A DNA stretch of 64,000 bases from an uncultured Chloroflexia bacterium (GTDB lineage: Bacteria > Chloroflexota > Limnocylindria > QHBO01): the NCBI GenBank assembly GCA_963783725.1, contig CAWAOJ010000002.1, positions 1,684,459 to 1,748,458 of the forward strand, in the 5' to 3' direction. Below the pieces are notes generated by a model. It was not told the DNA's origin. It saw nothing but the letters and a program-made list of their open reading frames with translations, and ran no database searches. This document shows, piece after piece, positions 1-64,000 of the stretch (within the stretch, counting starts at the first letter, position 1; every line of letters begins with the position of its first letter). The translations under genes were made by a program, and so were the position numbers.

Positions 1-1
1 G

Positions 2-652
2 CTCTTCGGGCAGACCGGCTTCATGGCCTACGCCCAGGAGGAGATCCTGTACCGGCCGGCGGAGGCTTTGCGCGGGCCGCGCTCGTGGGTGCGCCGGGTG
101 CTCTCGCGCGATCACGACAGGGAGTCGCAGCGCGAGGTCGTCGGGCCGGCGCTCAAGCCGGCCGGCGCGCCCGACGCCTGGCATCTGTTCGACCTGTGGA
201 CCCACACCACGCCACCGGCCATCGCTCGCATCGAGGCCTACGGGGCCGCGGACTGGGAATCGGTCGGCCACGAGGCGACGGTGCCGCGCAGCAGCCTGAA
301 TCCGCTGATGCACTTCAGCGACGTGGACGCCTGGCTGTACTCGATCGATGACCGGGCCGGCGGGTTCGCCCAGCACGGTGCCACGCGGACCGGACCGCAT
401 TACCTTCGCGTGCTCGCCCGCGACGGGACCGATGGGGCACAGTTCGTGCGAAGCGTGCTCGGCAGCATGGGCAGCGCGGCGCTGGGTGCAGGAGTCCTGG
501 CACCGGTGCGAACATATGAGTCGATGGGGATGCGCGCCATGACCGCGGCCGGCTTCGAGCCTGTGGGACGGGTCACAATGCTGGTCCGCGAGGTTCGCGC
601 CGCGATCCGCGAACCGGCGATGGCTGCACAGCATGCCGTGACCACGCAGTGA
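2..652 (+). CDS. hypothetical protein, 5'-truncated by window edge (possible GNAT-like C-terminal fold)
   Basis: The frame is open from the window edge through ATG 23 to TGA 650-652, with GC3-rich codons. The C-terminal part (YLRVLARDG...[14 protein letters not shown]) resembles the end of an acetyltransferase fold, but I cannot assign it. Confidence 0.4.
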
Positions 653-2454
653 CAGGACGAGACGTGACCCGCCGAGAGACCACCGACGACCTCGATGCGC
701 TGATGGAGGCGCTCCCACCGGAGATCTGCGAGCGCCTGCGCGCGCTCTCCGATCGGCAGGATCTGCTGGAGGTGGTGATGGACCTCGGCCGGCGTCCGGA
801 GGCGCGCTTCGGGAACGGCGAGGTCGAGCTGCTGGAGCGCGAGATCACCGAGGCCGACATCGCGCACGTGGTCGACCACATCGGCGTGTTCGGTGACGAC
901 AACCGGGCCGGGATCGAGCGCACGCTGCACCGCATCAGCGCCATCCGCAACCGCGCCGGCAAGGTGGTCGGGCTCACCTGCCGCATCGGTCGAGCCGTCT
1001 TCGGCACCATCGACATCATCCGCGACATCGTCGAGGCGGGACAGAGCCTGCTGATCCTGGGCCGTCCCGGCGTCGGCAAGACCACGCTGCTGCGCGAGGT
1101 GGCGCGCGTGCTGGCCGACGAGTTCGGCAAGCGCGTGATCGTGGTCGACACCAGCAACGAGATCGCCGGAGACGGCGACATCCCGCACCCCGGCATCGGC
1201 GACGCGCGCCGGATGCAGGTGCGCACCCCGACCGAGCAGCACGCGGTGATGATCGAGGCGGTCGAGAACCACATGCCCGAGGTCATCGTGATCGACGAGA
1301 TCGGCACCGAGCTCGAGGCGGCGGCCGCGCGCACCATCGCCGAGCGCGGCGTGCAGCTCGTCGGCACGGCGCACGGCAACACGCTCGACAACCTGATGCT
1401 CAACCCGACCCTTTCCGACCTCGTCGGAGGCATCCAGCCGGTCACCCTCGGCGACGAGGAGGCACGCCGGCGCGGAACGCAGAAGACGGTGCTCGAGCGC
1501 AAGGCGCCGCCGACCTTCGACGTCCTGGTCGAGATCGTCGAGCGCGATCACGTCATCGTGCACCGCAGCGTCGCCGAGACGGTGGACGCGATCCTGCGCG
1601 GGCACATGGTCCCGCCCGAGTCGCGCTCCCGCGACGAGAGCGGCGAGGTGCACGCCTTCACCAAGTACGACTATCGGATCAGCGAGACCGCGGCAGGCAC
1701 GCCGGCATTCGCGCCGGTCGAGCCGACCGGTGGCTTCGGGAGCTTCTCGCGCGGAGGCGGCGGTCGGTTCGTGGGCGCGCCGGGGGCCTCGGGCCTGCGG
1801 CCGCTGCCGAACGGCCGGACGGCAAGGGGCGACGGCCGCGGGCTCAGGACGATGCCCGGCGAGCGCATCGCCGGGAACGAGCTTGCCGCGCGGCTGGCCA
1901 CCACGAACCCGCATGGCGAGGCGGCCGTCGAGGAGGCGCTCGACCGGCCCATCGGCGCGGCGGGCACGCGGCACGCGCGCAACCAGCGGCCGATGAGCCT
2001 GTTCGCGTTCGGCGTCAGCCGCAAGCGGCTCGAGCAGGCGGTGCGCGAGCTGGGTCTGCCGGTGACCGTCGCCCGCGACCTCGACGAGGCCGACGCCGTG
2101 GTCACCCTGCGCAACTACTACAAGCGCAAGCCCGGAGCGCTGCGCGACGCCGAGTCGCACGGCGTTCCGATCTACGTCCTCAAGACGAACACCATGCTGC
2201 AGATGGAGAACATGCTCGCCAGCCTGTACGACCTGGAGGCCGATCCGCAGGAGGCCGCGCTGCGCGAGACGGCGGAGGCGATCGGCCTGGTCCAGGCGTC
2301 GGGGCGCGCCGTCGAGCTCGCGCCGCAGAACGCCTACGTGCGGCGCCTGCAGCACCAGCTGGCGGAGCGCAACAACCTGATGTCCCGCTCTCGCGGCTCC
2401 GAGCCGAATCGCCGCGTCGAGCTCGTGCCGGACGAGGGCCGCGCGTGGCGCTGA
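649..2454 (+). CDS. R3H domain-containing AAA ATPase (SpoIIIAA/Ycf45-like)
   Basis: P-loop GRPGVGKTT, Walker B VIVIDEIG, and a C-terminal R3H-like segment [18 protein letters not shown]. The GTG start overlaps the upstream stop (GTGA). Confidence 0.8.
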
Positions 2455-3128
2455 CTCCGGATCGGTCGGGGGCGCGGCGCGGTCGCTTCATCACGCTGGA
2501 GGGGCCCGAGGGCAGCGGCAAGACGACCGCCGCTCGCCACCTCGTCGACTGGCTGGCAACACGCGGCCGGGATGCGCTGCTGACCCATGAGCCGGGCGGC
2601 ACGCCGCTTGGCGAGGAGATCCGGCGCATCGTGCTTCACATGCGCGGCATGAGCGACGACCTCGACCCGCGGGCCGACGCGCTGCTGTATGCCGCCGCCC
2701 GCGCGCAGCACGTCGCGCGCGTCATCCGGCCGGCGCTGGAGAGCGGCCGATGGGTGGTCTGCGCCCGCTTCGCCGACTCGTCGCTCGCCTACCAGGGCAC
2801 GGCCTACGGAAACGACATGGAGCAGCTGCGCAGCCTGCAGCAGTTCGCGACCTTCGGGCTGCAGCCGGACCTCACGCTGCTGCTCGACGTGCCGGTCGAG
2901 GTGGGGCTGCGCCGCAAGCGGCACGGCGCGTGGAACCGGTTCGAGAGCACGCAGGACGTCGCCTTCTTCGAGAAGGTGCGCGCCGGCTACCGCGCCATCG
3001 CGGCCGACGAGCCCGCGCGAGTCGCGCTCATCGACGGATCCGGATCGGTCGAGGAGTCGGACCGGCTGGTTCGCGACGCGGTCGCCCCGCTGCTGGCGAC
3101 CGTTGCGGCCGATCGGGCGTCGGTCTGA
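2445..3128 (+). CDS. tmk: thymidylate kinase
   Basis: [15 protein letters not shown]-loop, and the sequence is colinear with dTMP kinases ([27 protein letters not shown]). The GTG start lies just before the upstream stop. Confidence 0.9.
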
Positions 3129-3147
3129 CGCGTCTCTCGACGCGCCT

Positions 3148-3711
3148 TCAGTCCAGGTTGACCCGCACCGGATCCGAGAACGGTGGCGCGTAGATCATCT
3201 GCAGGCCCACGGCCCGGTCCTGCGGGATCTCGAACGTCACCCACCCGGTGGCATCGGTCCCCGGAGCCAGTGAATCGGTCGGCTGCAGCGACGGGTCCTT
3301 GCCCGACTCGACGACGTCGTGCTGCTGGCGCTGCGTGTCCTCGACGCTGAACCAGAACGGATTGATCGCCGCGCCGTTGGGATCGATCCCCTCGATCGTG
3401 ACGTGCACCGCGACCAGCGTCTCGTTCGGCTGCGGCTTCACCAGGCCGTTGCCGTTCCAGGAGCTGACCTGGTCCACGGTCAGGTATTCGGTGCTGCCGA
3501 GCTGGATGCGATCGCCGATCGCGTGCGCTGCCGGCTGCTGAGAACCGGCGACGGGCGTGGCCGATGCGGGGCTCGGGACGGTGGCACCCGGCTTCGCGCT
3601 GCAGCCGGCGACGAGGAGGGCGAGCATGGGCAGGATGACGAGGGCGCGACGGTGGATGGTGGAACGGTGCATGGTGGAACGGTGCATGGTGGCTTCTCGT
3701 GCAACGCGCAT
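3148..3711 (-). CDS. lipoprotein, DUF4352-like extracellular domain
   Basis: Signal peptide with lipobox LLVAGC. The mature part (IGDRIQLGSTEYLTVDQV...ATGWVTFEIPQD) is DUF4352-like. The longest ORF (to 4023) runs across darA on the other strand, so I trimmed the start to ATG 3711 (alternatives 3687 and 3672). Confidence 0.6.
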   Translation of the reverse strand: MRVAREATMHRSTMHRSTIHRRALVILPMLALLVAGCSAKPGATVPSPASATPVAGSQQPAAHAIGDRIQLGSTEYLTVDQVSSWNGNGLVKPQPNETLVAVHVTIEGIDPNGAAINPFWFSVEDTQRQQHDVVESGKDPSLQPTDSLAPGTDATGWVTFEIPQDRAVGLQMIYAPPFSDPVRVNLD

Positions 3712-3790
3712 GCCGCGACCCGCTCGCGGCGCCGTTGAGGGCTCCGCTGCATGGCATAATCGGCTGGCCCACTCCCGCTGAGGTGCCCGC

Positions 3791-4120
3791 ATGAAGCTCG
3801 TCACCGCGATCGTGCACAACGAGGACGCCGCGAACCTCGTCGATGCGCTGCTGGAGAAGGAATACCGGGCAACGCGACTGCATTCGTCGGGTGGCTTCCT
3901 CAAGCAGGGCAACGCCACCATCCTCGTCGGCGTCGAGGACGACCAGGTTGACGGCGTGCTCGAGATCGTGAGCGCGAACTGCCACTCGCGACGCCAGTTC
4001 GTGAACCCCATGCCACCGATCATGGAGCCGGGCGAGTTCTACATGCCGTACCCGGTCGAGGTCGAGGTCGGCGGCGCCACCGTCTTCGTCGTTCCCGTCG
4101 AGCGCTTCGAGCGCCTCTAG
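3791..4120 (+). CDS. darA: PII-like cyclic-di-AMP receptor (YaaQ/DarA family)
   Basis: Near full-length colinearity with B. subtilis YaaQ/DarA (MKL..A.V...D...L...L......TKL.S.GGFLK.GN.T...GVED, PYPVEVEVGGATVFV.PV..F). It sits beside tmk, as it does in Firmicutes. Confidence 0.85.
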   Translation: MKLVTAIVHNEDAANLVDALLEKEYRATRLHSSGGFLKQGNATILVGVEDDQVDGVLEIVSANCHSRRQFVNPMPPIMEPGEFYMPYPVEVEVGGATVFVVPVERFERL

Positions 4121-4125
4121 GACCG

Positions 4126-4704
4126 ATGGGCGTCCCACCGGACGCCGCCTGGCTCGGCTCGCTCGAGGCCGACGCCCCCGATGTCGTGGCCTGCTGGCGC
4201 GCGGCCGACTCCCGTCAGCTGTATCGCGAGCTGCGCGCGCGGGCGCCGGCCGGCAGCGCAGGACGCGTGCTGGAGCAGCAGGAGGCGGTCGGCGAAGCGC
4301 TCCGCGACGCGCTCCTGGCAGTGCCGGATGCGGCTCTCGGCGCGCCTGGCGGGGAGGAGGACTGGAACGTGGCGCAGACATTCGCGCACGCCACCGCCGC
4401 ACGCCGCTTCCTGGCCACCTGGGCGGCGCTCGACGCGGGCGGCGCCTGGCCCGAGGAGCGCTCGCCGGTCGTGCGGCCGTCGATCCCGGGGCCGCCGGAC
4501 GCCACGCGCGAGCAGCTGCTGACGCTCCTCGAGAAGTCGCGCGGCGCGCTGCGCGAGGCGGCCGGGCGGATCCAGGACCACGAGCGGCAGCGCTGCGGCC
4601 TGCGGCACCCGCTGATCGGCCGCCTGCGCTGCGGAGAGTGGCTGCTCTTCGTGGGCGTGCACGACCTGATGCACCTCGAGCAGCTGCACCGCCTCCGTGG
4701 CTGA
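4126..4704 (+). CDS. DinB-family (DinB_2) metal-dependent four-helix protein
   Basis: N-terminal DinB-like helices with conserved His (AQTFAHATAA, VGVHDLMHLEQL). Confidence 0.6.
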   Translation: MGVPPDAAWLGSLEADAPDVVACWRAADSRQLYRELRARAPAGSAGRVLEQQEAVGEALRDALLAVPDAALGAPGGEEDWNVAQTFAHATAARRFLATWAALDAGGAWPEERSPVVRPSIPGPPDATREQLLTLLEKSRGALREAAGRIQDHERQRCGLRHPLIGRLRCGEWLLFVGVHDLMHLEQLHRLRG

Positions 4705-5809
4705 GCGGCCCGCGCCACTCGTCCTCGTCGCCGGCGGCACCGAAGAAACGGCGTTCGGCTCGTACGCTGCGGTGGCAGCCACCGGGAAGCAGCTGCTGGC
4801 CGGCGAGCTCTCTCGTCGTCTGGGCCGAGCCGGCGCGGCCGTCCTCCCGCTGCCGCCGGCCGACGAGCCGCGGTTCGAGTGGGGACGCTGGTTCGCCACC
4901 GCGGCGCGCGCCGCGCTGGCCGGCACCCCGCTCGACGCGGTCGGCTACGCGAGCGCCGGCTCGCTGGCCCTGCTGGGCGACGACGCCATCGATGATCTGC
5001 TCTCGCCGCTCGCCGGCGAGGTGGTGGCGAGCAACCGCTTCAGCGCGGACGCGTTCGTGGTGGCCGGCGACCTGGAGCGCGCCCTCTCCGCGCTCGAGGG
5101 ATGTGCGACCGACAACGCCGCCCCGCGCTGCCTGGAGGAGGCCGGCTTCCGTTCGCGCGACGTCGCGGAGGCCGCCTTCGCGCGCTTCGACGTCGATGCG
5201 CCGCTCGACCTGGCCCTGCTCAGGCTGGCGACCCGCCTGCCGTCCACCCGCCCCGTCGAGCCGGCCGTGGCGCGGTTCCTCGAGATGGCCCGACTGCCGG
5301 GCGGACGCGCGCTCGAGGTCCCGAACCTCGAAGGGATCGCCGGCGTGCTGCGCGACCGATCCGCCGAGCTCGTCGTGTGCGGGCGGGTGCCGGCGACGGC
5401 ATGGTCGCGGCTGGAGCGCGACACCGCCTGCCGGGTGCGACTGCTGGTCGAGGAGCGCGGCATGCGGTCCGCGCGCGCCTCGACGCCCCGCTCGCTGCTC
5501 GCCGCGCTGCTGCGCCGTTCGTCGCCGGCGGAGGTCGTGGACGAGCTCGCCACGCTCGGCGACGCGGTGATCCTGGACACGCGCGTCCTGATGGCGGCGC
5601 TGGCGGGCTCGGCGGACGCCTCGGCCTGGCCGCCGGCCGAGGAGCGGTTCGCGTCCGACTTCGGTGACGCGGAGCGGATCGCGACACCCTGGCTGCGGGA
5701 GCTGAGCGCGGCCGCATCCGCTTCGTCGACGCCGTTCCTGCTCGGCGGCCACACGCTCGTCAGCGACGGCCTGCGGCTGCTGGTCGAGGCCGCCTGGCTG
5801 GGCCGATGA
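4697..5809 (+). CDS. hypothetical protein
   Basis: 370-aa GC3-rich ORF whose GTG start overlaps the DinB-like stop by 8 nt. I recognised no motif. Confidence 0.55.
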   Translation: MAERPAPLVLVAGGTEETAFGSYAAVAATGKQLLAGELSRRLGRAGAAVLPLPPADEPRFEWGRWFATAARAALAGTPLDAVGYASAGSLALLGDDAIDDLLSPLAGEVVASNRFSADAFVVAGDLERALSALEGCATDNAAPRCLEEAGFRSRDVAEAAFARFDVDAPLDLALLRLATRLPSTRPVEPAVARFLEMARLPGGRALEVPNLEGIAGVLRDRSAELVVCGRVPATAWSRLERDTACRVRLLVEERGMRSARASTPRSLLAALLRRSSPAEVVDELATLGDAVILDTRVLMAALAGSADASAWPPAEERFASDFGDAERIATPWLRELSAAASASSTPFLLGGHTLVSDGLRLLVEAAWLGR

Positions 5810-5834
5810 GCCGCGGCCGGCCGCGGAGGCGGGC

Positions 5835-5843
5835 TGCTAGACT
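5835..5843 (+). promoter_or_regulatory. possible extended -10 element (TGCTAGACT) upstream of nuoA
   Basis: An AT-rich hexamer TAGACT preceded by TGn, 69 nt upstream of the nuoA ATG. I saw no convincing -35. Confidence 0.3.
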
Positions 5844-5911
5844 TGGGGTGCTCGATTGACACGAAAGAGACGCGAGGCCGTGCTCCGCATCGGTCTGGCG
5901 AGGAGTTCTGC

Positions 5912-6271
5912 ATGGACCAGACGAGCCTGATCTACGTCCTCGGGTTCGGGTTCGCGGCGACGACGTTCGTCTTCGGCACGATCCTGTTCTCCTGGCTCAT
6001 CACGCACCGCCGCCAGCGGCCCCAGAAGGGCCTGCCCTACGAGTCCGGGATCGACACCATCGGCGACACCTGGTCGCGCTTCGGGCTCTCCTTCTACCTC
6101 TACGCGCTGCTGTTCGTCGCCTTCGACGTGGAGATCATCTTCGTCTACCTGTGGGCGATCGTGGTGCGGGTGGTGGCGGGACCGGGGATCGTGATGATCG
6201 GCATCTTCCTTGCGATCCTCATGTGGGGCGAGCTGTACGCGTGGAAGAAGGGGGATCTGCGATGGCGCTAG
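5912..6271 (+). CDS. nuoA: NADH-quinone oxidoreductase subunit A
   Basis: ORF 5843-6271 trimmed to ATG 5912. Three TM segments with the ND3/NuoA motifs PYESGID and FDVEIIF. The stop overlaps the nuoB start. Confidence 0.9.
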
Positions 6272-6927
6272 ACACACCCGACCGGACGCATCGCGACCCC
6301 GATTCGGTCGCTCCCGGCGCGGCGCCGCCGCGCATCGTCATTCCGGACGAGGCCGGCGACGACGAGCTCCTGCGCGAGTTCGACATGGAGGATCACCCGC
6401 GCGGCGGGTTCCACGGCCTGCTGGAGGTGATCCCCACCAAGGCCGACTACGTGCTGGACCTGATCCGGGCCAACTCGCTGTGGCCGCTGCTGTCCGGCCT
6501 GTCGTGCTGCGCCATCGAGATGATGAGCACCGCGACCAGCATGAACGACATCGACCGATTCGGGATGTTCCCCTTCCGCGCCAGCCCGCGCCAGGCGGAC
6601 GTGCTGATCGTGGCCGGCACGCTTACGACCAAGATGGCGGGGCCGCTGGTCCGGCTCTGGGAGCAGATGCCCGAGCCCAAGTGGTGCGTCGCCATGGGCA
6701 CCTGCACCACGTCCGGCGGCCGGTTCAAGCGAAGCTACAGCGTGGTGCAGGGCGTGGACCGCGTCATGCCGGTGGACGTCTACGTGCCCGGCTGCCCGCC
6801 GCGCCCGGAGGGCCTGATCTACGGGATGATGAAGCTGCAGGAGCTCGTCAAGCAGCGGCGCGGACAGTGGACCACGTACGTCGACCGCGGCCCGCAGCGC
6901 CAGGCGTGGGAAGGAGACGTTCGCTGA
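6262..6927 (+). CDS. nuoB: NADH-quinone oxidoreductase subunit B
   Basis: N2-cluster Cys motifs [15 protein letters not shown] and [11 protein letters not shown] 6262 overlaps the nuoA stop by 10 nt. Confidence 0.92.
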
Positions 6928-7550
6928 CCGCGCCGTCCATTGCGGGCGCGCTGGTTCGCGCGCTGCTCGACCGGTTTCCGGATGTCGTGACCGAGCTGTG
7001 GACCGACGAGGACACGGTCGAGGTGCAGGTGCCCCGCGACCGCATCGTCGAGACGCTCCGCTCGCTGCGTGACGAGGAGGAGTTCGCCTTCTTCTTCCTG
7101 GCCGATGCCGCGGCAGTGGACTACGGTCCGCAGAACTGGTTCGAGGTCGTCTACCACCTCTACAGCGATCGGCATCCGGCGTGGCTGCGCGTCCGCGTCC
7201 GGGTCGACCGCGCCGATCCGCACGTGCCGACCATCACCGACCTGTGGGAAGGAGCGATGTTCCACGAGCGCGAGATGTACGACATGATGGGCATCACCTT
7301 CGACGGCAACCGCGACCTGCGGCGCATCTTCATGTCGCCCGACTACCGCAGCTTCCCGCAGCGCAAGGACTTCATCCTGCCCGATGACGCCGCCGACTCG
7401 CCGGCGGCGGGCGTGAATCCGCTCGAGCGGCCGGAGACGTGGGACCTCAGCCGCTTCACCGAGCTGCCGCCGGTGGATGCGACGCACCCGGCGACGCAGA
7501 GCGGGGCGGTCGGCGGCCAGACCCTCGCCGACAAGACGAGACCGCGATGA
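6906..7550 (+). CDS. nuoC: NADH-quinone oxidoreductase subunit C
   Basis: 30-kDa subunit motifs ([30 protein letters not shown]). There is no in-frame ATG. Candidate starts are GTG 6906 or CTG 6924 (GGAG plus 7 nt). The start is uncertain. Confidence 0.85.
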
Positions 7551-8830
7551 CCGCCGCCGATCCCGACGTCCGCATCCCGGACCCGATCGAGCTCGATCGA
7601 CAGGAGGAGGAGCGCCTGCGTCGCGTGGCCGGCCTCGGCACCCAACGGCCCGCGCGCCCGGAGTTCTCCGGCTTCGAGCAGATCGGCCTGCCGGATCGGC
7701 CGCCGCAGACCGAGCGCGAGCGCCGTCTCTTCTCGCTCGAGGAGGGCGAGATGCTCGTCAACATGGGGCCGCAGCACCCGTCGACGCACGGCGTGATGCG
7801 ACTCCTGGTCAAGGTGCGCGGCGAGCTGGTGACCGACGTGGACCTCGTCCTGGGGTACCTGCATCGCGGCATCGAGAAGATCTGCGAGAACGCGACCTAC
7901 ACCACGGTGCTGACCTACGTCGATCCGATGGACTACCTGTCGGCGATGCACAACGAGCACGCGCCGGCGATCGCCTTCGAGAAGCTGTATGACGTCCGCC
8001 CGCCGAAGCGCGCCGAGTACATCCGGGCGCTGGTGGTGGAGCTGAACCGCGTCTTCAGCCACGGCCTGATGATGGGATTCCTGGCGCTCGACATGGGCGG
8101 CATCACGCCCATCCTGTACGGCTTCATCAACCGCGACGAGACCGTGGAGCTGCTGTCGAGCATCTCCGGGCAGCGCATGCTGTTCAACTTCTTCCGCGTC
8201 GGCGGCGTGAACTGGGACGTGTCGGACGAGTTCATCAGCCGCCTCTCCGCCTGGCGCGCCAACGTGGGCCGCACCATCAGCGACAACGAGCAGCTCATCA
8301 CCCAGAACGAGATCTTCGTCGGGCGGACCAAGGGCCTGGGCGTGCTGAGCGCCAAGGAAGCGATCTCGCTCGGCGTGACCGGGCCGAACCTGCGGGCGTC
8401 GGGCGTTCCGTTCGACGTCCGCAAGGCGCACCCGTACTCGATCTACAACGAGCTCGAGTTCGACGTCATCACCCAGCAGGGCGGCGACAGCTACGCCCGC
8501 TATTTGCAGCGCGTGGACGAGATCAAGCAGAGCCTGCACCTGATCGACCAGATCGTCGATCGCATGCCGCACGGTCCGGTGCAGGCCCAGGTGCCCGGCA
8601 TCATCCGCCCGCGGCCGGGCCGCGCCTATGCGGCCATCGAGAGCCCGAGGGGGCTCTACAGCGTCTACGCCATCAGCGACGGGACGGCCACGCCGTATCG
8701 GTTCCGCATGCGCGACCCGAGCTTCATCACGCTGCAGGTCATGCCGAAGCTGCTGCCCGGGCACCTCATCGCCGACACCATGGCGATCATGGCCAGCCTC
8801 GATCCGGTGATGGGCGGAGTCGACAAGTAG
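7547..8830 (+). CDS. nuoD: NADH-quinone oxidoreductase subunit D
   Basis: 49-kDa subunit motifs (NMGPQHPSTHGVMRL, RMRDPSF). ATGA overlap with nuoC. Confidence 0.92.
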   Translation: MTAADPDVRIPDPIELDRQEEERLRRVAGLGTQRPARPEFSGFEQIGLPDRPPQTERERRLFSLEEGEMLVNMGPQHPSTHGVMRLLVKVRGELVTDVDLVLGYLHRGIEKICENATYTTVLTYVDPMDYLSAMHNEHAPAIAFEKLYDVRPPKRAEYIRALVVELNRVFSHGLMMGFLALDMGGITPILYGFINRDETVELLSSISGQRMLFNFFRVGGVNWDVSDEFISRLSAWRANVGRTISDNEQLITQNEIFVGRTKGLGVLSAKEAISLGVTGPNLRASGVPFDVRKAHPYSIYNELEFDVITQQGGDSYARYLQRVDEIKQSLHLIDQIVDRMPHGPVQAQVPGIIRPRPGRAYAAIESPRGLYSVYAISDGTATPYRFRMRDPSFITLQVMPKLLPGHLIADTMAIMASLDPVMGGVDK

Positions 8831-9841
8831 ATGGACCTCTCGCTGCTGCTCGGCGTCGGCCGCTTCGTGCTGGCCACCACGCTGCTGCTGCTCGTCACCG
8901 TCCCGACCGCGTTCATCATCATCTACCTCGAGCTGAAGGTGATCGCGCTGATGCAGCTGCGCATCGGTCCCAACCGGGTCGGGCCGGCGGGCATCTTCCA
9001 GAGTGCGATCCACGGCTTCAAGGTGCTCGCCAAGGAGGACTTCACCCCGGACAACGCCGACCGGCCGGTGTTCACCATGGCGCCCTGGATGGTCTTCATG
9101 GCCGCCGCCATGAGCATGCTGGTCATTCCCTTCGCGCCGGGGCTGGTGGCGGTCGACTCGCAGATCAGCGTGGTCTACTTCTTCGCCATCATCGGCCTGT
9201 CGGTGATCGGCCTGCTCGTCGCCGGCTGGGCGAGCTACAACAAGTACTCGCTGCTCGGGGGCCTGCGCAGCGCGGCGCAGATGGTGAGCTACGAGATCCC
9301 GCTCACCCTCTCCATCGTGGGCGTGGTCGTGCTCACCGGAACGCTCAGCTTCACCAACATCATCGCCTGGCAGGCGGCGCACGGCTGGACGATCCTGTGG
9401 CAGTGGATCGGTCTGCCGGTCTTCTTCATCGCCTCCACCGCCGAGATCAACCGCACCCCCTTCGACATGGTGGAGGCGGACAGCGAGATCGTGGCGGGCT
9501 TCGCCACCGAGTACTCAGGCATGCGCTTCGGGTTCTTCTTCTTCGCCGAGTACGTCAGCCTCTTCATCATGAGCTCGATCCTGGTCACCCTCTTCTTCGG
9601 CGGGTGGCTGGCCCCCTGGCCGTTCCCGGCGCAGCTCGACGGCTTCGTGGGGACCATCTACGGCCTCGTCTGGTTCCTGGCCAAGACCTACCTCTTCGTC
9701 TTCATCTCGATCTGGGCCCGCGCCACGCTGCCTCGCGTCCGCATCGACCAGCTGATGGGGATGGCCTGGAAGGTGCTGCTTCCGCTGGCCCTCGTCAACC
9801 TGTTCATCACGGCCATCGTGGTCGTCGTCTTCAAGCTGTAG
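8831..9841 (+). CDS. nuoH: NADH-quinone oxidoreductase subunit H
   Basis: ND1 family polytopic protein (RIGPNRVGP, PFDMVEADSEIVAGFATEYSGMRF). The ATG follows directly after the nuoD stop. Confidence 0.92.
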   Translation: MDLSLLLGVGRFVLATTLLLLVTVPTAFIIIYLELKVIALMQLRIGPNRVGPAGIFQSAIHGFKVLAKEDFTPDNADRPVFTMAPWMVFMAAAMSMLVIPFAPGLVAVDSQISVVYFFAIIGLSVIGLLVAGWASYNKYSLLGGLRSAAQMVSYEIPLTLSIVGVVVLTGTLSFTNIIAWQAAHGWTILWQWIGLPVFFIASTAEINRTPFDMVEADSEIVAGFATEYSGMRFGFFFFAEYVSLFIMSSILVTLFFGGWLAPWPFPAQLDGFVGTIYGLVWFLAKTYLFVFISIWARATLPRVRIDQLMGMAWKVLLPLALVNLFITAIVVVVFKL

Positions 9842-9854
9842 GAGTCTGACCGGC

Positions 9855-10700
9855 ATGGCCGTTCCCGGGATTGGCATCGCCAAGGGCTTCGCCACCACGC
9901 TGCGCAACTTCTTCACGCCGAAGGTGACGCGGCAGTACCCCGAGGTCCGGCCCCAGATGTCGGACCGCTGGCGCGGTCGGCTGGACCTGATCTACGACCC
10001 GTTCGGATCGCACAAGTGCGAGGTCTGCTTCCAGTGCTCCATGGTCTGCCCGGTGGAGGCCATCGACATGAGCGGCTTCGACTCGCGGGGCGATCGCATC
10101 CGCTACGGGATGCCGGAGATCTACGACGAGCGCAAGGATCCGAACGCCTACCGGCGCAGCGGGCTGCCGGCGCGGCCGATGCGGAACCCTGCCCGATGGG
10201 ACGAGGCCATCGACACCGATTTCGTGAACGGGGTCATCGACGGCTTCCGTGCCCGGCCCGAGGCGCTGGTCGCGATCTTCGGGGCGGTGCAGGCGCGCTA
10301 CGGCTACCTTCCGGAGCGGGCGCTGCGCCTGATCAGCGACCGGCTCACGATCCACTGGGCGCAGGTCTTCGGCGCCGCCGGACTCGGCGGCTTCCGACTG
10401 CTGCCCGCGGAGGGCCACCTCATCACGGTCTGCGACTGCGCCGCGTGCCGCTTCGGCGGCGGACGCGAGGTGCTGCGCGCGCTGCGCGACGACCTGGGCA
10501 TCGAGCCCGGCGAGTCGACCGCCGACGGCACCTTCACCTTGCAGACCGGCAGCGACGTGGGCGCGGGCGCCATGGCGCCGGCCATCCGGGTCGATACCCT
10601 GGTCTACGGCCCGGTCACCGCGGCGCAGGCGCTGCACCTCGTCGGGCTGCGACGTGACGCGGCCGCCGAGCCCTCGGCACAGCCGGCGAGTCGGCGCTGA
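9855..10700 (+). CDS. chimeric subunit: N-terminal half of NuoI (one 4Fe-4S motif) fused to a NuoE-like thioredoxin-fold domain
   Basis: Residues 1-91 align with the NuoI/Nqo9 N-half (GFATTLRNFFTPKVTRQYPE, CEVCFQCSMVCP). The second Cys motif is absent. Residues ~115-281 look like NuoE (VQARYGYLPERAL, VCDCAAC, GIEPGESTADGTFTL). Confidence 0.8.
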   Translation: MAVPGIGIAKGFATTLRNFFTPKVTRQYPEVRPQMSDRWRGRLDLIYDPFGSHKCEVCFQCSMVCPVEAIDMSGFDSRGDRIRYGMPEIYDERKDPNAYRRSGLPARPMRNPARWDEAIDTDFVNGVIDGFRARPEALVAIFGAVQARYGYLPERALRLISDRLTIHWAQVFGAAGLGGFRLLPAEGHLITVCDCAACRFGGGREVLRALRDDLGIEPGESTADGTFTLQTGSDVGAGAMAPAIRVDTLVYGPVTAAQALHLVGLRRDAAAEPSAQPASRR

Positions 10701-10702
10701 GC

Positions 10703-12079
10703 ATGGCCGAACAGCAGAACGTCCTCTCCCCGCAGATCCGGCTGCTCGAGGGCGGGGAGCGCCGCCTGCTCACCGAGCTCGGGCGGGTCGACCCCGCTTC
10801 GATCGAGAGCTATCGCGCGGCGGGCGGCTACGCCGGCCTCGAGCGCGCCGTGTCCAAGCTCGGCCCGGAGGGCGTGATCGCCGAGATCGAGAAGGCAGGG
10901 CTCCGTGGGCGCGGCGGCGCCGGCTACCCGACGGCCGACAAGTGGCGCGCCGCGCGCGAGCAGCCGGCCGAGCGCAGGGTCGTGGTGGCGAACCTGATGG
11001 GCGCCGATCCGACCGCTCTCGGCGACCGGGCGCTGGCCGAAGGAAACCCGCACCTGGTGCTCGAGGGGCTTCTGATCGCCGCATTCGCGACCGGTGCCAG
11101 CGAGGCGTACATCGCCGTTCGGCGCGATTGGACCGTGGCGCTCGAGCGGCTGCAGTCCGCGGTCGCGGAGGCGGAGCGCGCCCGCTTCGCCGGCTACCTG
11201 GTGCTCGGAACGGACTTCAGCGTGCAGGTCGTCGTGCGCGAGGGTTCGGGCGCCATGGTGGCGGGCGAGGAGACGGCGCTGCTGGCCGCCCTGGTCGGCG
11301 ATCGCGGTATGCCCGTCATCCGCCCGCCGTACCCGTCACAGCGCGGGATGCGCGGAGATCCGACGGTGGTGCAGAACGCGGAGACCCTGGCGCACGCGGC
11401 ATGGATCATGTCGCACTCGGCGGAGGCCTTCTCGTCGGTCGGCTCCGAGCGGAGCAGGGGCACCAAGCTGGTGACGATCTTCGGGCGCGTCGCCGAGCCC
11501 GGCGTGCTCGAGGTCCCGCTCGGCATGCCGCTGATCGACATCCTGGCGGCCGCGGGCGGCGGGACCGATACGACCAAGGCGCTCTTCCTCGGCGGCGCCG
11601 GCGGCGGCGCCGTCGATGCGGCGAGCCTCAACACGGCGTACGACTACGAGCCGCTGGCCGAGCGGGGCGTGGCGATGGGGCTGGGGTCGATCCTGGTCAC
11701 CGACCGCTCGACGTGCATGGTGGACACCGCGCGCTTCTTCCTCGATCACTCGGCGCGCGAGGCGTGCGGGAAGGCGGTTCCGTGCCGCATCGGCACCCGC
11801 CGTCTCGTCGAGGCGCTCGACCGCGTGCTCGCCGCGACGCCTCGGCCGAACGACTTCACCCTGCTGCGCGAGCTGTCGCGCAAGATGCGCGACACGGCGC
11901 TCTGCCATCTCGAGGCCCGTGCGCCCGCGCCGATGCTCACCACGCTCGCCCTGTTCCCCGAGGAGTACCGCGCCCACGCCGAGCGCGGCGTGTGCCTGGC
12001 CGGCTCGTGCGACGCGCCCGCGGTGGCGCCACTCCTCTCGCCACTCGCCGACATCGACGCGGGTACGATAGCGACATGA
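10703..12079 (+). CDS. NuoF-like subunit (divergent flavoprotein subunit)
   Basis: GLRGRGGAGYPTADKW, GEETALL, PPYPSQRG..GDPTVVQNAETL and EACGKAVPCRIG are colinear with NuoF/Nqo1, but several cofactor motifs are altered (see findings). Confidence 0.8.
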   Translation: MAEQQNVLSPQIRLLEGGERRLLTELGRVDPASIESYRAAGGYAGLERAVSKLGPEGVIAEIEKAGLRGRGGAGYPTADKWRAAREQPAERRVVVANLMGADPTALGDRALAEGNPHLVLEGLLIAAFATGASEAYIAVRRDWTVALERLQSAVAEAERARFAGYLVLGTDFSVQVVVREGSGAMVAGEETALLAALVGDRGMPVIRPPYPSQRGMRGDPTVVQNAETLAHAAWIMSHSAEAFSSVGSERSRGTKLVTIFGRVAEPGVLEVPLGMPLIDILAAAGGGTDTTKALFLGGAGGGAVDAASLNTAYDYEPLAERGVAMGLGSILVTDRSTCMVDTARFFLDHSAREACGKAVPCRIGTRRLVEALDRVLAATPRPNDFTLLRELSRKMRDTALCHLEARAPAPMLTTLALFPEEYRAHAERGVCLAGSCDAPAVAPLLSPLADIDAGTIAT

Positions 12080-14460
12080 CCTTCGGAACCGGCAACGGCG
12101 ACGGCACCGGCAACGGCCACGCGACCGGCAGCCTCACCGACTACACCCCCGTCTGGCCGATGGTGCCCGGCACGCGCAAGCTCTCGGTCACCGTCAACGG
12201 CCAGCGCGTCGAGGCCGAAGAGGGCCAGACGATCCTGCAGGCCTGCCGGGTGCTCGGGATCGAGGTGCCGACGCTCTGCTACGAGCCGAAGCTGGCGCCC
12301 TTCGGGGCGTGCCGCATCTGCGTCGTCGAGGTCGAGGGCCGCGAGGACACTCCCATCTCGTGCGGAACGACGATCGAGGAGGGGATGGTCATCACCACCC
12401 ACTCCGAGCGCCTGGTCGAGAACCGGCGCATGGTCCTGGAGCTGATCTTCAGCGACCACGACGCGTACTGCCTGCCGCCCTGCCAGTTCAAGTGCCCGAC
12501 CAGGGTCGACATCCCCGGCTACCTCAAGCAGAACACGCTGGGCAACTGGGAAGAGGCGACGCGGATCCTGAAGCGGTCGCTCCCGTTCCCGGCCATCCTC
12601 GGCCGCGTCTGCCCGGCGCCGTGCGAGACGCACTGCCGTCGCGAAGAGGTCGACACCGCCATCGCCATCCGCGACTCGCATCGGTACTGCGCCGACCGGG
12701 TGCTGGAGGTGGATGCGCCCGCGCCCATCCCGTGGCCCAAGGACCCGCCCACCGGGAAGCGCGTGGCCGTCATCGGTGCGGGCCCGGCGGGCCTGGCCAA
12801 CGCGTACTACATGCAGCTGCGCGGGCACGAGTGCGACGTCTTCGAAGCCGAGCCGGAGCAGGGCGGCATGCTGCGCTACGGCATCCCGCAGTACCGGCTG
12901 CCGAAGGGCTGGATGGATCGCGAGCTCAACCACGTCTGGGAGCTGGGCGCGCGGCTCAGGCCGAACATGCGCCTCGGCCGTGACTTCCACCTCGCCGACC
13001 TGCTGCCCGAGTACGACGCGATCTACATCAGCATCGGCTGCTACCAGTCCAACGTGCTGGGCATTCCCGGCGAGGACGCCGACGGGATGGTGAACGCGCT
13101 GGAGAACCTGTACAACTCGACCCGCGGGGTGAGCGTCCCCAAGCTGCGCGACGCGCGCGTGGTCGTCATCGGCGGCGGGTTCACTGCCATCGACTGCACG
13201 CGGACCAGCATCCGGCAGGGGGCGCGCGAGGTGACGCTGGTCTACCGCCGGGACCTGAAGGACATGCCCGCCCAGGACGAGGTGCACGAGGCGATCGAGG
13301 AGGGGGCGCGGGTCATCTTCCAGGCGGCGCCGACCAGGATCGTCACCGACGAGAACAACCGCGTCACGGGCGTGGAGTTCCAGCGCATGAAGCTCGGCGA
13401 GCCCGACGAGAAGGGGCGGCGCCGGCCGGAGCCGATGCCCGGCACCGAGTTCGTGGTCGAATGCGACACGGTGCTCGGCGCCATCGGCCAGGGGCCCGAC
13501 CTGCACTGGATCGAGTCGGAGCCGGACGAGATCCGCTCCGCGCTCGAGGTGAGCCGGCGCGGGACCCTGGTCAGCGAGGAGAACATCTTCCGCACCAACG
13601 TGCCGAAGGTCTTCGTCTCGGGCGACGTGCGCACCGGCTCGGCCACCGTGGTCGAGGCCATCGGCGAGGGCCGTCGCGCCTCGTACGCCATGGACTACTG
13701 GCTGCGCGGGCACGACCTCGACGACCCGCAGGTGCGGCGCATCGTCTCCGAGCCGCAGCCCAGCTTCCTCACCATCGTGCCGTTCACCGACGACGTGAAG
13801 GAGCCGCGCGCGGTCATGGGCAAGGCCGGCTCGGACGAGCGACGCGACAACTTCGTCGAGTACGAGTACGGCTACACCCACGACCAGGCGATGGCCGAGG
13901 CGAGCCGCTGCCTGCAGTGCACCTGCGAGGCGATCGGCCACTGCGACCTGCGCGAGGCGGCCATCGAGTACGAGACGACGCTCAACATGGCGATCGACGA
14001 GCGCTCGATCCAGGACAACCCGTACGTCGGCTACAACCACGGCTATGGCCGCGACGAGACGCACTCGTTCATCCTGCGCGACTACTCGCGCTGCATCGAC
14101 TGCGGCCGGTGCGCCACCGTCTGCAAGGAGATCGTCGGCTCCGGCTGCTACGACTTCATCGGCAAGGGGATGGACTCGCTGGTCACCACGGCCGACTTCG
14201 TGTCGCTCAACGAGACGCCGTGCGTCTCGTGCGGAAGGTGTGCCGAGACGTGCCCGGTCGGGGCGCTGATGCCGCGGCCGCGCACGCTGGAGACCTACCA
14301 GCTCGACGTGAGCCGCTGCATCTTCTGCGGCATGTGCGCCGACGCGTGCCCGTACGACGCGCTGCGCTGCGGACCCGAGTTCGAGTTCAGCGAGTACCAG
14401 CGCGACCTGCCGATGCTCGACATCCTGGAGATGTCCGACCGGGAGCGACCGACCCGCTGA
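12076..14460 (+). CDS. chimeric subunit: NuoG-type 2Fe-2S domain + GltD-like FAD/NAD(P)H oxidoreductase + 2x[4Fe-4S] + C-terminal half of NuoI
   Basis: The start is ATG 12076, in an ATGA overlap with the NuoF-like stop. The upstream part of the long ORF 10654-14460 is shadow frame over nuoF. Domains in order:
- 2Fe-2S region: LSVTVNGQ...CRICVVEV.
- GltD Fe-S region: CLPPCQFKCP...GRVCPAPCETHC.
- Dinucleotide fold: KRVAVIGAGPAGL.
- Ferredoxin motifs: CIDCGRCATVC and CVSCGRCAETCP.
- NuoI C-half: RCIFCGMCADACP...PEFEFSEYQRDL. Confidence 0.8.
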   Translation: MTFGTGNGDGTGNGHATGSLTDYTPVWPMVPGTRKLSVTVNGQRVEAEEGQTILQACRVLGIEVPTLCYEPKLAPFGACRICVVEVEGREDTPISCGTTIEEGMVITTHSERLVENRRMVLELIFSDHDAYCLPPCQFKCPTRVDIPGYLKQNTLGNWEEATRILKRSLPFPAILGRVCPAPCETHCRREEVDTAIAIRDSHRYCADRVLEVDAPAPIPWPKDPPTGKRVAVIGAGPAGLANAYYMQLRGHECDVFEAEPEQGGMLRYGIPQYRLPKGWMDRELNHVWELGARLRPNMRLGRDFHLADLLPEYDAIYISIGCYQSNVLGIPGEDADGMVNALENLYNSTRGVSVPKLRDARVVVIGGGFTAIDCTRTSIRQGAREVTLVYRRDLKDMPAQDEVHEAIEEGARVIFQAAPTRIVTDENNRVTGVEFQRMKLGEPDEKGRRRPEPMPGTEFVVECDTVLGAIGQGPDLHWIESEPDEIRSALEVSRRGTLVSEENIFRTNVPKVFVSGDVRTGSATVVEAIGEGRRASYAMDYWLRGHDLDDPQVRRIVSEPQPSFLTIVPFTDDVKEPRAVMGKAGSDERRDNFVEYEYGYTHDQAMAEASRCLQCTCEAIGHCDLREAAIEYETTLNMAIDERSIQDNPYVGYNHGYGRDETHSFILRDYSRCIDCGRCATVCKEIVGSGCYDFIGKGMDSLVTTADFVSLNETPCVSCGRCAETCPVGALMPRPRTLETYQLDVSRCIFCGMCADACPYDALRCGPEFEFSEYQRDLPMLDILEMSDRERPTR

Positions 14461-14503
14461 CGCCCGGCGCCCGCCGGCGCAGTGGCCGCTGGGGGAGCCC
14501 TCC

Positions 14504-15889
14504 ATGAGCGTTCACACCATCGTCAGCTCGCAGCGACTCGATCGGCCCCTCGACGAGGTCTTCGCGTTCTTCGCCACACCGGAGAACCTGAGCCGCCTGA
14601 CGCCCGACGGCCTCGGCTTCGAGCTCCGCTCGGACGACACCGAGATGCGCACGGGCCTCGTCATCGAGTACCGCATCAGGCCGCTGCTCGGGATCGGCCT
14701 GGGATGGACCAGCCGCATCAGCCGCTACGTGCCGGGCTCGGAGTTCGAGGACGTCCAGCTGCGCGGGCCGTACCGCAGCTGGCGCCATCGCCATCGGTTC
14801 AGCGCGGAGGACGGCGGGACGCGGGTTGACGACGAGGTCTCGTACGAGCTGCCGTTCGGCGTGCTGGGCGACCTGGTCGAGCGCTTCCTGGTGCGACCGC
14901 GGCTGCAGCAGATCTTCGGCTACCGCGGCGCGATGATGGATCGCCTTCTCTCAGCCCGCAGCCAGACGGAACGACCGATGACGGTCGCGGTGGCCGGAGG
15001 CTCCGGCTTCGTCGGCGGCGAGATCGCGACCGAGCTCCATCGGCGCGGCAATAGGGTGATCGTCCTCAGCCACGACCCCGACTCGCCCGCCGACGACCTG
15101 CCCGCGGGGATCGAGGTGCGCCACGTGGACGTGACCTCCGGCGCCGGGCTGCCCGAGGCGCTGGAGGGCGTGGAGGCCCTGGTCATCGCGCTGGCCTTCC
15201 CGAACCTGCCGATGGAGGATCCGCGGCGCGGCCGGACGTTCGAAGCGGTGGACGCCGCGGGCACCGAGCGTCTCGCCGCGGCGGCGCGCACCGCAGGCGT
15301 GCAGCGCCTCGCCTACATCTCCGGCGCGGGCGCCGCTCCCGACGCCGAGCGGCACTGGTTCCGCGCCAAGTGGCGCGCGGAGGAGGCGATCCGCGCGTCG
15401 GCGATCCCCTACACCATCGTTCGTCCGACGTGGATCTTCGGCCCGCGCGACGTCGCGCTCAACCGGTTCCTGGGCTTCGCGCGCACCCTGCCCTTCGTCC
15501 CGCTGACGAACTTCGGCGGCCAGCGTCTCGCCCCTGTGTTCGTCGGCGACGTGGCCGCGCTCGTGGCGGACTCGCTGGTCGATCCGGCCGCCCGCGACGC
15601 GATCTTCGAGATCGGCGGCCCGGAGACGATGACAATGCGCGACATCGTGCGCCGCACGCTCAGGGTCGCTGGACTGCGGCGACCGCTGCTTCCCGTCCCG
15701 CCGCAGCTGGTCAAGGTCGCCGCCTTCTTCCTGCAGTACCTGCCCGGGCGCCTCCTGACGCCGGAGGCGGTCGACTTCGTGAACCAGCCGGCCGTGGTGG
15801 ACACCGCGCCCCTCCTCGCGCGCATGCCCCGCCGCCTCACGCCGCTCGAGGAGGGACTGGCCACCTACCTGCTGCCGCGCCGGGGCTGA
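14504..15889 (+). CDS. SRPBCC (START/COQ10-like) domain fused to NDUFA9-like atypical SDR
   Basis: The N-terminal ~150 aa is SRPBCC-like (RPLDEVFAFFATPENLSRLTP...GPYRSWRHRHRF). The remainder is an NAD(P)-binding Rossmann fold (VAGGSGFVGGEIA, IVRPTWIFGPRD, PVFVGDVA) of the NDUFA9/NmrA-like type. Confidence 0.7.
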   Translation: MSVHTIVSSQRLDRPLDEVFAFFATPENLSRLTPDGLGFELRSDDTEMRTGLVIEYRIRPLLGIGLGWTSRISRYVPGSEFEDVQLRGPYRSWRHRHRFSAEDGGTRVDDEVSYELPFGVLGDLVERFLVRPRLQQIFGYRGAMMDRLLSARSQTERPMTVAVAGGSGFVGGEIATELHRRGNRVIVLSHDPDSPADDLPAGIEVRHVDVTSGAGLPEALEGVEALVIALAFPNLPMEDPRRGRTFEAVDAAGTERLAAAARTAGVQRLAYISGAGAAPDAERHWFRAKWRAEEAIRASAIPYTIVRPTWIFGPRDVALNRFLGFARTLPFVPLTNFGGQRLAPVFVGDVAALVADSLVDPAARDAIFEIGGPETMTMRDIVRRTLRVAGLRRPLLPVPPQLVKVAAFFLQYLPGRLLTPEAVDFVNQPAVVDTAPLLARMPRRLTPLEEGLATYLLPRRG

Positions 15890-15931
15890 CCGTCGCCCGC
15901 GCGGGCCGCGAAGGGCCGCGCAGGGCGGTCG

Positions 15932-16531
15932 GTGCGGAGTGGGTACGCTAGAATCGGGCGGGCCGCTTGCGTCACAGCGAGCCGGCTTCTGTCTGCTCGA
16001 AACTCCAGCGGGAGCTTCATTCTGGATATCACCGGCATCCTGTTCGTTGTGCTCGCCGTCGGCGTGGTGGGCGGTGGCCTCGCGGTGGTCACGCTGCACA
16101 ACGTCATCCATTCCGCCATCGCCATGATGGTCTGCTTCGGCTCCCTGGCCGGGATGTACGCGCTCCTCGGCGCACCCATCGTGGCGGCGGCCCAGGTGCT
16201 CATCTACCTCGGCGCAATCAGCGTCCTGATCATCTTCGCCATCATGCTCACCCAGGCCGGCGACGCGACCCTTCCCGCGCCGTTCCATCGCCAGGGGCCG
16301 GTGGCGGCCGCAATGGCGCTGCTGATCGTGGTGCTGGTCGGATGGGCGGTGCTGCAGACCGATTGGAGCCACGCCGCGACGGCCGTATCGGTCAACCTGC
16401 AGCGGCTCGCCGCGGCCCTCTTCACCGACTACGCGCTGCCGTTCGAGCTGATCAGCCTCCTGCTGCTGGCGGCGATCATCGGCGCGATCTACCTCGCGCG
16501 ACGCCCCGAAGAGGACGAGCGGGCGCGCTGA
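15932..16531 (+). CDS. nuoJ: NADH-quinone oxidoreductase subunit J
   Basis: ND6 family (VIHSAIAMMVCF...AAAQVLIYLGAISVLIIFAIML). The longest ORF starts at GTG 15932. The conserved part begins near residue 30, where CTG 16022 follows GGAG by 7 nt. The start is uncertain. Confidence 0.85.
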   Translation: MRSGYARIGRAACVTASRLLSARNSSGSFILDITGILFVVLAVGVVGGGLAVVTLHNVIHSAIAMMVCFGSLAGMYALLGAPIVAAAQVLIYLGAISVLIIFAIMLTQAGDATLPAPFHRQGPVAAAMALLIVVLVGWAVLQTDWSHAATAVSVNLQRLAAALFTDYALPFELISLLLLAAIIGAIYLARRPEEDERAR

Positions 16532-16836
16532 TGGGACTCGCCGGATACCTCATCGTCTCCTTGCTGCTGTTCGCCATCGGCGCGTTCGGCTTCCTGGCCC
16601 GACGGAACGCGATCCTGATGCTGATCTGCATCGAGCTGATGCTCAACGGAGTCAACCTGAGCCTGGTCGCCTTCAACGCGTACATGCCCGGCGGCGCGGT
16701 GAACGGCGCGATCTTCGCGCTGATGATCATGGCCGTGGCCGCGGCCGAGGCGACCGTCGGCCTCGCCCTGGTGATCGCCATCATCCGCACCCGTCAGACC
16801 GCCGAGGTCGACGAATACCACGACCTGAAGGAGTAG
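16531..16836 (+). CDS. nuoK: NADH-quinone oxidoreductase subunit K
   Basis: 101-aa ND4L family protein (ICIELMLNGVNL, AAAEATVGLALV). The ATG overlaps the nuoJ stop (TGATG). Confidence 0.92.
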   Translation: MGLAGYLIVSLLLFAIGAFGFLARRNAILMLICIELMLNGVNLSLVAFNAYMPGGAVNGAIFALMIMAVAAAEATVGLALVIAIIRTRQTAEVDEYHDLKE

Positions 16837-16839
16837 GCC

Positions 16840-19034
16840 GTGGACCTGCTGATCGTCCTCATCCCGGCGCTGCCGATCGTCGGATTCCTGTTCACGGTGG
16901 TCGTCGGCCGCCGGCTCGACCGCGTCCCGGTGCACGGCCACGCCGTCGACTCGCATGACCACCCGGGTGACGCTCAGGCGGCCGATGCGAGCGCGCACGA
17001 GCACGGTGACGACACCGGGTTCCGGGCCGTGCCGACCGAGGCGGAGCAGGCAGCGACCTCACCGCACGCCGGTCACGCCGACGACCTGGCCAACGCCCAG
17101 GGCGCCGACGGCGTCATACCGGCCGACCTGAACGACGGCATCGGCCAGTCGGGGCACGTCGTACCCGGCGGACCGCGGCCGCGCTACCTGAGCTGGATCG
17201 TCCCCACCGGCCTGGTCGCCATCGCCTGGGTGCTCAGCATGGTGGTGTTCGTCAACGTCATCTTCGGCGGCAACACCTACCACGTGACGGTCTACGAGTG
17301 GATCGCCGCCGGCGACTTCCACATCAACATCGCGTTCTACGTGGACGCGCTGACGGCCATGCTGCTGCTGGTCGTGAGCAGCGTGGGACTGCTGGTCCAC
17401 GTCTACTCCATCGGCTACATGGATGGCGACCGCGGGCTGTGGCGCTTCTTCGCCTACCTGAACCTTTTCATGTTCAGCATGCTGCTGCTGGTCATGGGCG
17501 ACAACTACCTGATGCTCTTCGTCGGGTGGGAGGCGGTCGGACTGTGCAGCTACCTCCTGATCGGGTTCTGGTACAAGAAGCCGTCCGCCGCGGGCGCGGC
17601 CAAGAAGGCGTTCGTGGTGAACCGCATCGGCGACGTCGGCTTCGGCCTGGGGATCATGATGATCTGGGTCCTGCTGGGAACCCTGAGCTTCACCGATGTC
17701 TTCGACAAGGTCGGCGGGCTGGACCAGACCCAGGTCACGATCATCGCCCTTCTCCTCTTCGCCGGCGCGGTCGGCAAGAGCGCGCAGTTCCCGCTGCACG
17801 TCTGGCTGCCCGACGCGATGGAGGGCCCGACGCCGGTCAGCGCCCTGATCCACGCCGCGACCATGGTCAACGCCGGCGTCTACATGGTCGCCCGCTCGAA
17901 CCCGATCTTCTCCCAGGCGCCGGTCGCGATGTGGGTCGTGGCGGGGATCGGCATCTTCACCGCCATCTTCGCCGCGGCCATCGCGCTGACCCAGAACGAC
18001 ATCAAGAAGGTGCTTGCCTACTCGACGGTCAGCCAGCTCGCGTACATGTTCACCGCGCTGGGCATCGGCGCGTGGGCGGCCGCGATCTTCCACCTCGTCA
18101 GCCACGGCTTCTTCAAGGGGCTGCTCTTCATGGGCTCCGGCTCCGTGATCCACGGGGCGGGCGGCGAGCAGGACATGCGATTCCTGGGCGGCATGCGCCA
18201 GAAGATGCGCTGGACCTACTGGATCATGGTCGTCGGGTCGCTCTCCCTGGCCGGCGTGCCGATCCTTTCGGGCTTCTTCAGCAAGGACGAGATCCTGGGC
18301 GAGGCGTTCAACCGCGGCTACCCGATCTTCTACCTGGTCGGCACCGTCGTCGCCTTCATGACGGCCTTCTACAGCTTCCGCATGATCTACATGACCTTCC
18401 ACGGTGAGTGGCGCGGGCCGCAGGAGGCGTGGCGGCACGTGCACGAATCGGTGCCGACCATGGTCGCGCCCATCGCCATCCTCGCCATTCCGACCGTGCT
18501 GGTCGGGCTGCTGCTGGGGCTGCCGCCGGAGGGGGGCGTCATCCACAGCTGGCTCGGGCGCGTGTTCGAGCATGCCGAGGAGGCGGGCATCCAGCCGGGG
18601 TCGCTCGCCGCCGCCGGGCACCACTTCGAGTTCGTGGGCGTCGGCGGGCTGCTGCTTCTGGTCGGCGCCACGGTGGCCGTCCTCGGCGTGCTGCTCGCCT
18701 ACCGCTGGTACGTCACCGACCCGCAGGCGTCGGCACGATTCGTGGACAGCATCCCGCTCGGCCTCGGCCCGGGCATGTACCGCGCCAGCCTCAACCGCTA
18801 CTACGTCGACGACCTCTACCAGCTCATCTTCGCGCGCGGCGGCGTGATCGTGGGCGAAGCGCTGTGGTGGTTCGACGCCAAGATCATCGACGGCGCGGTG
18901 AACGGTGCGGGCTGGCTGGCACGAAACATGGGCTCCGGCTTGCGCCGGTCACAGACCGGACGCGTCGAGAACTACGGGCTCGGCATGGCGGCGGGGCTGG
19001 TGCTCGTGCTGGTGGCGTACCTGGTGTGGCACTG

Positions 19035-19035
<1 letters not shown>
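16840..19035 (+). CDS. nuoL: NADH-quinone oxidoreductase subunit L
   Basis: ND5 family (WEAVGLCSYLLIGFW, KSAQFPLHVWLPDAMEGPTPVSALIHAATMV) with a C-terminal extension region and a GTG start. It carries a ~90-aa His/Asp-rich insertion after TM1. Confidence 0.92.
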
Positions 19036-20558
<1,523 letters not shown>

Positions 20559-20565
20559 GGCCGCG

Positions 20566-22029
20566 ATGAATTACCTGAACGATCTCTTCACGTTGCTGCC
20601 GGAGCTGATCCTGGTGGTGCTGGTGCTGACGGTGATCACGGCCGACCTGTTCCTGCCGCGGGATTCGAAGTGGCTGCTCACGCCGCTGACCGTGTTCGGC
20701 CTGCTGCTCGCCGCCATCGCCTGCGTGCTGGTGTGGGACGTCAACGCCACGGTCTTCGGCGGCTTCTACCGCGTCGACGACCTGTCGGTGTTCCTCAAGA
20801 TGGTCACCATGGGCGTGGGCATCCTGTCGGCGCTCTTCGTCCCGTCGTACCTGCGGCAGCGGCGGCTGCCGCTCGGCGAGTTCAACGCCATCCTGCTCTT
20901 CTCGCTGATCGGGATGTGCGTGCTGGCCAGCAGCAGCGACCTCATCACCCTGTTCATCGGTCTCGAGCTGATGGTGATGCCCGGCTACCTGCTGACGGGG
21001 TTCGCGAAGACGGACCGCTACAGCAACGAGGGCGGGCTCAAGTACTTCCTGCTCGGCTCCTTCGCATCGGCGATCCTGCTCTTCGGCGTCAGCTGGACGT
21101 ACGGCCTGACGGGCACGACCCGCATCGACGAGATCGGTCGCGCCATCGGCGGGGCGCCGCTCAGCGCCGCCATGCTGGTCGCCATCGCCATGCTGACCGT
21201 CGGGGCGACCTTCAAGATCGCCGCGGTGCCGTTCCACTTCTGGACGCCGGACGCCTACCAGGGGGCGCCCACCCCGATCACCGGCTTCCTGTCGGTCGGA
21301 CCGAAGCTCGGGGCGTTCGCGCTGCTCATCCGCGTCTTCGCCGAGGGACTCGGGCCGATCAGGGCCGATTGGCTGCTGGTGATGGCCATCCTCGCCGCGC
21401 TCACGATGACCGGCGGCAACGTGGTCGCGCTGGTGCAGATGAACGTGAAGCGGATGCTCGCCTACAGCGCCATCGCGCACAGCGGCTACATCCTCGCGGC
21501 GCTGGCGGCGTTCGCCGCGGCGGGCGCGGTCGCGGTCCAGCGCGAGGCGATCGAGGCGATCCTGTTCTACCTGGCCGGGTATGCGCTGATGAACATCGCG
21601 GCCTTCGCGGTGGTCGGCATGCTGCAGCGCGACACGACGCGCTACGGCGGCCTGCGCTCGTTCGCCGGACTCGCGACGCGTTCGCCGGGCCGCGCCGCGG
21701 CGATGGCGATCCTGCTGCTGTCGCTGACCGGGATCCCGCCGACGGTCGGTTTCTTCGGGAAGTGGTACGTGCTGCTGGCGACAGTGGATGCCGGCCTCGT
21801 CTGGCTGGCGGTCCTGATCGTGCTGAACGCCGCCCTTGCCGCGTTCTACTACCTGCGCGTGATCGTCTACATGTACATGCGTCCCGCCGAGGACGAGCCC
21901 GCGCTGATCGATCGCTCCGCCTTCGGGACCATCGCCCTCGCCGTCAGCGTGGTCGGCGTGCTGGGCCTCGGCATCTTTCCTGGGCTGATCCTCGGGGTGC
22001 TGAAGACCTCGGCCGGAAGCCTCTTCTAG
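20566..22029 (+). CDS. nuoN: NADH-quinone oxidoreductase subunit N
   Basis: ND2 family (FKIAAVPFHFWTPDAYQGAPTPITGF, MLAYSAIAHSGY). Confidence 0.92.
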   Translation: MNYLNDLFTLLPELILVVLVLTVITADLFLPRDSKWLLTPLTVFGLLLAAIACVLVWDVNATVFGGFYRVDDLSVFLKMVTMGVGILSALFVPSYLRQRRLPLGEFNAILLFSLIGMCVLASSSDLITLFIGLELMVMPGYLLTGFAKTDRYSNEGGLKYFLLGSFASAILLFGVSWTYGLTGTTRIDEIGRAIGGAPLSAAMLVAIAMLTVGATFKIAAVPFHFWTPDAYQGAPTPITGFLSVGPKLGAFALLIRVFAEGLGPIRADWLLVMAILAALTMTGGNVVALVQMNVKRMLAYSAIAHSGYILAALAAFAAAGAVAVQREAIEAILFYLAGYALMNIAAFAVVGMLQRDTTRYGGLRSFAGLATRSPGRAAAMAILLLSLTGIPPTVGFFGKWYVLLATVDAGLVWLAVLIVLNAALAAFYYLRVIVYMYMRPAEDEPALIDRSAFGTIALAVSVVGVLGLGIFPGLILGVLKTSAGSLF

Positions 22030-22033
22030 CCCG

Positions 22034-23605
22034 ATGGCCGGCCGAGGGGAGCGGCGACGGCGCGGGACCCAGGACGCCCCCGAGACGATCGAGGAGCGGC
22101 GCCGCGAGCAGCGCATGGGCGACGCGGCGGCCGAGCTGCTCGACGGGCGGAGGCTGCTCATCGCCACCAACCGCGGGCCGGTGACGTTCGCGACCGGCGC
22201 GGACGGCTCGCTGCGGCCGCGGCGCGGGAGCGGGGGCCTCGTCACGGCCCTGAGCCAGATCGGCCGCCGGGTGCCGGTGACCTGGGTCGCGGCGGCCATG
22301 ACCGAGGGCGACCGCCGCGCGGCCGCCGACCCTCAGCTGGTCGAGGAGGCGCTGCCCGGCGCGGAGCTGCAGCTGCGCTTTGCCACGGTCGACCGCGCGG
22401 TGTACGAGGCGGCCTACAACGTGATCGCGAATCCGCTGCTCTGGTTCCTGCAGCACCAGATGTGGAACCTTCCCGAGCGCCCGGTGATCGACGCGGCGGT
22501 CGTGCGTGCCTGGGAGCACGGCTACGTTCCGCTGAACGAGACCTTCGCCGGCGCCCTCGTCGAACAGGACGCCCGCGACGACAGGCCGTGCATCATGCTG
22601 CACGACTACCACCTCTACCTTGCCGCCGGCCCGATCCGCCGCGCGCGCCCGGACGCGGTGCTCAGCCACTTCACCCACATCCCATGGCCGCCCTCCTCGC
22701 TGTGGCAGGTGATGCCGCCCGCGATGCGCCGCGAGATCTGCGCCGGCATGGTCGCCAACGACGTCTGCGGCTTTCAGACCGAGCGCTACGCGCACAACTT
22801 CCTGCGCACAGTGGAGTCGTTCCTGCCCGAAGCCAGGGTGGACTACGGTCGCAGCAACGTCACGCTGCCCGACGGCCACGTGGCGCACGCGCGCGCCTAT
22901 CCCATCTCGATCGACCTGGAGGCGACCCGCCGTGCCGCCGCGTCGCGCTCCGCGCGCCGGCGGCGCGACGAGCTGCTGGGCGCCGCGCGGGAGCGGATCA
23001 TCGTCCGCGTCGATCGGCTGGAGCCCTCGAAGAACATCCTGCGCGGCTTCGTCGCATTCGAGGCGCTGCTGGCGCGCAACCCGCGCTACCGCGGCCACGT
23101 CAGCTTCCTCGCTTTCCTCGTCCCGTCGCGGACGAACCTGCGCGAGTACGGCGACTATGGGCGCAAGGTCCAGGCGGCGGTGGACCGCATCAACGCCCGA
23201 TACGGGCGCGGCGGCTACCGGCCCGTGCAGCTCTTCTACGAGAACGACTACGCGCAGGCCATGGCGGGGCTCTCGATCGCGGACGTGGTGCTCGTCAATC
23301 CGCTCATCGACGGCATGAACCTGGTCGCCAAGGAGGCGGTGGTGGTGAACGACAGGCCGGGCGTGATCGTGCTGTCCGAGACGGCCGGGGCCTTCGACCA
23401 GATGGCGGCGGACGTCCTGCCGGTCGCACCGGCGGACGCCGTCGGGACCGCCGATGCGCTTCGCGACGCGCTCGAGATGCCGCTCGACGAGCGCGCCGCG
23501 CGACTCGATCGGCTTCGCGCCGGCGTCGAGGCCGAGGACATCACCTGGTGGCTCAGCCGGCAGCTCCGCGACCTGGGCCAGTTCGTCGCTCGACGGCGGA
23601 GCTGA
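22034..23605 (+). CDS. otsA: alpha,alpha-trehalose-phosphate synthase (GT20)
   Basis: GT20 motifs ATNRGPV, HDYHLYL, FTHIPWP, VDRLEPSKN and LVNPLIDGMNLVAKE. The start could instead be ATG 22115. Confidence 0.88.
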   Translation: MAGRGERRRRGTQDAPETIEERRREQRMGDAAAELLDGRRLLIATNRGPVTFATGADGSLRPRRGSGGLVTALSQIGRRVPVTWVAAAMTEGDRRAAADPQLVEEALPGAELQLRFATVDRAVYEAAYNVIANPLLWFLQHQMWNLPERPVIDAAVVRAWEHGYVPLNETFAGALVEQDARDDRPCIMLHDYHLYLAAGPIRRARPDAVLSHFTHIPWPPSSLWQVMPPAMRREICAGMVANDVCGFQTERYAHNFLRTVESFLPEARVDYGRSNVTLPDGHVAHARAYPISIDLEATRRAAASRSARRRRDELLGAARERIIVRVDRLEPSKNILRGFVAFEALLARNPRYRGHVSFLAFLVPSRTNLREYGDYGRKVQAAVDRINARYGRGGYRPVQLFYENDYAQAMAGLSIADVVLVNPLIDGMNLVAKEAVVVNDRPGVIVLSETAGAFDQMAADVLPVAPADAVGTADALRDALEMPLDERAARLDRLRAGVEAEDITWWLSRQLRDLGQFVARRRS

Positions 23606-24414
23606 CGCCCGGCGCCCCGTCCGCCAGCGCTCGCAGCAGCGCCACGACCGATTCGGGTCCCGGAAGCACCACGTCGGCGGCGGCCGCCACCGCCGGCGGA
23701 ACCTCGCCGTCACCGCCGACGCCGATGATGGCCACGGTCGCGCCGGCGGCACGCAGATCCTCGGCGGCGCGGAACATGTCGAGGTCGGTGACGTCGTCGC
23801 CAAGCACGACCAGGCCGCGCAGCTCGTGACGCGCGGCGAGGTCGCGCACGGCGGTTCCCTTGTCGCCCGCGCCCGCCGGCCGCAGCTCGACCGACATCCG
23901 CCCCTCGCGCAGCTCGACCCGGCCTTCGCCCGCGGACATCGCGGCGCTCAACGCGTCGAGGATCGCGCGCCGCGCCGTGGCCGGATCATCGGCCGCGCGG
24001 TAGTGCACCGTCGCCGACAGCTCCTTGTCCTCCAGCCTGACGCCGGACAGCCTCGGCACCGCGGCGAGCAGGCGGTCGAGCTCGTCGGGGATGGTGGCAA
24101 GCGCCGAACGGGAGGGTGGCCGCTGCCGCCCCGGGCGGCAGCCATTCGATGCCGTGATTGCCCGCCACCGCCAGCTCGGGAAGTCCCGTGATGGCCCGCA
24201 CTTCGGCGGCCGCGCGCCCGCTGATGATCGCCACCATGGCCAGGCGCCGCGACAGCTCGCGCAGCGGCTCCGCGGCGCCATCGGCCAGCCGCGCGGTTGC
24301 GGGGTCGCGCACGATGGGCGACAGCGTGCCGTCGAAATCGGCGAACAGGCCCGCCGGCGAGCGCGACAGGGCCGACGCGGCGAGGTCGGCCGCGGCGCGC
24401 AGCTGCGGGGTCAT
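23553..24414 (-). pseudogene. otsB: trehalose-phosphate phosphatase (HAD), reading frame broken once near 24127-24136
   Basis: The N-terminal part (FADFDGTLSPIV, ISGR, AGNHGIEW) is in the frame of ORF 23986-24903. The C-terminal part (ATIPDELD...VHYR...DKGTAV...LGDDVTDLDMF) is in the frame of ORF 23553-24281. They join at a CCCGGGG run. Confidence 0.75.
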
Positions 24415-24430
24415 CGGTAGACTCGCGGGC

Positions 24431-25162
24431 GTGAGGCGCTTCCTTTCCCCCGGCCTGCTGGTGCCGTTGCTGCTCGCGTTGGTCGGGGCCTCGCTCATTA
24501 TCGCCAGCCGGCTGCCGCTCGACGCGCCGCCCGTCCCGTCGCTGCCGCCCATCGCCCGCCCCACGCCGACGGCGCTGCCGTCCGCGCCATCCACCACGCC
24601 GACGCCGCGCGACACGGGACTGCCGTCGTCCCCTTCCCCCAGCGTTTCAGCCAGTCCGACGGCGCCGCCGACCGCGACGGCGGTGCAGATCCAGGTCGAG
24701 ACGATGCCGAAGGACATCAACCTGCGGGTCCGGAAGTCGGCGTCGGCGGCGGACGACGCGTTTCCTCCCCTCGACGCCGCGTACATCCTGAGCAGCTCGT
24801 CGCAGCCGGGACGCGGGACGAACTCGTACATCGTGGCGCACGCGCGGCTCGGACTGTTCAAGAACCTGTGGAACGTCCAGCTCGGCGCGCAGGTGCTGGT
24901 CATGATGTCGGACGGCAGCAGGCTCGCCTATCGCGTGACCGAGGTGCACGCCAACGTGGCGTGCCCCGATCCGACTCCGGAGAATCCGCAGCTCAACCCG
25001 CCGCGGCCGCCGCTCGCCTTGCAGATCCACCACGACTGCAGCGAGGGTCGGTTCTGGACCGCTCCGACCGCCCACGAGCGGCTCACGCTGCAGACGAGCC
25101 AGGGCTACAACCGCAACTGGGGGGAGTGGGTGGTGGTCGCCGAGCTCGCCGCCTCGCGCTGA
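24431..25162 (+). CDS. membrane-anchored sortase-fold protein with Ser in place of the catalytic Cys
   Basis: N-terminal TM, a Pro/Ser/Thr-rich linker, then a sortase-like core (GTNSYIVAHAR, LWNVQLGAQVLV, YRVTEV, LTLQTS, NRNWGEWVVVAEL). I propose GTG 24431 as the start. Confidence 0.55.
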   Translation: MRRFLSPGLLVPLLLALVGASLIIASRLPLDAPPVPSLPPIARPTPTALPSAPSTTPTPRDTGLPSSPSPSVSASPTAPPTATAVQIQVETMPKDINLRVRKSASAADDAFPPLDAAYILSSSSQPGRGTNSYIVAHARLGLFKNLWNVQLGAQVLVMMSDGSRLAYRVTEVHANVACPDPTPENPQLNPPRPPLALQIHHDCSEGRFWTAPTAHERLTLQTSQGYNRNWGEWVVVAELAASR

Positions 25163-26721
25163 CCCCGCCGCCCGACGAGAGCGGCCGGGACGAGGGTCAG
25201 CACCGCCACGCCCAGCGCGATGGCCAGCACCAGGTGCAGGACGTCGGCGGCCTGGCCCCGCGACCACTCCTCCAGCAGGTCGACCAGCGAGGCGCTCGTC
25301 CGAGGGTCCACCCCGACGAACTCGGCATGTCCCAGGGCGGCGACCAGCGCGTCGCGCCGCGGCGGGTCGTTGACGAGCGCGGTGAGCTCGTCGATCCGGT
25401 TCTGACCGATGCTGGTCAGCAGCGCCAGGCCGATGCTCATGCCCAGCGTTCGCGTGATGTGCAGCATGGCCGACGCCACCCCGTACGCCGAGGAGCCGGC
25501 GGCCTCGACCGCCGCGGTGGCGCGCGGCGAGACGGTGAGGCCGAACCCGCCGCCGAACAGGGCGAGGTCGCGCGTCAGGCGCGCGAGGTCCGTATCGGTC
25601 CCCCAGCCGAGCGCCAGGACCAGCGCCGCGATGGTGGCCAGCACCCCCGCCACGGTCGGGAGGCGCTCGCCGAGCACGGCCGACAGCGCGCCTCCCACCA
25701 CGGCGCCGACGGCGATCGCCACGGTCAGCGCGGTCAGCGCGGCGGCCGCCTGCTCGGGCGGGCCGTTGAGCACCCGGTTCACGAAGACCGGACCGCCGAT
25801 GACCGCGGTCGCGAGCGTGTAGCCGGTCAGCAGGCTGACGGCGTTGGCCGCTGAAAAGCGGCGGTCGCCGAACAGGCGCGGGTCGATGAGCGGCGCCCGC
25901 AGCCGCAGCTCGAGCGCGACGAAACCGCCGAAGCCGAGCGCCGCGACGGCGGCCGCGGCCAGGACCAGCGCATCGGTCCAGCCTCGCTCGCCGGAGATCG
26001 TCAGCGCGCCGACTCCCGCGATGAGGGCGATGGAAAGGAGGAGCGCCCCTGCGAGGTCGAGGCGAGCGCGGACGCGCGGCGTCTCGACGCCGCCTGCGAC
26101 GACGTAGATCAGCAGCATCGTCACGATCCCGATCGGGACGTTGAGGAAGAAGATCCACTGCCACGGCGCCAGGTCGAGCCCGGGGAGCGGCAGCCGCACG
26201 TTGAGCAGCACCCATGCGCCGTACGCCGGCCCGATTGCCATCCCGACGAACGTCGCCGCGCCCTCGACTCCCAGGGCGGCGGCGCGCGCGCGGCCGGCGA
26301 ACAGGTGGCTGGCGAGGCTCATCGAGAGCGGGACGAGCGCTCCGCCACCGAAGCCCTGCACCACGCGGGCGGCGATCAGCCAGTCCAGGCCCTGCTGCGG
26401 ACCGGCCAGCCGCGCCAGCCCGGCCGCCAGGCTTCCCAGGCTGAACAGCAGCAGCGCGACGATGTACAGCCGGCGAGCTCCCCACAGGTCGGCGCCGCGA
26501 CCGGCGAGCGGCATGGCCACCAGGAAGGCGAGAAGGTAGGCGTTGACGATCCAGCTCGCGCGGGCGAGGTCCGCCCAGCCGCCGAAGTCCGCCACGATGG
26601 CCGGCAGCGCGATGGCGACGACCATCAGCTCTGCGCCCGCTATCAGCACGCCGAGCGAGCTGACGACGAGGACCGCCCACGCGGCGACCGGGTGCAGGCG
26701 CACGCCGGCGCCGCCGCTCAC
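25105..26721 (-). CDS. MFS transporter (DHA2/EmrB-QacA-like, 14-TM type)
   Basis: Motifs LPAIVADFGG, GRGADLWGARRLY and VQGFGGGALVP. The GTG start overlaps the upstream stop (GTGA). The upstream part of ORF 25105-27429 belongs to the neighbouring gene. Confidence 0.8.
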   Translation of the reverse strand: MSGGAGVRLHPVAAWAVLVVSSLGVLIAGAELMVVAIALPAIVADFGGWADLARASWIVNAYLLAFLVAMPLAGRGADLWGARRLYIVALLLFSLGSLAAGLARLAGPQQGLDWLIAARVVQGFGGGALVPLSMSLASHLFAGRARAAALGVEGAATFVGMAIGPAYGAWVLLNVRLPLPGLDLAPWQWIFFLNVPIGIVTMLLIYVVAGGVETPRVRARLDLAGALLLSIALIAGVGALTISGERGWTDALVLAAAAVAALGFGGFVALELRLRAPLIDPRLFGDRRFSAANAVSLLTGYTLATAVIGGPVFVNRVLNGPPEQAAAALTALTVAIAVGAVVGGALSAVLGERLPTVAGVLATIAALVLALGWGTDTDLARLTRDLALFGGGFGLTVSPRATAAVEAAGSSAYGVASAMLHITRTLGMSIGLALLTSIGQNRIDELTALVNDPPRRDALVAALGHAEFVGVDPRTSASLVDLLEEWSRGQAADVLHLVLAIALGVAVLTLVPAALVGRRGQREAASSATTTHSPQLRL

Positions 26722-27429
26722 AGCTCCACTCGCTGCAGCAGGATCGCGCCGATGAGCGTCGCGCCGGCGGTCCACAGGCAGGCCACGCCGAGGGCGACCG
26801 CGGCGGAGGAAACGGGGCGCTCCACCGACTCGAGGTCGGCGAGCAGCGCGAGGCCGGCGCCGGGCAGCAGCTCCGCGTGGGGCGCCTGCAGCGCCGCGAA
26901 CAGGAACGCGAAGGTCACCAGAACGGCGGTGCCTGGCGGCCGCGCGCGGGCGGAGGACGGCGCCGGGGATCAGCGCCAGCGCCAGGAGGGCGATGCTCGC
27001 TCCCAGAGCGGCGACGCCGGCGCTGACGTAGCGCAGCGGCTCGCCGCCGATGGCCGGGTCGAGGGACACCGCGGCCCATCCGACCGCCAGCGTCGTGGCG
27101 CCCGCCAGGCCGATGACGACGGAGAACGAGAGGAGCCAGCCGACGAGAAGCGTTCCGCGCGGCACGGCGCGCAGGGCCAGCCACGCGGTCGCTCCGTCAT
27201 GGCGCTCGGCGGCGACGCTGTAGGCGGCCGAGGCGGCCGCCACCATGGCCGCCACGGCGAGGCCAACGGCAAGCACGCTCGTCGCCGACCAGGCTCGATC
27301 CGAGTCGGCGGCGGTGATCAGCGCGACCGCGACGCCGGCCAGGAGGAGCGCCCCGGCGACGGGCAGCAATCGAAGGGTCACCCACAGCTCGTGCAGGCGC
27401 AGCCCGACCAGCGAACCGATGTCGTTCAC
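26718..27429 (-). pseudogene. ABC-2-like integral membrane protein, frame broken once near 26930-26960
   Basis: Hydrophobic TM-rich translation runs from 27429 in one frame (to ...ALALIPGAVL). It continues in another frame as ...GTAVLVTFAFLFAALQ... to TGA 26718. The combined length is ~237 aa. GTGA overlap with the upstream ATPase-like gene. Confidence 0.55.
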
Positions 27430-28205
27430 GACGTGCCGAGCGCGTGGAAGGCGACCGTGGCGGTCGGCCGTCGGTCCGGGGCGAGGTCGGCCAGCGTCGC
27501 GATCCCGCGCTTGGTGAGTGGCAGCCCGCGCGCCGCGAGCGCGCCCACGCCGGTGTGGATCGCCACCTGCCCGTCACGCACCAGCGCGATTCGGTTCACC
27601 AGGCCCTCCTCGCTCGAGGGATAGCGCGAGGCGATCACCGTCGTCCGCCGCCGATCGGGGAGCAGCAGCAGGCGCGTTCGCTCGAGCGGGTCGAGCGCGC
27701 GCAGCGGCTCGTCGAGGAGGAGCACCTCCGGGCCGCCGAGCAGCGCGGTCGCCAGGCCGACGCGTTGCGCGACGGCCGGACCGCCGCGCCGGATCGGCTG
27801 GTCCTTCTCACGACCGATGCGGACCTCGTCGAGCCACCGGTCGACGAGTGGCGGAATGCCGCTGCGCGCGACGCCGAGCAGCCGCGCGCCCAGGCTGAGC
27901 GCCTCGCGCGGGGTGAGCCAGGCTGGCGCGTCGACGCCCGGCCCGACGTAGGCCACGCGGCGAGCCCAGCCGCTGGAGTGTGCCTCCGGCCGCGAAAGGC
28001 CCGCCAGCATCACGCTTCCCGCTGCCGCGCTCGACAGGCCGGCGAGGATGCGCAGCAGCCGCGATGGCGCGTCGTCCGGCTCGCCCACGATGAGGAGCCG
28101 CGCGCCGACGGGCACCAGCAGGTCGAGATCATGGATCAGCGGGGAGGCTCGTCCGCCGCTGCTCAGCTTCCGGCACACGATGGCGGCCGGGCGCAGCGTC
28201 TGCAC
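27426..28205 (-). CDS. ABC ATPase-like protein with degenerate nucleotide-binding motifs
   Basis: Overall ABC NBD colinearity with Walker B retained (LLLDEP). Walker A reads VGEPDDAPS (no GK[ST]), the signature reads IRRGGP, and the H-loop His is absent. Confidence 0.65.
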   Translation of the reverse strand: MQTLRPAAIVCRKLSSGGRASPLIHDLDLLVPVGARLLIVGEPDDAPSRLLRILAGLSSAAAGSVMLAGLSRPEAHSSGWARRVAYVGPGVDAPAWLTPREALSLGARLLGVARSGIPPLVDRWLDEVRIGREKDQPIRRGGPAVAQRVGLATALLGGPEVLLLDEPLRALDPLERTRLLLLPDRRRTTVIASRYPSSEEGLVNRIALVRDGQVAIHTGVGALAARGLPLTKRGIATLADLAPDRRPTATVAFHALGTS

Positions 28206-28299
28206 CGAGCGAGAGCGCCACAGCGCATCCGGCGTCGAGCTCGTCAGCGGATCACCTCGCGTCCGATGGTTCAGCGGCTCGGCAGTCTAGCACGCGGCC

Positions 28300-28328
28300 T
28301 TGACGCTCCGGATCGGCTCAGATATCAT
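28300..28328 (+). promoter_or_regulatory. sigma70-type promoter of arsR-led lipid operon (TTGACG-17 nt-TATCAT)
   Basis: TTGACG at 28300-28305, a 17-nt spacer, and TATCAT at 28323-28328, ~50 nt upstream of ATG 28379. It lies inside an unusually AT-rich patch. Confidence 0.55.
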
Positions 28329-28342
28329 AAGCGCCCGCTTAT
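28327..28342. promoter_or_regulatory. palindromic operator candidate ATAAGC-N4-GCTTAT overlapping the -10
   Basis: A perfect 6-4-6 inverted repeat at 28327-28342, immediately upstream of the ArsR-family gene. Confidence 0.45.
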
Positions 28343-28378
28343 ATAAAGCTGCATTTGATAAAGAGGCGCTAGAGCATC

Positions 28379-28732
28379 ATGCCAACCGGCCGCGACAGCG
28401 GCGAGGACCTGCGTCGGCTTCGCACGCTCTACCGGGCGCTCGGGGACGACACCCGTTTGCGGATCATCGCGCTCCTCGCGGAGCTGGGGCCGACGCCGGT
28501 GAACGAGCTCTCGTCGCGCGTCGTCCTTTCGCAGCCGCTCATCAGCTGGCACCTGCGCGTGCTCCGCCTGGCGGGCGTGATCGAGACCGATCGACAGGGT
28601 CGCACGGTGATCTGCCGGCTGCGGCGGGCCGCGTTCGACGAGCTGCACGAGTCGGAGGCGCGGCTGATCTCCGGCACATCGGAGCTCGGCGTGGCACCGC
28701 CGGCCCAGGCGAAGGTCGCCGATGTCGGCTAG
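28379..28732 (+). CDS. ArsR/SmtB-family winged-helix transcriptional regulator
   Basis: LGDDTRLRIIALLAELGPTPVNELSSRVVLSQPLISWHLRVLRLAGVI is a typical ArsR HTH. There is no CXC metal site. Confidence 0.85.
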   Translation: MPTGRDSGEDLRRLRTLYRALGDDTRLRIIALLAELGPTPVNELSSRVVLSQPLISWHLRVLRLAGVIETDRQGRTVICRLRRAAFDELHESEARLISGTSELGVAPPAQAKVADVG

Positions 28733-29438
28733 CCGACCACATGCCCGCGACCTGGGTCGCGGTGCGTCGCTCGTCCCGACCTGGGTCAAGGAGGGAGCAC
28801 GCGCCACGCTGGCGCCGGTCGTGCGGCTGGCCATGGCGCTGCACCTCACCCCGAACACGATCACCGTCATCGGGCTCGTCATCGTGGCCCTCGCCTCCGT
28901 GGTCGTCGCCAGCGGGCAGCTGCTGCTGGCCGCGGTGATCCTGACCGCCGGCTCCCTGCTGGACGCCGTGGACGGAGCGCTGGCGCGGGCCGTCGGCGGC
29001 GGGACGACCTTCGGCGGATTCCTCGACTCAACGCTCGATCGCGCCGGCGAGGCACTGCTCTACGCGGGGATCGCCGCGTATTACCTGCGCTTCATCGCGG
29101 ACCCGACATGGGCCGTGCTGGGCACGTTCGTGGCGCTGTCCGGATCGTTCATGGTCTCCTACACCCGCGCGCGGGCGGAGGGGATCGGCCTGAGCGCGTC
29201 GGTGGGCCTCGCGCCTCGAACGGAACGGCTCGTGCTGGTCATCGCGGGCATCGCCCTCGCCGGGCTGGGCTACGTGACCGCCCTGACGGGCATCATCATC
29301 ATCATCGCGGTGCTCAGCGTGGCCACCGTGATCCAGCGAATCTGGCATGTCCGAGCGCTGGCGGAGGCGCGCGAGCGCGCAACGGCATCGGACCAGGGCA
29401 TGACCGACATCGGGAAGGAGAACCGACAGGGTGGCTGA
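28722..29438 (+). CDS. CDP-alcohol phosphatidyltransferase, probable phosphatidylinositol-phosphate synthase
   Basis: CDP-OH_P_transf motif DAVDGALAR-x8[10 protein letters not shown] in a polytopic protein. It overlaps both arsR and ino1 and is adjacent to ino1 and pimA, as in actinobacterial PI operons. Confidence 0.8.
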
Positions 29439-30639
29439 CAGCAACGGCAAGAGCGCCACGAACGGGCGCCGGCCTTCGGACGGCAAGGTGCGAGTCGCGA
29501 TCGTGGGCGTCGGGAACTGCGCGAGCAGCCTGGTCCAGGGCCGCTACTACTACCAGGACGCCAAGGAGACCGACTTCGTCCCCGGGCTGATGCACGTCAA
29601 CCTCGGCGGTTACCACGTGCGTGACATCGAGTTCGTGGCCGCCTTCGACGTGGACGCCGAGAAGGTGGGGAAGGACCTGTCCGAGGCGATCTTCTCGGGA
29701 CAGAACAACACCTACAAGTTCGCTGACGTCCCCGCCACCGGCGTGACGGTCGAGCGCGGCATGACGCTGGACGGCCTGGGTAAGTACCTCTCGGAGGTGA
29801 TCACCAAGGCGCCCGGCCCGACCGCGGACGTCGTCAACATCCTGCGCGACCGCAAGGTCGACGTGATGGTCAGCTACCTGCCCGTCGGCAGCGAGAACGC
29901 GACGAAGTGGTACGTCGAGCAGGCGCTGCAGGCCGGCGTGGCGTTCGTGAACGCCATCCCCGTCTTCATCGGCCGCGAGCCGTACTGGCAGCGGCGCTTC
30001 GCCGACGCGGGCCTCCCCGTCATCGGTGACGACATCAAGAGCCAGGTCGGAGCGACCATCACGCACCGCGTCCTGACGCGGCTGTTCATGGATCGCGGCG
30101 TGCGCATCGACCGCACCTACCAGCTCAACTTCGGCGGCAACACCGACTTCCTGAACATGCTGGAGCGCGAGCGCCTCGAGTCGAAGAAGATCAGCAAGAC
30201 GAACGCGGTGACCAGCATGATGGACTACGAGATCGGCGAGGACGACATCCACGTCGGTCCGTCCGACTACGTGCCCTGGCTCAAGGACCGCAAGTGGTGC
30301 CACATCCGGATGGAGGGCACGACCTACGGAGACGTGCCGCTCAACATGGAGCTCAAGCTCGAGGTCTGGGACTCGCCGAACAGCGCCGGCGTCATCACCG
30401 ATGCCATCCGCTGCGCGAAGCTGGGCCTCGACCGCGGACTGGCCGGCACGCTCGTCGCCCCGTCGAGCTACTTCATGAAGAGCCCGCCGATCCAGATCCA
30501 CGACGACATCGCGCACAACCGCGTCGAAGCGTTCATCAGCGGCGAGGACAACGAGACGCTCGATGGATCGCAGGCGCCGGCCAGGGGTCGCAAGCCCAGG
30601 AAGGTCGCCGCCGGAACCCCTCCGACGCCCGTTGCCTGA
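29431..30639 (+). CDS. ino1: myo-inositol-1-phosphate synthase
   Basis: Colinear with bacterial Ino1 ([56 protein letters not shown]). Confidence 0.9.
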
Positions 30640-31594
30640 GGCACCGAACGAGGGAGAGCGACGCAGGGAGAAGCTCACCTACCGCGCCTACCGCGGCGGT
30701 GAGCTCCTCCTGAGCGCCCTTCCTCGCCGCTTCCTGCTCGCGGCGGCCGCGGCGGCCGGCAACGCCGCCTATGACCTGTCGCCGCACAAGCGGCGCACGG
30801 TGCTGCGCAACGTCTCGCAGGCGATGGGCCTGCCGCAGGACGCGCCGCGCGTGAGGCGTGCGGCGCGGGGCGCCTTCCGCAACTACGCCAAGTACGTGGT
30901 GGACATGATGCGGCTCGGCAGCCTGACCGATGCGGACGTCGAGCGGCTGGTCCACATCGAGAACATCGACATCCTCGACGAGGCGCGCGCCATCGGGCGC
31001 GGCGTGCTGGTCTGCGCCGTCCACGTCGGCGGCATGGACTTCATCGGCCCCGCGCTGCTTCGCAGCGGAGAGAAGATGCACGTCGTCGCCGACGACACGA
31101 CCTACGGGCGCCTGTACGAGCACCTCAAGGCGCAGCGGGCGCGCCATGGACTGCACCTGATCGGCTGGCGCAACCTGCGCGCCCTGTTCCGCGTTCTGCG
31201 CGACGGAGGCTCGCTCGTCCTCTTCTGCGACGGCGGATACCGGCGCGGCGACGTGCCGGTCGAGTTCATGGGCGAGGCGACGACGTTCCCCATCGGTCCG
31301 GCCAGCCTCTCGGCGCGCTCGGGCGCGGCGATCCTGCCCGTCGGCGGCGGCCGCACCGCCGCTGACACCTTCGAGGCGCGCGGACTGCCGCTCATCACCG
31401 CTGCCGGCAGCGAGCCCGCCGAGCTGTACCGAGCGACGCAGGCGCTCGCCGACGCGCTGGGCGGGGTGATATCGGCCGATCCCGCGCAGTGGTACATGTT
31501 CCGGCCCGTCTGGCCGGAGACCGATGCGGAGCGCGAAGAGGCGCGCGGCGCCCTCGCCGCCGCTCGGCGCGGCGAAGACTGGAACGCCCGCTAG
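30563..31594 (+). CDS. lysophospholipid/lipid A-type (LpxL/HtrB, PatA-like) acyltransferase 1
   Basis: Motifs [36 protein letters not shown] and [22 protein letters not shown] 30563 overlaps ino1 by 77 nt and there is no canonical start after the ino1 stop, so the start is uncertain. Confidence 0.7.
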
Positions 31595-31598
31595 GCGC

Positions 31599-32480
31599 AT
31601 GGCCGGCCTCCCGCTGCGCATCGCGCTCGAGCTCGCCGACCTGGTCGTGCGGGCCCTGCCCGCATCGGTCGCCTACCCGCTCGCCGACCTGGTCGGGCGT
31701 GCGTGGTACCGCTCGTCGCCCGCGCGACGCGCGCTGGTGACCGCCAACCTGCGACGCGTCAGCCAGGCGACCGGACGTCCCACCTCCGACCGCGCGCTGC
31801 AGGCGCTGGTGCGGCGGGCGTTCGTCGAGCACGCGCGCTACTACCTCGAGCTGCTGCGCGCCCCGCACTATCCGATGACGAGGATCGACCGCATCGTGAG
31901 CGTGCCGCAGTGGGACGAGTTCGAGGCGGCGCTGCGCGCGGGCGCCACCGTGCTGGTGAGCGCGCACGTCGGCAACTTCGAGCCGTTCGCGGCCTTCCTG
32001 GCCTCGAAGGGCTGGCACGCCATCGCGCCGATCGAGGAGATCGAGCCGCGCGAGCTGTACGAGTTCCTCGCCCGGCGGCGCGGCAGCGGCCGCGGCGTCG
32101 AGGTCATTCCCCTGTCGCGCTCGCGGCGTCCGATGCTGAACGCGCTGCGCGCGGGCGGCGTGGTGGGCCTCGTGGCGGACCGCGATCTGAGCGGCAACGG
32201 CCTCCCGGTGGAGCTCTTCGGCGCGACGACGACCATGCCCATCGGCCCGGCGTGGCTCGCCGTCACCACTGGCGCGGCGGTGATCGTCGGCCGCTGCATC
32301 CGCACCGGCAGGGACCGCTTCACCGTGACCGGCGATCGGCTGGCCTGGGAGCCCGGCGGCGAGCGGCGGCGCGAGATCGAGGCGCTCACGCGTCGCATCG
32401 CCTCGCACATGGAGGCCGACATCGCGGCGGCGCCCGCCCAGTGGTTCGGAGCCTTCCAGCCGTTCTGGAGCGAGGCGTGA
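31599..32480 (+). CDS. lysophospholipid/lipid A-type (LpxL/HtrB, PatA-like) acyltransferase 2
   Basis: A paralogue of the preceding gene (TVLVSAHVGNFE, RPMLNALRAGGVVGLVADRD, MPIGPAWLAVTTGAAV). ATG 31599 lies 5 nt after the upstream stop. Confidence 0.75.
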   Translation: MAGLPLRIALELADLVVRALPASVAYPLADLVGRAWYRSSPARRALVTANLRRVSQATGRPTSDRALQALVRRAFVEHARYYLELLRAPHYPMTRIDRIVSVPQWDEFEAALRAGATVLVSAHVGNFEPFAAFLASKGWHAIAPIEEIEPRELYEFLARRRGSGRGVEVIPLSRSRRPMLNALRAGGVVGLVADRDLSGNGLPVELFGATTTMPIGPAWLAVTTGAAVIVGRCIRTGRDRFTVTGDRLAWEPGGERRREIEALTRRIASHMEADIAAAPAQWFGAFQPFWSEA

Positions 32481-33259
32481 CCGCGGGCGTCATCTCCCGC
32501 GGGCGCCGGACTTCCGCTCGTCCACGATCGGGGGCGGATCGCGGCAAGGCCGACATGCATCTTCACAGCCTCTACTCGGACGGCACCGCCACCGTCTCGG
32601 AGATCCTGGACTGGGTCGAGCAGCGCACCGACCTCGACGTCATCGCCATCACCGACCACGAGCGGATCGACGGCGCGCAGCGCGCCCTCGAGCTGCATGC
32701 CGCCGGCAGCTACTCATTCGACCTCGTCGTCGGCGAGGAGATCACCACGCGTCGCGGGCACCTGCTGGCGCTGTTTCTGTCCGAACGCGTCCCGGCGCTG
32801 CGTTCACTGCCCGACACGCTCGAGCGCGTCCATGGGCAGGGCGCCGTCGCGATCGCGGCGCATCCGCTGGGAACGCTCACCCCCAGCATCGGCGAGCGCA
32901 GCCTGCGCGCGGCGGACGCGGACGACGATCCCGCACACCGCCTGCATGCCCTCGAGATGGTCAATCCGAGCGCGGCCGGTCGGGTCCGAACCGACGCGCG
33001 GCGGCGGCTGCAGACCGAGCTGGCGCTGCCCGGCGTCGGCAACTCCGACGCGCACGTCGTCGACGGGATCGGCACGGCCTGGACGTGGTTCCCCGGCCGC
33101 TCCGCGGAGGACTATCTCTCGGCGCTCCTCGAGGGCCGCACCGAGGGTGACGGCGAGTTCTGGAGCAACGCCCACAACGTCGCGGTCTACCGCCGGCAGC
33201 TCGCCGCCAAGCTGCAGCACCTTCGTCATACTCTCCGCCCGACAGGAGAATGGCGATGA
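32477..33259 (+). CDS. PHP-domain metal-dependent phosphoesterase
   Basis: PHP motifs DMHLHSLYSDG, ITDHE, AAHP and GNSDAH. GTG 32477 overlaps the upstream stop (GTGA); the alternative start is ATG 32555. Confidence 0.75.
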   Translation: MTAGVISRGRRTSARPRSGADRGKADMHLHSLYSDGTATVSEILDWVEQRTDLDVIAITDHERIDGAQRALELHAAGSYSFDLVVGEEITTRRGHLLALFLSERVPALRSLPDTLERVHGQGAVAIAAHPLGTLTPSIGERSLRAADADDDPAHRLHALEMVNPSAAGRVRTDARRRLQTELALPGVGNSDAHVVDGIGTAWTWFPGRSAEDYLSALLEGRTEGDGEFWSNAHNVAVYRRQLAAKLQHLRHTLRPTGEWR

Positions 33260-34419
33260 GCGAGGCGAGTGCGACGGCCCCTCTGAAGATCGGGATCGTC
33301 AGCCCGTACGGCTATCCGCACCCCGGCGGCGTGAACGAGCACGTGCGCTTCACCTACGACGCGCTGCGCCGCCTCGGCCACGACGCGTGGATCATCACCA
33401 GCAAGTACGGGAAGGAGCGCGAGAGCGAGGGCCACGTCCTGCGGCTCGGGACGGGGTGGGCCTTTCCGGCCAACGGCAGCATCGGTCGAGTGACGCTCGG
33501 CTGGCGCTTCAAGCAACAGGCTCGCGACGTCCTGGAGGAGCATCGGTTCGACATCCTTCATTTCCACGAGCCGTTCGTCCCGTTCCTGTCGCCCACCGTG
33601 CTCGAGGCGTCGCGCACCGTGAACGTGGCGACCTTCCACGCGTTCGGCGGCTTCAGCCCCTCGTACTGGGTCGGAAGCCGATTCGCGGGCGACCTGGCGT
33701 CGCGGCTGCACGGCCGCATCGCGGTGAGCAGTGCGGCGCGGCACTTCATCAGCCGCTACTTTCCGGGCGAGTACCGCATCATCCCCAACGGCGTCGACAT
33801 AGGGCTGTTCGCCGCAGCCCAGCCGCTCGAGGAGCTGCGCGACGGGACCCTCAACATCCTCTTCGTCGGCCGACTGGAAGAGCGCAAGGGGCTGATCCAT
33901 CTGCTGCGCGCCTACCATCGGCTTCGCAAGCGAAAGGTGGACGCGCGGCTGCTCGTGGTCGGTGCCGGCGCGAAGCTGCGTGAGTACCGTCGCTTCGTTG
34001 GACTGCGCGGGATCCGCGACGTCGAGTTCGTCGGTCGCGTATCGGACGAGCAGAAGGCGCGCTACTTCGCCTCCGCCGACATCTTCTGCGCGCCGGCGAC
34101 CGGCCAGGAGTCGTTCGGCATCGTCCTGCTCGAGGCCATGGCGGCCGGTGTCCCGGTCGTCGCTTCCGACATCCACGGCTACAAGCAGGTGGTGCAGCGC
34201 GGAGTGCAGGGCCTCCTCGTCGAGCCGCGCAACAACCGCGCGCTGGCGGCGGCGCTCTACCGGCTCGCGGGCGACGACGAGCTCAGGCACCGCATGGGAG
34301 AGGCGGGGCGTGCTCGAGCGCCGGAATTCTCGTGGGACCACGTGACCGAGCTGCTCGTGCAGTGCTATCGCGAGGTCCGCGGCGCGGCGCTCGCCTCCGG
34401 GGCCGTCGCCCCTCGCTGA
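33250..34419 (+). CDS. pimA: GT4 phosphatidylinositol alpha-mannosyltransferase-like glycosyltransferase
   Basis: Colinear with mycobacterial PimA over its full length (IGIVSPYGYPHPGGVNEHV, HFHEP, RIAVS, IPNGVD, FVGRLEERKG, ESFGIVLLEAMAAG.PVVASD). Confidence 0.75.
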   Translation: MAMSEASATAPLKIGIVSPYGYPHPGGVNEHVRFTYDALRRLGHDAWIITSKYGKERESEGHVLRLGTGWAFPANGSIGRVTLGWRFKQQARDVLEEHRFDILHFHEPFVPFLSPTVLEASRTVNVATFHAFGGFSPSYWVGSRFAGDLASRLHGRIAVSSAARHFISRYFPGEYRIIPNGVDIGLFAAAQPLEELRDGTLNILFVGRLEERKGLIHLLRAYHRLRKRKVDARLLVVGAGAKLREYRRFVGLRGIRDVEFVGRVSDEQKARYFASADIFCAPATGQESFGIVLLEAMAAGVPVVASDIHGYKQVVQRGVQGLLVEPRNNRALAAALYRLAGDDELRHRMGEAGRARAPEFSWDHVTELLVQCYREVRGAALASGAVAPR

Positions 34420-34695
34420 GGTCGGTCGCCTCGCTGACGTCGGCCCCCGGCCGATTTCGTCCTCCCTCTCGCCGATTGTGCTGATAAGGCGGCGGTAAGG
34501 GAGGCGCGCTACGGTCCCGCGCGTGCACCCGTTCGATCCGCTTCTCCCCACTTCGTTTCGCCCGCTGCCGGCGCGTCGGCGCCCGCTCGGCGTTCCCGCT
34601 CCACGGTAAGCGGGCGGTGCATCGGCCGGTAAGCCAAGGCGGATATGGTCGGTCGGCGCCGATCGAGGCGCGAACCACCAGGGGAGGATCGACCG

Positions 34696-35622
34696 ATGAC
34701 CCATTCACGTCCGATGAGCGTCCTGCTCGCCGCCGCGCTCGTCGTGGCAATGACGACGCCCGTGCTCGCCGCCAGACCGGCCGCGTCGAGCGACCCGACC
34801 ATCGTCGGCGGAGGGCCGGCGCCGGACGAACCGTGGATCCCGCCGACCGAGGAGGAGCAGGCCATCCTCGACGCCAAGCTGGCCATGGCGCATGACATCG
34901 CCGCCGCAACAACGCTCTCCGGCAAAGGCGGCGCGTCTCAGCAGAGCTTCTGCGCCGCTGCCGGGCTCCGGACCGCGGCCACGACGAGCTGCGTGTACGT
35001 GCCGTCCAGCCACGCGCTGCCGACCTATGCGCGACAGCAGGCGACCGATTGGTACTGCGGGCCGGCCACCGCGCAGGTGATCATCAACTACTCGCGCGGC
35101 TACTTCAGCAGCAACGTGTCGGGGACCTCCACCACCACGAACTACCGCACGCAGGCGGCCATCGCCAAGGCGCTGATCTGGTGGAACTCGTCGCTCGGCC
35201 GCTGGGAAAACACGGACACCATCAAGTCCACGAACGCGTACATGCTCAAGGCGGGCCTGAACAGCCTGGCTCGGCTCCCCAGCGGGTTCGGCTACGGCGT
35301 CTGGTATCCCGCGTCCGGCTCGGATTGGCATTCGATGGTCATCACCGATACCTACCAGTGGAAGATGCCGTTCGGCACGCCGGTGAAGATGACATCCAGC
35401 TCGCGGCGGCTTTCCAGCTGGAAGCCACTCTATGGCTCCACCGTCGTGACGCACTGGATCCCGATCCGCGGCTACCGCGGCTTCTGGGACGGCAGCGACA
35501 GCGCGCAGGTCTACTTCAACGACTCCTCGGCGTACCAGGGGGGCGGGACCGGCTCGTACGTCGACTCGAGCCTGAAGGTGTACACGCTGAACCAGTCGCA
35601 CACCAGGCGCGTGGTGTGGTGA
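34696..35622 (+). CDS. secreted papain-like cysteine peptidase (Peptidase_C39_2-like)
   Basis: Signal peptide MSVLLAAALVVAMTTPVLAA. Putative catalytic residues are Cys in WYCGPATAQ, His in THWIPIRGY and Asn/Asp in YFNDS. SD GGGGAGGA lies upstream of ATG 34696. Confidence 0.55.
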   Translation: MTHSRPMSVLLAAALVVAMTTPVLAARPAASSDPTIVGGGPAPDEPWIPPTEEEQAILDAKLAMAHDIAAATTLSGKGGASQQSFCAAAGLRTAATTSCVYVPSSHALPTYARQQATDWYCGPATAQVIINYSRGYFSSNVSGTSTTTNYRTQAAIAKALIWWNSSLGRWENTDTIKSTNAYMLKAGLNSLARLPSGFGYGVWYPASGSDWHSMVITDTYQWKMPFGTPVKMTSSSRRLSSWKPLYGSTVVTHWIPIRGYRGFWDGSDSAQVYFNDSSAYQGGGTGSYVDSSLKVYTLNQSHTRRVVW

Positions 35623-35630
35623 GGCCGGCC

Positions 35631-36836
35631 ATGATGGGAATGCGGGCGAGCGTGGCGATCGGCTGCCTCGCCCTCGCGTCTGCCGGCTGCAGCGCGCCAC
35701 CGGCCCCCACTGCCACCCTGAGGGTGAGCGCGTCGAGCGCCGCGCCGACGCCACGGCGGACGGCGCCCCAGCCGACCTCGGTTCCGACACCGACCATCTC
35801 GAATCTGCGGCTCTCCTACCGGCGCGTGCCGACCGACACCGCTGCGGGCGACATCACCACCGACGGCCGGTGGATCGTCTGGGTGGTCCAGGATGCCAGG
35901 GACAGGCCGCAGATCCAGCGCTGGCGGGAGGGAATGCGAGCGCCGGAGATCGTCTTCACCAGCGCCTATCCGCACGCCGCAATCCAGGCCACGAAGGTCG
36001 CGGGCGATCGGATGGTCTTCACCGAGACGCGGGGTGAGGGCGAGCAGGTGCTGATCTGGACCTTCTGGTACCTGGACGGTCCCGCCTCGGCGGGGCGGAA
36101 GCTGGCGACGGGGCAGGGGCTGCGTGACTTCCCCGCGCTCGCCCCGCAGCCGGCGATGAACGAGCGCTACCTGGTCTATGTCGTCCAGCGCATCGAGAGC
36201 GCCGCGACCTACAGCGACCTGGTGGTGATGGACCTGCGCAGCGGGGCGCGCCGGACCATCGCGTCGTCGCGCTTCGACTCGGTCGAATACTGGTGGCCGT
36301 CCCTGGACGGTTCGCGGCTGGTGTACGGCACGGTCGAATACGACGCGCCACACCAGCACGACCAGCGCCACGTCTACCTGCTCGACCTCGAGCGGCCGTC
36401 GCAGGCGCCGCGCCGGCTCGACAGCGACGGCATCGCGGCCGATCCGGTTCTCCACGGTGAGACCGTCGTCTGGAAGCTGGCTCCGACCGACTTCAACATG
36501 AACAACTGGGGGGACCTCGTGCGGTACTCGATCTCGACCGGCCGGATCGAGCGACTTCGGTTCGCCCCGAGTCCCAACGGCTTCCCGCACAATTACCCAT
36601 CCATCGGGAATCGCTTCGTCGCCGCCGAGCTGTGGGACTCGACCAGCATCAGCGTCTACGACCTGCAGACGGACAGCGAGCTCGTGCTCGAGAAGCACTC
36701 CCGCACCGGTCCGCAGGTCCTGATGCGGCCCTACGTGGCGGGAGATCTGTTCGTGTGGGTCTCGGCGACCGATGCGAGCGGTGAGAAGAGCGAGATCCAC
36801 TTCGTGCGGCTTCCGCCGCCCAACGGACCGGTCTAG
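35631..36836 (+). CDS. lipoprotein with beta-propeller-like repeats
   Basis: Lipobox LALASAGC. Repeated strand motifs (GRWIVWVVQD, ERYLVYVVQ, GSRLVYGTVEY, GETVVWKL, GDLFVWVSA) suggest a TolB/WD40-like propeller. Confidence 0.55.
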   Translation: MMGMRASVAIGCLALASAGCSAPPAPTATLRVSASSAAPTPRRTAPQPTSVPTPTISNLRLSYRRVPTDTAAGDITTDGRWIVWVVQDARDRPQIQRWREGMRAPEIVFTSAYPHAAIQATKVAGDRMVFTETRGEGEQVLIWTFWYLDGPASAGRKLATGQGLRDFPALAPQPAMNERYLVYVVQRIESAATYSDLVVMDLRSGARRTIASSRFDSVEYWWPSLDGSRLVYGTVEYDAPHQHDQRHVYLLDLERPSQAPRRLDSDGIAADPVLHGETVVWKLAPTDFNMNNWGDLVRYSISTGRIERLRFAPSPNGFPHNYPSIGNRFVAAELWDSTSISVYDLQTDSELVLEKHSRTGPQVLMRPYVAGDLFVWVSATDASGEKSEIHFVRLPPPNGPV

Positions 36837-37873
36837 CGGCCGGAGGCGCGTGCCGGCTGCTCGGGACGCGGCGACGGTTCGCCGAACCACGCTCGGCGCA
36901 GGTTGACGTCGCGCGAGGCGACGCGGAAGCCGGCGCGCTCGTAGATCCCCAGCGCGCCGTTCGGGTTCTCGGAATCGACGCCGAGCACGGCGCTCTGCAT
37001 CCCACGCTCTCGCAGCAGGACGAGCGAGCGGGCCACGAGCGCCGAGGCCAGGCCACGCCGGCGCCACGGTCGCCGCACGAAGACCGAGTCGAGCCAGCCG
37101 CGCTGCTCGCCGATCAGCGAGTTCTCGTGCGCGTAGATGGCGTTGGTCACGCCGCCGGCGATCTCGTCGCCGTCCCAGGCCACCACGCACAGCGTGGGAT
37201 CGGTGTCCGGGTCCGCGAGCCACGCCTCGAACGACTCGTCGGAGTCGTCGAATCCGCCCCAGTGATCCCGGAACGCCTCGACGTCGGCGTCCCACACCCG
37301 ACGCAGCATCTCGCGACCCTCGATCGGCCGCAGCTCGAGGCCCTCGGGGAGCGCCGGCACCTCCACGCCCTGCAGATCCGGGCGCACCATCTCGAACGCC
37401 CAGCGCACCGGCGCGTAGCCCCGCCGCAGGAACGCCTCCTTGCGCCATGGCGGCGAGTCGGGGACGAACGTTCCGAGCACGCGCTGCGGGCCGCCGGCCG
37501 CCCCCGTATCGGCCCGGTCCTGTTCTTCGGCAACCGCCGCCGCCCGCGCCTCGAGCGCGTCCATCAGCGGCTCCACCGCGCTGCGCCGCTCGGGGAGGAC
37601 GAAGACGAAGACCCGGTGCTCGCGCAGGCCGTCGCTGGTGTCCACCCAGCCATGGCGCCCATACCCGACCGGGCGACCCTCCTCCTCGGCGACCACGATG
37701 TCGCCGGCCGCGTCGAAATGCGCGCTCGGCCTGGCGTGCCACGCCTCCAGCTGCTCCACGGAGCGGCGGTCGTGCAGGCCGTCCGCCTCGGCGACCGCAT
37801 TGAAGATCGCCGCCAGGTGCGGGATGTCCTCCGGGCCGGCGTAGGGACGGATCTCCAAGCGGGAGGCCGTCAT
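36833..37873 (-). CDS. two-domain GNAT N-acetyltransferase (MshD-like architecture)
   Basis: The C-terminal GNAT core is VVAWDGDEIAGGVTNAI...GWLDSVFVRRPWRRRGLASALV...GALGIYERAGF. The N-terminal half is a second, degenerate GNAT. Confidence 0.75.
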   Translation of the reverse strand: MTASRLEIRPYAGPEDIPHLAAIFNAVAEADGLHDRRSVEQLEAWHARPSAHFDAAGDIVVAEEEGRPVGYGRHGWVDTSDGLREHRVFVFVLPERRSAVEPLMDALEARAAAVAEEQDRADTGAAGGPQRVLGTFVPDSPPWRKEAFLRRGYAPVRWAFEMVRPDLQGVEVPALPEGLELRPIEGREMLRRVWDADVEAFRDHWGGFDDSDESFEAWLADPDTDPTLCVVAWDGDEIAGGVTNAIYAHENSLIGEQRGWLDSVFVRRPWRRRGLASALVARSLVLLRERGMQSAVLGVDSENPNGALGIYERAGFRVASRDVNLRRAWFGEPSPRPEQPARASGR

Positions 37874-38904
37874 CGCGTCACCTCGAACGGTCGCCGCAGG
37901 GCGTATGAACGGGTGTGGATCACGAACCCCGCCCGCTCGTAGAGCCCCAGCGCGCCGCTCGGATTGCCGCTGTCGACGCCGAGCATCGCCTCGTCCATCC
38001 CGGCCTCGCGCAGCCGCAGCAGGGAGCGCGCCACGATCGCCGCCCCCAGCCCGCGCCGCCGCCAGGGGCGGCGCACGAACACCGTCTCGAGCCAGCCACG
38101 TCGTCGGTTGAACGCCTCGTTGTCGGCCTTCCAGATCGCGTTCGTCACGCCGCCGGCGATCTCGTCGCCGTCCCAGGCCACGACGAACAGGTCGGGGTCA
38201 TGGTCCGCATCGGCCAATGAGCGATCGAAGTTCGCTTCCGAGTCGTCGAAGCCGCCCCAGTGGTCCCCGCGGAACGCCTCCGCGTCGGCGTCCCAGACCT
38301 GTTTCTGGCTCGCCCGGTCGTGACCGATGGGGCGGATCTCCAGCCCGTCCGGCATCGGCGGCACGGCGATGTTGTCCAGATTCGGGCGCCGCATTTCGAA
38401 GAAGTAGCGCACGACGTCATAGCCGGCACGCTCGAAGAGGTGGCGCTTGGCTGCCCTCTCCTGCGGCGCCCAGGTCCCGTACGCCAGCGGCGAGGCTGCG
38501 TCCAATGCGGCCGGCAGGGTCGTGGCATGCGCCTCCTGCCATGCCAGCAGGTGGCGACCGATCCCGCGACCCATCTGATCGGGATGCACGTACCCTCCGA
38601 GCTGGAACTCGCGCACGCCCTCGGTCGTGTCGATCCACTGGACCCAGGCATAGCCGACCAGCGTGCCGCCCAGCTCGGCGAGCACGATGTCGCGCGAGGG
38701 ATCGAAATGGTCCCCGGTATAGGCGAGCCAGTTCGTGAGCTCGGCTTCGGTGACGTGGACCTGCACTCCCTCGGCCCGATTCGCCGCGACCGAGATCGGC
38801 GCCATCAGCGCTGCGATGCCGGCACTCCCGTCGTGAACGCGCAGAGCAAGGCCGGGCACGTCCGGCGGGTCGAGCCGGCTGCCGCCGGTGCTGGTGATGG
38901 TCAT
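37870..38904 (-). CDS. two-domain GNAT N-acetyltransferase, tandem paralogue
   Basis: It has the same architecture and near-identical core motifs (VVAWDGDEIAGGVTNAI, VFVRRPWRRRGLGAAIV, GALGLYERAGF). Its stop overlaps the downstream paralogue's start by 4 nt. Confidence 0.75.
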   Translation of the reverse strand: MTITSTGGSRLDPPDVPGLALRVHDGSAGIAALMAPISVAANRAEGVQVHVTEAELTNWLAYTGDHFDPSRDIVLAELGGTLVGYAWVQWIDTTEGVREFQLGGYVHPDQMGRGIGRHLLAWQEAHATTLPAALDAASPLAYGTWAPQERAAKRHLFERAGYDVVRYFFEMRRPNLDNIAVPPMPDGLEIRPIGHDRASQKQVWDADAEAFRGDHWGGFDDSEANFDRSLADADHDPDLFVVAWDGDEIAGGVTNAIWKADNEAFNRRRGWLETVFVRRPWRRRGLGAAIVARSLLRLREAGMDEAMLGVDSGNPSGALGLYERAGFVIHTRSYALRRPFEVTR

Positions 38905-38956
38905 CTCTGGGACTCCGATGCTGGAGGGGTGAGGGAACCGATCTTCCTGGCCGATC

Positions 38957-39757
38957 TCATCCGACGCGCTTCAGCTTTCCGGTTCGCTTCGCGTAGCGCT
39001 CCGCCCGACCGAACGCCCACAGCCCGAGCGGAATGAAGACGACCCCCATCGCGATCAGCGGCCACACGTCGGCGAGCAGCGCGCCCACGCCCACGCCGTC
39101 GATCAGCCCGGCGCGCACGCCCTCGAGGACGTAGGTGGCCGGCGAGAAGTTCGACAGCACCTGCATCCAGCCGGGCAGCACGTCCACGCTGTAGTAGACG
39201 CCGCTGATGAGCAGCAGCACCGACTGCAGCACGAACGTCATCTGCGCCCCGCGCTCCACGTAGATGAGCGGCAGGATGGCGGTCATGATCCCGATGCCGA
39301 CGAACGACAGCGATCCGAGCACCATGAACACCGCCGCGGTGGCGAAGTTCGCGTGCGAAAGATCCAGCTCGAAGAAGAGGCTCAGCACCACCAGCACCAC
39401 GATGGTGTGGATGAGGCCGTACGCGACCGCGTAGACCGTCGAGCCGACCATCTGCGTGTACCGGCGCACCGGCGCCATGAACGTGTATTCGAGCGTCCCT
39501 TCCCAGCGTTCCCAGGCGACCGTCTCGGCGATGAAGCTGAAGACGACCGACAGGTAGTTCCAGAAGATGGCGCCGATGACGAGCGTCAGCAGCAGGCGGT
39601 CGTTGGCCTGGTCACGGCCGATGAGCGACACGGCGAGCGCGCCGGCCACGGCGTAGATCAGGAACGCGACCTCCCAGCCCCAGTAGCGCCGGGTCAGGTT
39701 GAAATTCCGCTCGACGAAGGCGAAGCTCGCCCTCAGCTCGCGGGCCATCAGAGTCAT
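38957..39757 (-). CDS. ABC-2 type transporter permease
   Basis: 266 aa with 6 predicted TM segments and an ABC-2 family layout (FVERNFNLTRRYWGWE...). It lies downstream of an ABC ATPase. Confidence 0.8.
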   Translation of the reverse strand: MTLMARELRASFAFVERNFNLTRRYWGWEVAFLIYAVAGALAVSLIGRDQANDRLLLTLVIGAIFWNYLSVVFSFIAETVAWERWEGTLEYTFMAPVRRYTQMVGSTVYAVAYGLIHTIVVLVVLSLFFELDLSHANFATAAVFMVLGSLSFVGIGIMTAILPLIYVERGAQMTFVLQSVLLLISGVYYSVDVLPGWMQVLSNFSPATYVLEGVRAGLIDGVGVGALLADVWPLIAMGVVFIPLGLWAFGRAERYAKRTGKLKRVG

Positions 39758-39806
39758 CGAATCAAGCTCCTGTCGGTGTGTCGGAGGATGCCGACCCGGC
39801 GCCCCG

Positions 39807-39998
39807 TCAGGGGTACCGGGCCGGCTTGAGCGTCGGCTCCGCCGCCAGGCGCGTCCCCACGCGCACCAGGTGGCGACCGACCCAGCGTCGCACGGAGCGA
39901 CGCGGACGAGCGACGTGCGGATGGATCTCGCGGCGCAGCTGCGCCACGCGGTCGTCGTTCGCGCGTCCCAGGTCCTGTGGAGTCGGCAGGATGATCAC
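39807..39998 (-). CDS. small Arg-rich hypothetical protein (63 aa) between ABC ATPase and permease
   Basis: A near-perfect SD AAAGGAGGTGA (40004-40014) sits 5 nt upstream of GTG 39998, and the codons are GC3-rich. An alternative GTG at 40007 lies inside the SD. Confidence 0.45.
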   Translation of the reverse strand: MIILPTPQDLGRANDDRVAQLRREIHPHVARPRRSVRRWVGRHLVRVGTRLAAEPTLKPARYP

Positions 39999-40014
39999 GG
40001 TTCTCACCTCCTTT

Positions 40015-40905
40015 CTATTCCTCTTCGTCTTCGTTCTCGTCGCCGTTGACGTCGTCGTCCAGCGACCGTCCGGTGAAGGTCATGAACACGCTCTCGAGCG
40101 TCGGCGGCAGGCCGTGACGCTCGGCCACCAGCGCCTTCAGCGCCTGCGGCGTGTCCTCGGCCACCAGTCGGCCGTGGTTGATCAGGCCGATGCGGTCGCA
40201 GAGCCGGTCCGCCTCGTCGAGGTCGTGCGTGGTGAGCACCATCGTCGCGTCGTGCTCGTCTCGCAGCTCCTCGATGAAGGACTGCACGTCGAGCTTGGAG
40301 CGCGGATCCAGGCCGGTCGTCGGCTCGTCGAGGAGCAGCAGCGTCGGGCTGGTGAGCAGCGCCCGCGCGATGGCGACCTTCTGCTGCATTCCGCGGCTCA
40401 TCTGCTCCAGCGGCCGGTTGAGCCGCTTCTCGCCGATGCCGAGCCGTGCCAGGATCCTGATCGCCTCGGCCTTCGCGGCACGCGGCTCCATCCCGTACAG
40501 CTTTGCCGCGTAGGCGAGGTTCTCGTGCGGGCTGAGCTTCTTGAAGAAGGCCGCATCCACGCTGACCCGATTGATCAGGCGCTTGACCGCCATCTCGTCG
40601 CGCGCCACGTCATGGCCGAAGACCAGGACGCGCCCCGCATCGATCGTCAGCAGCGTGCTGACGAGCCGGATCAGGGTCGACTTGCCGCTCCCGTTCGCGC
40701 CCAGGACGCCGTAGATCTCGCCGCGCCGGATGCGCAGCGACACGTCGTCGATGGCGGTCACCGAGCGGTGTCTGCGCCCCACCACGAACCGCTTGGTGAC
40801 GTGGTCGACCAGCAGCGCGGCGGTGCCCGATTCGATCCCCGGCTCGCGCTGCGCGATCGGCGGGCGAGCCGCGTTCGTGTTCAGTTGTTCGAGTGTGCCG
40901 GTCAT
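40015..40905 (-). CDS. ABC transporter ATP-binding protein
   Basis: Walker A GANGSGKST, signature MSRGMQQK, Walker B LLLLDEPTTGLD, H-loop TTHDL, and an acidic C-terminal tail. Confidence 0.9.
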   Translation of the reverse strand: MTGTLEQLNTNAARPPIAQREPGIESGTAALLVDHVTKRFVVGRRHRSVTAIDDVSLRIRRGEIYGVLGANGSGKSTLIRLVSTLLTIDAGRVLVFGHDVARDEMAVKRLINRVSVDAAFFKKLSPHENLAYAAKLYGMEPRAAKAEAIRILARLGIGEKRLNRPLEQMSRGMQQKVAIARALLTSPTLLLLDEPTTGLDPRSKLDVQSFIEELRDEHDATMVLTTHDLDEADRLCDRIGLINHGRLVAEDTPQALKALVAERHGLPPTLESVFMTFTGRSLDDDVNGDENEDEEE

Positions 40906-40945
40906 GTCGGTTTCCCCTTCAGGGAACGATTCGGTGGAGACGAGA

Positions 40946-40979
40946 AGAGCCGCGGACCTGGCGCGTGGTCCGCGGCTCT
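40946..40979 (-). repeat. 13-bp perfect stem hairpin (AGAGCCGCGGACC / GGTCCGCGGCTCT) in the 5' UTR of the ABC operon
   Basis: Arms at 40946-40958 and 40967-40979 with an 8-nt loop. The core CCGCGGAC...GTCCGCGG recurs at 61104-61124 in another 5' UTR. Confidence 0.6.
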
Positions 40980-41003
40980 CGGTTGACGCCCGCGAGGGGC
41001 ATC

Positions 41004-41033
41004 AAAAAACCGTGGACCCGATCCGGCCCACGG
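41004..41033 (-). terminator. intrinsic terminator (GC hairpin + T6) on minus strand
   Basis: The minus strand reads CCGTGGGCCGGATCGGGTCCACGG followed by TTTTTT (plus-strand A6 at 41004-41009). It was the only T6/A6 tract I noticed outside the tmRNA gene. Confidence 0.6.
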
Positions 41034-41212
41034 CTCGTGGCTGGTGCTGGCGGCATTGCCGCCACGGCTCAGCTCGAACGGGGCACAGATCTCCCGCAGA
41101 CTCCGCCCTCGAGAGGCGTCATCGTGCGGCGCGGAAACGCGCTGGTGAGGAGATTCATGGCCTGACTTGCTTTCCCTCGTGTCTGAATGGCTCGGTGCGC
41201 ACGCGGCACCGA
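41004..41212 (-). ncRNA. ~210-nt structured transcript or regulatory leader of unknown class upstream of the ABC-2 exporter operon
   Basis: Bounded by the promoter at 41219-41248 and the terminator at 41004-41033. It contains several GC-rich hairpins, and I recognised no match to a known RNA family. Confidence 0.4.
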
Positions 41213-41218
41213 CGCGGG

Positions 41219-41248
41219 AGTCTACGGCGGTTCCCGGCGGCGTGTCAA
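41219..41248 (-). promoter_or_regulatory. sigma70-type promoter TTGACA-18 nt-TAGACT (minus strand)
   Basis: The minus strand has TTGACA (41248-41243), an 18-nt spacer and TAGACT (41224-41219). Confidence 0.55.
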
Positions 41249-41344
41249 GGCCGTCCGGCACTTGTGCGCGGCGGCGATACTGACAGTGGCGAGGTGCGAC
41301 CAATTCGGCGCCGCTCCTCACCCGAACGGAGGAGTGGCACCGAG

Positions 41345-42304
41345 ATGCGAGTCCACCGCGGCCTGCTGTTCTGGGGGTTGGCGCTCGTCACCGCCGGCGC
41401 AGTCGCCTTTCTGGTTCAACAGAACGTTCTATCCGGCAGCCTGATCAACGGCGCGTGGCGCCTGTGGCCGCTGATCCTCGTCGCGATCGGGCTGTCGATT
41501 CTCGCGGCGCGGACGCCCCTGGCGCCGCTCGGCGCCGCTGCCGGCGGCATCCTCGTGGGGCTCATCGTCGGCTCGCTCTTCGCGAGCGGGCCGTGGAACC
41601 TCGCCGGCTGCGGCGACACGGGCGCCGGCAGCGGATCGACGCAGGCGAGGGATGGCACCTTCGCCGCCGCCGCGTCGGTGGATCTGCAGCTCAACTGCGG
41701 CAACCTCGACGTCAGCAGCGCCCCGGGACAGCGATGGCAGCTCAGCACGACGGCGACGAGGCAGCCGGAAGTGACGAGCACGAACGATCGCCTGACGGTC
41801 CGATCGGCCGAGATGGAGTGGTTCAACGAGTCGCGCCAGGACTGGCAGGTCACGCTGCCGACCGATGGCTCGCTGGCCGTCTCCCTCAACGTGAACGCTG
41901 GATCGACAAGGGTGCGGCTCGGCGGGGCGCAGCTGAGCGAGCTGGGCGTGGACGCCAACGCGGGCGACGCGAAGCTCGACCTCTCCGGCGCCAAGATCGA
42001 CGGGCTGAACGTCTCGGTGAACGCCGGATCGGCGTCGGTCACCCTCGACGACAGGAGCGCGGTGAGCGGGTCGCTCAGCGCCAACGCCGGATCGCTCCAG
42101 CTCTGCGCGCCCGATGCCCTGGGGCTTCAAATCGACGTCAGCGACAACGTGGCGTTCGGGCACAATCTCGCCGACCGCGGCTTGACGCAGTCGGGCACCA
42201 CCTGGACGACCGCGAACTATGCAGACGCAGCTGTGCGTGCGACCCTCAGCGTGGACGGGAATGCCGCGAGCTTCACACTCAACCCGGACGGAGGCTGTGA
42301 ATGA
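41345..42304 (+). CDS. membrane protein with DUF4097/LiaF-like (toastrack) C-terminal domain
   Basis: N-terminal TM segments, then repeated beta-strand units (LNVNAGSTRVRLGG, VDANAGDAKLDLSG, VSVNAGSASVTLDD, LSANAGSLQLC). It is co-oriented with and overlaps the pspC-like gene. Confidence 0.65.
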   Translation: MRVHRGLLFWGLALVTAGAVAFLVQQNVLSGSLINGAWRLWPLILVAIGLSILAARTPLAPLGAAAGGILVGLIVGSLFASGPWNLAGCGDTGAGSGSTQARDGTFAAAASVDLQLNCGNLDVSSAPGQRWQLSTTATRQPEVTSTNDRLTVRSAEMEWFNESRQDWQVTLPTDGSLAVSLNVNAGSTRVRLGGAQLSELGVDANAGDAKLDLSGAKIDGLNVSVNAGSASVTLDDRSAVSGSLSANAGSLQLCAPDALGLQIDVSDNVAFGHNLADRGLTQSGTTWTTANYADAAVRATLSVDGNAASFTLNPDGGCE

Positions 42305-42771
42305 ACAGGCGACTCTACAAATCGCGAACCGATCGCGTGATCGGCGGCGTTGCGGGCGGCGTCGCCCAGTATCTCGACATGGACCCGTCGCTGGTTCGCA
42401 TCGTGTGGGCCATCCTGGCGCTCGTCACCGGCGGGCTGATGCTGCTGGTCTACCTGGTGATGTGGATCGTCGTGCCCGAGGCTCCGGTGGGATGGTCGCC
42501 GACCGCGGCGATGCCGACCGGCGAGCCGCTGGTCGACCCCCAGACCGGGCAACCCGTCGCGCCGCCGACCGACCCGGAATGGCATCCCGCCGCTCACCAC
42601 TCGGGAAACGGACGCCTGGTGGTCGGCCTACTGCTGATCCTGCTGGGCCTGTTCTTCCTGGTACGCGAGTACATTCCCAGCATCCGCTGGGATCTCTTCT
42701 GGCCGATCCTGCTCGTCATCGCCGGCGCGGCGCTGCTCGTCGGTGCCCTCGGGCGGCGCGACGCCGGCTGA
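42301..42771 (+). CDS. PspC domain-containing membrane protein
   Basis: PspC motif RLYKSRTDRVIGGVAGGVAQYLDMDPSLVRIVWAIL, followed by TM segments. Confidence 0.85.
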   Translation: MNRRLYKSRTDRVIGGVAGGVAQYLDMDPSLVRIVWAILALVTGGLMLLVYLVMWIVVPEAPVGWSPTAAMPTGEPLVDPQTGQPVAPPTDPEWHPAAHHSGNGRLVVGLLLILLGLFFLVREYIPSIRWDLFWPILLVIAGAALLVGALGRRDAG

Positions 42772-45700
42772 GGACGGCAGCGGCAGCAGCCTGCGACCCC
42801 AGACCGCGAAGGAGGCGGCGAGCGTCGCCACGACCGCGCCGCCCACCACGCGCAGCAGGTCGGCGTTGAGCAGCTGTCCGCGGTTGCCCTGCGGCGGCTC
42901 CGGGAACTGGAAGTAGTAGTTCCAGGCCGGCAACGTCTTGGCGGCGTTGATGTACCAGTCGGGCATGGCCAGCGCGGACCCGAGCGGGAAGATGAGGAGA
43001 CCCGCGACGCCGGCGGCGACGAGGAAGGCGACGCCCAGCGACGACCACTCCCTGCTGCGGAGCAGGTCGTCGAGCGCATAGGCCACTGCGATCATGGCGA
43101 ACAGGACCGCGGTGAAGTAGTGGTAGTGGAAGGTCGCGCGCTCGATCCTGGTCCACGGCAGGAACTGGAAGGCGAAGGCGGCGACCAGCAGCACCAGCGC
43201 CAGCGACCGGCGCCGCCAGGCCTGCACGGCGCAGTAGAGCAGGGCCGGGATGCCGGCCCAGAACAGGATCGGATTGCCGCCGTTGTAGATGACGGCGTTC
43301 TGCCGCGCGTCGGGGAACGAGTGGCCGTAGAACCAGACCGGCTTCAGGTCCAGCGGCCAGCTCCACCACGGCGACGAGCTCGGGTGTCCCGCCTGCAGGC
43401 CGAAGTGGTACGAGAACATCTGCGCCTGAAGCTCATCGAGCGACCAGTGGTAACCGGGGCCGGTATTCGGGATTGCGACGGAATGGCCCAGCTGCAGGTA
43501 CGGCACGTACGACAGGAAGTAGATCAGCAGCGGAACGACGACCAGGCAGGCTCCGACCCACGACCAGCCGAACCCGGCCAGCGCCGTGGGGCTGAACCAG
43601 CTGGCATCGGTCGAGGGGCGAAGGACCGATAGGGCGGCGCGGCCCACGATCAGGACCGCCGCGACGGCGAGCATGATCCAGGCGGGCCAGGCTGCCTGCG
43701 TGCCTCGCGCCAGGAAGGCGAACAGGTACTCGACGCCGCTTCCCGGCGAGCGCCCCGCGACCTGTCCGTACGCGATCGCGAAGGGGACGCCGATGACCCC
43801 AAGGACGATCCCCGATGCGGGCAGCGCGATCAGCTCCGCGGGGCGGATCCGTATCGGCCTGACCCAGGAGATCAGCAGTGCCAGGAGCAGGGCACCGATC
43901 ATGATCAGCACGAACGGCCATGGCGCTCCAAAGCTGCCGACCACGGCGAGGAAGCCGATCGCCACCACCAGCAGCAGGCGTCCCAGCGGGGATCGCGCCA
44001 GCACCAGCACCCAGAGGCCGATCAGCGCGTACCAGCCCACCCACTTGCTCGCGGCAGCCAGGCCGATGAGGACGCCGACCAGCGGCAGCGCCCACCACGC
44101 GCTGGTCGCCCAGCGTCCGGACCAGATGAACCAGAAGACCAGGTAGGCGGCGATGATGAAGGTCGCCACGTAGATGTCGTTCATCGCGATGCGGCTCATC
44201 ACGTAGCTCATGCCGTCGACGGCGACGAACGCGGCGGCGAGAACGGCGATGCGCCGGCGGCGGAACATTGCGGCGCCGAGCAGGTAGATCAGGCCGACCA
44301 GCAGCGAGCCGAAGACGATCCCCATCAGGCGCCAGGCGAAGGCGTTGCTGCCCGCGTCGATGCGCACCAGCGAGCCGCCGCCCGCCGCCGAAGCGGTCGC
44401 CACCATCAGGTTGTGGTTGTCGTCACCCTCGGCCAGCGAGCCGGTGTCGACCGCCATCGCCCGCGGCTCACCGGGGAGGGCCGTCGTGTCGAACGCGGCG
44501 AAGCCGGAGCGTGAGTCGCCGTGCGGCTCGATGGTCCAGACCACCGGCCGGCCGTCCTGCACGCCGGCGACGTACATGATGTTGGCCACGTCCTGCCAGG
44601 CGATGGCACCGGGCGCGCCGGGCAACGGGACGGTGTCGACGATGGTCAGCGTATTGGAGAGCACGGTGATGCCGCCGGCCGTCGCTCCATGCTCATCGTC
44701 AGCGGGGAGCGGCCCGACCGGGATCCACGCCTGCAGGTCGGTGCCGTCGCCGCGGACGATGAGCGGCCCCACCGGCGCGGCGGGCGGCGCGATGGTTCGT
44801 ATCTCCTTGAGCGTGTCGGCGTCGAGCACGGCGACGAGGCCTCGGGCCGGATCGACCGCGAGCACCGAGCGGGGCGGGTCCGCGTCGGAGGTCCCCGCGA
44901 CATAGGCCAGTCCCGCGCTCGGCTGGGCGCTGGATGGCCAGCACGTTCCCGCTCGCCCGATCGACCTCGGCGATCCCCGAGGTTCCACCGAAGAGCAGCA
45001 CGTCGTCCTGCGGCGGGGCGGTGACGCTGAGGTCGGCGCGCCAATGCACGGCGATCTGCGACACCGAGTCGAGCCCCGTCTCGATGGGCGGCGCGGATGG
45101 TGGTGGCGCTCGCGGACCGACATGTGACAGGAAGGCGCTGAGCGGATAGACGAGCACCGACCCGCTCGCCGTCGAACCGGCCAGCAGCCGCTCTCCCTCG
45201 GCGTCGTAGGCGAGTGCCGAGACGGCCGTGCCGGCCGTCCACGAGGCGACCTGCTCACCGTTCAGCGCGTCGCGCGCCACGATGCGATCGGTGCCATCGG
45301 CGAGGAAGATGACGGATCGTTGATGCCCGTGCGCCGCCCGCTTCGGCGCCACGGCGATCGCAGCCGGGGCGCCGTCGAGCGGCACGGTGGCGGTGACCTT
45401 GTTGGGATCGGCGATCTCGATGCCGGCGGCGATGAGGTACTTGGCCAGCATCGGGTGCGTCCACTCGTACGCGTCGCGCTTCCAGCCGTGCTCCCAGTCG
45501 GCAAGCCACTCGGTCGCGGACCGCGCGTGGTAGACCTCGTCGAAGTGCATCGACTGCGGAAGGTCGAGACGCCACAGACGGAACACGAAGGCACCGAGCA
45601 CGAAGACCACCACGAGCAGGGCGTCGAGGCGGTCGAAGCGCCGCATCGGCTCACGCAGGAGCGGATCCGAGCGCGTGGAGCGCAACCAGCCGAAGCCCGC

Positions 45701-47236
45701 CGGTCGCCACTCGCCGCGCGGCGCAGGCAGCCGATCTTCGGTCGGCTCGGGGGCTTCCGGTGATTCCGCCTCCGCCGGCTCCCCCGGCGCTGCTGCGGCG
45801 TGGAGCGCGGTCTCCCCGACCCGCTCGTCAGAGGGCCGCCGTGCCACGGCAAGCGCCCTTGATATCAGCCAGCCGAGGGCAAGGACGATCATGAACGACA
45901 GGAGGTAGACGCCCCAATCGGTGAGCAGCGAGCTCGCCAGCAGCGGGTCGCGCGCCATCGGTTTCCCACCCACCCCCGGGTTCAGGATCTCCGGGCCCGC
46001 GTACGACCAGTCGATGGTGTACGCCCAGTACACGTTCATGAAGAAGGAGAGGCTGAGGACGCCGTACAGCGCGGCCCAGCGCCAGTTGCGCAGCACGAAC
46101 GGTGCGGCGAGCGCCAGCGCCGGGAAGAGGTAGCGCTCGTGGACGCGGGTCGGGAGGACGAAGAACGCCACTGCCAGAACGAGCGTGCCGAGCAGCACCC
46201 CCGGGACATCGTCGCGCCGGGCGATCTGCCACAGCGCCACCACGGCCGCCGCCGCGAAGAGGACCGTGCCGACCAGCTGCCAGCTGACCACCAGGCCGCC
46301 GAGCGTGAACGCGACGCCGCCGGCACATCCCTCGCCGCCCGGTCCGGCGGCCACGTCGCAGCCCCACGCCACCGCGCTGCCGAGCCCGCTGAAGGGATTG
46401 CGCCAGAGGTTGAAGGCGTTGATCGAGAGGCCGGTGTACGTGCCTGCCGCCTCGGCCACCTTGCCGACCAGGCTGGGGACCGCCGGGTCGGGCGACCAGA
46501 GAGTCAGACCGAAGGGCAGGATCAGCAGCGTCAGCGAGCCGAACCCGGCGGCCAGCGAGGTGAGGACCCGCAGCGGATCGGGCCGGCCGTCGAGGGCGAG
46601 GTCGCTGGACCGCCCCAGAAGGTGGCGCCGCAAGCCCACCACGGCGACCACGGGGATCAGGAAGCCGAACTGAAACTTGACCAGCAGCGCGACCACCGCC
46701 CCGACCGCGGCGACCTCCGTCCATCCGCGGCCCAGGAAGTAGATCGTGGCGAGGACGACCAGCGTGCCGACCGAGTCGACCTGGCCCCACACCGATGAGT
46801 CGAAGATCGTCCCCGGGTTGAACAGGTAGATCGTGGCGGCGACCAGGCCGATGGTCTCCCCGGATCGGCCGAAGCGCCCGTCCAGGAAGCGCCGGCTGAG
46901 CGCGAACAGCAGCCCCGCCACTCCCAGGTCGGAGAGGATGCCCGGGATCTTCACCAACCCGGCGGTTGCGTCCTGGCCGACGACCCCGGTGAGCGCGGCG
47001 CCGAGCTTCCCCAGCACCCACAGGACGTACAGGTAGCCGGGCGGATAATCGCTGAAGTAGTCGGTTGCGTAGAATGCGCCGGGACCGCCACGTGCGAGCC
47101 GCTGCGCCCAGGCGGTGAAGTCGACGATGTCGATGCGAAAGCCGCTCTGTGGCAGGTAGACGCCGGCAATGAAGCCCCGCAGGAGCAGCGCGAGCAGCAT
47201 GAGACCAACCAGGATCGCGACCGGGTCGGCGTGCAA
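42628..47236 (-). pseudogene. giant GT-C glycosyltransferase: N-terminal Gpi18/ALG-like GT-C module fused to a GT39 (PMT) protein O-mannosyltransferase; frame broken once near 44922-44940
   Basis: - N-module: DYFSDYPPGYLY, HERYLFPA.
- GT39 part from Met at 45646: MHFDEVYHARSA, EWTHPMLAKYLIAAG, then a ~360-aa insert, AFAWRLMGIVFG, SKWVGWYAL, YHF...GHPSSSPWWSWP.
- No stop separates the modules.
- The start is uncertain (TTG 47236; GTGs at 47272-47371).
- The 3' end overlaps pspC by 144 nt. Confidence 0.7.
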
Positions 47237-47341
47237 TCCGTGCTCGAATGGCCTCGCTCCGCGTGCGCGCACGGAGTCGCGTGTGGTCGCGGGCGGCCCC
47301 GCGTTCACGGGCGCCCGAAGGTGTCGCACGGCAAGGTGGCG

Positions 47342-48988
47342 GTGAGTATACCCCGCGACCGCGGGGATCACGCTCCACAGACAGGCGCGACGACCGCCGC
47401 GCGACGGTCACGCGTCCGCGCTTCGTGGATCCCGTACGCCTCGGCCGAAGTCGCCTGGACGGCCGCCGCGGTCGCCGCGTTCGCGTTCGCGATCTACCTG
47501 CGCACGCTCCTCCCCGGGGCCGGCTTCTGGGACACCGCCGAGGCCCAGACCGTGCCGCACACCCTGTCGATCTTCCACCCGACCGGATTTCCCACCTACA
47601 CCATGGTCGGATGGCTGTGGAGCCAGCTGCCGATCGGCGACGTGGCGTACCGCATGAACCTGATGTCCGCCGTGTGCGTGGCCCTGGCATCGGCGCTGGT
47701 GGTGCTGATCACGGCGCATCTCATCGGGGAGCGGAATCGCCTCCTCGTCGCCGCTGCCTCGGGCGTGGCGGGGCTCACCTTCGCGCTCGCCGATGAGCCG
47801 TGGCAGAACGCGGTGCGCGCCGACGTGCACGCGCTCCACATCCTGATCGCCGGGCTCATCATCTGGCTGCTGCTGGCGTGGGCGGCCGCGGAGCGCAGCG
47901 GTGCCCGGCGTCCCGGTCGCTGGCTGGCGAGCGCGGCGCTGGCCTTCGGCATCGGCATGGGCAACCACCCGCTGACGGGACTGCTCGCCGCCGGGATCGC
48001 ACCCTGGCTCTTCATCGTGGACCCCGGCATCTGGCGACGCTGGAAGCTGCTCCTCGCCTGTGCCGGGATGCTGCTGCTCGGGCTGTTGACCTACCTCTAC
48101 ATCCCCATCCGCGCGCTCACCCCGCCGGAGCCGCCGCTCTTCTACGCCCGACCGACGACGCTCGACCGCATCCGCTATCTCGTCTTCGCCGAGCAGTTCC
48201 ACGGGCTGTTCGACAACTTCGCGAACCCGTTCGACTTCATGGGCAGCAAGTGGCAGAAGGCGGAGCAGGTGCTCGGCGCGCAGATGATCGGGCCCGGCTG
48301 GCTGGTGGTGGCGCTCGGCGCCGCGACCCTCGCCGTGCGCCGCATCGGTGCCTTCGTGTTCCTCGGCCTCATCGTGGCCGCGAACGTCTTCTACTCGCTC
48401 AACTTCCAGGACGGCGACATCGATCGCTACTACATGACCAGCGTGCTGGTGGCGTGCGCGCTGCTCGGCGTCGCCGTCGCCGCCTTCGCGGCGCTGTGCG
48501 CCCGCGCCGTCGCCGAGGCGAGCCGAAGGAGCGCCGGCATTGGGGGGCGTCGTCGCCTGGCCAGCGTGGCGGGCGGCACGGTCGTGCTGCTGTCGGCGAT
48601 CCTGCCCGTCGGCTCCCTGGTCAGCGGCTACGAGGCCCACGACCAGAGCCACAACCGCGACGCCGACCGCTGGACGGAGAGCGTCTACGCCGCGCTGCCT
48701 CGCGATGCGGTGATCATCAGCTGGTGGAGCTACAGCACGCCGCTGTGGTACCACCGCTGGATCCTCGGCGAGCGCCCGGACGTGAAGATCATCGACGAGC
48801 GCAACATCCTCGACGACGGCTACGGGACCATCGACACCGCGATCCGCGCGTTCATCGGCAGGCGCCCGGTCTACGTGGTGCCGCCGCCGTGGGAGGTGGA
48901 TCGGCTGCGCCGCGCCTTCCCGAGCACCGATGTCCCGACCTACGGTGGCTATAGTGGCCTTCTCCGCATCGAGGAGCCCTCGACTTGA
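47342..48988 (+). CDS. DUF2723 (TMEM260-like) GT-C membrane glycosyltransferase
   Basis: Motifs GFWDTAEAQTVPHTLSIFHPTGFPTYTMVGWLW, AYRMNLMSAV and GMGNHP in a polytopic protein. The start is uncertain (GTG 47336/47342; the longest ORF starts at 47231). Confidence 0.7.
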   Translation: MSIPRDRGDHAPQTGATTAARRSRVRASWIPYASAEVAWTAAAVAAFAFAIYLRTLLPGAGFWDTAEAQTVPHTLSIFHPTGFPTYTMVGWLWSQLPIGDVAYRMNLMSAVCVALASALVVLITAHLIGERNRLLVAAASGVAGLTFALADEPWQNAVRADVHALHILIAGLIIWLLLAWAAAERSGARRPGRWLASAALAFGIGMGNHPLTGLLAAGIAPWLFIVDPGIWRRWKLLLACAGMLLLGLLTYLYIPIRALTPPEPPLFYARPTTLDRIRYLVFAEQFHGLFDNFANPFDFMGSKWQKAEQVLGAQMIGPGWLVVALGAATLAVRRIGAFVFLGLIVAANVFYSLNFQDGDIDRYYMTSVLVACALLGVAVAAFAALCARAVAEASRRSAGIGGRRRLASVAGGTVVLLSAILPVGSLVSGYEAHDQSHNRDADRWTESVYAALPRDAVIISWWSYSTPLWYHRWILGERPDVKIIDERNILDDGYGTIDTAIRAFIGRRPVYVVPPPWEVDRLRRAFPSTDVPTYGGYSGLLRIEEPST

Positions 48989-49747
48989 CCCCTCGACTCG
49001 ATGGTGCCCGGCCGGCACTGACGTTCTTCTTCCCCGCGTTCAACGAGCAGGAGAACGTCGCCGAGACGATCCGGCGCGCCCTCGACGAGGTGGGCCCGAT
49101 GGTCGACGGCTCGATCGAGGTCCTGGTCGTCGACGACGGGTCCACCGATCGCACCGCGGAGCTCGCCGACGCCATCGCGGCCGCCGATCCACGGGTCCGC
49201 GTCCATCACCAGCCCAATCGCGGCTACGGCGGAGCGCTGCGGGCGGGATTCGCGAACGCGCGTGGCGAGCTCATCTGCTTCTCGGACGGCGACCTGCAGT
49301 TCGACCTGCGCGAGATGTCGCGACTGCTCGAGCGGCTGCGCGGCGGGCTCCAAGCCGGTCGACGTCGTGATCGGCTATCGGATCCGTCGGCGCGACCCGG
49401 CTCACCGCATCTTCATCGCCAAGACGTACAACGCCATCGTCTCGGTCCTGTTCGGCCTGCGCGTCCGCGACATCGACTGCGCCATGAAGCTCTTCCGCCG
49501 CGAGGTGTTCGACGGGCTGCCGCTCGACACCGATTCGCCGTTCCTGTCGGCCGAGCTGCTGATCAAGCTCCGCGCGCGCGGCGCGAGGATCGCGCAGGTC
49601 GGCGTGACGCACTACCCGCGCGGCGCCGGCACGAACACCGGCGCCAGCTTCCGCAAGATCCTGCGCACGTTCCGCGACATCTTCCGCCTGAGGTGGGAGA
49701 TGTGGGTCAACCGGCGCGCGGCGCTCGGGGTGCCTCCGGCGCGCTGA
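48985..49747 (+). pseudogene. GT2 polyprenol-phosphate sugar (mannose/glucose) synthase, frame broken once near 49340-49350
   Basis: The N-half (FFPAFNEQENV, VVDDGSTDRT, NRGYGGALRAGF, FSDGDLQF) is in the frame of ORF 48985-49815. The C-half (VDVVIGYRIRRRD, RDIDCAMKLFRREV, FLSAELLIK) is in the frame of ORF 49262-49747. The TTG start overlaps the upstream stop. Confidence 0.75.
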
Positions 49748-49750
49748 GCG

Positions 49751-50302
49751 TCAGGAGGAGGACTCCTCCGGCGGCGGGCTGCCGCGGCCCTCGAGGTCCA
49801 CGTCCAGCGAGTTGACGAACTCGCGGAAGACGGCGAGCTTCTCGTCGCTTGGCCCGCCCCCCTCATCCTGCTCGGGCTCCACGCCCGCCTCGTCGAGCAC
49901 GCGCTCGTCCACGTAGATGGTGGACCCGGTGCGCACGGCGACCGCGATCGCGTCCGACGTCCGCGAGTCGATCTCGGACTCCGCCCCGTCCGCGGCCTCC
50001 AGGTAGACCCGGGCGTGGAAGGTCCCATCGGTCACATGGGTGACGACCACGCGGCTGATTCGCGAGCCGAGCGCGGCGACCACGCTCACCAGCAGGTCGT
50101 GCGTCAGCGGCCGCTCCGCGCTGAGGCCCTGCAGGCGCATGGCGATGGCGTTGGCTTCGGAAGGACCGATCCAGATCGGCAGGTATCGGTCCGTATCGGC
50201 CTGCTTGAGGATGACGACGTGCTGGCTCGACAGCATGTGGACCCGCACGCTCTCCACCACCATCTCGATCAGCCGCACGCGGCCGAATGGCTGCTCGCCC
50301 AT
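49751..50302 (-). CDS. bifunctional nuclease (BFN/DUF151) family protein
   Basis: HVVILKQADTDRYLPIWIGPSEANAIAMRLQG...RPLTHDL...GTFHARVYL is the typical DUF151 core. Confidence 0.8.
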   Translation of the reverse strand: MGEQPFGRVRLIEMVVESVRVHMLSSQHVVILKQADTDRYLPIWIGPSEANAIAMRLQGLSAERPLTHDLLVSVVAALGSRISRVVVTHVTDGTFHARVYLEAADGAESEIDSRTSDAIAVAVRTGSTIYVDERVLDEAGVEPEQDEGGGPSDEKLAVFREFVNSLDVDLEGRGSPPPEESSS

Positions 50303-50319
50303 GGACCGATTCTAGACGC

Positions 50320-52542
50320 CTATTCGAGGACGACGCGAACGACCCGGTCTGGCGTGAGGAGATAGGCCGCAGGCGGGCCGTCGGCCGCGCTCACCACGTC
50401 GAAGCCGATCACATGGTCGAGCAGTCCCGCGTTCGCACCGCTGGTCGGCGCCATCCACTGCCGGACGAAGCCGCCATCGGCGTACCCGAAGCCGATGATC
50501 CGCGCGTTCGCCGCGTCGTACACGTACAGGTAGTCGCGGTCGCCCACGGTGGCGCCGTCGAGCAGCCGGTAGTCGAGCGACGGTCGCACCTCGCCGTCGG
50601 GCGGCAGGTCGAGCGAGTAGTCCGCCTGCGACAGCGGCGTACCGAAGTTGACGCGGGTGACCGTCTTCGGGTGCAGCAGCCACAGGTGGGTGTCCACCAT
50701 CACGTCCCGCGCATCGGCAGCGGGCAGGTCGGGACGCGCCGAGAGGTAGTTCGTCGGCTTGTGCGGAAAGACGACGGGGAGCGTGTCCAGCGGCCCCCAC
50801 TTGACCACCTGGCCGCTCTTGGCGTCCACGAGGTAGAGGTTGAAGATCTGCAGCGGAGGCCGATGCTGCAGCGCGGCCAAGAGGTGGCTGCCGGCGTCGA
50901 CCTGCTCGATGCCCGCCAGCGGCATGCGATGCGGGACCTGCTGCTTCAGATCCACGCGCCACGCCTGGCGCTGGCGATCGACGATGACGACGTCCGTCGC
51001 GGCCGTGGCGATCAGCCAGGGATCGCCGGCCGTCGCGCTGCCGAGCCTCTGCCCGGCGCGGTAGACGACCTTCGTCGTCCGTGCGCTCGGGTCCACGCGC
51101 AGCACGCGCCCGCGGCCGGCGTCGCTGATCCAGAGCGAGCCGTCGCTGGCGGTCACCATGCGCGACGGGTCCACGTCCGCGACCGACGCGGCCAGGTCGG
51201 CGACCGTCGACGCCTCGTTGATCCGCGTCACGCGGTAGACCATGTCGAGGCCGTGGTCGACGCGCGACTGCAGCCCGGCGAGCTCCGCCTGCGGGACGCC
51301 TGCGGTCTGCGCGCGGCGCAGCTGGCCGAACGCCTCGTTGAGAAGATCCTTGGCGCGGTCCGGAGCGCGCTCGACGAGGTCGCGACCACCGGACGTCTCC
51401 TCCACGTCGAGCACCAGCTTCTGCGCCCGCGCCAGCGCCTCGCGCGCGATGGCGGCGCGAGGAATCGCATCGGTCGGCCGTGCCGAGGGCAGGCTTGCGA
51501 CGCTCGTCCCCGCCGCCAGCAGGCCGGCGACCACCACCATGGCCAGCAGCCCGAGCCGCCGGCGTCGTCCCTGCTCGCGCAGTGCGGTTCGCGGCACGCT
51601 CTTCGGATACGACGGACGGCGGCGCGGGACGAAGGCGAGGACCCAGCTCATCAGCCGCAGCAGGAACGCCCCGAGCCACCCCTGGGCCGCGTCGATGCCG
51701 TCGCCGAGCCGATGCAGCAAGCGGCCCAGCGCATCCGCGAGCGGGACCGGGCTCTGATCGGGGAGCCCCGCCAGCGGCTCCGCGGCTCGCACCGGCTCGA
51801 GATGGTGCACCGTGGTCGTCGCCTCGAGGCTGGTGATCTCGATGGCGAGCAGTCCGTCCGAACCGCGACCGCCGCGCGCGTTGAAGAGGTGCTGCAGGTG
51901 CTCCACCGCCGCCTGAGGCCGCTGCGTGGCGATGGCGCGCTTCAGCTCCTCCACGCCGACCGCGTGCGCCATGTTGCGGCTGACCAGGGCGATGTGATCC
52001 CCCGCCGCCAGCTCGCCTTCCCAGGCGTAGGGCTGGATCTCGAGCGCCTCCCCCAGCGTCGCCGCGATCCGCCGCTCGCGCACCCGCGGGTCCTCCTCGT
52101 GAACCGGGGGCGGCGGAGGCAGCTCGTACATCCGGCCGCCCCGGACGAGGACGGCGGCGGCGGGTCCCAGCTTCGCGACGTGCAGCTCGCGGCCGCGGAC
52201 GACGACGGCGATGACGCTGATCCCCGTGCGGCGCGGTATGCCGAGCTTCGAGCGGGCGTGGTAGAGGCGCCGGTTGGCGTTGGCGAGCGCCCTGGACAGC
52301 ACGCCCAGCGCGCCGGCAGAGAGGTCGTAGTAGTAGTCGTGCTCGAGGGCCTCGAGGGCCTCCCGCGTCGCGCGCTCGACCCCGGCGCTGCCGCCGGTGA
52401 TCTGGGCCAGCAGGTAGAGGCTGCCCTTGGTGCGCGCCAGCGCGCCAACCGACGGCTCGTTGTAGCGGACGACGTCGCGCGCGCCGGTCGGCCGTTCCTC
52501 TGGAACCAGCAGTCCGATACGGGTCGCGAGACGGTTGCTCAT
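50320..52542 (-). CDS. membrane protein: degenerate PP2C-like domain + TM + C-terminal beta-propeller-like domain
   Basis: ORF trimmed to ATG 52542. The N-domain is colinear with a PPM fold, but the metal-binding Asp motifs are replaced (AQITGGSAG, KLGPAAA, VSRNM). A central TM segment (LGLLAMVVVAGLLAAG) follows. The C-terminal ~330 aa has repeated strand motifs. Confidence 0.6.
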   Translation of the reverse strand: MSNRLATRIGLLVPEERPTGARDVVRYNEPSVGALARTKGSLYLLAQITGGSAGVERATREALEALEHDYYYDLSAGALGVLSRALANANRRLYHARSKLGIPRRTGISVIAVVVRGRELHVAKLGPAAAVLVRGGRMYELPPPPPVHEEDPRVRERRIAATLGEALEIQPYAWEGELAAGDHIALVSRNMAHAVGVEELKRAIATQRPQAAVEHLQHLFNARGGRGSDGLLAIEITSLEATTTVHHLEPVRAAEPLAGLPDQSPVPLADALGRLLHRLGDGIDAAQGWLGAFLLRLMSWVLAFVPRRRPSYPKSVPRTALREQGRRRRLGLLAMVVVAGLLAAGTSVASLPSARPTDAIPRAAIAREALARAQKLVLDVEETSGGRDLVERAPDRAKDLLNEAFGQLRRAQTAGVPQAELAGLQSRVDHGLDMVYRVTRINEASTVADLAASVADVDPSRMVTASDGSLWISDAGRGRVLRVDPSARTTKVVYRAGQRLGSATAGDPWLIATAATDVVIVDRQRQAWRVDLKQQVPHRMPLAGIEQVDAGSHLLAALQHRPPLQIFNLYLVDAKSGQVVKWGPLDTLPVVFPHKPTNYLSARPDLPAADARDVMVDTHLWLLHPKTVTRVNFGTPLSQADYSLDLPPDGEVRPSLDYRLLDGATVGDRDYLYVYDAANARIIGFGYADGGFVRQWMAPTSGANAGLLDHVIGFDVVSAADGPPAAYLLTPDRVVRVVLE

Positions 52543-52571
52543 GGGTGCCACGGACGGCGGAATTCGTCCGA

Positions 52572-52919
52572 TTATATGGTCCGATCCGCCTCCGCACGAC
52601 CAACCGATACGGCCACCCGCCGCAGCTCGATGGTAGCCCCCGGCCGGCCGCGCATGGCCTGGTTCACGGCCCACACCAGCGCCTCGGCGCGCAGCGTCAG
52701 CTCCTGCGCCAGCATGCCGTCAGAGGCCTCCACCCGCGCCGTGCCGGCGCTGACGGTCACCACCCGGCTCGACATGCCCCCGCGGTCCAGGCCGGCCGCA
52801 GCGACCGTCTCCTGCCACGCCACGCGGACCTGCGCCAGCGCGAGCTGCTGGGCGGCCGTCGTTCCCATCGACGAGAGCACCGCCCGGCGCACCGCGGACC
52901 CGGCCTCCTCGCGAGTCAC
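52572..52919 (-). CDS. DUF721 (DciA-like) protein
   Basis: 115 aa, with a GTG start overlapping the recF stop (GTGA). The position after recF and the motif VSAGTARVEASDGMLAQELTLRAEAL are typical of DUF721. Confidence 0.7.
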   Translation of the reverse strand: MTREEAGSAVRRAVLSSMGTTAAQQLALAQVRVAWQETVAAAGLDRGGMSSRVVTVSAGTARVEASDGMLAQELTLRAEALVWAVNQAMRGRPGATIELRRVAVSVGRAEADRTI

Positions 52920-54082
52920 GCGACCCTCGGCGCCAGCGTCAGGCGGCCGTCGTCCACGTGCCAGACCGGCACCCCACGCCGGTGCCGCGCGGACACCGCC
53001 GCGAGATCGGCGGTCGTCACCAGCACCTGCCCGTGCTCCAGCAGCAGCGACAGCGTGCGCTCGGCGCGATCGGCATCGAGCTCGCTGAACACGTCGTCGA
53101 GCAGCACGATCGGCGCCGGCGCCCCGCCCGCGGCCAGGAGCTTCGTCTCGGCGAGCTTGAGGGCGAGGATCAGGGTCCGCTGCTGCCCGCGGCTGGCGTG
53201 CTCCGCGACGTCCCGCCCGCCCAGCGCGACGCGCAGGTCGTCTCGCTGCGGCCCCACCAGGGTCATGCCGTTCCACAGCTCGCGCTGGCGAACGTCGGCG
53301 ACGCGTCGCCTGAACGGCGTTGCGAGCTCTTCGGCCGATGCGGGCAGCCCCCGCGCGGTCCAGGCGTCGCCGAGCGAATCGACGTAGGCCAGCTCGACCG
53401 CCTGCGTGGCATCGTCGGCGGGCGCGACGGCGGCATGCAGCGGTCCGATGCGCTGGCGCAGCTCGTCCACGAGCGCCAGCCGCGCGGCCATCACCCGCGA
53501 TCCGATGGCGACCAGCTGCTCGTCCCAGAACGGCATCCCCTCCGGTCCGGCTTCCTCGCGGCGGATGGCGCGCAGCAGCGCGTTGCGCTGCGTCAGGACT
53601 CGCTGCAGATCGGTCAGGTCGCGGGCCGCACGACGGTCCCGCTGCGCGAGGATGCCGTCCATGAAGCGTCGCCGCTCCGAGGGCGAGCCGACCAGCAGCA
53701 GCATCTCCTCGGGGCGGAACATGACCGCCCGTGCCACGTCCGCCACGCTGGATGCCCGGCGCGGAACGCCGTTGACGGTGAGCCGCTTGCGCACCTCGCC
53801 GGTCGAGCCCGGACCGGGCAGCAGGAGCTCGATGCGCGCGGGTCCGCCCCCGTCATCGGAGAGGTCGAGCCTGACACGCGCCCACGGGGAGCCGTGGCGC
53901 ACCAGCTCGTGCTCGACGCCGGCGCGATGCGATCGGCCGCTGATCGCGACGAAGATCGCCTCGAGCAGGTTCGTCTTGCCGGCGCCGTTCGGCCCCGCCA
54001 CCACGGTCAGGCCGCGATCCAGCAGCAGCTCCGCGCTGGCGTAGCTCCGGAAGTCCTGCAGCGCCAGCCGGGTCAGGGGCAC
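52916..54082 (-). CDS. recF: DNA replication and repair protein RecF
   Basis: L.L.DFRSY, Walker A GPNGAGKTNLLEAI, signature SRGQQRT, and Walker B VLLDDVFSELD. I chose GTG 54082 as the start; the ORF extends to 54211 across the dnaN end. Confidence 0.9.
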   Translation of the reverse strand: MPLTRLALQDFRSYASAELLLDRGLTVVAGPNGAGKTNLLEAIFVAISGRSHRAGVEHELVRHGSPWARVRLDLSDDGGGPARIELLLPGPGSTGEVRKRLTVNGVPRRASSVADVARAVMFRPEEMLLLVGSPSERRRFMDGILAQRDRRAARDLTDLQRVLTQRNALLRAIRREEAGPEGMPFWDEQLVAIGSRVMAARLALVDELRQRIGPLHAAVAPADDATQAVELAYVDSLGDAWTARGLPASAEELATPFRRRVADVRQRELWNGMTLVGPQRDDLRVALGGRDVAEHASRGQQRTLILALKLAETKLLAAGGAPAPIVLLDDVFSELDADRAERTLSLLLEHGQVLVTTADLAAVSARHRRGVPVWHVDDGRLTLAPRVA

Positions 54083-54104
54083 GGTCGGTTGGGCGAGGCG
54101 CCGC

Positions 54105-55235
54105 TCAGGAAGCGGTGCGCACCGGCATGATGACGTGGACGTAGTCGTCCTTGCCGACCCCGCGCACCACGCCGGGGGCAAGCGGGCCCGAGAGCTCCAG
54201 CGCCGCCTCATCGCTGCCCAGGTTGGCGAGCACGTCCATCAGGTAGCGCGCGTTGAACGCGATGGAGGTGGGCGAGCCGGTGACGGTGGCCTCCAGAGTG
54301 TCCGCGTTGTCGCCCACGTCCGCCGCGTGGGCGCTGATCGCGACGCCCTCGCCGTTCGACGACTCTCCGCCGAGCTCGATCTTGATGATGTTCGCGCTGT
54401 CGCGCGCGAAGATGCTGGCGCGGCGGGCGCCGGCCAGGAACGCCTCGCGATCGATCACCGCGCGCGACGAGTGCGACTGCGGGATCACCGGCTCGTAGTT
54501 CGGGAACTGGCCCTCGATGAGGCGGCTGACGAGGTCGATCCCCTCCACGTGGAACAGGACCTGGCTCTTGTTGGGTGTCACGGTGATCTCGATCTGCGCA
54601 TCGGCGTCGGGGAGGATGCGGATCAGCTCGGCGTACGAGCGCGCCGGCACGACGATGCTCATCTCCGGACTGACCGGCCTGGAGAGCGTGAGGGAGCGCA
54701 CCGCGATGCGGTAGTTGTCGGCGGCGGCGAGGGTCATGGCGCTGCCCTGGAACCTGGTCAGCACGCCGGTGAGGATCGGCCGGCTCTCGTCGCTTGCCGC
54801 GGCGAAGACGACCTCGGCCAGCGCCTCGCGCAGCAGGCGGGCCTCGACGGTCGTCGCCGGCTCGTCGCCGATGGCCGCCACGACGGGAAACTCGTCCGCA
54901 TCGATGCCCTTGATCGACGAGCGGCTGCCGCCGCAGGTGACCTTCAGCGTCCGGTCGCGCGCCGAGAGCTCCAGGTCGATGCGCTGGTTCGGCAGCGAGG
55001 CGACGAGGTCGGTCAGCAGCTTGGCGGGCACGGTGATCTCGCCCTCCTCGCCGATCTTGCCGGGCACCCAGCAGTTGATCCCGATCTCGAGGTTGGTGGC
55101 GGTGAGCTTCACCCCGGAGTCGCTGGTCTTGAGCAGGACGTTGGCGAGAACGGGCAGGCTGGCACGCGTGCTGACGGCACGGCTCACGATGCCGAGCCCG
55201 CGCGCCAGGTTCTCCTGCATCACCGAGATCTTCAT
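54105..55235 (-). CDS. dnaN: DNA polymerase III subunit beta
   Basis: 376 aa (MKISVMQENLARGL...LPVLANVLL...). It has the three-domain clamp length and sits directly downstream of dnaA/oriC. Confidence 0.92.
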   Translation of the reverse strand: MKISVMQENLARGLGIVSRAVSTRASLPVLANVLLKTSDSGVKLTATNLEIGINCWVPGKIGEEGEITVPAKLLTDLVASLPNQRIDLELSARDRTLKVTCGGSRSSIKGIDADEFPVVAAIGDEPATTVEARLLREALAEVVFAAASDESRPILTGVLTRFQGSAMTLAAADNYRIAVRSLTLSRPVSPEMSIVVPARSYAELIRILPDADAQIEITVTPNKSQVLFHVEGIDLVSRLIEGQFPNYEPVIPQSHSSRAVIDREAFLAGARRASIFARDSANIIKIELGGESSNGEGVAISAHAADVGDNADTLEATVTGSPTSIAFNARYLMDVLANLGSDEAALELSGPLAPGVVRGVGKDDYVHVIMPVRTAS

Positions 55236-62852: not shown

Positions 62853-64000
62853 TCACCAGGCGGCGCGGGTGACGGTCAGCGGGTCGTAGCTCGTCGCCCC
62901 GCCCGAAGCCGACGCGGTCGGCGTGGCGGTGACGGCGGGAGCAGGGCTTCCGGCCCCGAAGGCCCGCGCCGAGAGGTATTGCTGCGCGCGCTCGAGGACC
63001 AGGTCGCGCTCCGGCGGGTTGGTCTTGGGGATGTCGACGACGATCGTGGGCTGCACGCCGTCGGGGTGGACGCTGTGGTGCTGCGGCGTGAACCAGCGCG
63101 AGATGGTGATCCGCACGCCGCCGTCGTTCTCCAGCGGAGCCCAGACCTGCACCGTGTTCTTGCCGAAGCTGTGCTGACCGATGACGGTCGCGCGTCCGAG
63201 CTCCTTCAGCGCCGCGCTGACGATCTCCGAGGCCGATGCGCTGCCGTTGTTGATCAGCACCACCAATGGCGTCGCGCGGTTGGTGGCCAGGCCGTAGCCG
63301 GAGATCGCCTCCCACTTCTTGACGTCGCCGCCGGCCGACTCCTGGCTGAAGATCAGCCCCGCCCCGACGAACTCGCTGGCGATCTTGCGCGCCGCCTCGA
63401 TGTAGCCGCCGGGGTTGTCGCGCAGGTCGAACACGATGCTCCGCGCGCCCGCCTTGAGCAGGTCGCCGAGCGCCTGGTGGAACTGGTCCGGGCTGGAGTC
63501 GGAGAAGCCGTGCAGCGCGATGTAGCCCACGTTGTCGGGCAGCATCTTGGTCTCGACCTCGCGCGTGGTGATCTGCCCGCGGGTGATGGTCAGGTCGAAG
63601 GTCTTGTCGCCGCGCCGCACGGTGAGCGTGACCTTCGTCCCGGCCTTGCCGCGCACGGTCGCGATCTGGTCGGACATCGTCGAGCCGTTGACGCTCTTGC
63701 CGTTGACCGCGGTCACGATGTCGCCGCTGTCGAGGCCCGCCTTGTCGGCCGGTGAGTCCTTGATCGGTGCCACGACGACCAGCACGCAGGTGTCCGACAG
63801 CTGCGGACAGGCCTCGAGGTTGCCCGGGTCGCTGATGTTCTTCATGGCCATCTCGGCGCCGATGCCCTCGAACTTTCCGGAGAGGTCGCCGAGCGCCTGG
63901 TCGTACTGCTGCGGCGGCATGTAGCCGCTGAACGGGTCTCCCACTCCGTACTGGAACATCCCCTGGATGGCGCCCTCGGCGAGCTTGGTGTCGTCGAGCT
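62853..64000 (-). CDS. S41 C-terminal processing peptidase (PDZ + peptidase domain), 5' end outside window
   Basis: PDZ segment (VVVAPIKDSPADKAGLDSGDIVTAVNG), then the S41 core (VGYIALHGF, VFDLRDNPGGY, VVLINNGSASASEIVSAALKE). The frame is still open at position 64000. Confidence 0.85.
   Translation of the reverse strand, partial: LDDTKLAEGAIQGMFQYGVGDPFSGYMPPQQYDQALGDLSGKFEGIGAEMAMKNISDPGNLEACPQLSDTCVLVVVAPIKDSPADKAGLDSGDIVTAVNGKSVNGSTMSDQIATVRGKAGTKVTLTVRRGDKTFDLTITRGQITTREVETKMLPDNVGYIALHGFSDSSPDQFHQALGDLLKAGARSIVFDLRDNPGGYIEAARKIASEFVGAGLIFSQESAGGDVKKWEAISGYGLATNRATPLVVLINNGSASASEIVSAALKELGRATVIGQHSFGKNTVQVWAPLENDGGVRITISRWFTPQHHSVHPDGVQPTIVVDIPKTNPPERDLVLERAQQYLSARAFGAGSPAPAVTATPTASASGGATSYDPLTVTRAAW

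What the first reader, a model, noticed from the sequence alone, without database searches (positions are those of the whole stretch)
9855..14460. nuoI is split in two, and its halves bracket a nested NuoE/F/G-like electron-input cassette
What the sequence shows:
- ORF 9855-10700 begins as a normal NuoI/Nqo9: GFATTLRNFFTPKVTRQYPE, one CxxCxxCxxxCP motif (CEVCFQCSMVCP), then ...RIRYGMPEIYDE.
- It stops being NuoI at ~10127, exactly where the second cluster motif should follow.
- The missing half is the last ~59 aa of ORF 12076-14460 (14281-14457), 4.15 kb downstream. It reads TYQLDVSRCIFCGMCADACPYDALRCGPEFEFSEYQRDL, which compares with the RCIFCGLCEEACP...DFE..EY. region of Thermus Nqo9 and E. 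coli NuoI.
- Between the halves lie a NuoE-like domain (fused to the N-half), a NuoF-like gene, and a 2Fe-2S/GltD-like/2x4Fe-4S protein (fused to the C-half).
- The remaining gene order is the 11-subunit type, A-B-C-D-H-I-J-K-L-M-N.

Established knowledge: in 2x[4Fe-4S] ferredoxin folds, each cluster takes three Cys from one motif and the fourth from the other. Clusters N6a and N6b would therefore have to be assembled across two polypeptides.

Inference: an input module was inserted into nuoI, which physically tethers it to the connecting-wire subunit. I do not know of a described complex I with this layout.
Basis: partly seen in the sequence, partly recalled or inferred. Interest (0 to 1): 0.85.

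Follow-up and report, generated by a model that had tools for sequence, protein, structure and literature searches.

The report
Split NuoI clamps NADPH module to complex I
In this Chloroflexota (Candidatus Limnocylindria) genome and hundreds of relatives, the complex I wire subunit NuoI is encoded as two halves, each fused to a subunit of a Stn/Nfn-type NAD(P)H dehydrogenase cassette lying between them, which implies a respiratory complex I with an undescribed, covalently stitched-in electron-input module.

Summary
ORF 9855-10700 carries the N-terminal half of NuoI, with one CxxCxxCxxxCP motif, fused to a NuoE-like domain. The last 59 residues of ORF 12076-14460 carry the C-terminal half. The two pieces hit complementary, non-overlapping parts of the NuoI profile. 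Spliced in silico, they align end to end with solved NuoI/TYKY chains, with all 8 Cys in register.

It is not an assembly artefact. The same layout occurs in every related locus with enough sequence (56 of 56). It is present in about 500 species-level genomes, mostly Candidatus Limnocylindria. It also occurs in deep clades only 30-37% identical. All Cys are invariant, and the C-half has the lowest dN/dS in the operon (0.08).

The nested cassette is closest to the StnABC/NfnABC (Bfu-family) transhydrogenases, not to NuoEFG. NuoI's second half replaces StnC's dead-end FdhF-like domain.

In this clade the NuoE/NuoF-like sites are remodelled: two NuoE Cys and one N3 Cys are lost, and the BfuB cluster domains are absent. 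The GltD-like FAD/NADPH site is intact.

The best reading is a proton-pumping NAD(P)H:menaquinone oxidoreductase, probably NADPH-linked, whose N6a/N6b clusters are built across two polypeptides. I found no description of this in the searchable literature.

The parts
5912..6271 (+). nuoA
   Evidence: NCBIfam NuoA hits. The start is taken from the in-frame ATG at 5912 and from gene calls in relatives.
6262..6927 (+). nuoB, with all four cluster N2 Cys ligands
   Evidence: TIGR01957 scores 223 bits against a cut-off of 143. The CC, GTC and GCPP motifs are seen in the translation.
6906..7550 (+). nuoC (start approximate)
   Evidence: TIGR01961 hit in the C-terminal part of ORF 6210-7550. Candidate GTG starts lie at 6867 and 6906.
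7547..8830 (+). nuoD
   Evidence: NF004739 scores 421 bits against a cut-off of 360. The ATG at 7547 overlaps the nuoC stop.
8831..9841 (+). nuoH
   Evidence: NF004741 scores 336 bits against a cut-off of 305.
9855..10124 (+). P1 residues 1-90: the N-terminal half of NuoI. It has an amphipathic N-terminal helix and the first motif, C55-x2-C58-x2-C61-x3-C65-P66 (nt 10017-10052).
   Evidence: TIGR01971 profile positions 1-66 of 121. It aligns to M. smegmatis NuoI 8e9g_I residues 9-89. The Cys are invariant in 77 sequences. dN/dS is 0.21.
10125..10229 (+). P1 residues 91-125: conserved linker between the NuoI half and the NuoE-like domain
   Evidence: 84% column conservation. dN/dS is 0.18. AF2 predicts no fold for it.
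10230..10700 (+). P1 residues 126-281: NuoE/BfuC-like thioredoxin-fold domain lacking two of the four [2Fe-2S] Cys
   Evidence: PF01257, E=9e-24. The best PDB matches are 9bov_C, NfnC 9n5u_C and StnA 8oh5_A. The second Cys pair is replaced by D/E-V-G/A-A-G across the clade but kept in distant clades. AF2 pLDDT is 85-97.
10703..12079 (+). P2: NuoF/BfuB-core-like protein (458 aa) with a remodelled FMN/NADH loop and a 3-Cys N3/B1 site. It lacks the N-terminal 2Fe-2S and C-terminal 2x[4Fe-4S] domains of BfuB.
   Evidence: TIGR01959 scores 319 bits against a cut-off of 559. It aligns to StnB residues 104-524 only. The clade consistently has ANLMGADPT in place of CNADEGDPG, and CGKAVPC in place of CGKCxxC. 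dN/dS is 0.30.
12076..14280 (+). P3 residues 1-735: StnC/NfnA-like subunit. It comprises a [2Fe-2S] domain (residues 34-110), a GltD-like domain with two [4Fe-4S] clusters plus FAD and NADPH sites (residues about 133-560), the motif C612-x2-C-x-C-x5-C, and a HydA/NuoG-type 2x[4Fe-4S] domain (motif A at 673-683, motif B at 716-726).
   Evidence: Pfam and NCBIfam hits. Residues 36-755 align to 9bov_A residues 4-699 (E=2e-169) and to StnC 8oh5_C residues 3-700. All Cys, both Rossmann GxGxxG/GGGxxA motifs and Y390-R391-R392 are invariant. The protein is 85-93% identical across species.
14281..14460 (+). P3 residues 736-794: the C-terminal half of NuoI (motif C748-x2-C751-x2-C754-x3-C758-P759 plus GPEFEFSEY and the tail)
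   Evidence: TIGR01971 profile positions 71-112 of 121, 52 bits when scanned alone. It aligns to Nqo9 2fug_9 residues 73-126 and to 8e9g_I residues 84-127. It is nearly invariant in more than 45 species. Its dN/dS of 0.083 is the lowest in the operon.
14504..15889 (+). Extra ORF: an SRPBCC/START-like domain fused to an NDUFA9-like SDR. Whether it belongs to the complex is uncertain.
   Evidence: PF03364 at residues 13-128 and PF13460 at residues 165-311. The best PDB hits are complex I 39-kDa/NDUFA9 subunits, 9g83_P at 4e-24. It is absent from the related loci.
15932..16531 (+). nuoJ
   Evidence: PF00499, E=2e-35.
16531..16836 (+). nuoK
   Evidence: NF004320 scores 104 bits against a cut-off of 57. 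The start is the ATG at 16531.
16840..19035 (+). nuoL
   Evidence: NF005141 scores 714 bits against a cut-off of 556.
19035..20558 (+). nuoM (assigned by position and frame; not scanned separately)
   Evidence: The in-frame ATG at 19035 overlaps the nuoL stop, and the translated N-terminus is hydrophobic and membrane-like. Relatives have a Proton_antipo_M gene between nuoL and nuoN.
20566..22029 (+). nuoN
   Evidence: TIGR01770 scores 433 bits against a cut-off of 333.

Best explanation
This is a complex I operon of the 11-subunit type. Its connecting ferredoxin subunit, NuoI, is encoded as two halves that flank a three-gene electron-input cassette derived from the Stn/NfnABC (Bfu) family.

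**How the pieces join**
- Each half carries one CxxCxxCxxxCP motif. The N-half is fused to the NuoE/BfuC-like subunit (P1). The C-half is fused to the end of the StnC/NfnA-like subunit (P3).
- In a 2x[4Fe-4S] ferredoxin fold, each cluster takes three Cys from one motif and one from the other. N6a and N6b must therefore be assembled across P1 and P3. That assembly clamps the input module onto the Q-module.

**Proposed electron path (inferred from homology)**
1. NAD(P)H, most likely NADPH, donates a hydride to the FAD of the GltD-like domain of P3.
2. Electrons pass through the two GltD [4Fe-4S] clusters and the HydA/NuoG-like clusters of P3.
3. They leave through the A/B ferredoxin domain. This is the branch that ends blindly in the FdhF-like remnant of StnC.
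4. They enter the split N6a/N6b pair, then reach N2 in NuoB and then menaquinone.
5. NuoL/M/N pump protons.

**The NuoE-like domain and P2 in this clade**
They have lost Bfu-defining cofactor sites but stay under purifying selection. I take them to be mainly a scaffold, closing a P1-P2-P3 ring, or a remodelled side branch.

**Shown versus inferred**
- Shown: the sequence anatomy, its conservation and the homologies.
- Inferred: the physical assembly, the donor specificity and the direction of electron flow.
For: **NuoI halves**
- The two halves hit complementary parts of the NuoI profile, and the tail is NuoI-specific.
- The spliced product aligns continuously to solved NuoI/TYKY chains, with 8 of 8 Cys aligned.
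- There are exactly four ferredoxin motifs: one in P1 and three in P3. No other lies in the 64 kb window.
- No intact NuoI-like HSP was found in 1.33 Mb of window sequence plus related operon flanks; the one HSP spanning both motifs (L086) falls on motifs B and C of that locus's BfuA::PorB protein.

**Motif C is an orphan**
- Motifs A and B of P3 are homologous to the complete 2x[4Fe-4S] domain of StnC/HydA/NuoG (PF22117 at residues 666-731). That leaves motif C without a partner in P3.

**Conservation**
- The layout is present in 56 of 56 loci with enough room downstream.
- It gave 518 confirmed stretches in a one-genome-per-species collection.
- It also occurs in deep clades only 30-37% identical to P1: L085, L087, L088 and L089.
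- All motif Cys are invariant. dN/dS is 0.083 for the C-half and 0.21 for the N-half, against 0.29 for nuoD and nuoH.

**Identity of the cassette**
- The best solved relatives are StnABC 8oh5, 9bov and NfnABC 9n5u.
- The Stn electron path and its dead-end C1/C2 branch are described in PMC10482914.

**Donor site and Q-module**
- The GltD FAD and NADPH motifs, including YRR as in NADPH-binding StnC, are invariant.
- The Q- and P-module subunits pass their curated cut-offs, and the N2 ligands are present.
Against: - There is no structural or biochemical evidence that the two halves associate. The P3 model was unusable in the Fe-S region, with pLDDT below 50 for residues 592-794.
- Neither half reaches the NuoI cut-off alone, and the spliced product falls just short (106 bits against 113).
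- phmmer can also align P3 motifs B+C onto a whole NuoI dicluster region.
- P2 and the NuoE-like domain are as constrained as nuoD and nuoH. Their altered loops are themselves conserved. They may still bind cofactors and oxidise NADH.
- The rest of the 2.24 Mb genome could not be searched for an intact nuoI or nuoEFG.
- NADPH specificity rests only on homology.
Confidence: 0.75

Rival explanations
1. The split-NuoI anatomy is the same, but the module works as a full Bfu-type machine or a dual-input machine. NADH is oxidised at an FMN in P2, as in normal complex I. Alternatively, NADH/ferredoxin and NADPH chemistry are coupled (confurcation or transhydrogenation) on the way to quinone, and the GltD site is an NADP(H) outlet rather than the sole inlet.
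For: - The relatives in L089 and L086 keep a complete BfuB (N-terminal 2Fe-2S domain, NuoF core, C-terminal 2x4Fe-4S) and all four NuoE Cys. L088 keeps canonical FMN-loop and N3 motifs in a fused NuoE-NuoF-GltD protein.
- In the window clade, P2 keeps the GRGGxGxPT and GEETAL motifs. Its altered loops are conserved, and dN/dS is 0.30.
- Schut et al. predict Nuo-Bfu complexes driven by NADH plus reduced ferredoxin (PMC9304861).
Against: - In the window clade, the minimal bifurcation site defined for NfnABC (FMN + B1 + C1; PMC11829005) is not intact. C1 has 2 of 4 Cys and B1 has 3 of 4.
- The BfuB N- and C-terminal cluster domains are absent.
- The NADE(G/S)(D/E)PG loop is replaced by NLMGADPT.
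Confidence: 0.2
2. The two halves do not pair. P3 motifs B and C form a complete NuoI-like dicluster domain in cis, or motif C binds nothing. The P1 motif is then a vestige or a lone cluster site.
For: phmmer aligns P3 residues around motifs B+C to the E. coli NuoI dicluster region, 7awt_I residues 56-128. The B-to-C spacing of about 30 aa is ferredoxin-like.
Against: - A+B align as a unit to the solved StnC/9bov_A ferredoxin domain and to PF22117. B is therefore already paired.
- B+C scores about half of the spliced product on NuoI models (49-56 bits against 106-108 bits).
- The NuoI-specific N-terminal region exists only in P1.
- The P1 Cys are invariant in 77 sequences and under purifying selection.
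- The 1+3 motif count recurs in every clade and in L086.
Confidence: 0.04
3. The cassette encodes a separate soluble Stn-like enzyme, or the operon is decaying. A normal NuoI encoded elsewhere completes this complex I, or a second operon does the work.
For: Only 64 kb of a 2.24 Mb contig could be inspected. In many relatives the operon is interrupted between P3 and nuoJ by unrelated minus-strand genes.
Against: - The NuoI halves are fused in frame to cassette subunits and are the most constrained parts of the cassette.
- No intact nuoI lies within +-10 kb in any of the loci.
- The layout is conserved across deep clades and about 500 species.
- StnC's own C-terminal domain, which Stn needs for assembly (PMC10482914), is missing here.
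Confidence: 0.04
4. Assembly artefact or frameshift.
For: None beyond the a priori possibility in metagenome-derived sequence.
Against: - The architecture is identical in many independent assemblies, with a span from the start of the N-half to the end of the C-half of 4476-5046 nt.
- Complete genes with coupled start and stop codons lie between the halves.
Confidence: 0.01

Closest known systems
NuoI / Nqo9 / TYKY (NDUFS8), the 2x[4Fe-4S] connecting subunit of complex I
   Same: - The N-terminal region, both CxxCxxCxxxCP motifs and the C-terminal GP(E/N)FE segment are all present. They align in register when the two pieces are joined.
- The position in the operon is between nuoH and nuoJ.
   Different: - It is encoded as two polypeptide segments 4.15 kb apart, each fused to another redox subunit.
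- Neither piece reaches the family cut-off alone.
StnABC (Sporomusa ovata, PDB 8oh5) and NfnABC (PDB 9n5u, 9bov-type): Nfn-type members of the BfuABC family
   Same: - The subunit trio is the same: NuoE-like, NuoF-like, and HydA/NuoG-like with an inserted GltD FAD/NADPH domain.
- P3 aligns to StnC residues 3-700, and P2 to StnB residues 104-524.
- The YRR NADPH motif is present.
   Different: - StnC's FdhF-like C-terminal domain is replaced by the NuoI C-half.
- The NuoE-like subunit carries the NuoI N-half.
- The window clade lacks the BfuB N- and C-terminal cluster domains, two BfuC Cys and one B1 Cys.
- The cassette is embedded in a membrane complex I operon, whereas Stn is a soluble tetramer.
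Predicted Nuo-Bfu, Mbh-Bfu and Por-Bfu complexes (Schut et al. 2022, PMC9304861)
   Same: - The concept is the same: a Bfu-type module replaces NuoEFG on a proton-pumping complex.
[quoted passage not shown]
- L086 looks like a Por-Bfu.
   Different: - Nuo-Bfu is described from Deferribacteres, Proteobacteria, Planctomycetes and Nitrospirae as a 14-subunit (A-N) complex whose BfuABC module replaces NuoEFG.
- The words 'split', 'fused' and 'NuoI' do not occur in the paper's main text.
- P2 lacks the ferredoxin-type domain (IPR017896) that the paper required of BfuB homologues, so this clade would probably not have been picked up (my inference from the domain list).
11-subunit complex I without an N-module (Moparthi and Hagerhall 2011, PMC3144371)
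   Same: The backbone gene order is A-B-C-D-H-I-J-K-L-M-N, and the paper lists this type in Chloroflexi.
   Different: Here a dedicated flavoprotein input module is present and is covalently joined through NuoI.
Mbx-like operons of Thermotoga and proteobacteria, in which NuoI is replaced by a gltD-related flavoprotein (Degli Esposti 2015, PMC4758237)
   Same: A GltD-type NAD(P)H flavoprotein sits at the NuoI position of a complex-I-like operon.
   Different: That case is described as a substitution in an Mbx-like complex. It is not a split NuoI with a nested Stn-like cassette on a bona fide Nuo.

Membership tests
NuoI (TIGR01971 / NF004536) | One polypeptide reaching the curated family score | tested here: not met
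   The P1 piece scores 51 bits and the P3 tail 52 bits, against a cut-off of 113. The in-silico spliced product scores 106 bits as a single hit covering profile positions 1-112 of 121.
NuoI (TIGR01971 / NF004536) | Two CxxCxxCxxxCP motifs (eight Cys) in NuoI register, plus the NuoI-specific N-terminal and C-terminal segments | tested here: met
   The feature is met only by the two pieces together. The alignment to 7ar7_I and 2fug_9 is continuous, with all eight Cys aligned. The tail scores far better as NuoI than as a generic ferredoxin.
NuoI (TIGR01971 / NF004536) | Gene position between nuoH and nuoJ | tested here: met
   The halves start directly after nuoH. They end before nuoJ in the window and in relatives.
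NuoI (TIGR01971 / NF004536) | Binds clusters N6a and N6b and sits between the NuoG-side chain and N2 | not testable with these tools
   This needs a structure or EPR.
BfuABC electron-bifurcating family (Schut 2022; Li 2025) | BfuC [2Fe-2S] cluster C1 with four Cys | tested here: not met
   The second Cys pair is replaced across the window clade. It is kept in L084 and L087, and L086 keeps all four NuoE Cys.
BfuABC electron-bifurcating family (Schut 2022; Li 2025) | BfuB with FMN site, B1 [4Fe-4S] (four Cys), an N-terminal [2Fe-2S] domain and a C-terminal 2x[4Fe-4S] domain | tested here: not met
   P2 covers only StnB residues 104-524. It has no Fer4 or 2Fe-2S Pfam hits. Its B1 motif is CGKAVPC, and the NADE-type loop is replaced. 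The L089 homologue does have all the domains.
BfuABC electron-bifurcating family (Schut 2022; Li 2025) | BfuA (HydA/NuoG-like Fe-S subunit) carrying the third-substrate site, here the Nfn-type GltD FAD/NADPH domain | tested here: met
   P3 residues 36-755 align to 9bov_A, StnC and NfnA. The Fer2_4, Fer4_20, Pyr_redox_2 and Fer4_Nqo3 domains are all present.
Stn/NfnABC transhydrogenase | FdhF-like C-terminal domain of StnC with clusters C1 and C2, required for tetramer assembly | tested here: not met
   P3 ends at residue 794. Its alignment to StnC stops at about residue 700 of 1172. The role of that domain is described in PMC10482914.
Stn/NfnABC transhydrogenase | NADPH-dependent reduction of NAD+ and ferredoxin | not testable with these tools
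   This is an enzyme activity. Only the NADPH-site motifs could be checked.
Nuo-Bfu (predicted, Schut 2022) | BfuABC module takes the place of the canonical NADH module NuoEFG in a 14-subunit (A-N) nuo cluster | tested here: not met
   Here the cassette lies between nuoH and nuoJ, inside nuoI. The paper's description is; that NuoEFG normally sits between nuoD and nuoH is general knowledge.
Complex I, 11-subunit backbone | nuoA,B,C,D,H,(I),J,K,L,M,N present, with the Q- and P-module subunits passing curated cut-offs | tested here: met
   NuoB, D, H, K, L and N score above their cut-offs. NuoJ is identified by Pfam. NuoM is assigned by position and frame only. The N2 ligands are present.

The most novel reading that the evidence does not exclude
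This would be a natural heterodimeric split of a 2x[4Fe-4S] ferredoxin domain. Clusters N6a and N6b of complex I would each be ligated by cysteines from two different polypeptides. The split would act as a covalent docking plug that wires a Stn/Nfn-derived NADPH-oxidising flavoprotein module directly into the quinone module.

The result would be a proton-pumping NADPH:menaquinone oxidoreductase. It would probably be a main complex I of Candidatus Limnocylindria, a class known here only from metagenome-assembled genomes, several of them from soil samples. The same plug would be reused on pyruvate:ferredoxin oxidoreductase (L086).
Probability: 0.55. Interest if true: 0.88.

Novelty: new variant of a known kind. 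Interest (0 to 1): 0.78.

Why it matters
**For complex I research**
- Complex I research treats the 14 core subunits, and NuoI in particular, as invariant single polypeptides. A version conserved across hundreds of species, in which the N6a/N6b domain is assembled from two chains, would be a new structural solution for attaching an input module.
- The usual NADH module would be replaced by an Nfn/Stn-type flavoprotein.

**For Stn and the evolution of input modules**
- The branch of the StnC cluster chain described as a non-functional remnant would gain a role. Here it would be the exit to the quinone module.
- The deep clades form a graded series, from a complete BfuABC (L089) to the reduced module in the window clade. 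That series makes the evolution of complex I input modules directly testable.

**For physiology and protein evolution**
- It predicts a proton-pumping NADPH:quinone oxidoreductase; I know of no experimentally established enzyme of that kind (my own knowledge, not searched). This bears on the redox balance and energetics of a Chloroflexota class known here only from metagenome-assembled genomes.
- A naturally split ferredoxin is also of interest for protein evolution, given the half-ferredoxin duplication hypothesis, and for engineering modular electron wires.

Tried and rejected
**Structure prediction**
- The AF2 model of P3, built on a 40-sequence alignment, had mean pLDDT 56 and below 50 for residues 592-794. 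It could not be used to decide motif pairing, and no fold search was run on it.
- The AF2 model of P1 showed a confident NuoE-like domain but pLDDT below 50 for residues 22-113. That is compatible with a half-domain needing a partner, but it is weak evidence, because AF2 models no clusters and the alignment was shallow.

**Searches that failed or gave nothing**
- A genome scan with the diverse alignment A2 failed because no conserved stretch was available. It succeeded with the N-half alignment A3.
- I tried to name the organisms of the deep clades (L084/L089, L087, L088) through cluster look-ups. No organism names came back. Only the 279-aa clade could be named, as Limnocylindrales/Anaerolineae.
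- Ten full-text literature searches found no description of a split NuoI or of this layout.
- Other X::NuoE fusions from the representative search turned out to be unrelated (response regulator, acetyltransferase and others).

**Explanations rejected**
- Cis pairing of P3 motifs B and C was considered and rejected (see rival explanations).
- Misassembly or a pseudogene was considered and rejected on conservation and dN/dS.

**Not possible**
- Searching the rest of this genome, or the complete relatives, for an intact nuoI or nuoEFG.

Full report
**1. What is in the window**

The region is about 70% G+C. It carries a plus-strand nuo operon:

| Gene | Coordinates |
|---|---|
| nuoA | 5912-6271 |
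| nuoB | 6262-6927 |
| nuoC | about 6906-7550 |
| nuoD | 7547-8830 |
| nuoH | 8831-9841 |
| P1 | 9855-10700 |
| P2 | 10703-12079 |
| P3 | 12076-14460 |
| extra ORF | 14504-15889 |
| nuoJ | 15932-16531 |
| nuoK | 16531-16836 |
| nuoL | 16840-19035 |
| nuoM | 19035-20558 |
| nuoN | 20566-22029 |

NuoB, D, H, K, L and N score above their curated NCBIfam cut-offs. NuoB keeps the four Cys of cluster N2. There is no separate nuoI gene.

**2.

- P1 (281 aa) matches the NuoI model TIGR01971 with residues 11-77, at profile positions 1-66 of 121. It matches NuoE models with residues about 127-262.
- P3 (794 aa) matches TIGR01971 with residues 736-777, at profile positions 71-112 of 121. The two hits are complementary and do not overlap.
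- Scanned alone, the last 62 residues of P3 score 52 bits on NuoI. The next kind of family, generic ferredoxins, reaches at most 26 bits.
- A six-frame motif scan finds only four CxxCxxCxxxC motifs in 64 kb: one in P1 and three in P3.
- When P1(1-88) and P3(740-794) are joined in silico, TIGR01971 gives one continuous hit covering profile positions 1-112 of 121, at 106 bits against a cut-off of 113.
- phmmer against the PDB aligns residues 8-131 of the joined sequence continuously to TYKY/NuoI chains. Examples are 7ar7_I (E=1e-24), E. coli 7awt_I, M. smegmatis 8e9g_I and Thermus Nqo9 2fug_9 residues 6-126. All eight Cys are in register.
- The junction falls in the hairpin between the two motifs.

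**3. It is not an artefact**

- A search of 5.8 billion proteins with P1 returned more than 120 full-length homologues at 75-83% identity. Where named, they are Candidatus Limnocylindria or Chloroflexota.
- A scan of a one-genome-per-species collection with the N-half found 518 confirmed stretches.
- The best 80 are nearly all titled Limnocylindria, Chloroflexota or 'uncultured Chloroflexia'. They include Mb-scale contigs and a complete chromosome, OY969424.1.
- tblastn over 88 loci shows the order nuoA-B-(C)-D-H-P1-P2-P3-(gap)-nuoJ-K-L-(M)-N throughout.
- Every one of the 56 loci with at least 4.7 kb downstream of the N-half also has the C-half. The span from the start of the N-half to the end of the C-half is 4476-5046 nt.
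- No NuoI-like HSP occurs elsewhere in the 1.33 Mb searched; the only one spanning both motifs lies on motifs B and C of L086's BfuA::PorB protein.

**4. Selection**

All four Cys of the P1 motif are invariant in 77 sequences. All twelve Cys of the three P3 motifs are invariant in 53. The P3 tail, TYQLDVSRCIFCG(I/M)CADACPYDALRCGPEFEFSEYQRDLPMLDILEMSDRERPTR, is almost identical in more than 45 species.

Median pairwise dN/dS against the window:

| Region | dN/dS |
|---|---|
| P3 C-half | 0.083 |
| P3 A/B domain | 0.095 |
| GltD-like domain | 0.15 |
| P1 linker | 0.18 |
| P1 N-half | 0.21 |
| nuoD and nuoH | 0.29 |
| P2 | 0.30 |
| NuoE-like domain | 0.31 |

dS may be underestimated at this G+C content, so I rely only on the ranking.

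**5. Deep clades**

A representative-level search and context look-ups found fusions only 28-37% identical to P1 with the same anatomy.

- **L085.** Order nuoD-H-[I_N::E]-F-[861-aa Fer2/GltD/Fer4x3 ending in CILCGICVDACPYDALRNGPEFELS]-nuoJ. This is the 279-aa clade, named Limnocylindrales/Anaerolineae.
- **L087.** Order nuoABCDH-[I_N::E]-F-[799 aa].
- **L088** (49% G+C). Order nuoH-[I_N::E]-[NuoE-NuoF-GltD fusion, 1048 aa]-[HoxU-like, 265 aa, with three motifs, the last followed by a NuoI-like end (CPHDALETGSDYELA)]-nuoJKLMN.
- **L089.** A contiguous 14-gene operon, nuoABCDH-[I_N::NuoE]-[complete BfuB, 636 aa]-[824 aa with NuoI C-half]-nuoJKLMN. The NuoE part passes the NuoE cut-off. The NuoI half-hits cover profile positions 2-66 and 73-117.

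The split is therefore old. The window clade is a reduced derivative.

**6. What the cassette is**

- The best solved relatives of all three proteins come from the same entries: 9bov/9bp5, StnABC 8oh5/8oh9 and NfnABC 9n5u.
- P3 residues 36-755 align to 9bov_A residues 4-699 (E=2e-169) and to StnC residues 3-700.
- P3 is thus a HydA/NuoG-like Fe-S subunit with a GltD FAD/NADPH domain inserted, as described for StnC (PMC10482914).
- Where StnC continues into its FdhF-like domain, P3 has the NuoI C-half.
- In Stn the electron path is FAD-C7-C6-C5-C4-C3-B1-FMN. The C1/C2 branch toward the FdhF-like domain is called a non-functional remnant. In P3 that branch would be the productive exit to N6a/N6b. 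This is my inference.
- P3 motifs A and B match PF22117 (Fer4_Nqo3) and the StnC dicluster domain. They are therefore paired with each other. Motif C is an orphan, whose only available partner is the single motif in P1.

**7. Remodelled sites in the window clade**

Across more than 60 Limnocylindria sequences:

- the NuoE-like domain lacks the second Cys pair;
- P2 has CGKAVPC, so the second Cys of the N3/B1 site is Ala;
- P2 has ANL(M/I)GADPT in place of CNADEGDPG.

L086 and L088 keep both canonical P2 motifs, L084 and L086 keep all four NuoE Cys, and L087 is intermediate. P2 covers only StnB residues 104-524 and has no additional cluster domains.

The minimal bifurcation site defined for NfnABC is FMN + B1 + C1 (PMC11829005). 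It is not intact here, so I do not file this module as a bifurcating Bfu enzyme.

These regions are nevertheless constrained. A scaffold role and altered cofactor chemistry both remain open.

In contrast, the GltD-like FAD and NADPH Rossmann motifs, and the YRR motif shared with NADPH-binding StnC, are invariant.

**8. Mechanism proposed**

Each step is inferred from homology.

1. NAD(P)H, probably NADPH, reduces the FAD in P3.
2. Electrons pass through the P3 Fe-S chain to the A/B domain.
3. They enter N6a/N6b, shared between the P3 tail and the P1 N-half.
4. They reach N2 in NuoB and then menaquinone at NuoD/NuoH.
5. Reduction of the quinone drives proton pumping.

The module would be held twice. 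One hold is the shared clusters. The other is the NuoE-NuoF-NuoG-type contacts P1-P2-P3.

**9. Literature**

- Ten full-text searches found no paper describing a split NuoI or this layout.
- Schut et al. 2022 (PMC9304861) predict three related complexes. [quoted passage not shown] Mbh-Bfu in Dehalococcoides has the Bfu genes in the middle of the cluster and an extra flavin subunit. Por-Bfu occurs in Chloroflexi.
- The words 'split', 'fused' and 'NuoI' do not occur in that paper's main text.
- Degli Esposti 2015 notes Mbx-like operons in which NuoI is replaced by a gltD-like flavoprotein.
- Luecker et al. 2013 describe a Nitrospina/Kuenenia complex I with NuoG2/NuoF2 subunits that carry extra Fe-S clusters and apparently lack an FMN-binding site.
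- The present layout is best classed as a new variant of these known kinds.

**10. Limits**

- There is no structural model of the assembled halves.
- The rest of the genome was not searched.
- No expression data were examined.
- Donor specificity is inferred.
- The taxonomy of three deep clades is unknown.

Noticed in passing
window 14504-15889 (+): An ORF between P3 and nuoJ encodes an SRPBCC/START-like (polyketide cyclase) domain fused to an SDR. The SDR's best solved relatives are all complex I 39-kDa/NDUFA9 subunits (9g83_P 4e-24, 6x89_A9 3e-21). It was not found in the related loci, where the P3-nuoJ gap holds other genes, so it may be a lineage-specific accessory subunit.
   Followed up: partly
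L086 8412-15933: The same cassette sits in a pyruvate:ferredoxin oxidoreductase context: porG-porD-porA-[single-motif half-ferredoxin::NuoE]-[complete BfuB]-[GltD-like]-[motifs A, B and orphan C fused to PorB]. The motif count is again 1+3 over two polypeptides. It looks like the predicted Por-Bfu of Schut et al. 2022, and it suggests that the split ferredoxin is a reusable docking plug.
   Followed up: partly
L088 1321-6023: A low-G+C (49%) variant. The GltD domain is fused to a NuoE-NuoF protein (1048 aa). The NuoI C-half is carried by a small HoxU-like protein (265 aa) with no GltD insertion.
   Followed up: partly
L089 10001-15165: A deep clade with a complete BfuB (N-terminal 2Fe-2S domain, NuoF core, C-terminal 2x4Fe-4S) and a NuoE-like part that passes the NuoE cut-off, nested in nuoI of a contiguous 14-gene operon. 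It is a candidate fully functional Nuo-Nfn-Bfu. Its organism is unknown.
   Followed up: partly
L004 14600-17980; L016 14650-18840: In many relatives, 0.05-4.6 kb separate P3 from nuoJ. In these two loci the gap holds long minus-strand ORFs, so the operon is probably split into two transcription units there.
   Followed up: partly
L011 and L012: Two contigs of the same MAG (SMAG_U2040) each carry nuoH-P1-P2(-P3). This is either a duplicated operon or strain heterogeneity in the bin.
   Followed up: no
L005, L035, L042, L044: Several loci with typical Limnocylindria-like operons are titled Steroidobacteraceae or Binatia MAGs. This is probably mis-binning.
   Followed up: no
window 61751-62116 (-): Rfam finds a full-length tmRNA (146 bits), but ARAGORN reports no tRNA or tmRNA in the window.
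   Followed up: no
window 22034-23605 (+) and 649-2454 (+): A GT20 trehalose-phosphate-synthase-like gene follows nuoN directly. Upstream lies an AAA/PTPase/R3H protein, and that protein, followed by thymidylate kinase, DinB_2 and CdAMP_rec genes, lies upstream of nuoA in the relatives L001 and L003.
   Followed up: no
P3 residues 202 and 146 (window about 12679 and 12511): StnC K170, the unusual Lys ligand of cluster C7 that is strictly conserved in StnC, aligns with an invariant His202 in P3. StnC C114 aligns with Ile146. The cluster next to the FAD may therefore have a different ligand set.
   Followed up: no

What the first reader, a model, noticed from the sequence alone, without database searches (positions are those of the whole stretch)
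12076..14460. The NuoG position is occupied by a 2Fe-2S + GltD-like flavoenzyme + ferredoxin chimera with no molybdopterin-like domain
What the sequence shows, in order along the protein:
- The N-terminus is a NuoG-type plant-ferredoxin domain (LSVTVNGQRVEAEEGQTILQAC...CRICVVEV).
- Residues ~125-560 (about 12450-13750) are colinear with the glutamate synthase small subunit (GltD) / NfnB family. This includes the Fe-S region CLPPCQFKCP...GRVCPAPCETHC, the dinucleotide fold KRVAVIGAGPAGL...GGMLRYGIPQYRLPK, and a second fold VVVIGGGFTAIDC.
- Next come a Cys-rich stretch (RCLQCTCEAIGHCDL), two ferredoxin motifs, and the NuoI C-half.
- The large C-terminal molybdopterin-oxidoreductase-like domain of canonical NuoG is absent.

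Inference: electrons may enter from NADPH through an FAD site, or the module may resemble Nfn/bifurcating enzymes, rather than using classical NADH/FMN input.
Basis: partly seen in the sequence, partly recalled or inferred. Interest (0 to 1): 0.65.

Follow-up and report, generated by a model that had tools for sequence, protein, structure and literature searches.

The report
Complex I with Nfn-type NADPH module
In this soil bacterium (Chloroflexota, Limnocylindria) the usual NADH-input genes of respiratory complex I are replaced by a cassette related to NADPH-oxidising Nfn/Stn transhydrogenases that sits in the middle of the nuoI gene. NuoI is therefore made as two halves fused to two other proteins, which suggests a proton-pumping complex I fed by NADPH.

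Summary
ORF 12076-14460 (794 aa) reads, in order: a 2Fe-2S domain, a GltD/NfnL-like FAD/NADPH domain with two [4Fe-4S] sites, a 2x[4Fe-4S] ferredoxin domain and the C-terminal half of NuoI. It has no molybdopterin-type domain.

- **Not an artefact.** Over 80 genomes and independent metagenome contigs carry the same uninterrupted ORF.
- **Closest relatives.** These are not GltD or NuoG but the A subunit of Bfu-type NfnABC/StnABC transhydrogenases (PDB 9BOV, 8OH5, 9N5U), colinear over residues 36-755. The neighbouring "NuoF" is likewise closest to NfnB/StnB.
- **New finding.** The preceding "NuoE" gene carries the missing N-terminal half of NuoI. Joined in silico, the two halves align gap-free with NuoI. 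The operon therefore reads nuoA-B-C-D-H-[I_N::E]-F-[NfnA-like::I_C]-J-K-L-M-N, as if an Nfn cassette had been inserted inside nuoI of an 11-subunit complex I.
- **Distribution.** The same layout occurs in Limnocylindria (Chloroflexota) and Thermoleophilia (Actinomycetota). In Thermoleophilia the B and C subunits keep all bifurcation hallmarks. In Limnocylindria they are trimmed and remodelled.
- **Most likely function.** NADPH -> FAD -> Fe-S chain -> split NuoI -> N2 -> menaquinone. This is inferred, not shown.
- **Literature.** I found no description of this arrangement.

The parts
5843..6271 (+). nuoA
   Evidence: NCBIfam NuoA models
6262..6927 (+). nuoB (N2 cluster subunit). The start at the ATG with an upstream GGGGGA is my choice.
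   Evidence: TIGR01957, 223 bits, above its cutoff. The CC...C...CP ligands are present. It is one of the two most conserved genes of the operon, with 95.6% median identity.
6906..7550 (+). nuoC (start approximate)
   Evidence: Pfam Complex1_30kDa; TIGR01961
7547..8830 (+). nuoD (its ATG overlaps the nuoC stop codon)
   Evidence: NuoD models. The HPSTHG and DY quinone-site motifs are present.
8831..9841 (+). nuoH. Here it follows nuoD directly, as in 11-subunit operons.
   Evidence: NF004741, 336 bits, above its cutoff
9855..10109 (+). N-terminal half of NuoI (aa 1-85 of the 'NuoE' gene), carrying the first motif C55xxC58xxC61xxxC65P
   Evidence: TIGR01971 positions 1-66 of 121, E 4e-13. The motif is invariant in 71 species. 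The half rejoins the C-half without a gap.
10206..10700 (+). NuoE/NfnC-like thioredoxin-like domain, in the same polypeptide as the NuoI N-half. Its ligand set is altered: C193, C195 and C198 are kept, and the second Cys pair is replaced by Asp and Gly.
   Evidence: Pfam 2Fe-2S_thioredx; motif survey; comparison with Thermoleophilia
10703..12079 (+). NuoF/NfnB-like flavoprotein core. It has no N-terminal thioredoxin-like domain and no C-terminal 2x[4Fe-4S] domain. NGDEGDPGAF is changed to NLMGADPTAL, and the N3/B1 motif reads CxxAxxC...C.
   Evidence: Closest to 9bov_B, 8oh5_B and 9n5u_B (396-409 bits) against about 265 bits for complex I NuoF. Motif survey over 72 species; alignment.
12076..14460 (+). 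The finding: a single ORF of 794 aa fusing an NfnA/StnC-like subunit to the NuoI C-half
12175..12405 (+). [2Fe-2S] domain (A1/N1b equivalent; C68, C79, C82, C96)
   Evidence: Pfam Fer2_4. The ligands are invariant in two phyla.
12472..12708 (+). Fer4_20 domain with the two [4Fe-4S] sites A6 and A7. A7 is assigned C140, C179, C183 and H202.
   Evidence: Pfam. Alignment to StnC and Csac NfnA, with ligands as described in PMC11829005. 100% median identity among relatives.
12760..13671 (+). FAD and NAD(P)H Rossmann domains (GAGPAGL; GGGFTAIDC...VYRRD)
   Evidence: Pfam Pyr_redox_2. Model pLDDT is mostly 80-97, with TM 0.78-0.79 to NfnL, NfnB and GltD.
13891..13953 (+). Cys-rich stretch C612xxC615xC617x5C623. 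By motif arithmetic it completes cluster A6 and the His-ligated cluster A3 (H128, C132, C617, C623).
   Evidence: Invariant in 91 sequences. It aligns to 'RCLECGC...C' of StnC/NfnA. The assignment of ligands to clusters is my inference.
14071..14280 (+). 2x[4Fe-4S] ferredoxin domain (A2 and A4 equivalents; motifs C673.. and C716..)
   Evidence: Pfam Fer4_7 and Fer4_Nqo3; alignment to NfnA/StnC; 94% median identity
14281..14460 (+). C-terminal half of NuoI (C748xxC751xxC754xxxC758P followed by FEFSEYQRDL). It replaces the formate-dehydrogenase-like domain at the place of its first (A5) cluster motif.
   Evidence: TIGR01971 positions 71-112, E 6e-17. HMMER aligns C748 and C751 onto the A5 motif of 9bov_A and 8oh5_C. 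96.6% median identity.
14504..15889 (+). START (COQ10-family) + NDUFA9-like SDR gene. It is lineage-specific cargo in the variable gap between the chimera and nuoJ and is probably not part of the conserved system.
15932..16531 (+). nuoJ
   Evidence: Pfam Oxidored_q3
16531..16836 (+). nuoK
   Evidence: Pfam Oxidored_q2; start codon survey
16840..19035 (+). nuoL
   Evidence: Pfam Proton_antipo_N and Proton_antipo_M; tblastn
19035..20558 (+). nuoM. This is the true frame; the ORF 18905-20569 is spurious.
20566..22029 (+). nuoN
   Evidence: TIGR01770, 433 bits, above its cutoff

Best explanation
**What it is (shown).** The gene encodes an NfnA/StnC-type NADPH-oxidising flavo-iron-sulfur subunit. 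Its formate-dehydrogenase-like C-terminal domain has been replaced by the C-terminal half of NuoI. The N-terminal half of NuoI is fused to the front of the upstream NuoE/NfnC-like gene. Together with a trimmed NfnB-like 'NuoF', these genes form an Nfn(Bfu)-derived cassette lying inside nuoI of an otherwise 11-subunit-type complex I operon: A-B-C-D-H-[I_N::E]-F-[NfnA-like::I_C]-J-K-L-M-N.

**How it most likely works (inferred).**
- The two NuoI halves reassemble into the usual two-cluster ferredoxin (N6a/N6b) on NuoB, NuoD and NuoH. This bolts the Nfn-like module onto the quinone module.
- NADPH reduces the FAD of the NfnL/GltD-like domain.
- Electrons pass through A7 and A6 to the His-ligated cluster A3, then to A2.
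- They leave through A4, which is a dead-end side branch in soluble NfnABC, into N6a/N6b, then N2 and menaquinone. This drives proton pumping.

**The second branch.** The path A2-A1-B1-flavin leads to the NuoF-like subunit.
- In Thermoleophilia this subunit is a complete Bfu core.
- In Limnocylindria, including this window, it is non-bifurcating and remodelled. It may still take NADH, or it may be mainly structural.
For: **Architecture**
- Domain scans.
- Colinearity with 9bov_A, 8oh5_C and 9n5u_A over aa 36-755: E 2e-169, 1e-150 and 2e-138. The same three are the top fold matches.
- The GltD-like part alone scores NfnA 366/345/310 bits, above NfnB/NfnL at 277/265 and GltD at 236.
- NuoF scores 396-409 bits to NfnB/StnB and about 265 bits to true NuoF.

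**Split NuoI**
- 'NuoE' aa 6-81 match NuoI model positions 1-66. Chimera aa 736-777 match positions 71-112.
- The rejoined halves align gap-free with TYKY/NuoI (7ar7_I residues 24-139, E 7e-26) and reach 110.4 bits on TIGR01971, against a cutoff of 113.

**Conservation**
- The same gene order is found in Limnocylindria and Thermoleophilia.
- Every predicted cluster ligand of the chimera, and H202, is invariant across 91 sequences from both phyla.
- The YRR motif (Y390, R391, R392) is invariant within the Limnocylindria alignment and conserved in at least 90% of the two-phylum set.
- The segments on the proposed path are, with NuoB (95.6%), the most conserved of the operon: Fer4_20 100%, NuoI_C 96.6%, ferredoxin domain 94.3%. 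NuoE and NuoF are among the least conserved, at about 71%.

**Wiring**
- In Csac NfnA the path is FAD-A7-A6-A3-A2-A1-B1-FMN. A4 and A5 form a dead-end branch off A2, and the NfnC N-terminal domain sits in a cleft next to the Fdh-like domain (PMC11829005).
- NuoI_C is spliced exactly at the A5 motif, and I_N is fused to the NfnC-like N-terminus. The two fusion points should therefore be spatial neighbours.

**Other support**
- The quinone module is canonical.
- Metatranscriptome contigs of relatives lie on the gene.
Against: - No biochemical data exist for any member, so donor specificity and direction are inferred from homology and motifs.
- AlphaFold2 gave no usable model of residues 616-794 (pLDDT below 50). 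The contact of A4 with the NuoI clusters is therefore not modelled.
- NuoE and NuoF are still under purifying selection (about 71% identity). They keep the FMN phosphate loop RGRGGxG(Y/F)P, GEETAL, three of the four N3 Cys and an invariant CxCxxC in NuoE. A working flavin/NADH site cannot be excluded.
- I could not search whole genomes for a separate nuoI, nuoG or a second complex I. Only 64 kb of the window genome and +/-10 kb of related genomes were visible.
- One Thermoleophilia-type member (P0273) has a degenerate NADPH fingerprint.
Confidence: 0.6

Rival explanations
1. It is still essentially an NADH:quinone oxidoreductase. NADH enters at the flavin of the NuoF-like subunit, as in ordinary complex I. 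The NfnL/GltD-like FAD domain is a side entrance, a regulatory sensor of NADPH/NADP+, or an electron buffer.
For: - NuoE and NuoF are retained in every genome, translationally coupled and under purifying selection.
- The FMN phosphate loop, GEETAL and the A1 [2Fe-2S] ligands that lead to NuoF are conserved.
Against: - In all Limnocylindria the ribityl-binding Asp of NADE/NGDE is Met, Ile or Phe, and the second N3 Cys is Ala or Thr.
- The Tyr of GAGAY is variable (Y, L, F or M).
- NuoE has lost its second Cys pair.
- NuoE and NuoF are among the least conserved soluble parts, whereas the FAD-side clusters are the most conserved.
Confidence: 0.2
2. It runs mainly in reverse or as a coupled transhydrogenase. 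Proton-motive force drives electrons from menaquinol (or NADH) to NADP+, supplying NADPH for biosynthesis. It would thus take the place of PntAB.
For: - The ancestor-like enzymes (Nfn/Stn) are reversible NADPH/NADH/ferredoxin balancers (PMC10482914, PMC11829005).
- A three-ended Fe-S network connecting FAD, flavin and quinone is predicted.
Against: - Nothing in the sequence indicates direction.
- The hosts are MAGs from soils and waters, and I did not examine their metabolism.
- Complex I reversal is known but is not usually the main mode.
Confidence: 0.1
3. It is an electron-bifurcating or confurcating 'Nuo-Bfu'. NADPH, NAD(H) and ferredoxin are coupled at the flavin/B1/C1 site, as in soluble NfnABC, with quinone as a further partner.
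For: - The Thermoleophilia version keeps a full BfuB (N-terminal thioredoxin-like domain, canonical FMN, NADH and B1 motifs, C-terminal 2x[4Fe-4S] domain) and a BfuC with all four Cys.
- Schut et al. predicted membrane-bound Nuo-Bfu enzymes in other phyla (PMC9304861).
Against: In this window and in all Limnocylindria the ferredoxin-binding C-terminal domain and the N-terminal domain of the B subunit are absent. One B1 Cys and two C1 Cys are lost. According to PMC9304861, lack of the B2-B5 sites marks the non-bifurcating homologues.
Confidence: 0.05
4. It is an artefact or a coincidence: two genes joined by an assembly error, or a soluble Nfn-like enzyme that merely lies among nuo genes while a normal NuoI is encoded elsewhere.
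For: None was found. The only gap in the evidence is that whole genomes could not be searched for another nuoI.
Against: - The same ORF occurs in more than 80 genomes of two phyla and in independent assemblies without indels.
- The two NuoI halves are exactly complementary and highly conserved.
- The genes are translationally coupled by overlapping start and stop codons.
Confidence: 0.02

Closest known systems
NfnA / StnC, the A subunit of Bfu-type NfnABC (= StnABC) NADPH:NAD+/ferredoxin transhydrogenases (C. saccharolyticus 9BOV, S. ovata 8OH5, T. sibiricus 9N5U)
   Same: - Colinear over aa 36-755: the N-terminal [2Fe-2S] domain, the NfnL/GltD-like FAD/NADPH domain with two [4Fe-4S] sites inserted into the His-cluster motif, the Cys-rich 'RCLxCxC...C' stretch and the 2x[4Fe-4S] ferredoxin domain.
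- It is encoded directly after NuoE-like and NuoF-like genes.
   Different: - It lacks the whole Fdh/NuoG-like C-terminal domain (about 450 aa) with cluster A5, and carries the NuoI C-half there instead.
- The A7 ligand is His202 rather than the Lys reported as strictly conserved.
- It is embedded in a nuo operon, and its partner B subunit is trimmed.
- It occurs in MAGs from soils and waters rather than the anaerobes in which Nfn/Stn was characterised. This contrast is my inference from the sample sources.
NuoG / Nqo3 / NDUFS1 (75-kDa subunit of complex I)
   Same: - N-terminal [2Fe-2S] domain (E about 1e-20 to many NuoG chains).
- The His-cluster motif and the ferredoxin-like domain (weak Fer4_Nqo3 match).
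- It follows NuoF in a nuo operon.
   Different: - No molybdopterin-like domain.
- The His-cluster motif is interrupted by a 484-aa flavoprotein insert.
- It keeps the second ferredoxin cluster (A4) that NuoG lacks.
- TIGR01973 scores 98.6 bits against a cutoff of 470.
NuoI / Nqo9 / TYKY
   Same: The two halves together cover model positions 1-112 of 121. They carry both CxxCxxCxxxCP motifs, the N-terminal 'KxVTxQYPE...RGR' segment and the C-terminal 'FExxxYxRxDL' segment.
   Different: - NuoI is made as two polypeptides, each fused to another redox protein.
- The loop between the motifs is the break point, and a short strand ((R/T)Y(D/Q)LD) appears to be present in both halves, most clearly in Thermoleophilia.
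Predicted 'Nuo-Bfu' complexes (Geobacter, Deferribacteres, Planctomycetes, Nitrospirae; Schut et al. 2022, PMC9304861)
   Same: Complex I whose NADH module is of the Bfu (HydABC-like) type and is encoded in the middle of the nuo cluster.
   Different: - As described there, those are 14-subunit enzymes whose BfuABC module replaces NuoEFG. No split NuoI and no NADPH-binding A subunit are mentioned.
- Here the A subunit is Nfn-type (NADPH), NuoI is split, and in Limnocylindria the B subunit lacks the Bfu hallmarks.
GltD (glutamate synthase small subunit), NfnB/NfnL, SudA, DPD N-terminal half
   Same: The fold and cofactor sites of aa 133-545: two [4Fe-4S] sites, FAD and NADPH.
   Different: - This is a domain-level relationship only.
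- All family cutoffs are missed.
- No GltB or NfnA/S partner gene is adjacent.

Membership tests
NuoG (TIGR01973) | Whole-protein score above the curated cutoff (470 bits) | tested here: not met
   98.6 bits; only aa 38-132 match
NuoG | C-terminal molybdopterin-oxidoreductase-like domain | tested here: not met
   No Molybdopterin or Molydop_binding hit in Pfam. The protein ends 36 residues after the last Cys motif (C758).
NuoG | N-terminal [2Fe-2S] (N1b) with four Cys | tested here: met
   Fer2_4, E 7e-21. C68, C79, C82 and C96 are invariant.
NfnA/StnC (BfuA of Nfn-Bfu) | Domain order: [2Fe-2S] N-terminal domain, NfnL/GltD-like FAD/NADPH domain, ferredoxin clusters | tested here: met
   One uninterrupted alignment of aa 36-755 to 9bov_A 4-699 and aa 35-759 to 8oh5_C 3-700. 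Foldseek ranks 1-4.
NfnA/StnC | Fdh/NuoG-like C-terminal domain (about 450 aa) with cluster A5 | tested here: not met
   The protein is 794 aa against 953-1178 aa. The alignments stop at the A5 motif.
NfnA/StnC | A7 cluster ligated by three Cys and a strictly conserved Lys (K170) | tested here: not met
   The aligned residue is His202, invariant in 91 sequences. The Lys is as described in PMC10482914 and PMC11829005.
NfnA/StnC | NADPH oxidation at FAD | not testable with these tools
   The motifs GAGPAGL, GGGFTAIDC and VYRRD are conserved. Activity is untested.
Bfu family (bifurcating BfuBC core) | BfuB with the extra N-terminal domain and the C-terminal 2x[4Fe-4S] domain (sites B2-B5) | tested here: not met
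   The window NuoF aligns only to residues 99-527 of 584 in 9bov_B. Pfam finds no Fer4 or thioredoxin-like domain. The feature is met in Thermoleophilia.
Bfu family | Flavobicluster: FMN, B1 with four Cys, C1 with four Cys | tested here: not met
   B1 reads CxxAxxC...C in 69 of 72 species and Thr in the other 3. The second Cys pair of C1 is replaced.
NuoI (TIGR01971) | One polypeptide with two CxxCxxCxxxCP motifs, scoring above 113 bits | tested here: not met
   The chimera alone covers positions 71-112 (55.6-61.4 bits) and 'NuoE' alone covers positions 1-66 (48.9 bits). The rejoined halves reach 110.4 bits over positions 1-112.
GltD (TIGR01317 / TIGR01318) | Score above the cutoff and an adjacent GltB partner | tested here: not met
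   330 bits against 483, and 216 against 448. The neighbours are nuo genes.
Complex I, 11-subunit core (NuoABCDHIJKLMN) | All membrane and quinone-module subunits present, with N2 and quinone-site residues | tested here: met
   A, B, C, D, H, J, K, L, M and N are identified. N2 Cys and the NuoD His/Tyr motifs are present. NuoI is present as two halves.

The most novel reading that the evidence does not exclude
In Limnocylindria the NfnL-type FAD is the only working dehydrogenase site, and NuoE/NuoF survive as cofactor-poor scaffold. This would make the enzyme a dedicated proton-pumping NADPH:menaquinone oxidoreductase, built by inserting a soluble transhydrogenase operon into the nuoI gene. 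The former dead-end A4 branch of Nfn would have become the main electron exit. The Thermoleophilia form would be the evolutionary intermediate and might couple NADPH, NAD(H), ferredoxin and quinone in one machine.
Probability: 0.3. Interest if true: 0.9.

Novelty: new variant of a known kind. Interest (0 to 1): 0.78.

Why it matters
- **A new input module for complex I.** Known input modules are NADH (NuoEFG), F420H2 (FpoF) and ferredoxin (NDH-1); flavodoxin in Campylobacter is recalled from my own knowledge and a paper snippet. An NADPH-oxidising, Nfn-derived module would be a further kind. It would give widespread soil and freshwater bacteria (Limnocylindria, Thermoleophilia) a direct, energy-conserving route from NADPH to the quinone pool.
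- **An unusual evolutionary event.** An essential Fe-S subunit was split by insertion of a three-gene cassette and both halves survived as fusions. The two-lineage series, with a full Bfu core and a reduced core, shows how a soluble bifurcating enzyme can be domesticated by a respiratory complex.
- **A practical consequence for annotation.** Sources that name these genes call them 'FAD-dependent oxidoreductase', 'formate dehydrogenase major subunit' or 'NuoE'. My inference is that genome-based metabolic reconstructions will score complex I in these lineages as lacking NuoG and NuoI.

Tried and rejected
- **Assembly or frameshift artefact.** Rejected.
- **'Three ferredoxin motifs in one domain'.** At first I could not see how three CxxCxxCxxxC motifs would fold. 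This was resolved when the first NuoI motif was found on 'NuoE'.
- **AlphaFold2.** I ran it twice. The shallow alignment gave mean pLDDT 58. The two-phylum alignment gave 70. In both runs residues 616-794 stayed below 50, so no geometry for the A4/NuoI junction could be taken from the models.
- **The START+SDR gene as a conserved NDUFA9-like subunit of this complex.** Rejected as a conserved part. It is absent at this site in 84 related loci, and none of 80 relatives lies near nuo genes.
- **NuoE/NuoF as decaying pseudogene-like relics.** Not supported. They are intact and about 71% conserved, and several motifs are invariant.
- **Homologues of about 815-850 aa in the representative library.** These at first looked like further short chimeras. 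Most end in '...NNIDHCARL', which I read as gene calls cut at a TGA selenocysteine codon of FDH-like enzymes. Only P0273 and its Thermoleophilia family are true chimeras.
- **Literature.** Seven full-text searches found no description of the arrangement. The nearest concepts are the Mbx-like GltD substitution of NuoI (PMC4758237) and Nuo-Bfu (PMC9304861).
- **ORF 18905-20569 as nuoM.** Wrong frame; corrected to 19035-20558.

Full report
**1. The observation**

The window has about 70% G+C, so long spurious ORFs abound. The real gene starts at the ATG at 12076, which overlaps the stop codon of the upstream gene (ATGA), and its stop codon ends at 14460, giving 794 aa.

Pfam finds, in order:
- Fer2_4 at aa 34-110
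- the first 17 positions of the NuoG His-cluster domain at 117-133
- Fer4_20 at 133-211
- Pyr_redox_2 at 229-532
- three 4Fe-4S motifs between 666 and 764

No molybdopterin domain is found. NCBIfam places GltD-family models on 133-545 and the second half of NuoI on 736-777.

The ORF is not an assembly product:
- Thousands of full-length homologues exist.
- 80 genome loci at 85-93% identity, almost all named Candidatus Limnocylindria or Chloroflexota, carry it.
- Contigs from three unrelated soil metagenomes cover 9800-14600 without any indel.
- Metatranscriptome contigs of close relatives lie on the gene. DNA carry-over in those libraries cannot be excluded.

**2. What the protein is related to**

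Against all PDB sequences, the best matches are the A subunits of the Bfu-type NADPH-dependent transhydrogenases:
- Caldicellulosiruptor saccharolyticus NfnA (9bov_A, E 2e-169)
- Sporomusa ovata StnC (8oh5_C, 1e-150)
- Thermococcus sibiricus NfnA (9n5u_A, 2e-138)

Each match is a single alignment covering about aa 36-755 of the window protein and the first 700 or so residues of the target. The entries are identified.

An AlphaFold2 model built on a two-phylum alignment has mean pLDDT 70. It is good for residues 30-615 and unusable beyond 616. It finds the same three proteins first, followed by NfnL, NfnB, GltD and DPD at TM 0.78-0.79 over the flavoprotein part.

The GltD-like part alone scores as follows:

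| Target | Bits |
|---|---|
| NfnA (three structures) | 366 / 345 / 310 |
| NfnB (T. maritima) | 277 |
| NfnL | 265 |
| GltD | 236 |
| DPD | 99 |

The precise family is NfnA/StnC, and the window protein ends where their formate-dehydrogenase-like domain begins.

**3. The surroundings: NuoI is split**

The operon reads nuoA, B, C, D, H, 'E', 'F', chimera, an extra gene, then J, K, L, M, N. Most junctions have overlapping or abutting start and stop codons. No separate nuoG or nuoI is present.

The decisive result is that the 281-aa 'NuoE' protein is itself a fusion:
- Residues 6-81 match the N-terminal half of NuoI (TIGR01971 positions 1-66 of 121, E 4e-13). They include the first motif C55xxC58xxC61xxxC65P.
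- The thioredoxin-like NuoE domain follows at about 118-262.
- The chimera supplies NuoI positions 71-112.

Joining 'NuoE' aa 1-84 to chimera aa 739-794 gives a 140-aa sequence. It aligns without a gap to TYKY/NuoI of solved complex I structures (7ar7_I residues 24-139, E 7e-26) and scores 110.4 bits on TIGR01971, whose cutoff is 113. The two halves are therefore exactly complementary.

This also explains the odd count of three ferredoxin motifs in the chimera. Two belong to the NfnA-type ferredoxin domain. The third pairs with the motif carried by 'NuoE'.

**4. NuoF and NuoE are Nfn-derived and remodelled**

The 458-aa 'NuoF' is closer to NfnB/StnB/HydB (396-409 bits) than to any complex I NuoF (about 265 bits). 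It aligns only to the core of NfnB/StnB (residues about 100-527 of 584). It lacks the N-terminal thioredoxin-like domain and the C-terminal 2x[4Fe-4S] domain.

Across 72 Limnocylindria species:
- The NADH/FMN motif N(A/G)DE(G/S)(D/E)PGxF reads N-L-(M/I)-G-A-D-P-(T/S)-A-L.
- The Tyr of GAGAY varies (Y, L, F or M).
- The N3/B1 motif CxxCxxC is CGKA(V/I)PC in 69 species and has Thr in the other 3.

From general knowledge of Fe-S proteins, CxxXxxC is the classic signature of a [3Fe-4S] site. That reading is my inference.

NuoE keeps an invariant CxCxxC but has lost the second Cys pair, which is replaced by Asp/Glu and Gly.

These proteins are not decaying. They are about 71% identical among species, and several motifs are invariant. 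They are nevertheless among the least conserved soluble parts, whereas the most conserved segments of the whole operon are these:

| Segment | Median identity |
|---|---|
| Fer4_20 domain | 100% |
| NuoI C-half | 96.6% |
| NuoB | 95.6% |
| NfnA-type ferredoxin domain | 94.3% |

**5. A second lineage shows the less derived state**

A search of 1.8 billion cluster representatives showed that the next relatives are 36-44% identical. Most are NfnA-like proteins of 1000-1400 aa. One exception, P0273 (816 aa), has the same NuoI tail.

Its family of about 825-aa proteins belongs to Thermoleophilia (Actinomycetota). The operons have the same order, A-B-C-D-H-[I_N::E]-F-X-J-K-L-M-N. In that lineage:
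- F is a full 636-aa BfuB with an N-terminal thioredoxin-like domain, the canonical NGDEGDPGAF, GAGAFVCGEETAL and ESCGKCVPCR motifs, and the C-terminal 2x[4Fe-4S] domain.
- E has all four Cys.

The Limnocylindria form is therefore a reduced derivative. All predicted ligands of the chimera, and His202, are invariant across 91 sequences of both phyla. The YRR motif is conserved in at least 90% of them.

**6. How it most likely works**

*Shown.* The domain order, the split of NuoI, the gene order, the conservation pattern and the homology to NfnABC.

*From the literature.* In Csac NfnA the electron path is FAD-A7-A6-A3-A2-A1-B1-FMN. [quoted passage not shown] The N-terminal domain of NfnC lies in a cleft next to the Fdh-like domain (PMC11829005).

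*Inferred.*
- By motif arithmetic, the NuoG-type cluster motif H-x3-C-x2-C-x5-C appears here as H128-x3-C132-[484 aa]-C617-x5-C623. The NfnL domain is thus inserted inside that motif. Cluster A6 would use C136, C187, C612 and C615. Cluster A7 would use C140, C179, C183 and His202, where StnC and NfnA have Lys170.
- The NuoI C-half is spliced exactly where the A5 motif lies: HMMER aligns C748 and C751 onto it. The NuoI N-half is attached to the NfnC-like N-terminus. These two points are neighbours in NfnABC, so the halves can meet and form the N6a/N6b ferredoxin in place of the Fdh-like domain.
- The predicted route is then NADPH -> FAD -> A7 -> A6 -> A3 -> A2 -> A4 -> N6a/N6b -> N2 -> menaquinone. 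That the quinone is menaquinone is assumed, not tested here. NuoB and NuoD are canonical.
- The branch A2-A1-B1-flavin to NuoF may still admit NADH. Because the hallmarks of bifurcation are absent in this lineage, I regard it as non-bifurcating.

I put about 0.6 on 'NADPH is a principal physiological donor to this complex I'. The architecture itself I put at about 0.95.

**7. Origin**

The order A-B-C-D-H-...-J-K-L-M-N is that of 11-subunit complex I, which has been reported in Actinobacteria and Chloroflexi (PMC3144371). A single insertion of an nfnC-B-A-type cassette into the inter-motif loop of nuoI explains the arrangement. Both halves seem to retain a copy of a short (R/T)-Y-(D/Q)-L-D strand, most clearly in Thermoleophilia, which hints at a small duplication at the break point. 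This scenario is an inference.

**8. Comparison with what is known**

The nearest published concepts are:
- soluble NfnABC/StnABC
- the predicted 14-subunit 'Nuo-Bfu' of Geobacter and others, for which no split NuoI or NADPH-binding A subunit is described (PMC9304861)
- Mbx-like operons, in which a GltD-like protein replaces NuoI (PMC4758237)

Seven full-text searches found no description of an Nfn-type A subunit in a nuo operon or of a split NuoI. Sources that name these genes call them 'FAD-dependent oxidoreductase', 'formate dehydrogenase major subunit' or 'NuoE'.

I class the finding as a new variant of a known kind: complex I with an alternative input module, and a new member of the Bfu/Nfn family.

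**9. Limits**
- There is no biochemistry for any member.
- There is no reliable model of residues 616-794.
- I could not scan whole genomes for another nuoI or nuoG.
- The donor specificity of the NuoF-like site is open.

Noticed in passing
window 14504-15889 (+): A 461-aa gene lies between the chimera and nuoJ. It joins a START/SRPBCC domain (Pfam Polyketide_cyc, which from memory is the family of COQ10) to an SDR. The SDR's best solved relatives are the NDUFA9/39-kDa accessory subunits of complex I (9g83_P E 4e-24; plant NDUA9 3e-21; mammalian about 1e-16). It is absent at this site in 84 related loci, and none of 80 metagenomic relatives lies near nuo genes. It looks like lineage-specific cargo, but the coincidence is striking.
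   Followed up: partly
gap between the chimera and nuoJ: window 14461-15931; L005-L084: The spacer between the chimera and nuoJ varies from 39 bp to 7.5 kb among close relatives. It carries unrelated genes, some on the opposite strand: a metallophosphoesterase, an MBL-fold hydrolase, a PAS protein, a HAD hydrolase and a Zn-ADH. The 3' edge of the inserted cassette is thus a hot spot for insertions, and nuoJ-N must often have its own promoter.
   Followed up: partly
window 10703-12079 (NuoF-like), aa 355-361 and 401: The N3/B1 cluster motif is CxxAxxC...C (Ala in 69 of 72 species, Thr in 3). This is the classic signature of a [3Fe-4S] rather than a [4Fe-4S] site. If it is real, a higher-potential cluster would sit next to the flavin.
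   Followed up: partly
window 12076-12174 (aa 1-33 of the chimera): The N-terminus is a Gly/Asn/Thr-rich low-complexity stretch (GNGDGTGNGH). Its length varies between close relatives; P0001 has about 17 more residues of GNGSGNG repeats. The true start codon, or a repeat expansion, is unresolved.
   Followed up: no
L001-L003 (Limnocylindrales-type relatives, 60% identity): In this sub-lineage NuoH is 463-465 aa (336 aa in the window) and the chimera has an extra His/Gly-rich C-terminal tail of about 70 aa. Neither extension was examined.
   Followed up: no
P0249, P0287, P0292, P0305, P0325, P0339 (representative library): Many NfnA-like relatives of 812-853 aa all end in '...NN(I/V)DHCARL'. 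This is the place where formate dehydrogenases have selenocysteine. They are probably gene calls cut at a TGA-Sec codon, which suggests selenoprotein FDH-like enzymes with an NfnL domain.
   Followed up: no
P0273 / L086 (Thermoleophilia-type): This one member has a degenerate NADPH fingerprint (GDGFAAAE...WLSPCAR instead of GGGFTAxD...YRR). Its relatives, for example L085, keep the canonical motif.
   Followed up: no
window 18905-20569 versus 19035-20558: The long ORF 18905-20569 has no Pfam hit and is spurious. The true nuoM is in another frame (19035-20558), and its ATG overlaps the nuoL stop codon. This is a caution for ORF-based reading of this 70% G+C sequence.
   Followed up: yes
window 28722-34419 (+): A cluster of a CDP-alcohol phosphatidyltransferase, myo-inositol-1-phosphate synthase, two lipid-A-type acyltransferases and a GT4 glycosyltransferase. 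It resembles phosphatidylinositol-mannoside synthesis, which is better known from Actinobacteria.
   Followed up: no
window 42628-48988: At least two predicted protein O-mannosyltransferase-like membrane proteins lie here, one per strand (PMT/PMT_4TMC at 42628-45258 on the minus strand; TMEM260-like at 47231-48988 on the plus strand). An 890-aa ORF between them (44699-47371, minus strand) has no Pfam hit.
   Followed up: no
window 22034-23605 (+): The trehalose-6-phosphate synthase gene (otsA) follows nuoN directly. A trehalose phosphatase lies near the operon in L003.
   Followed up: no
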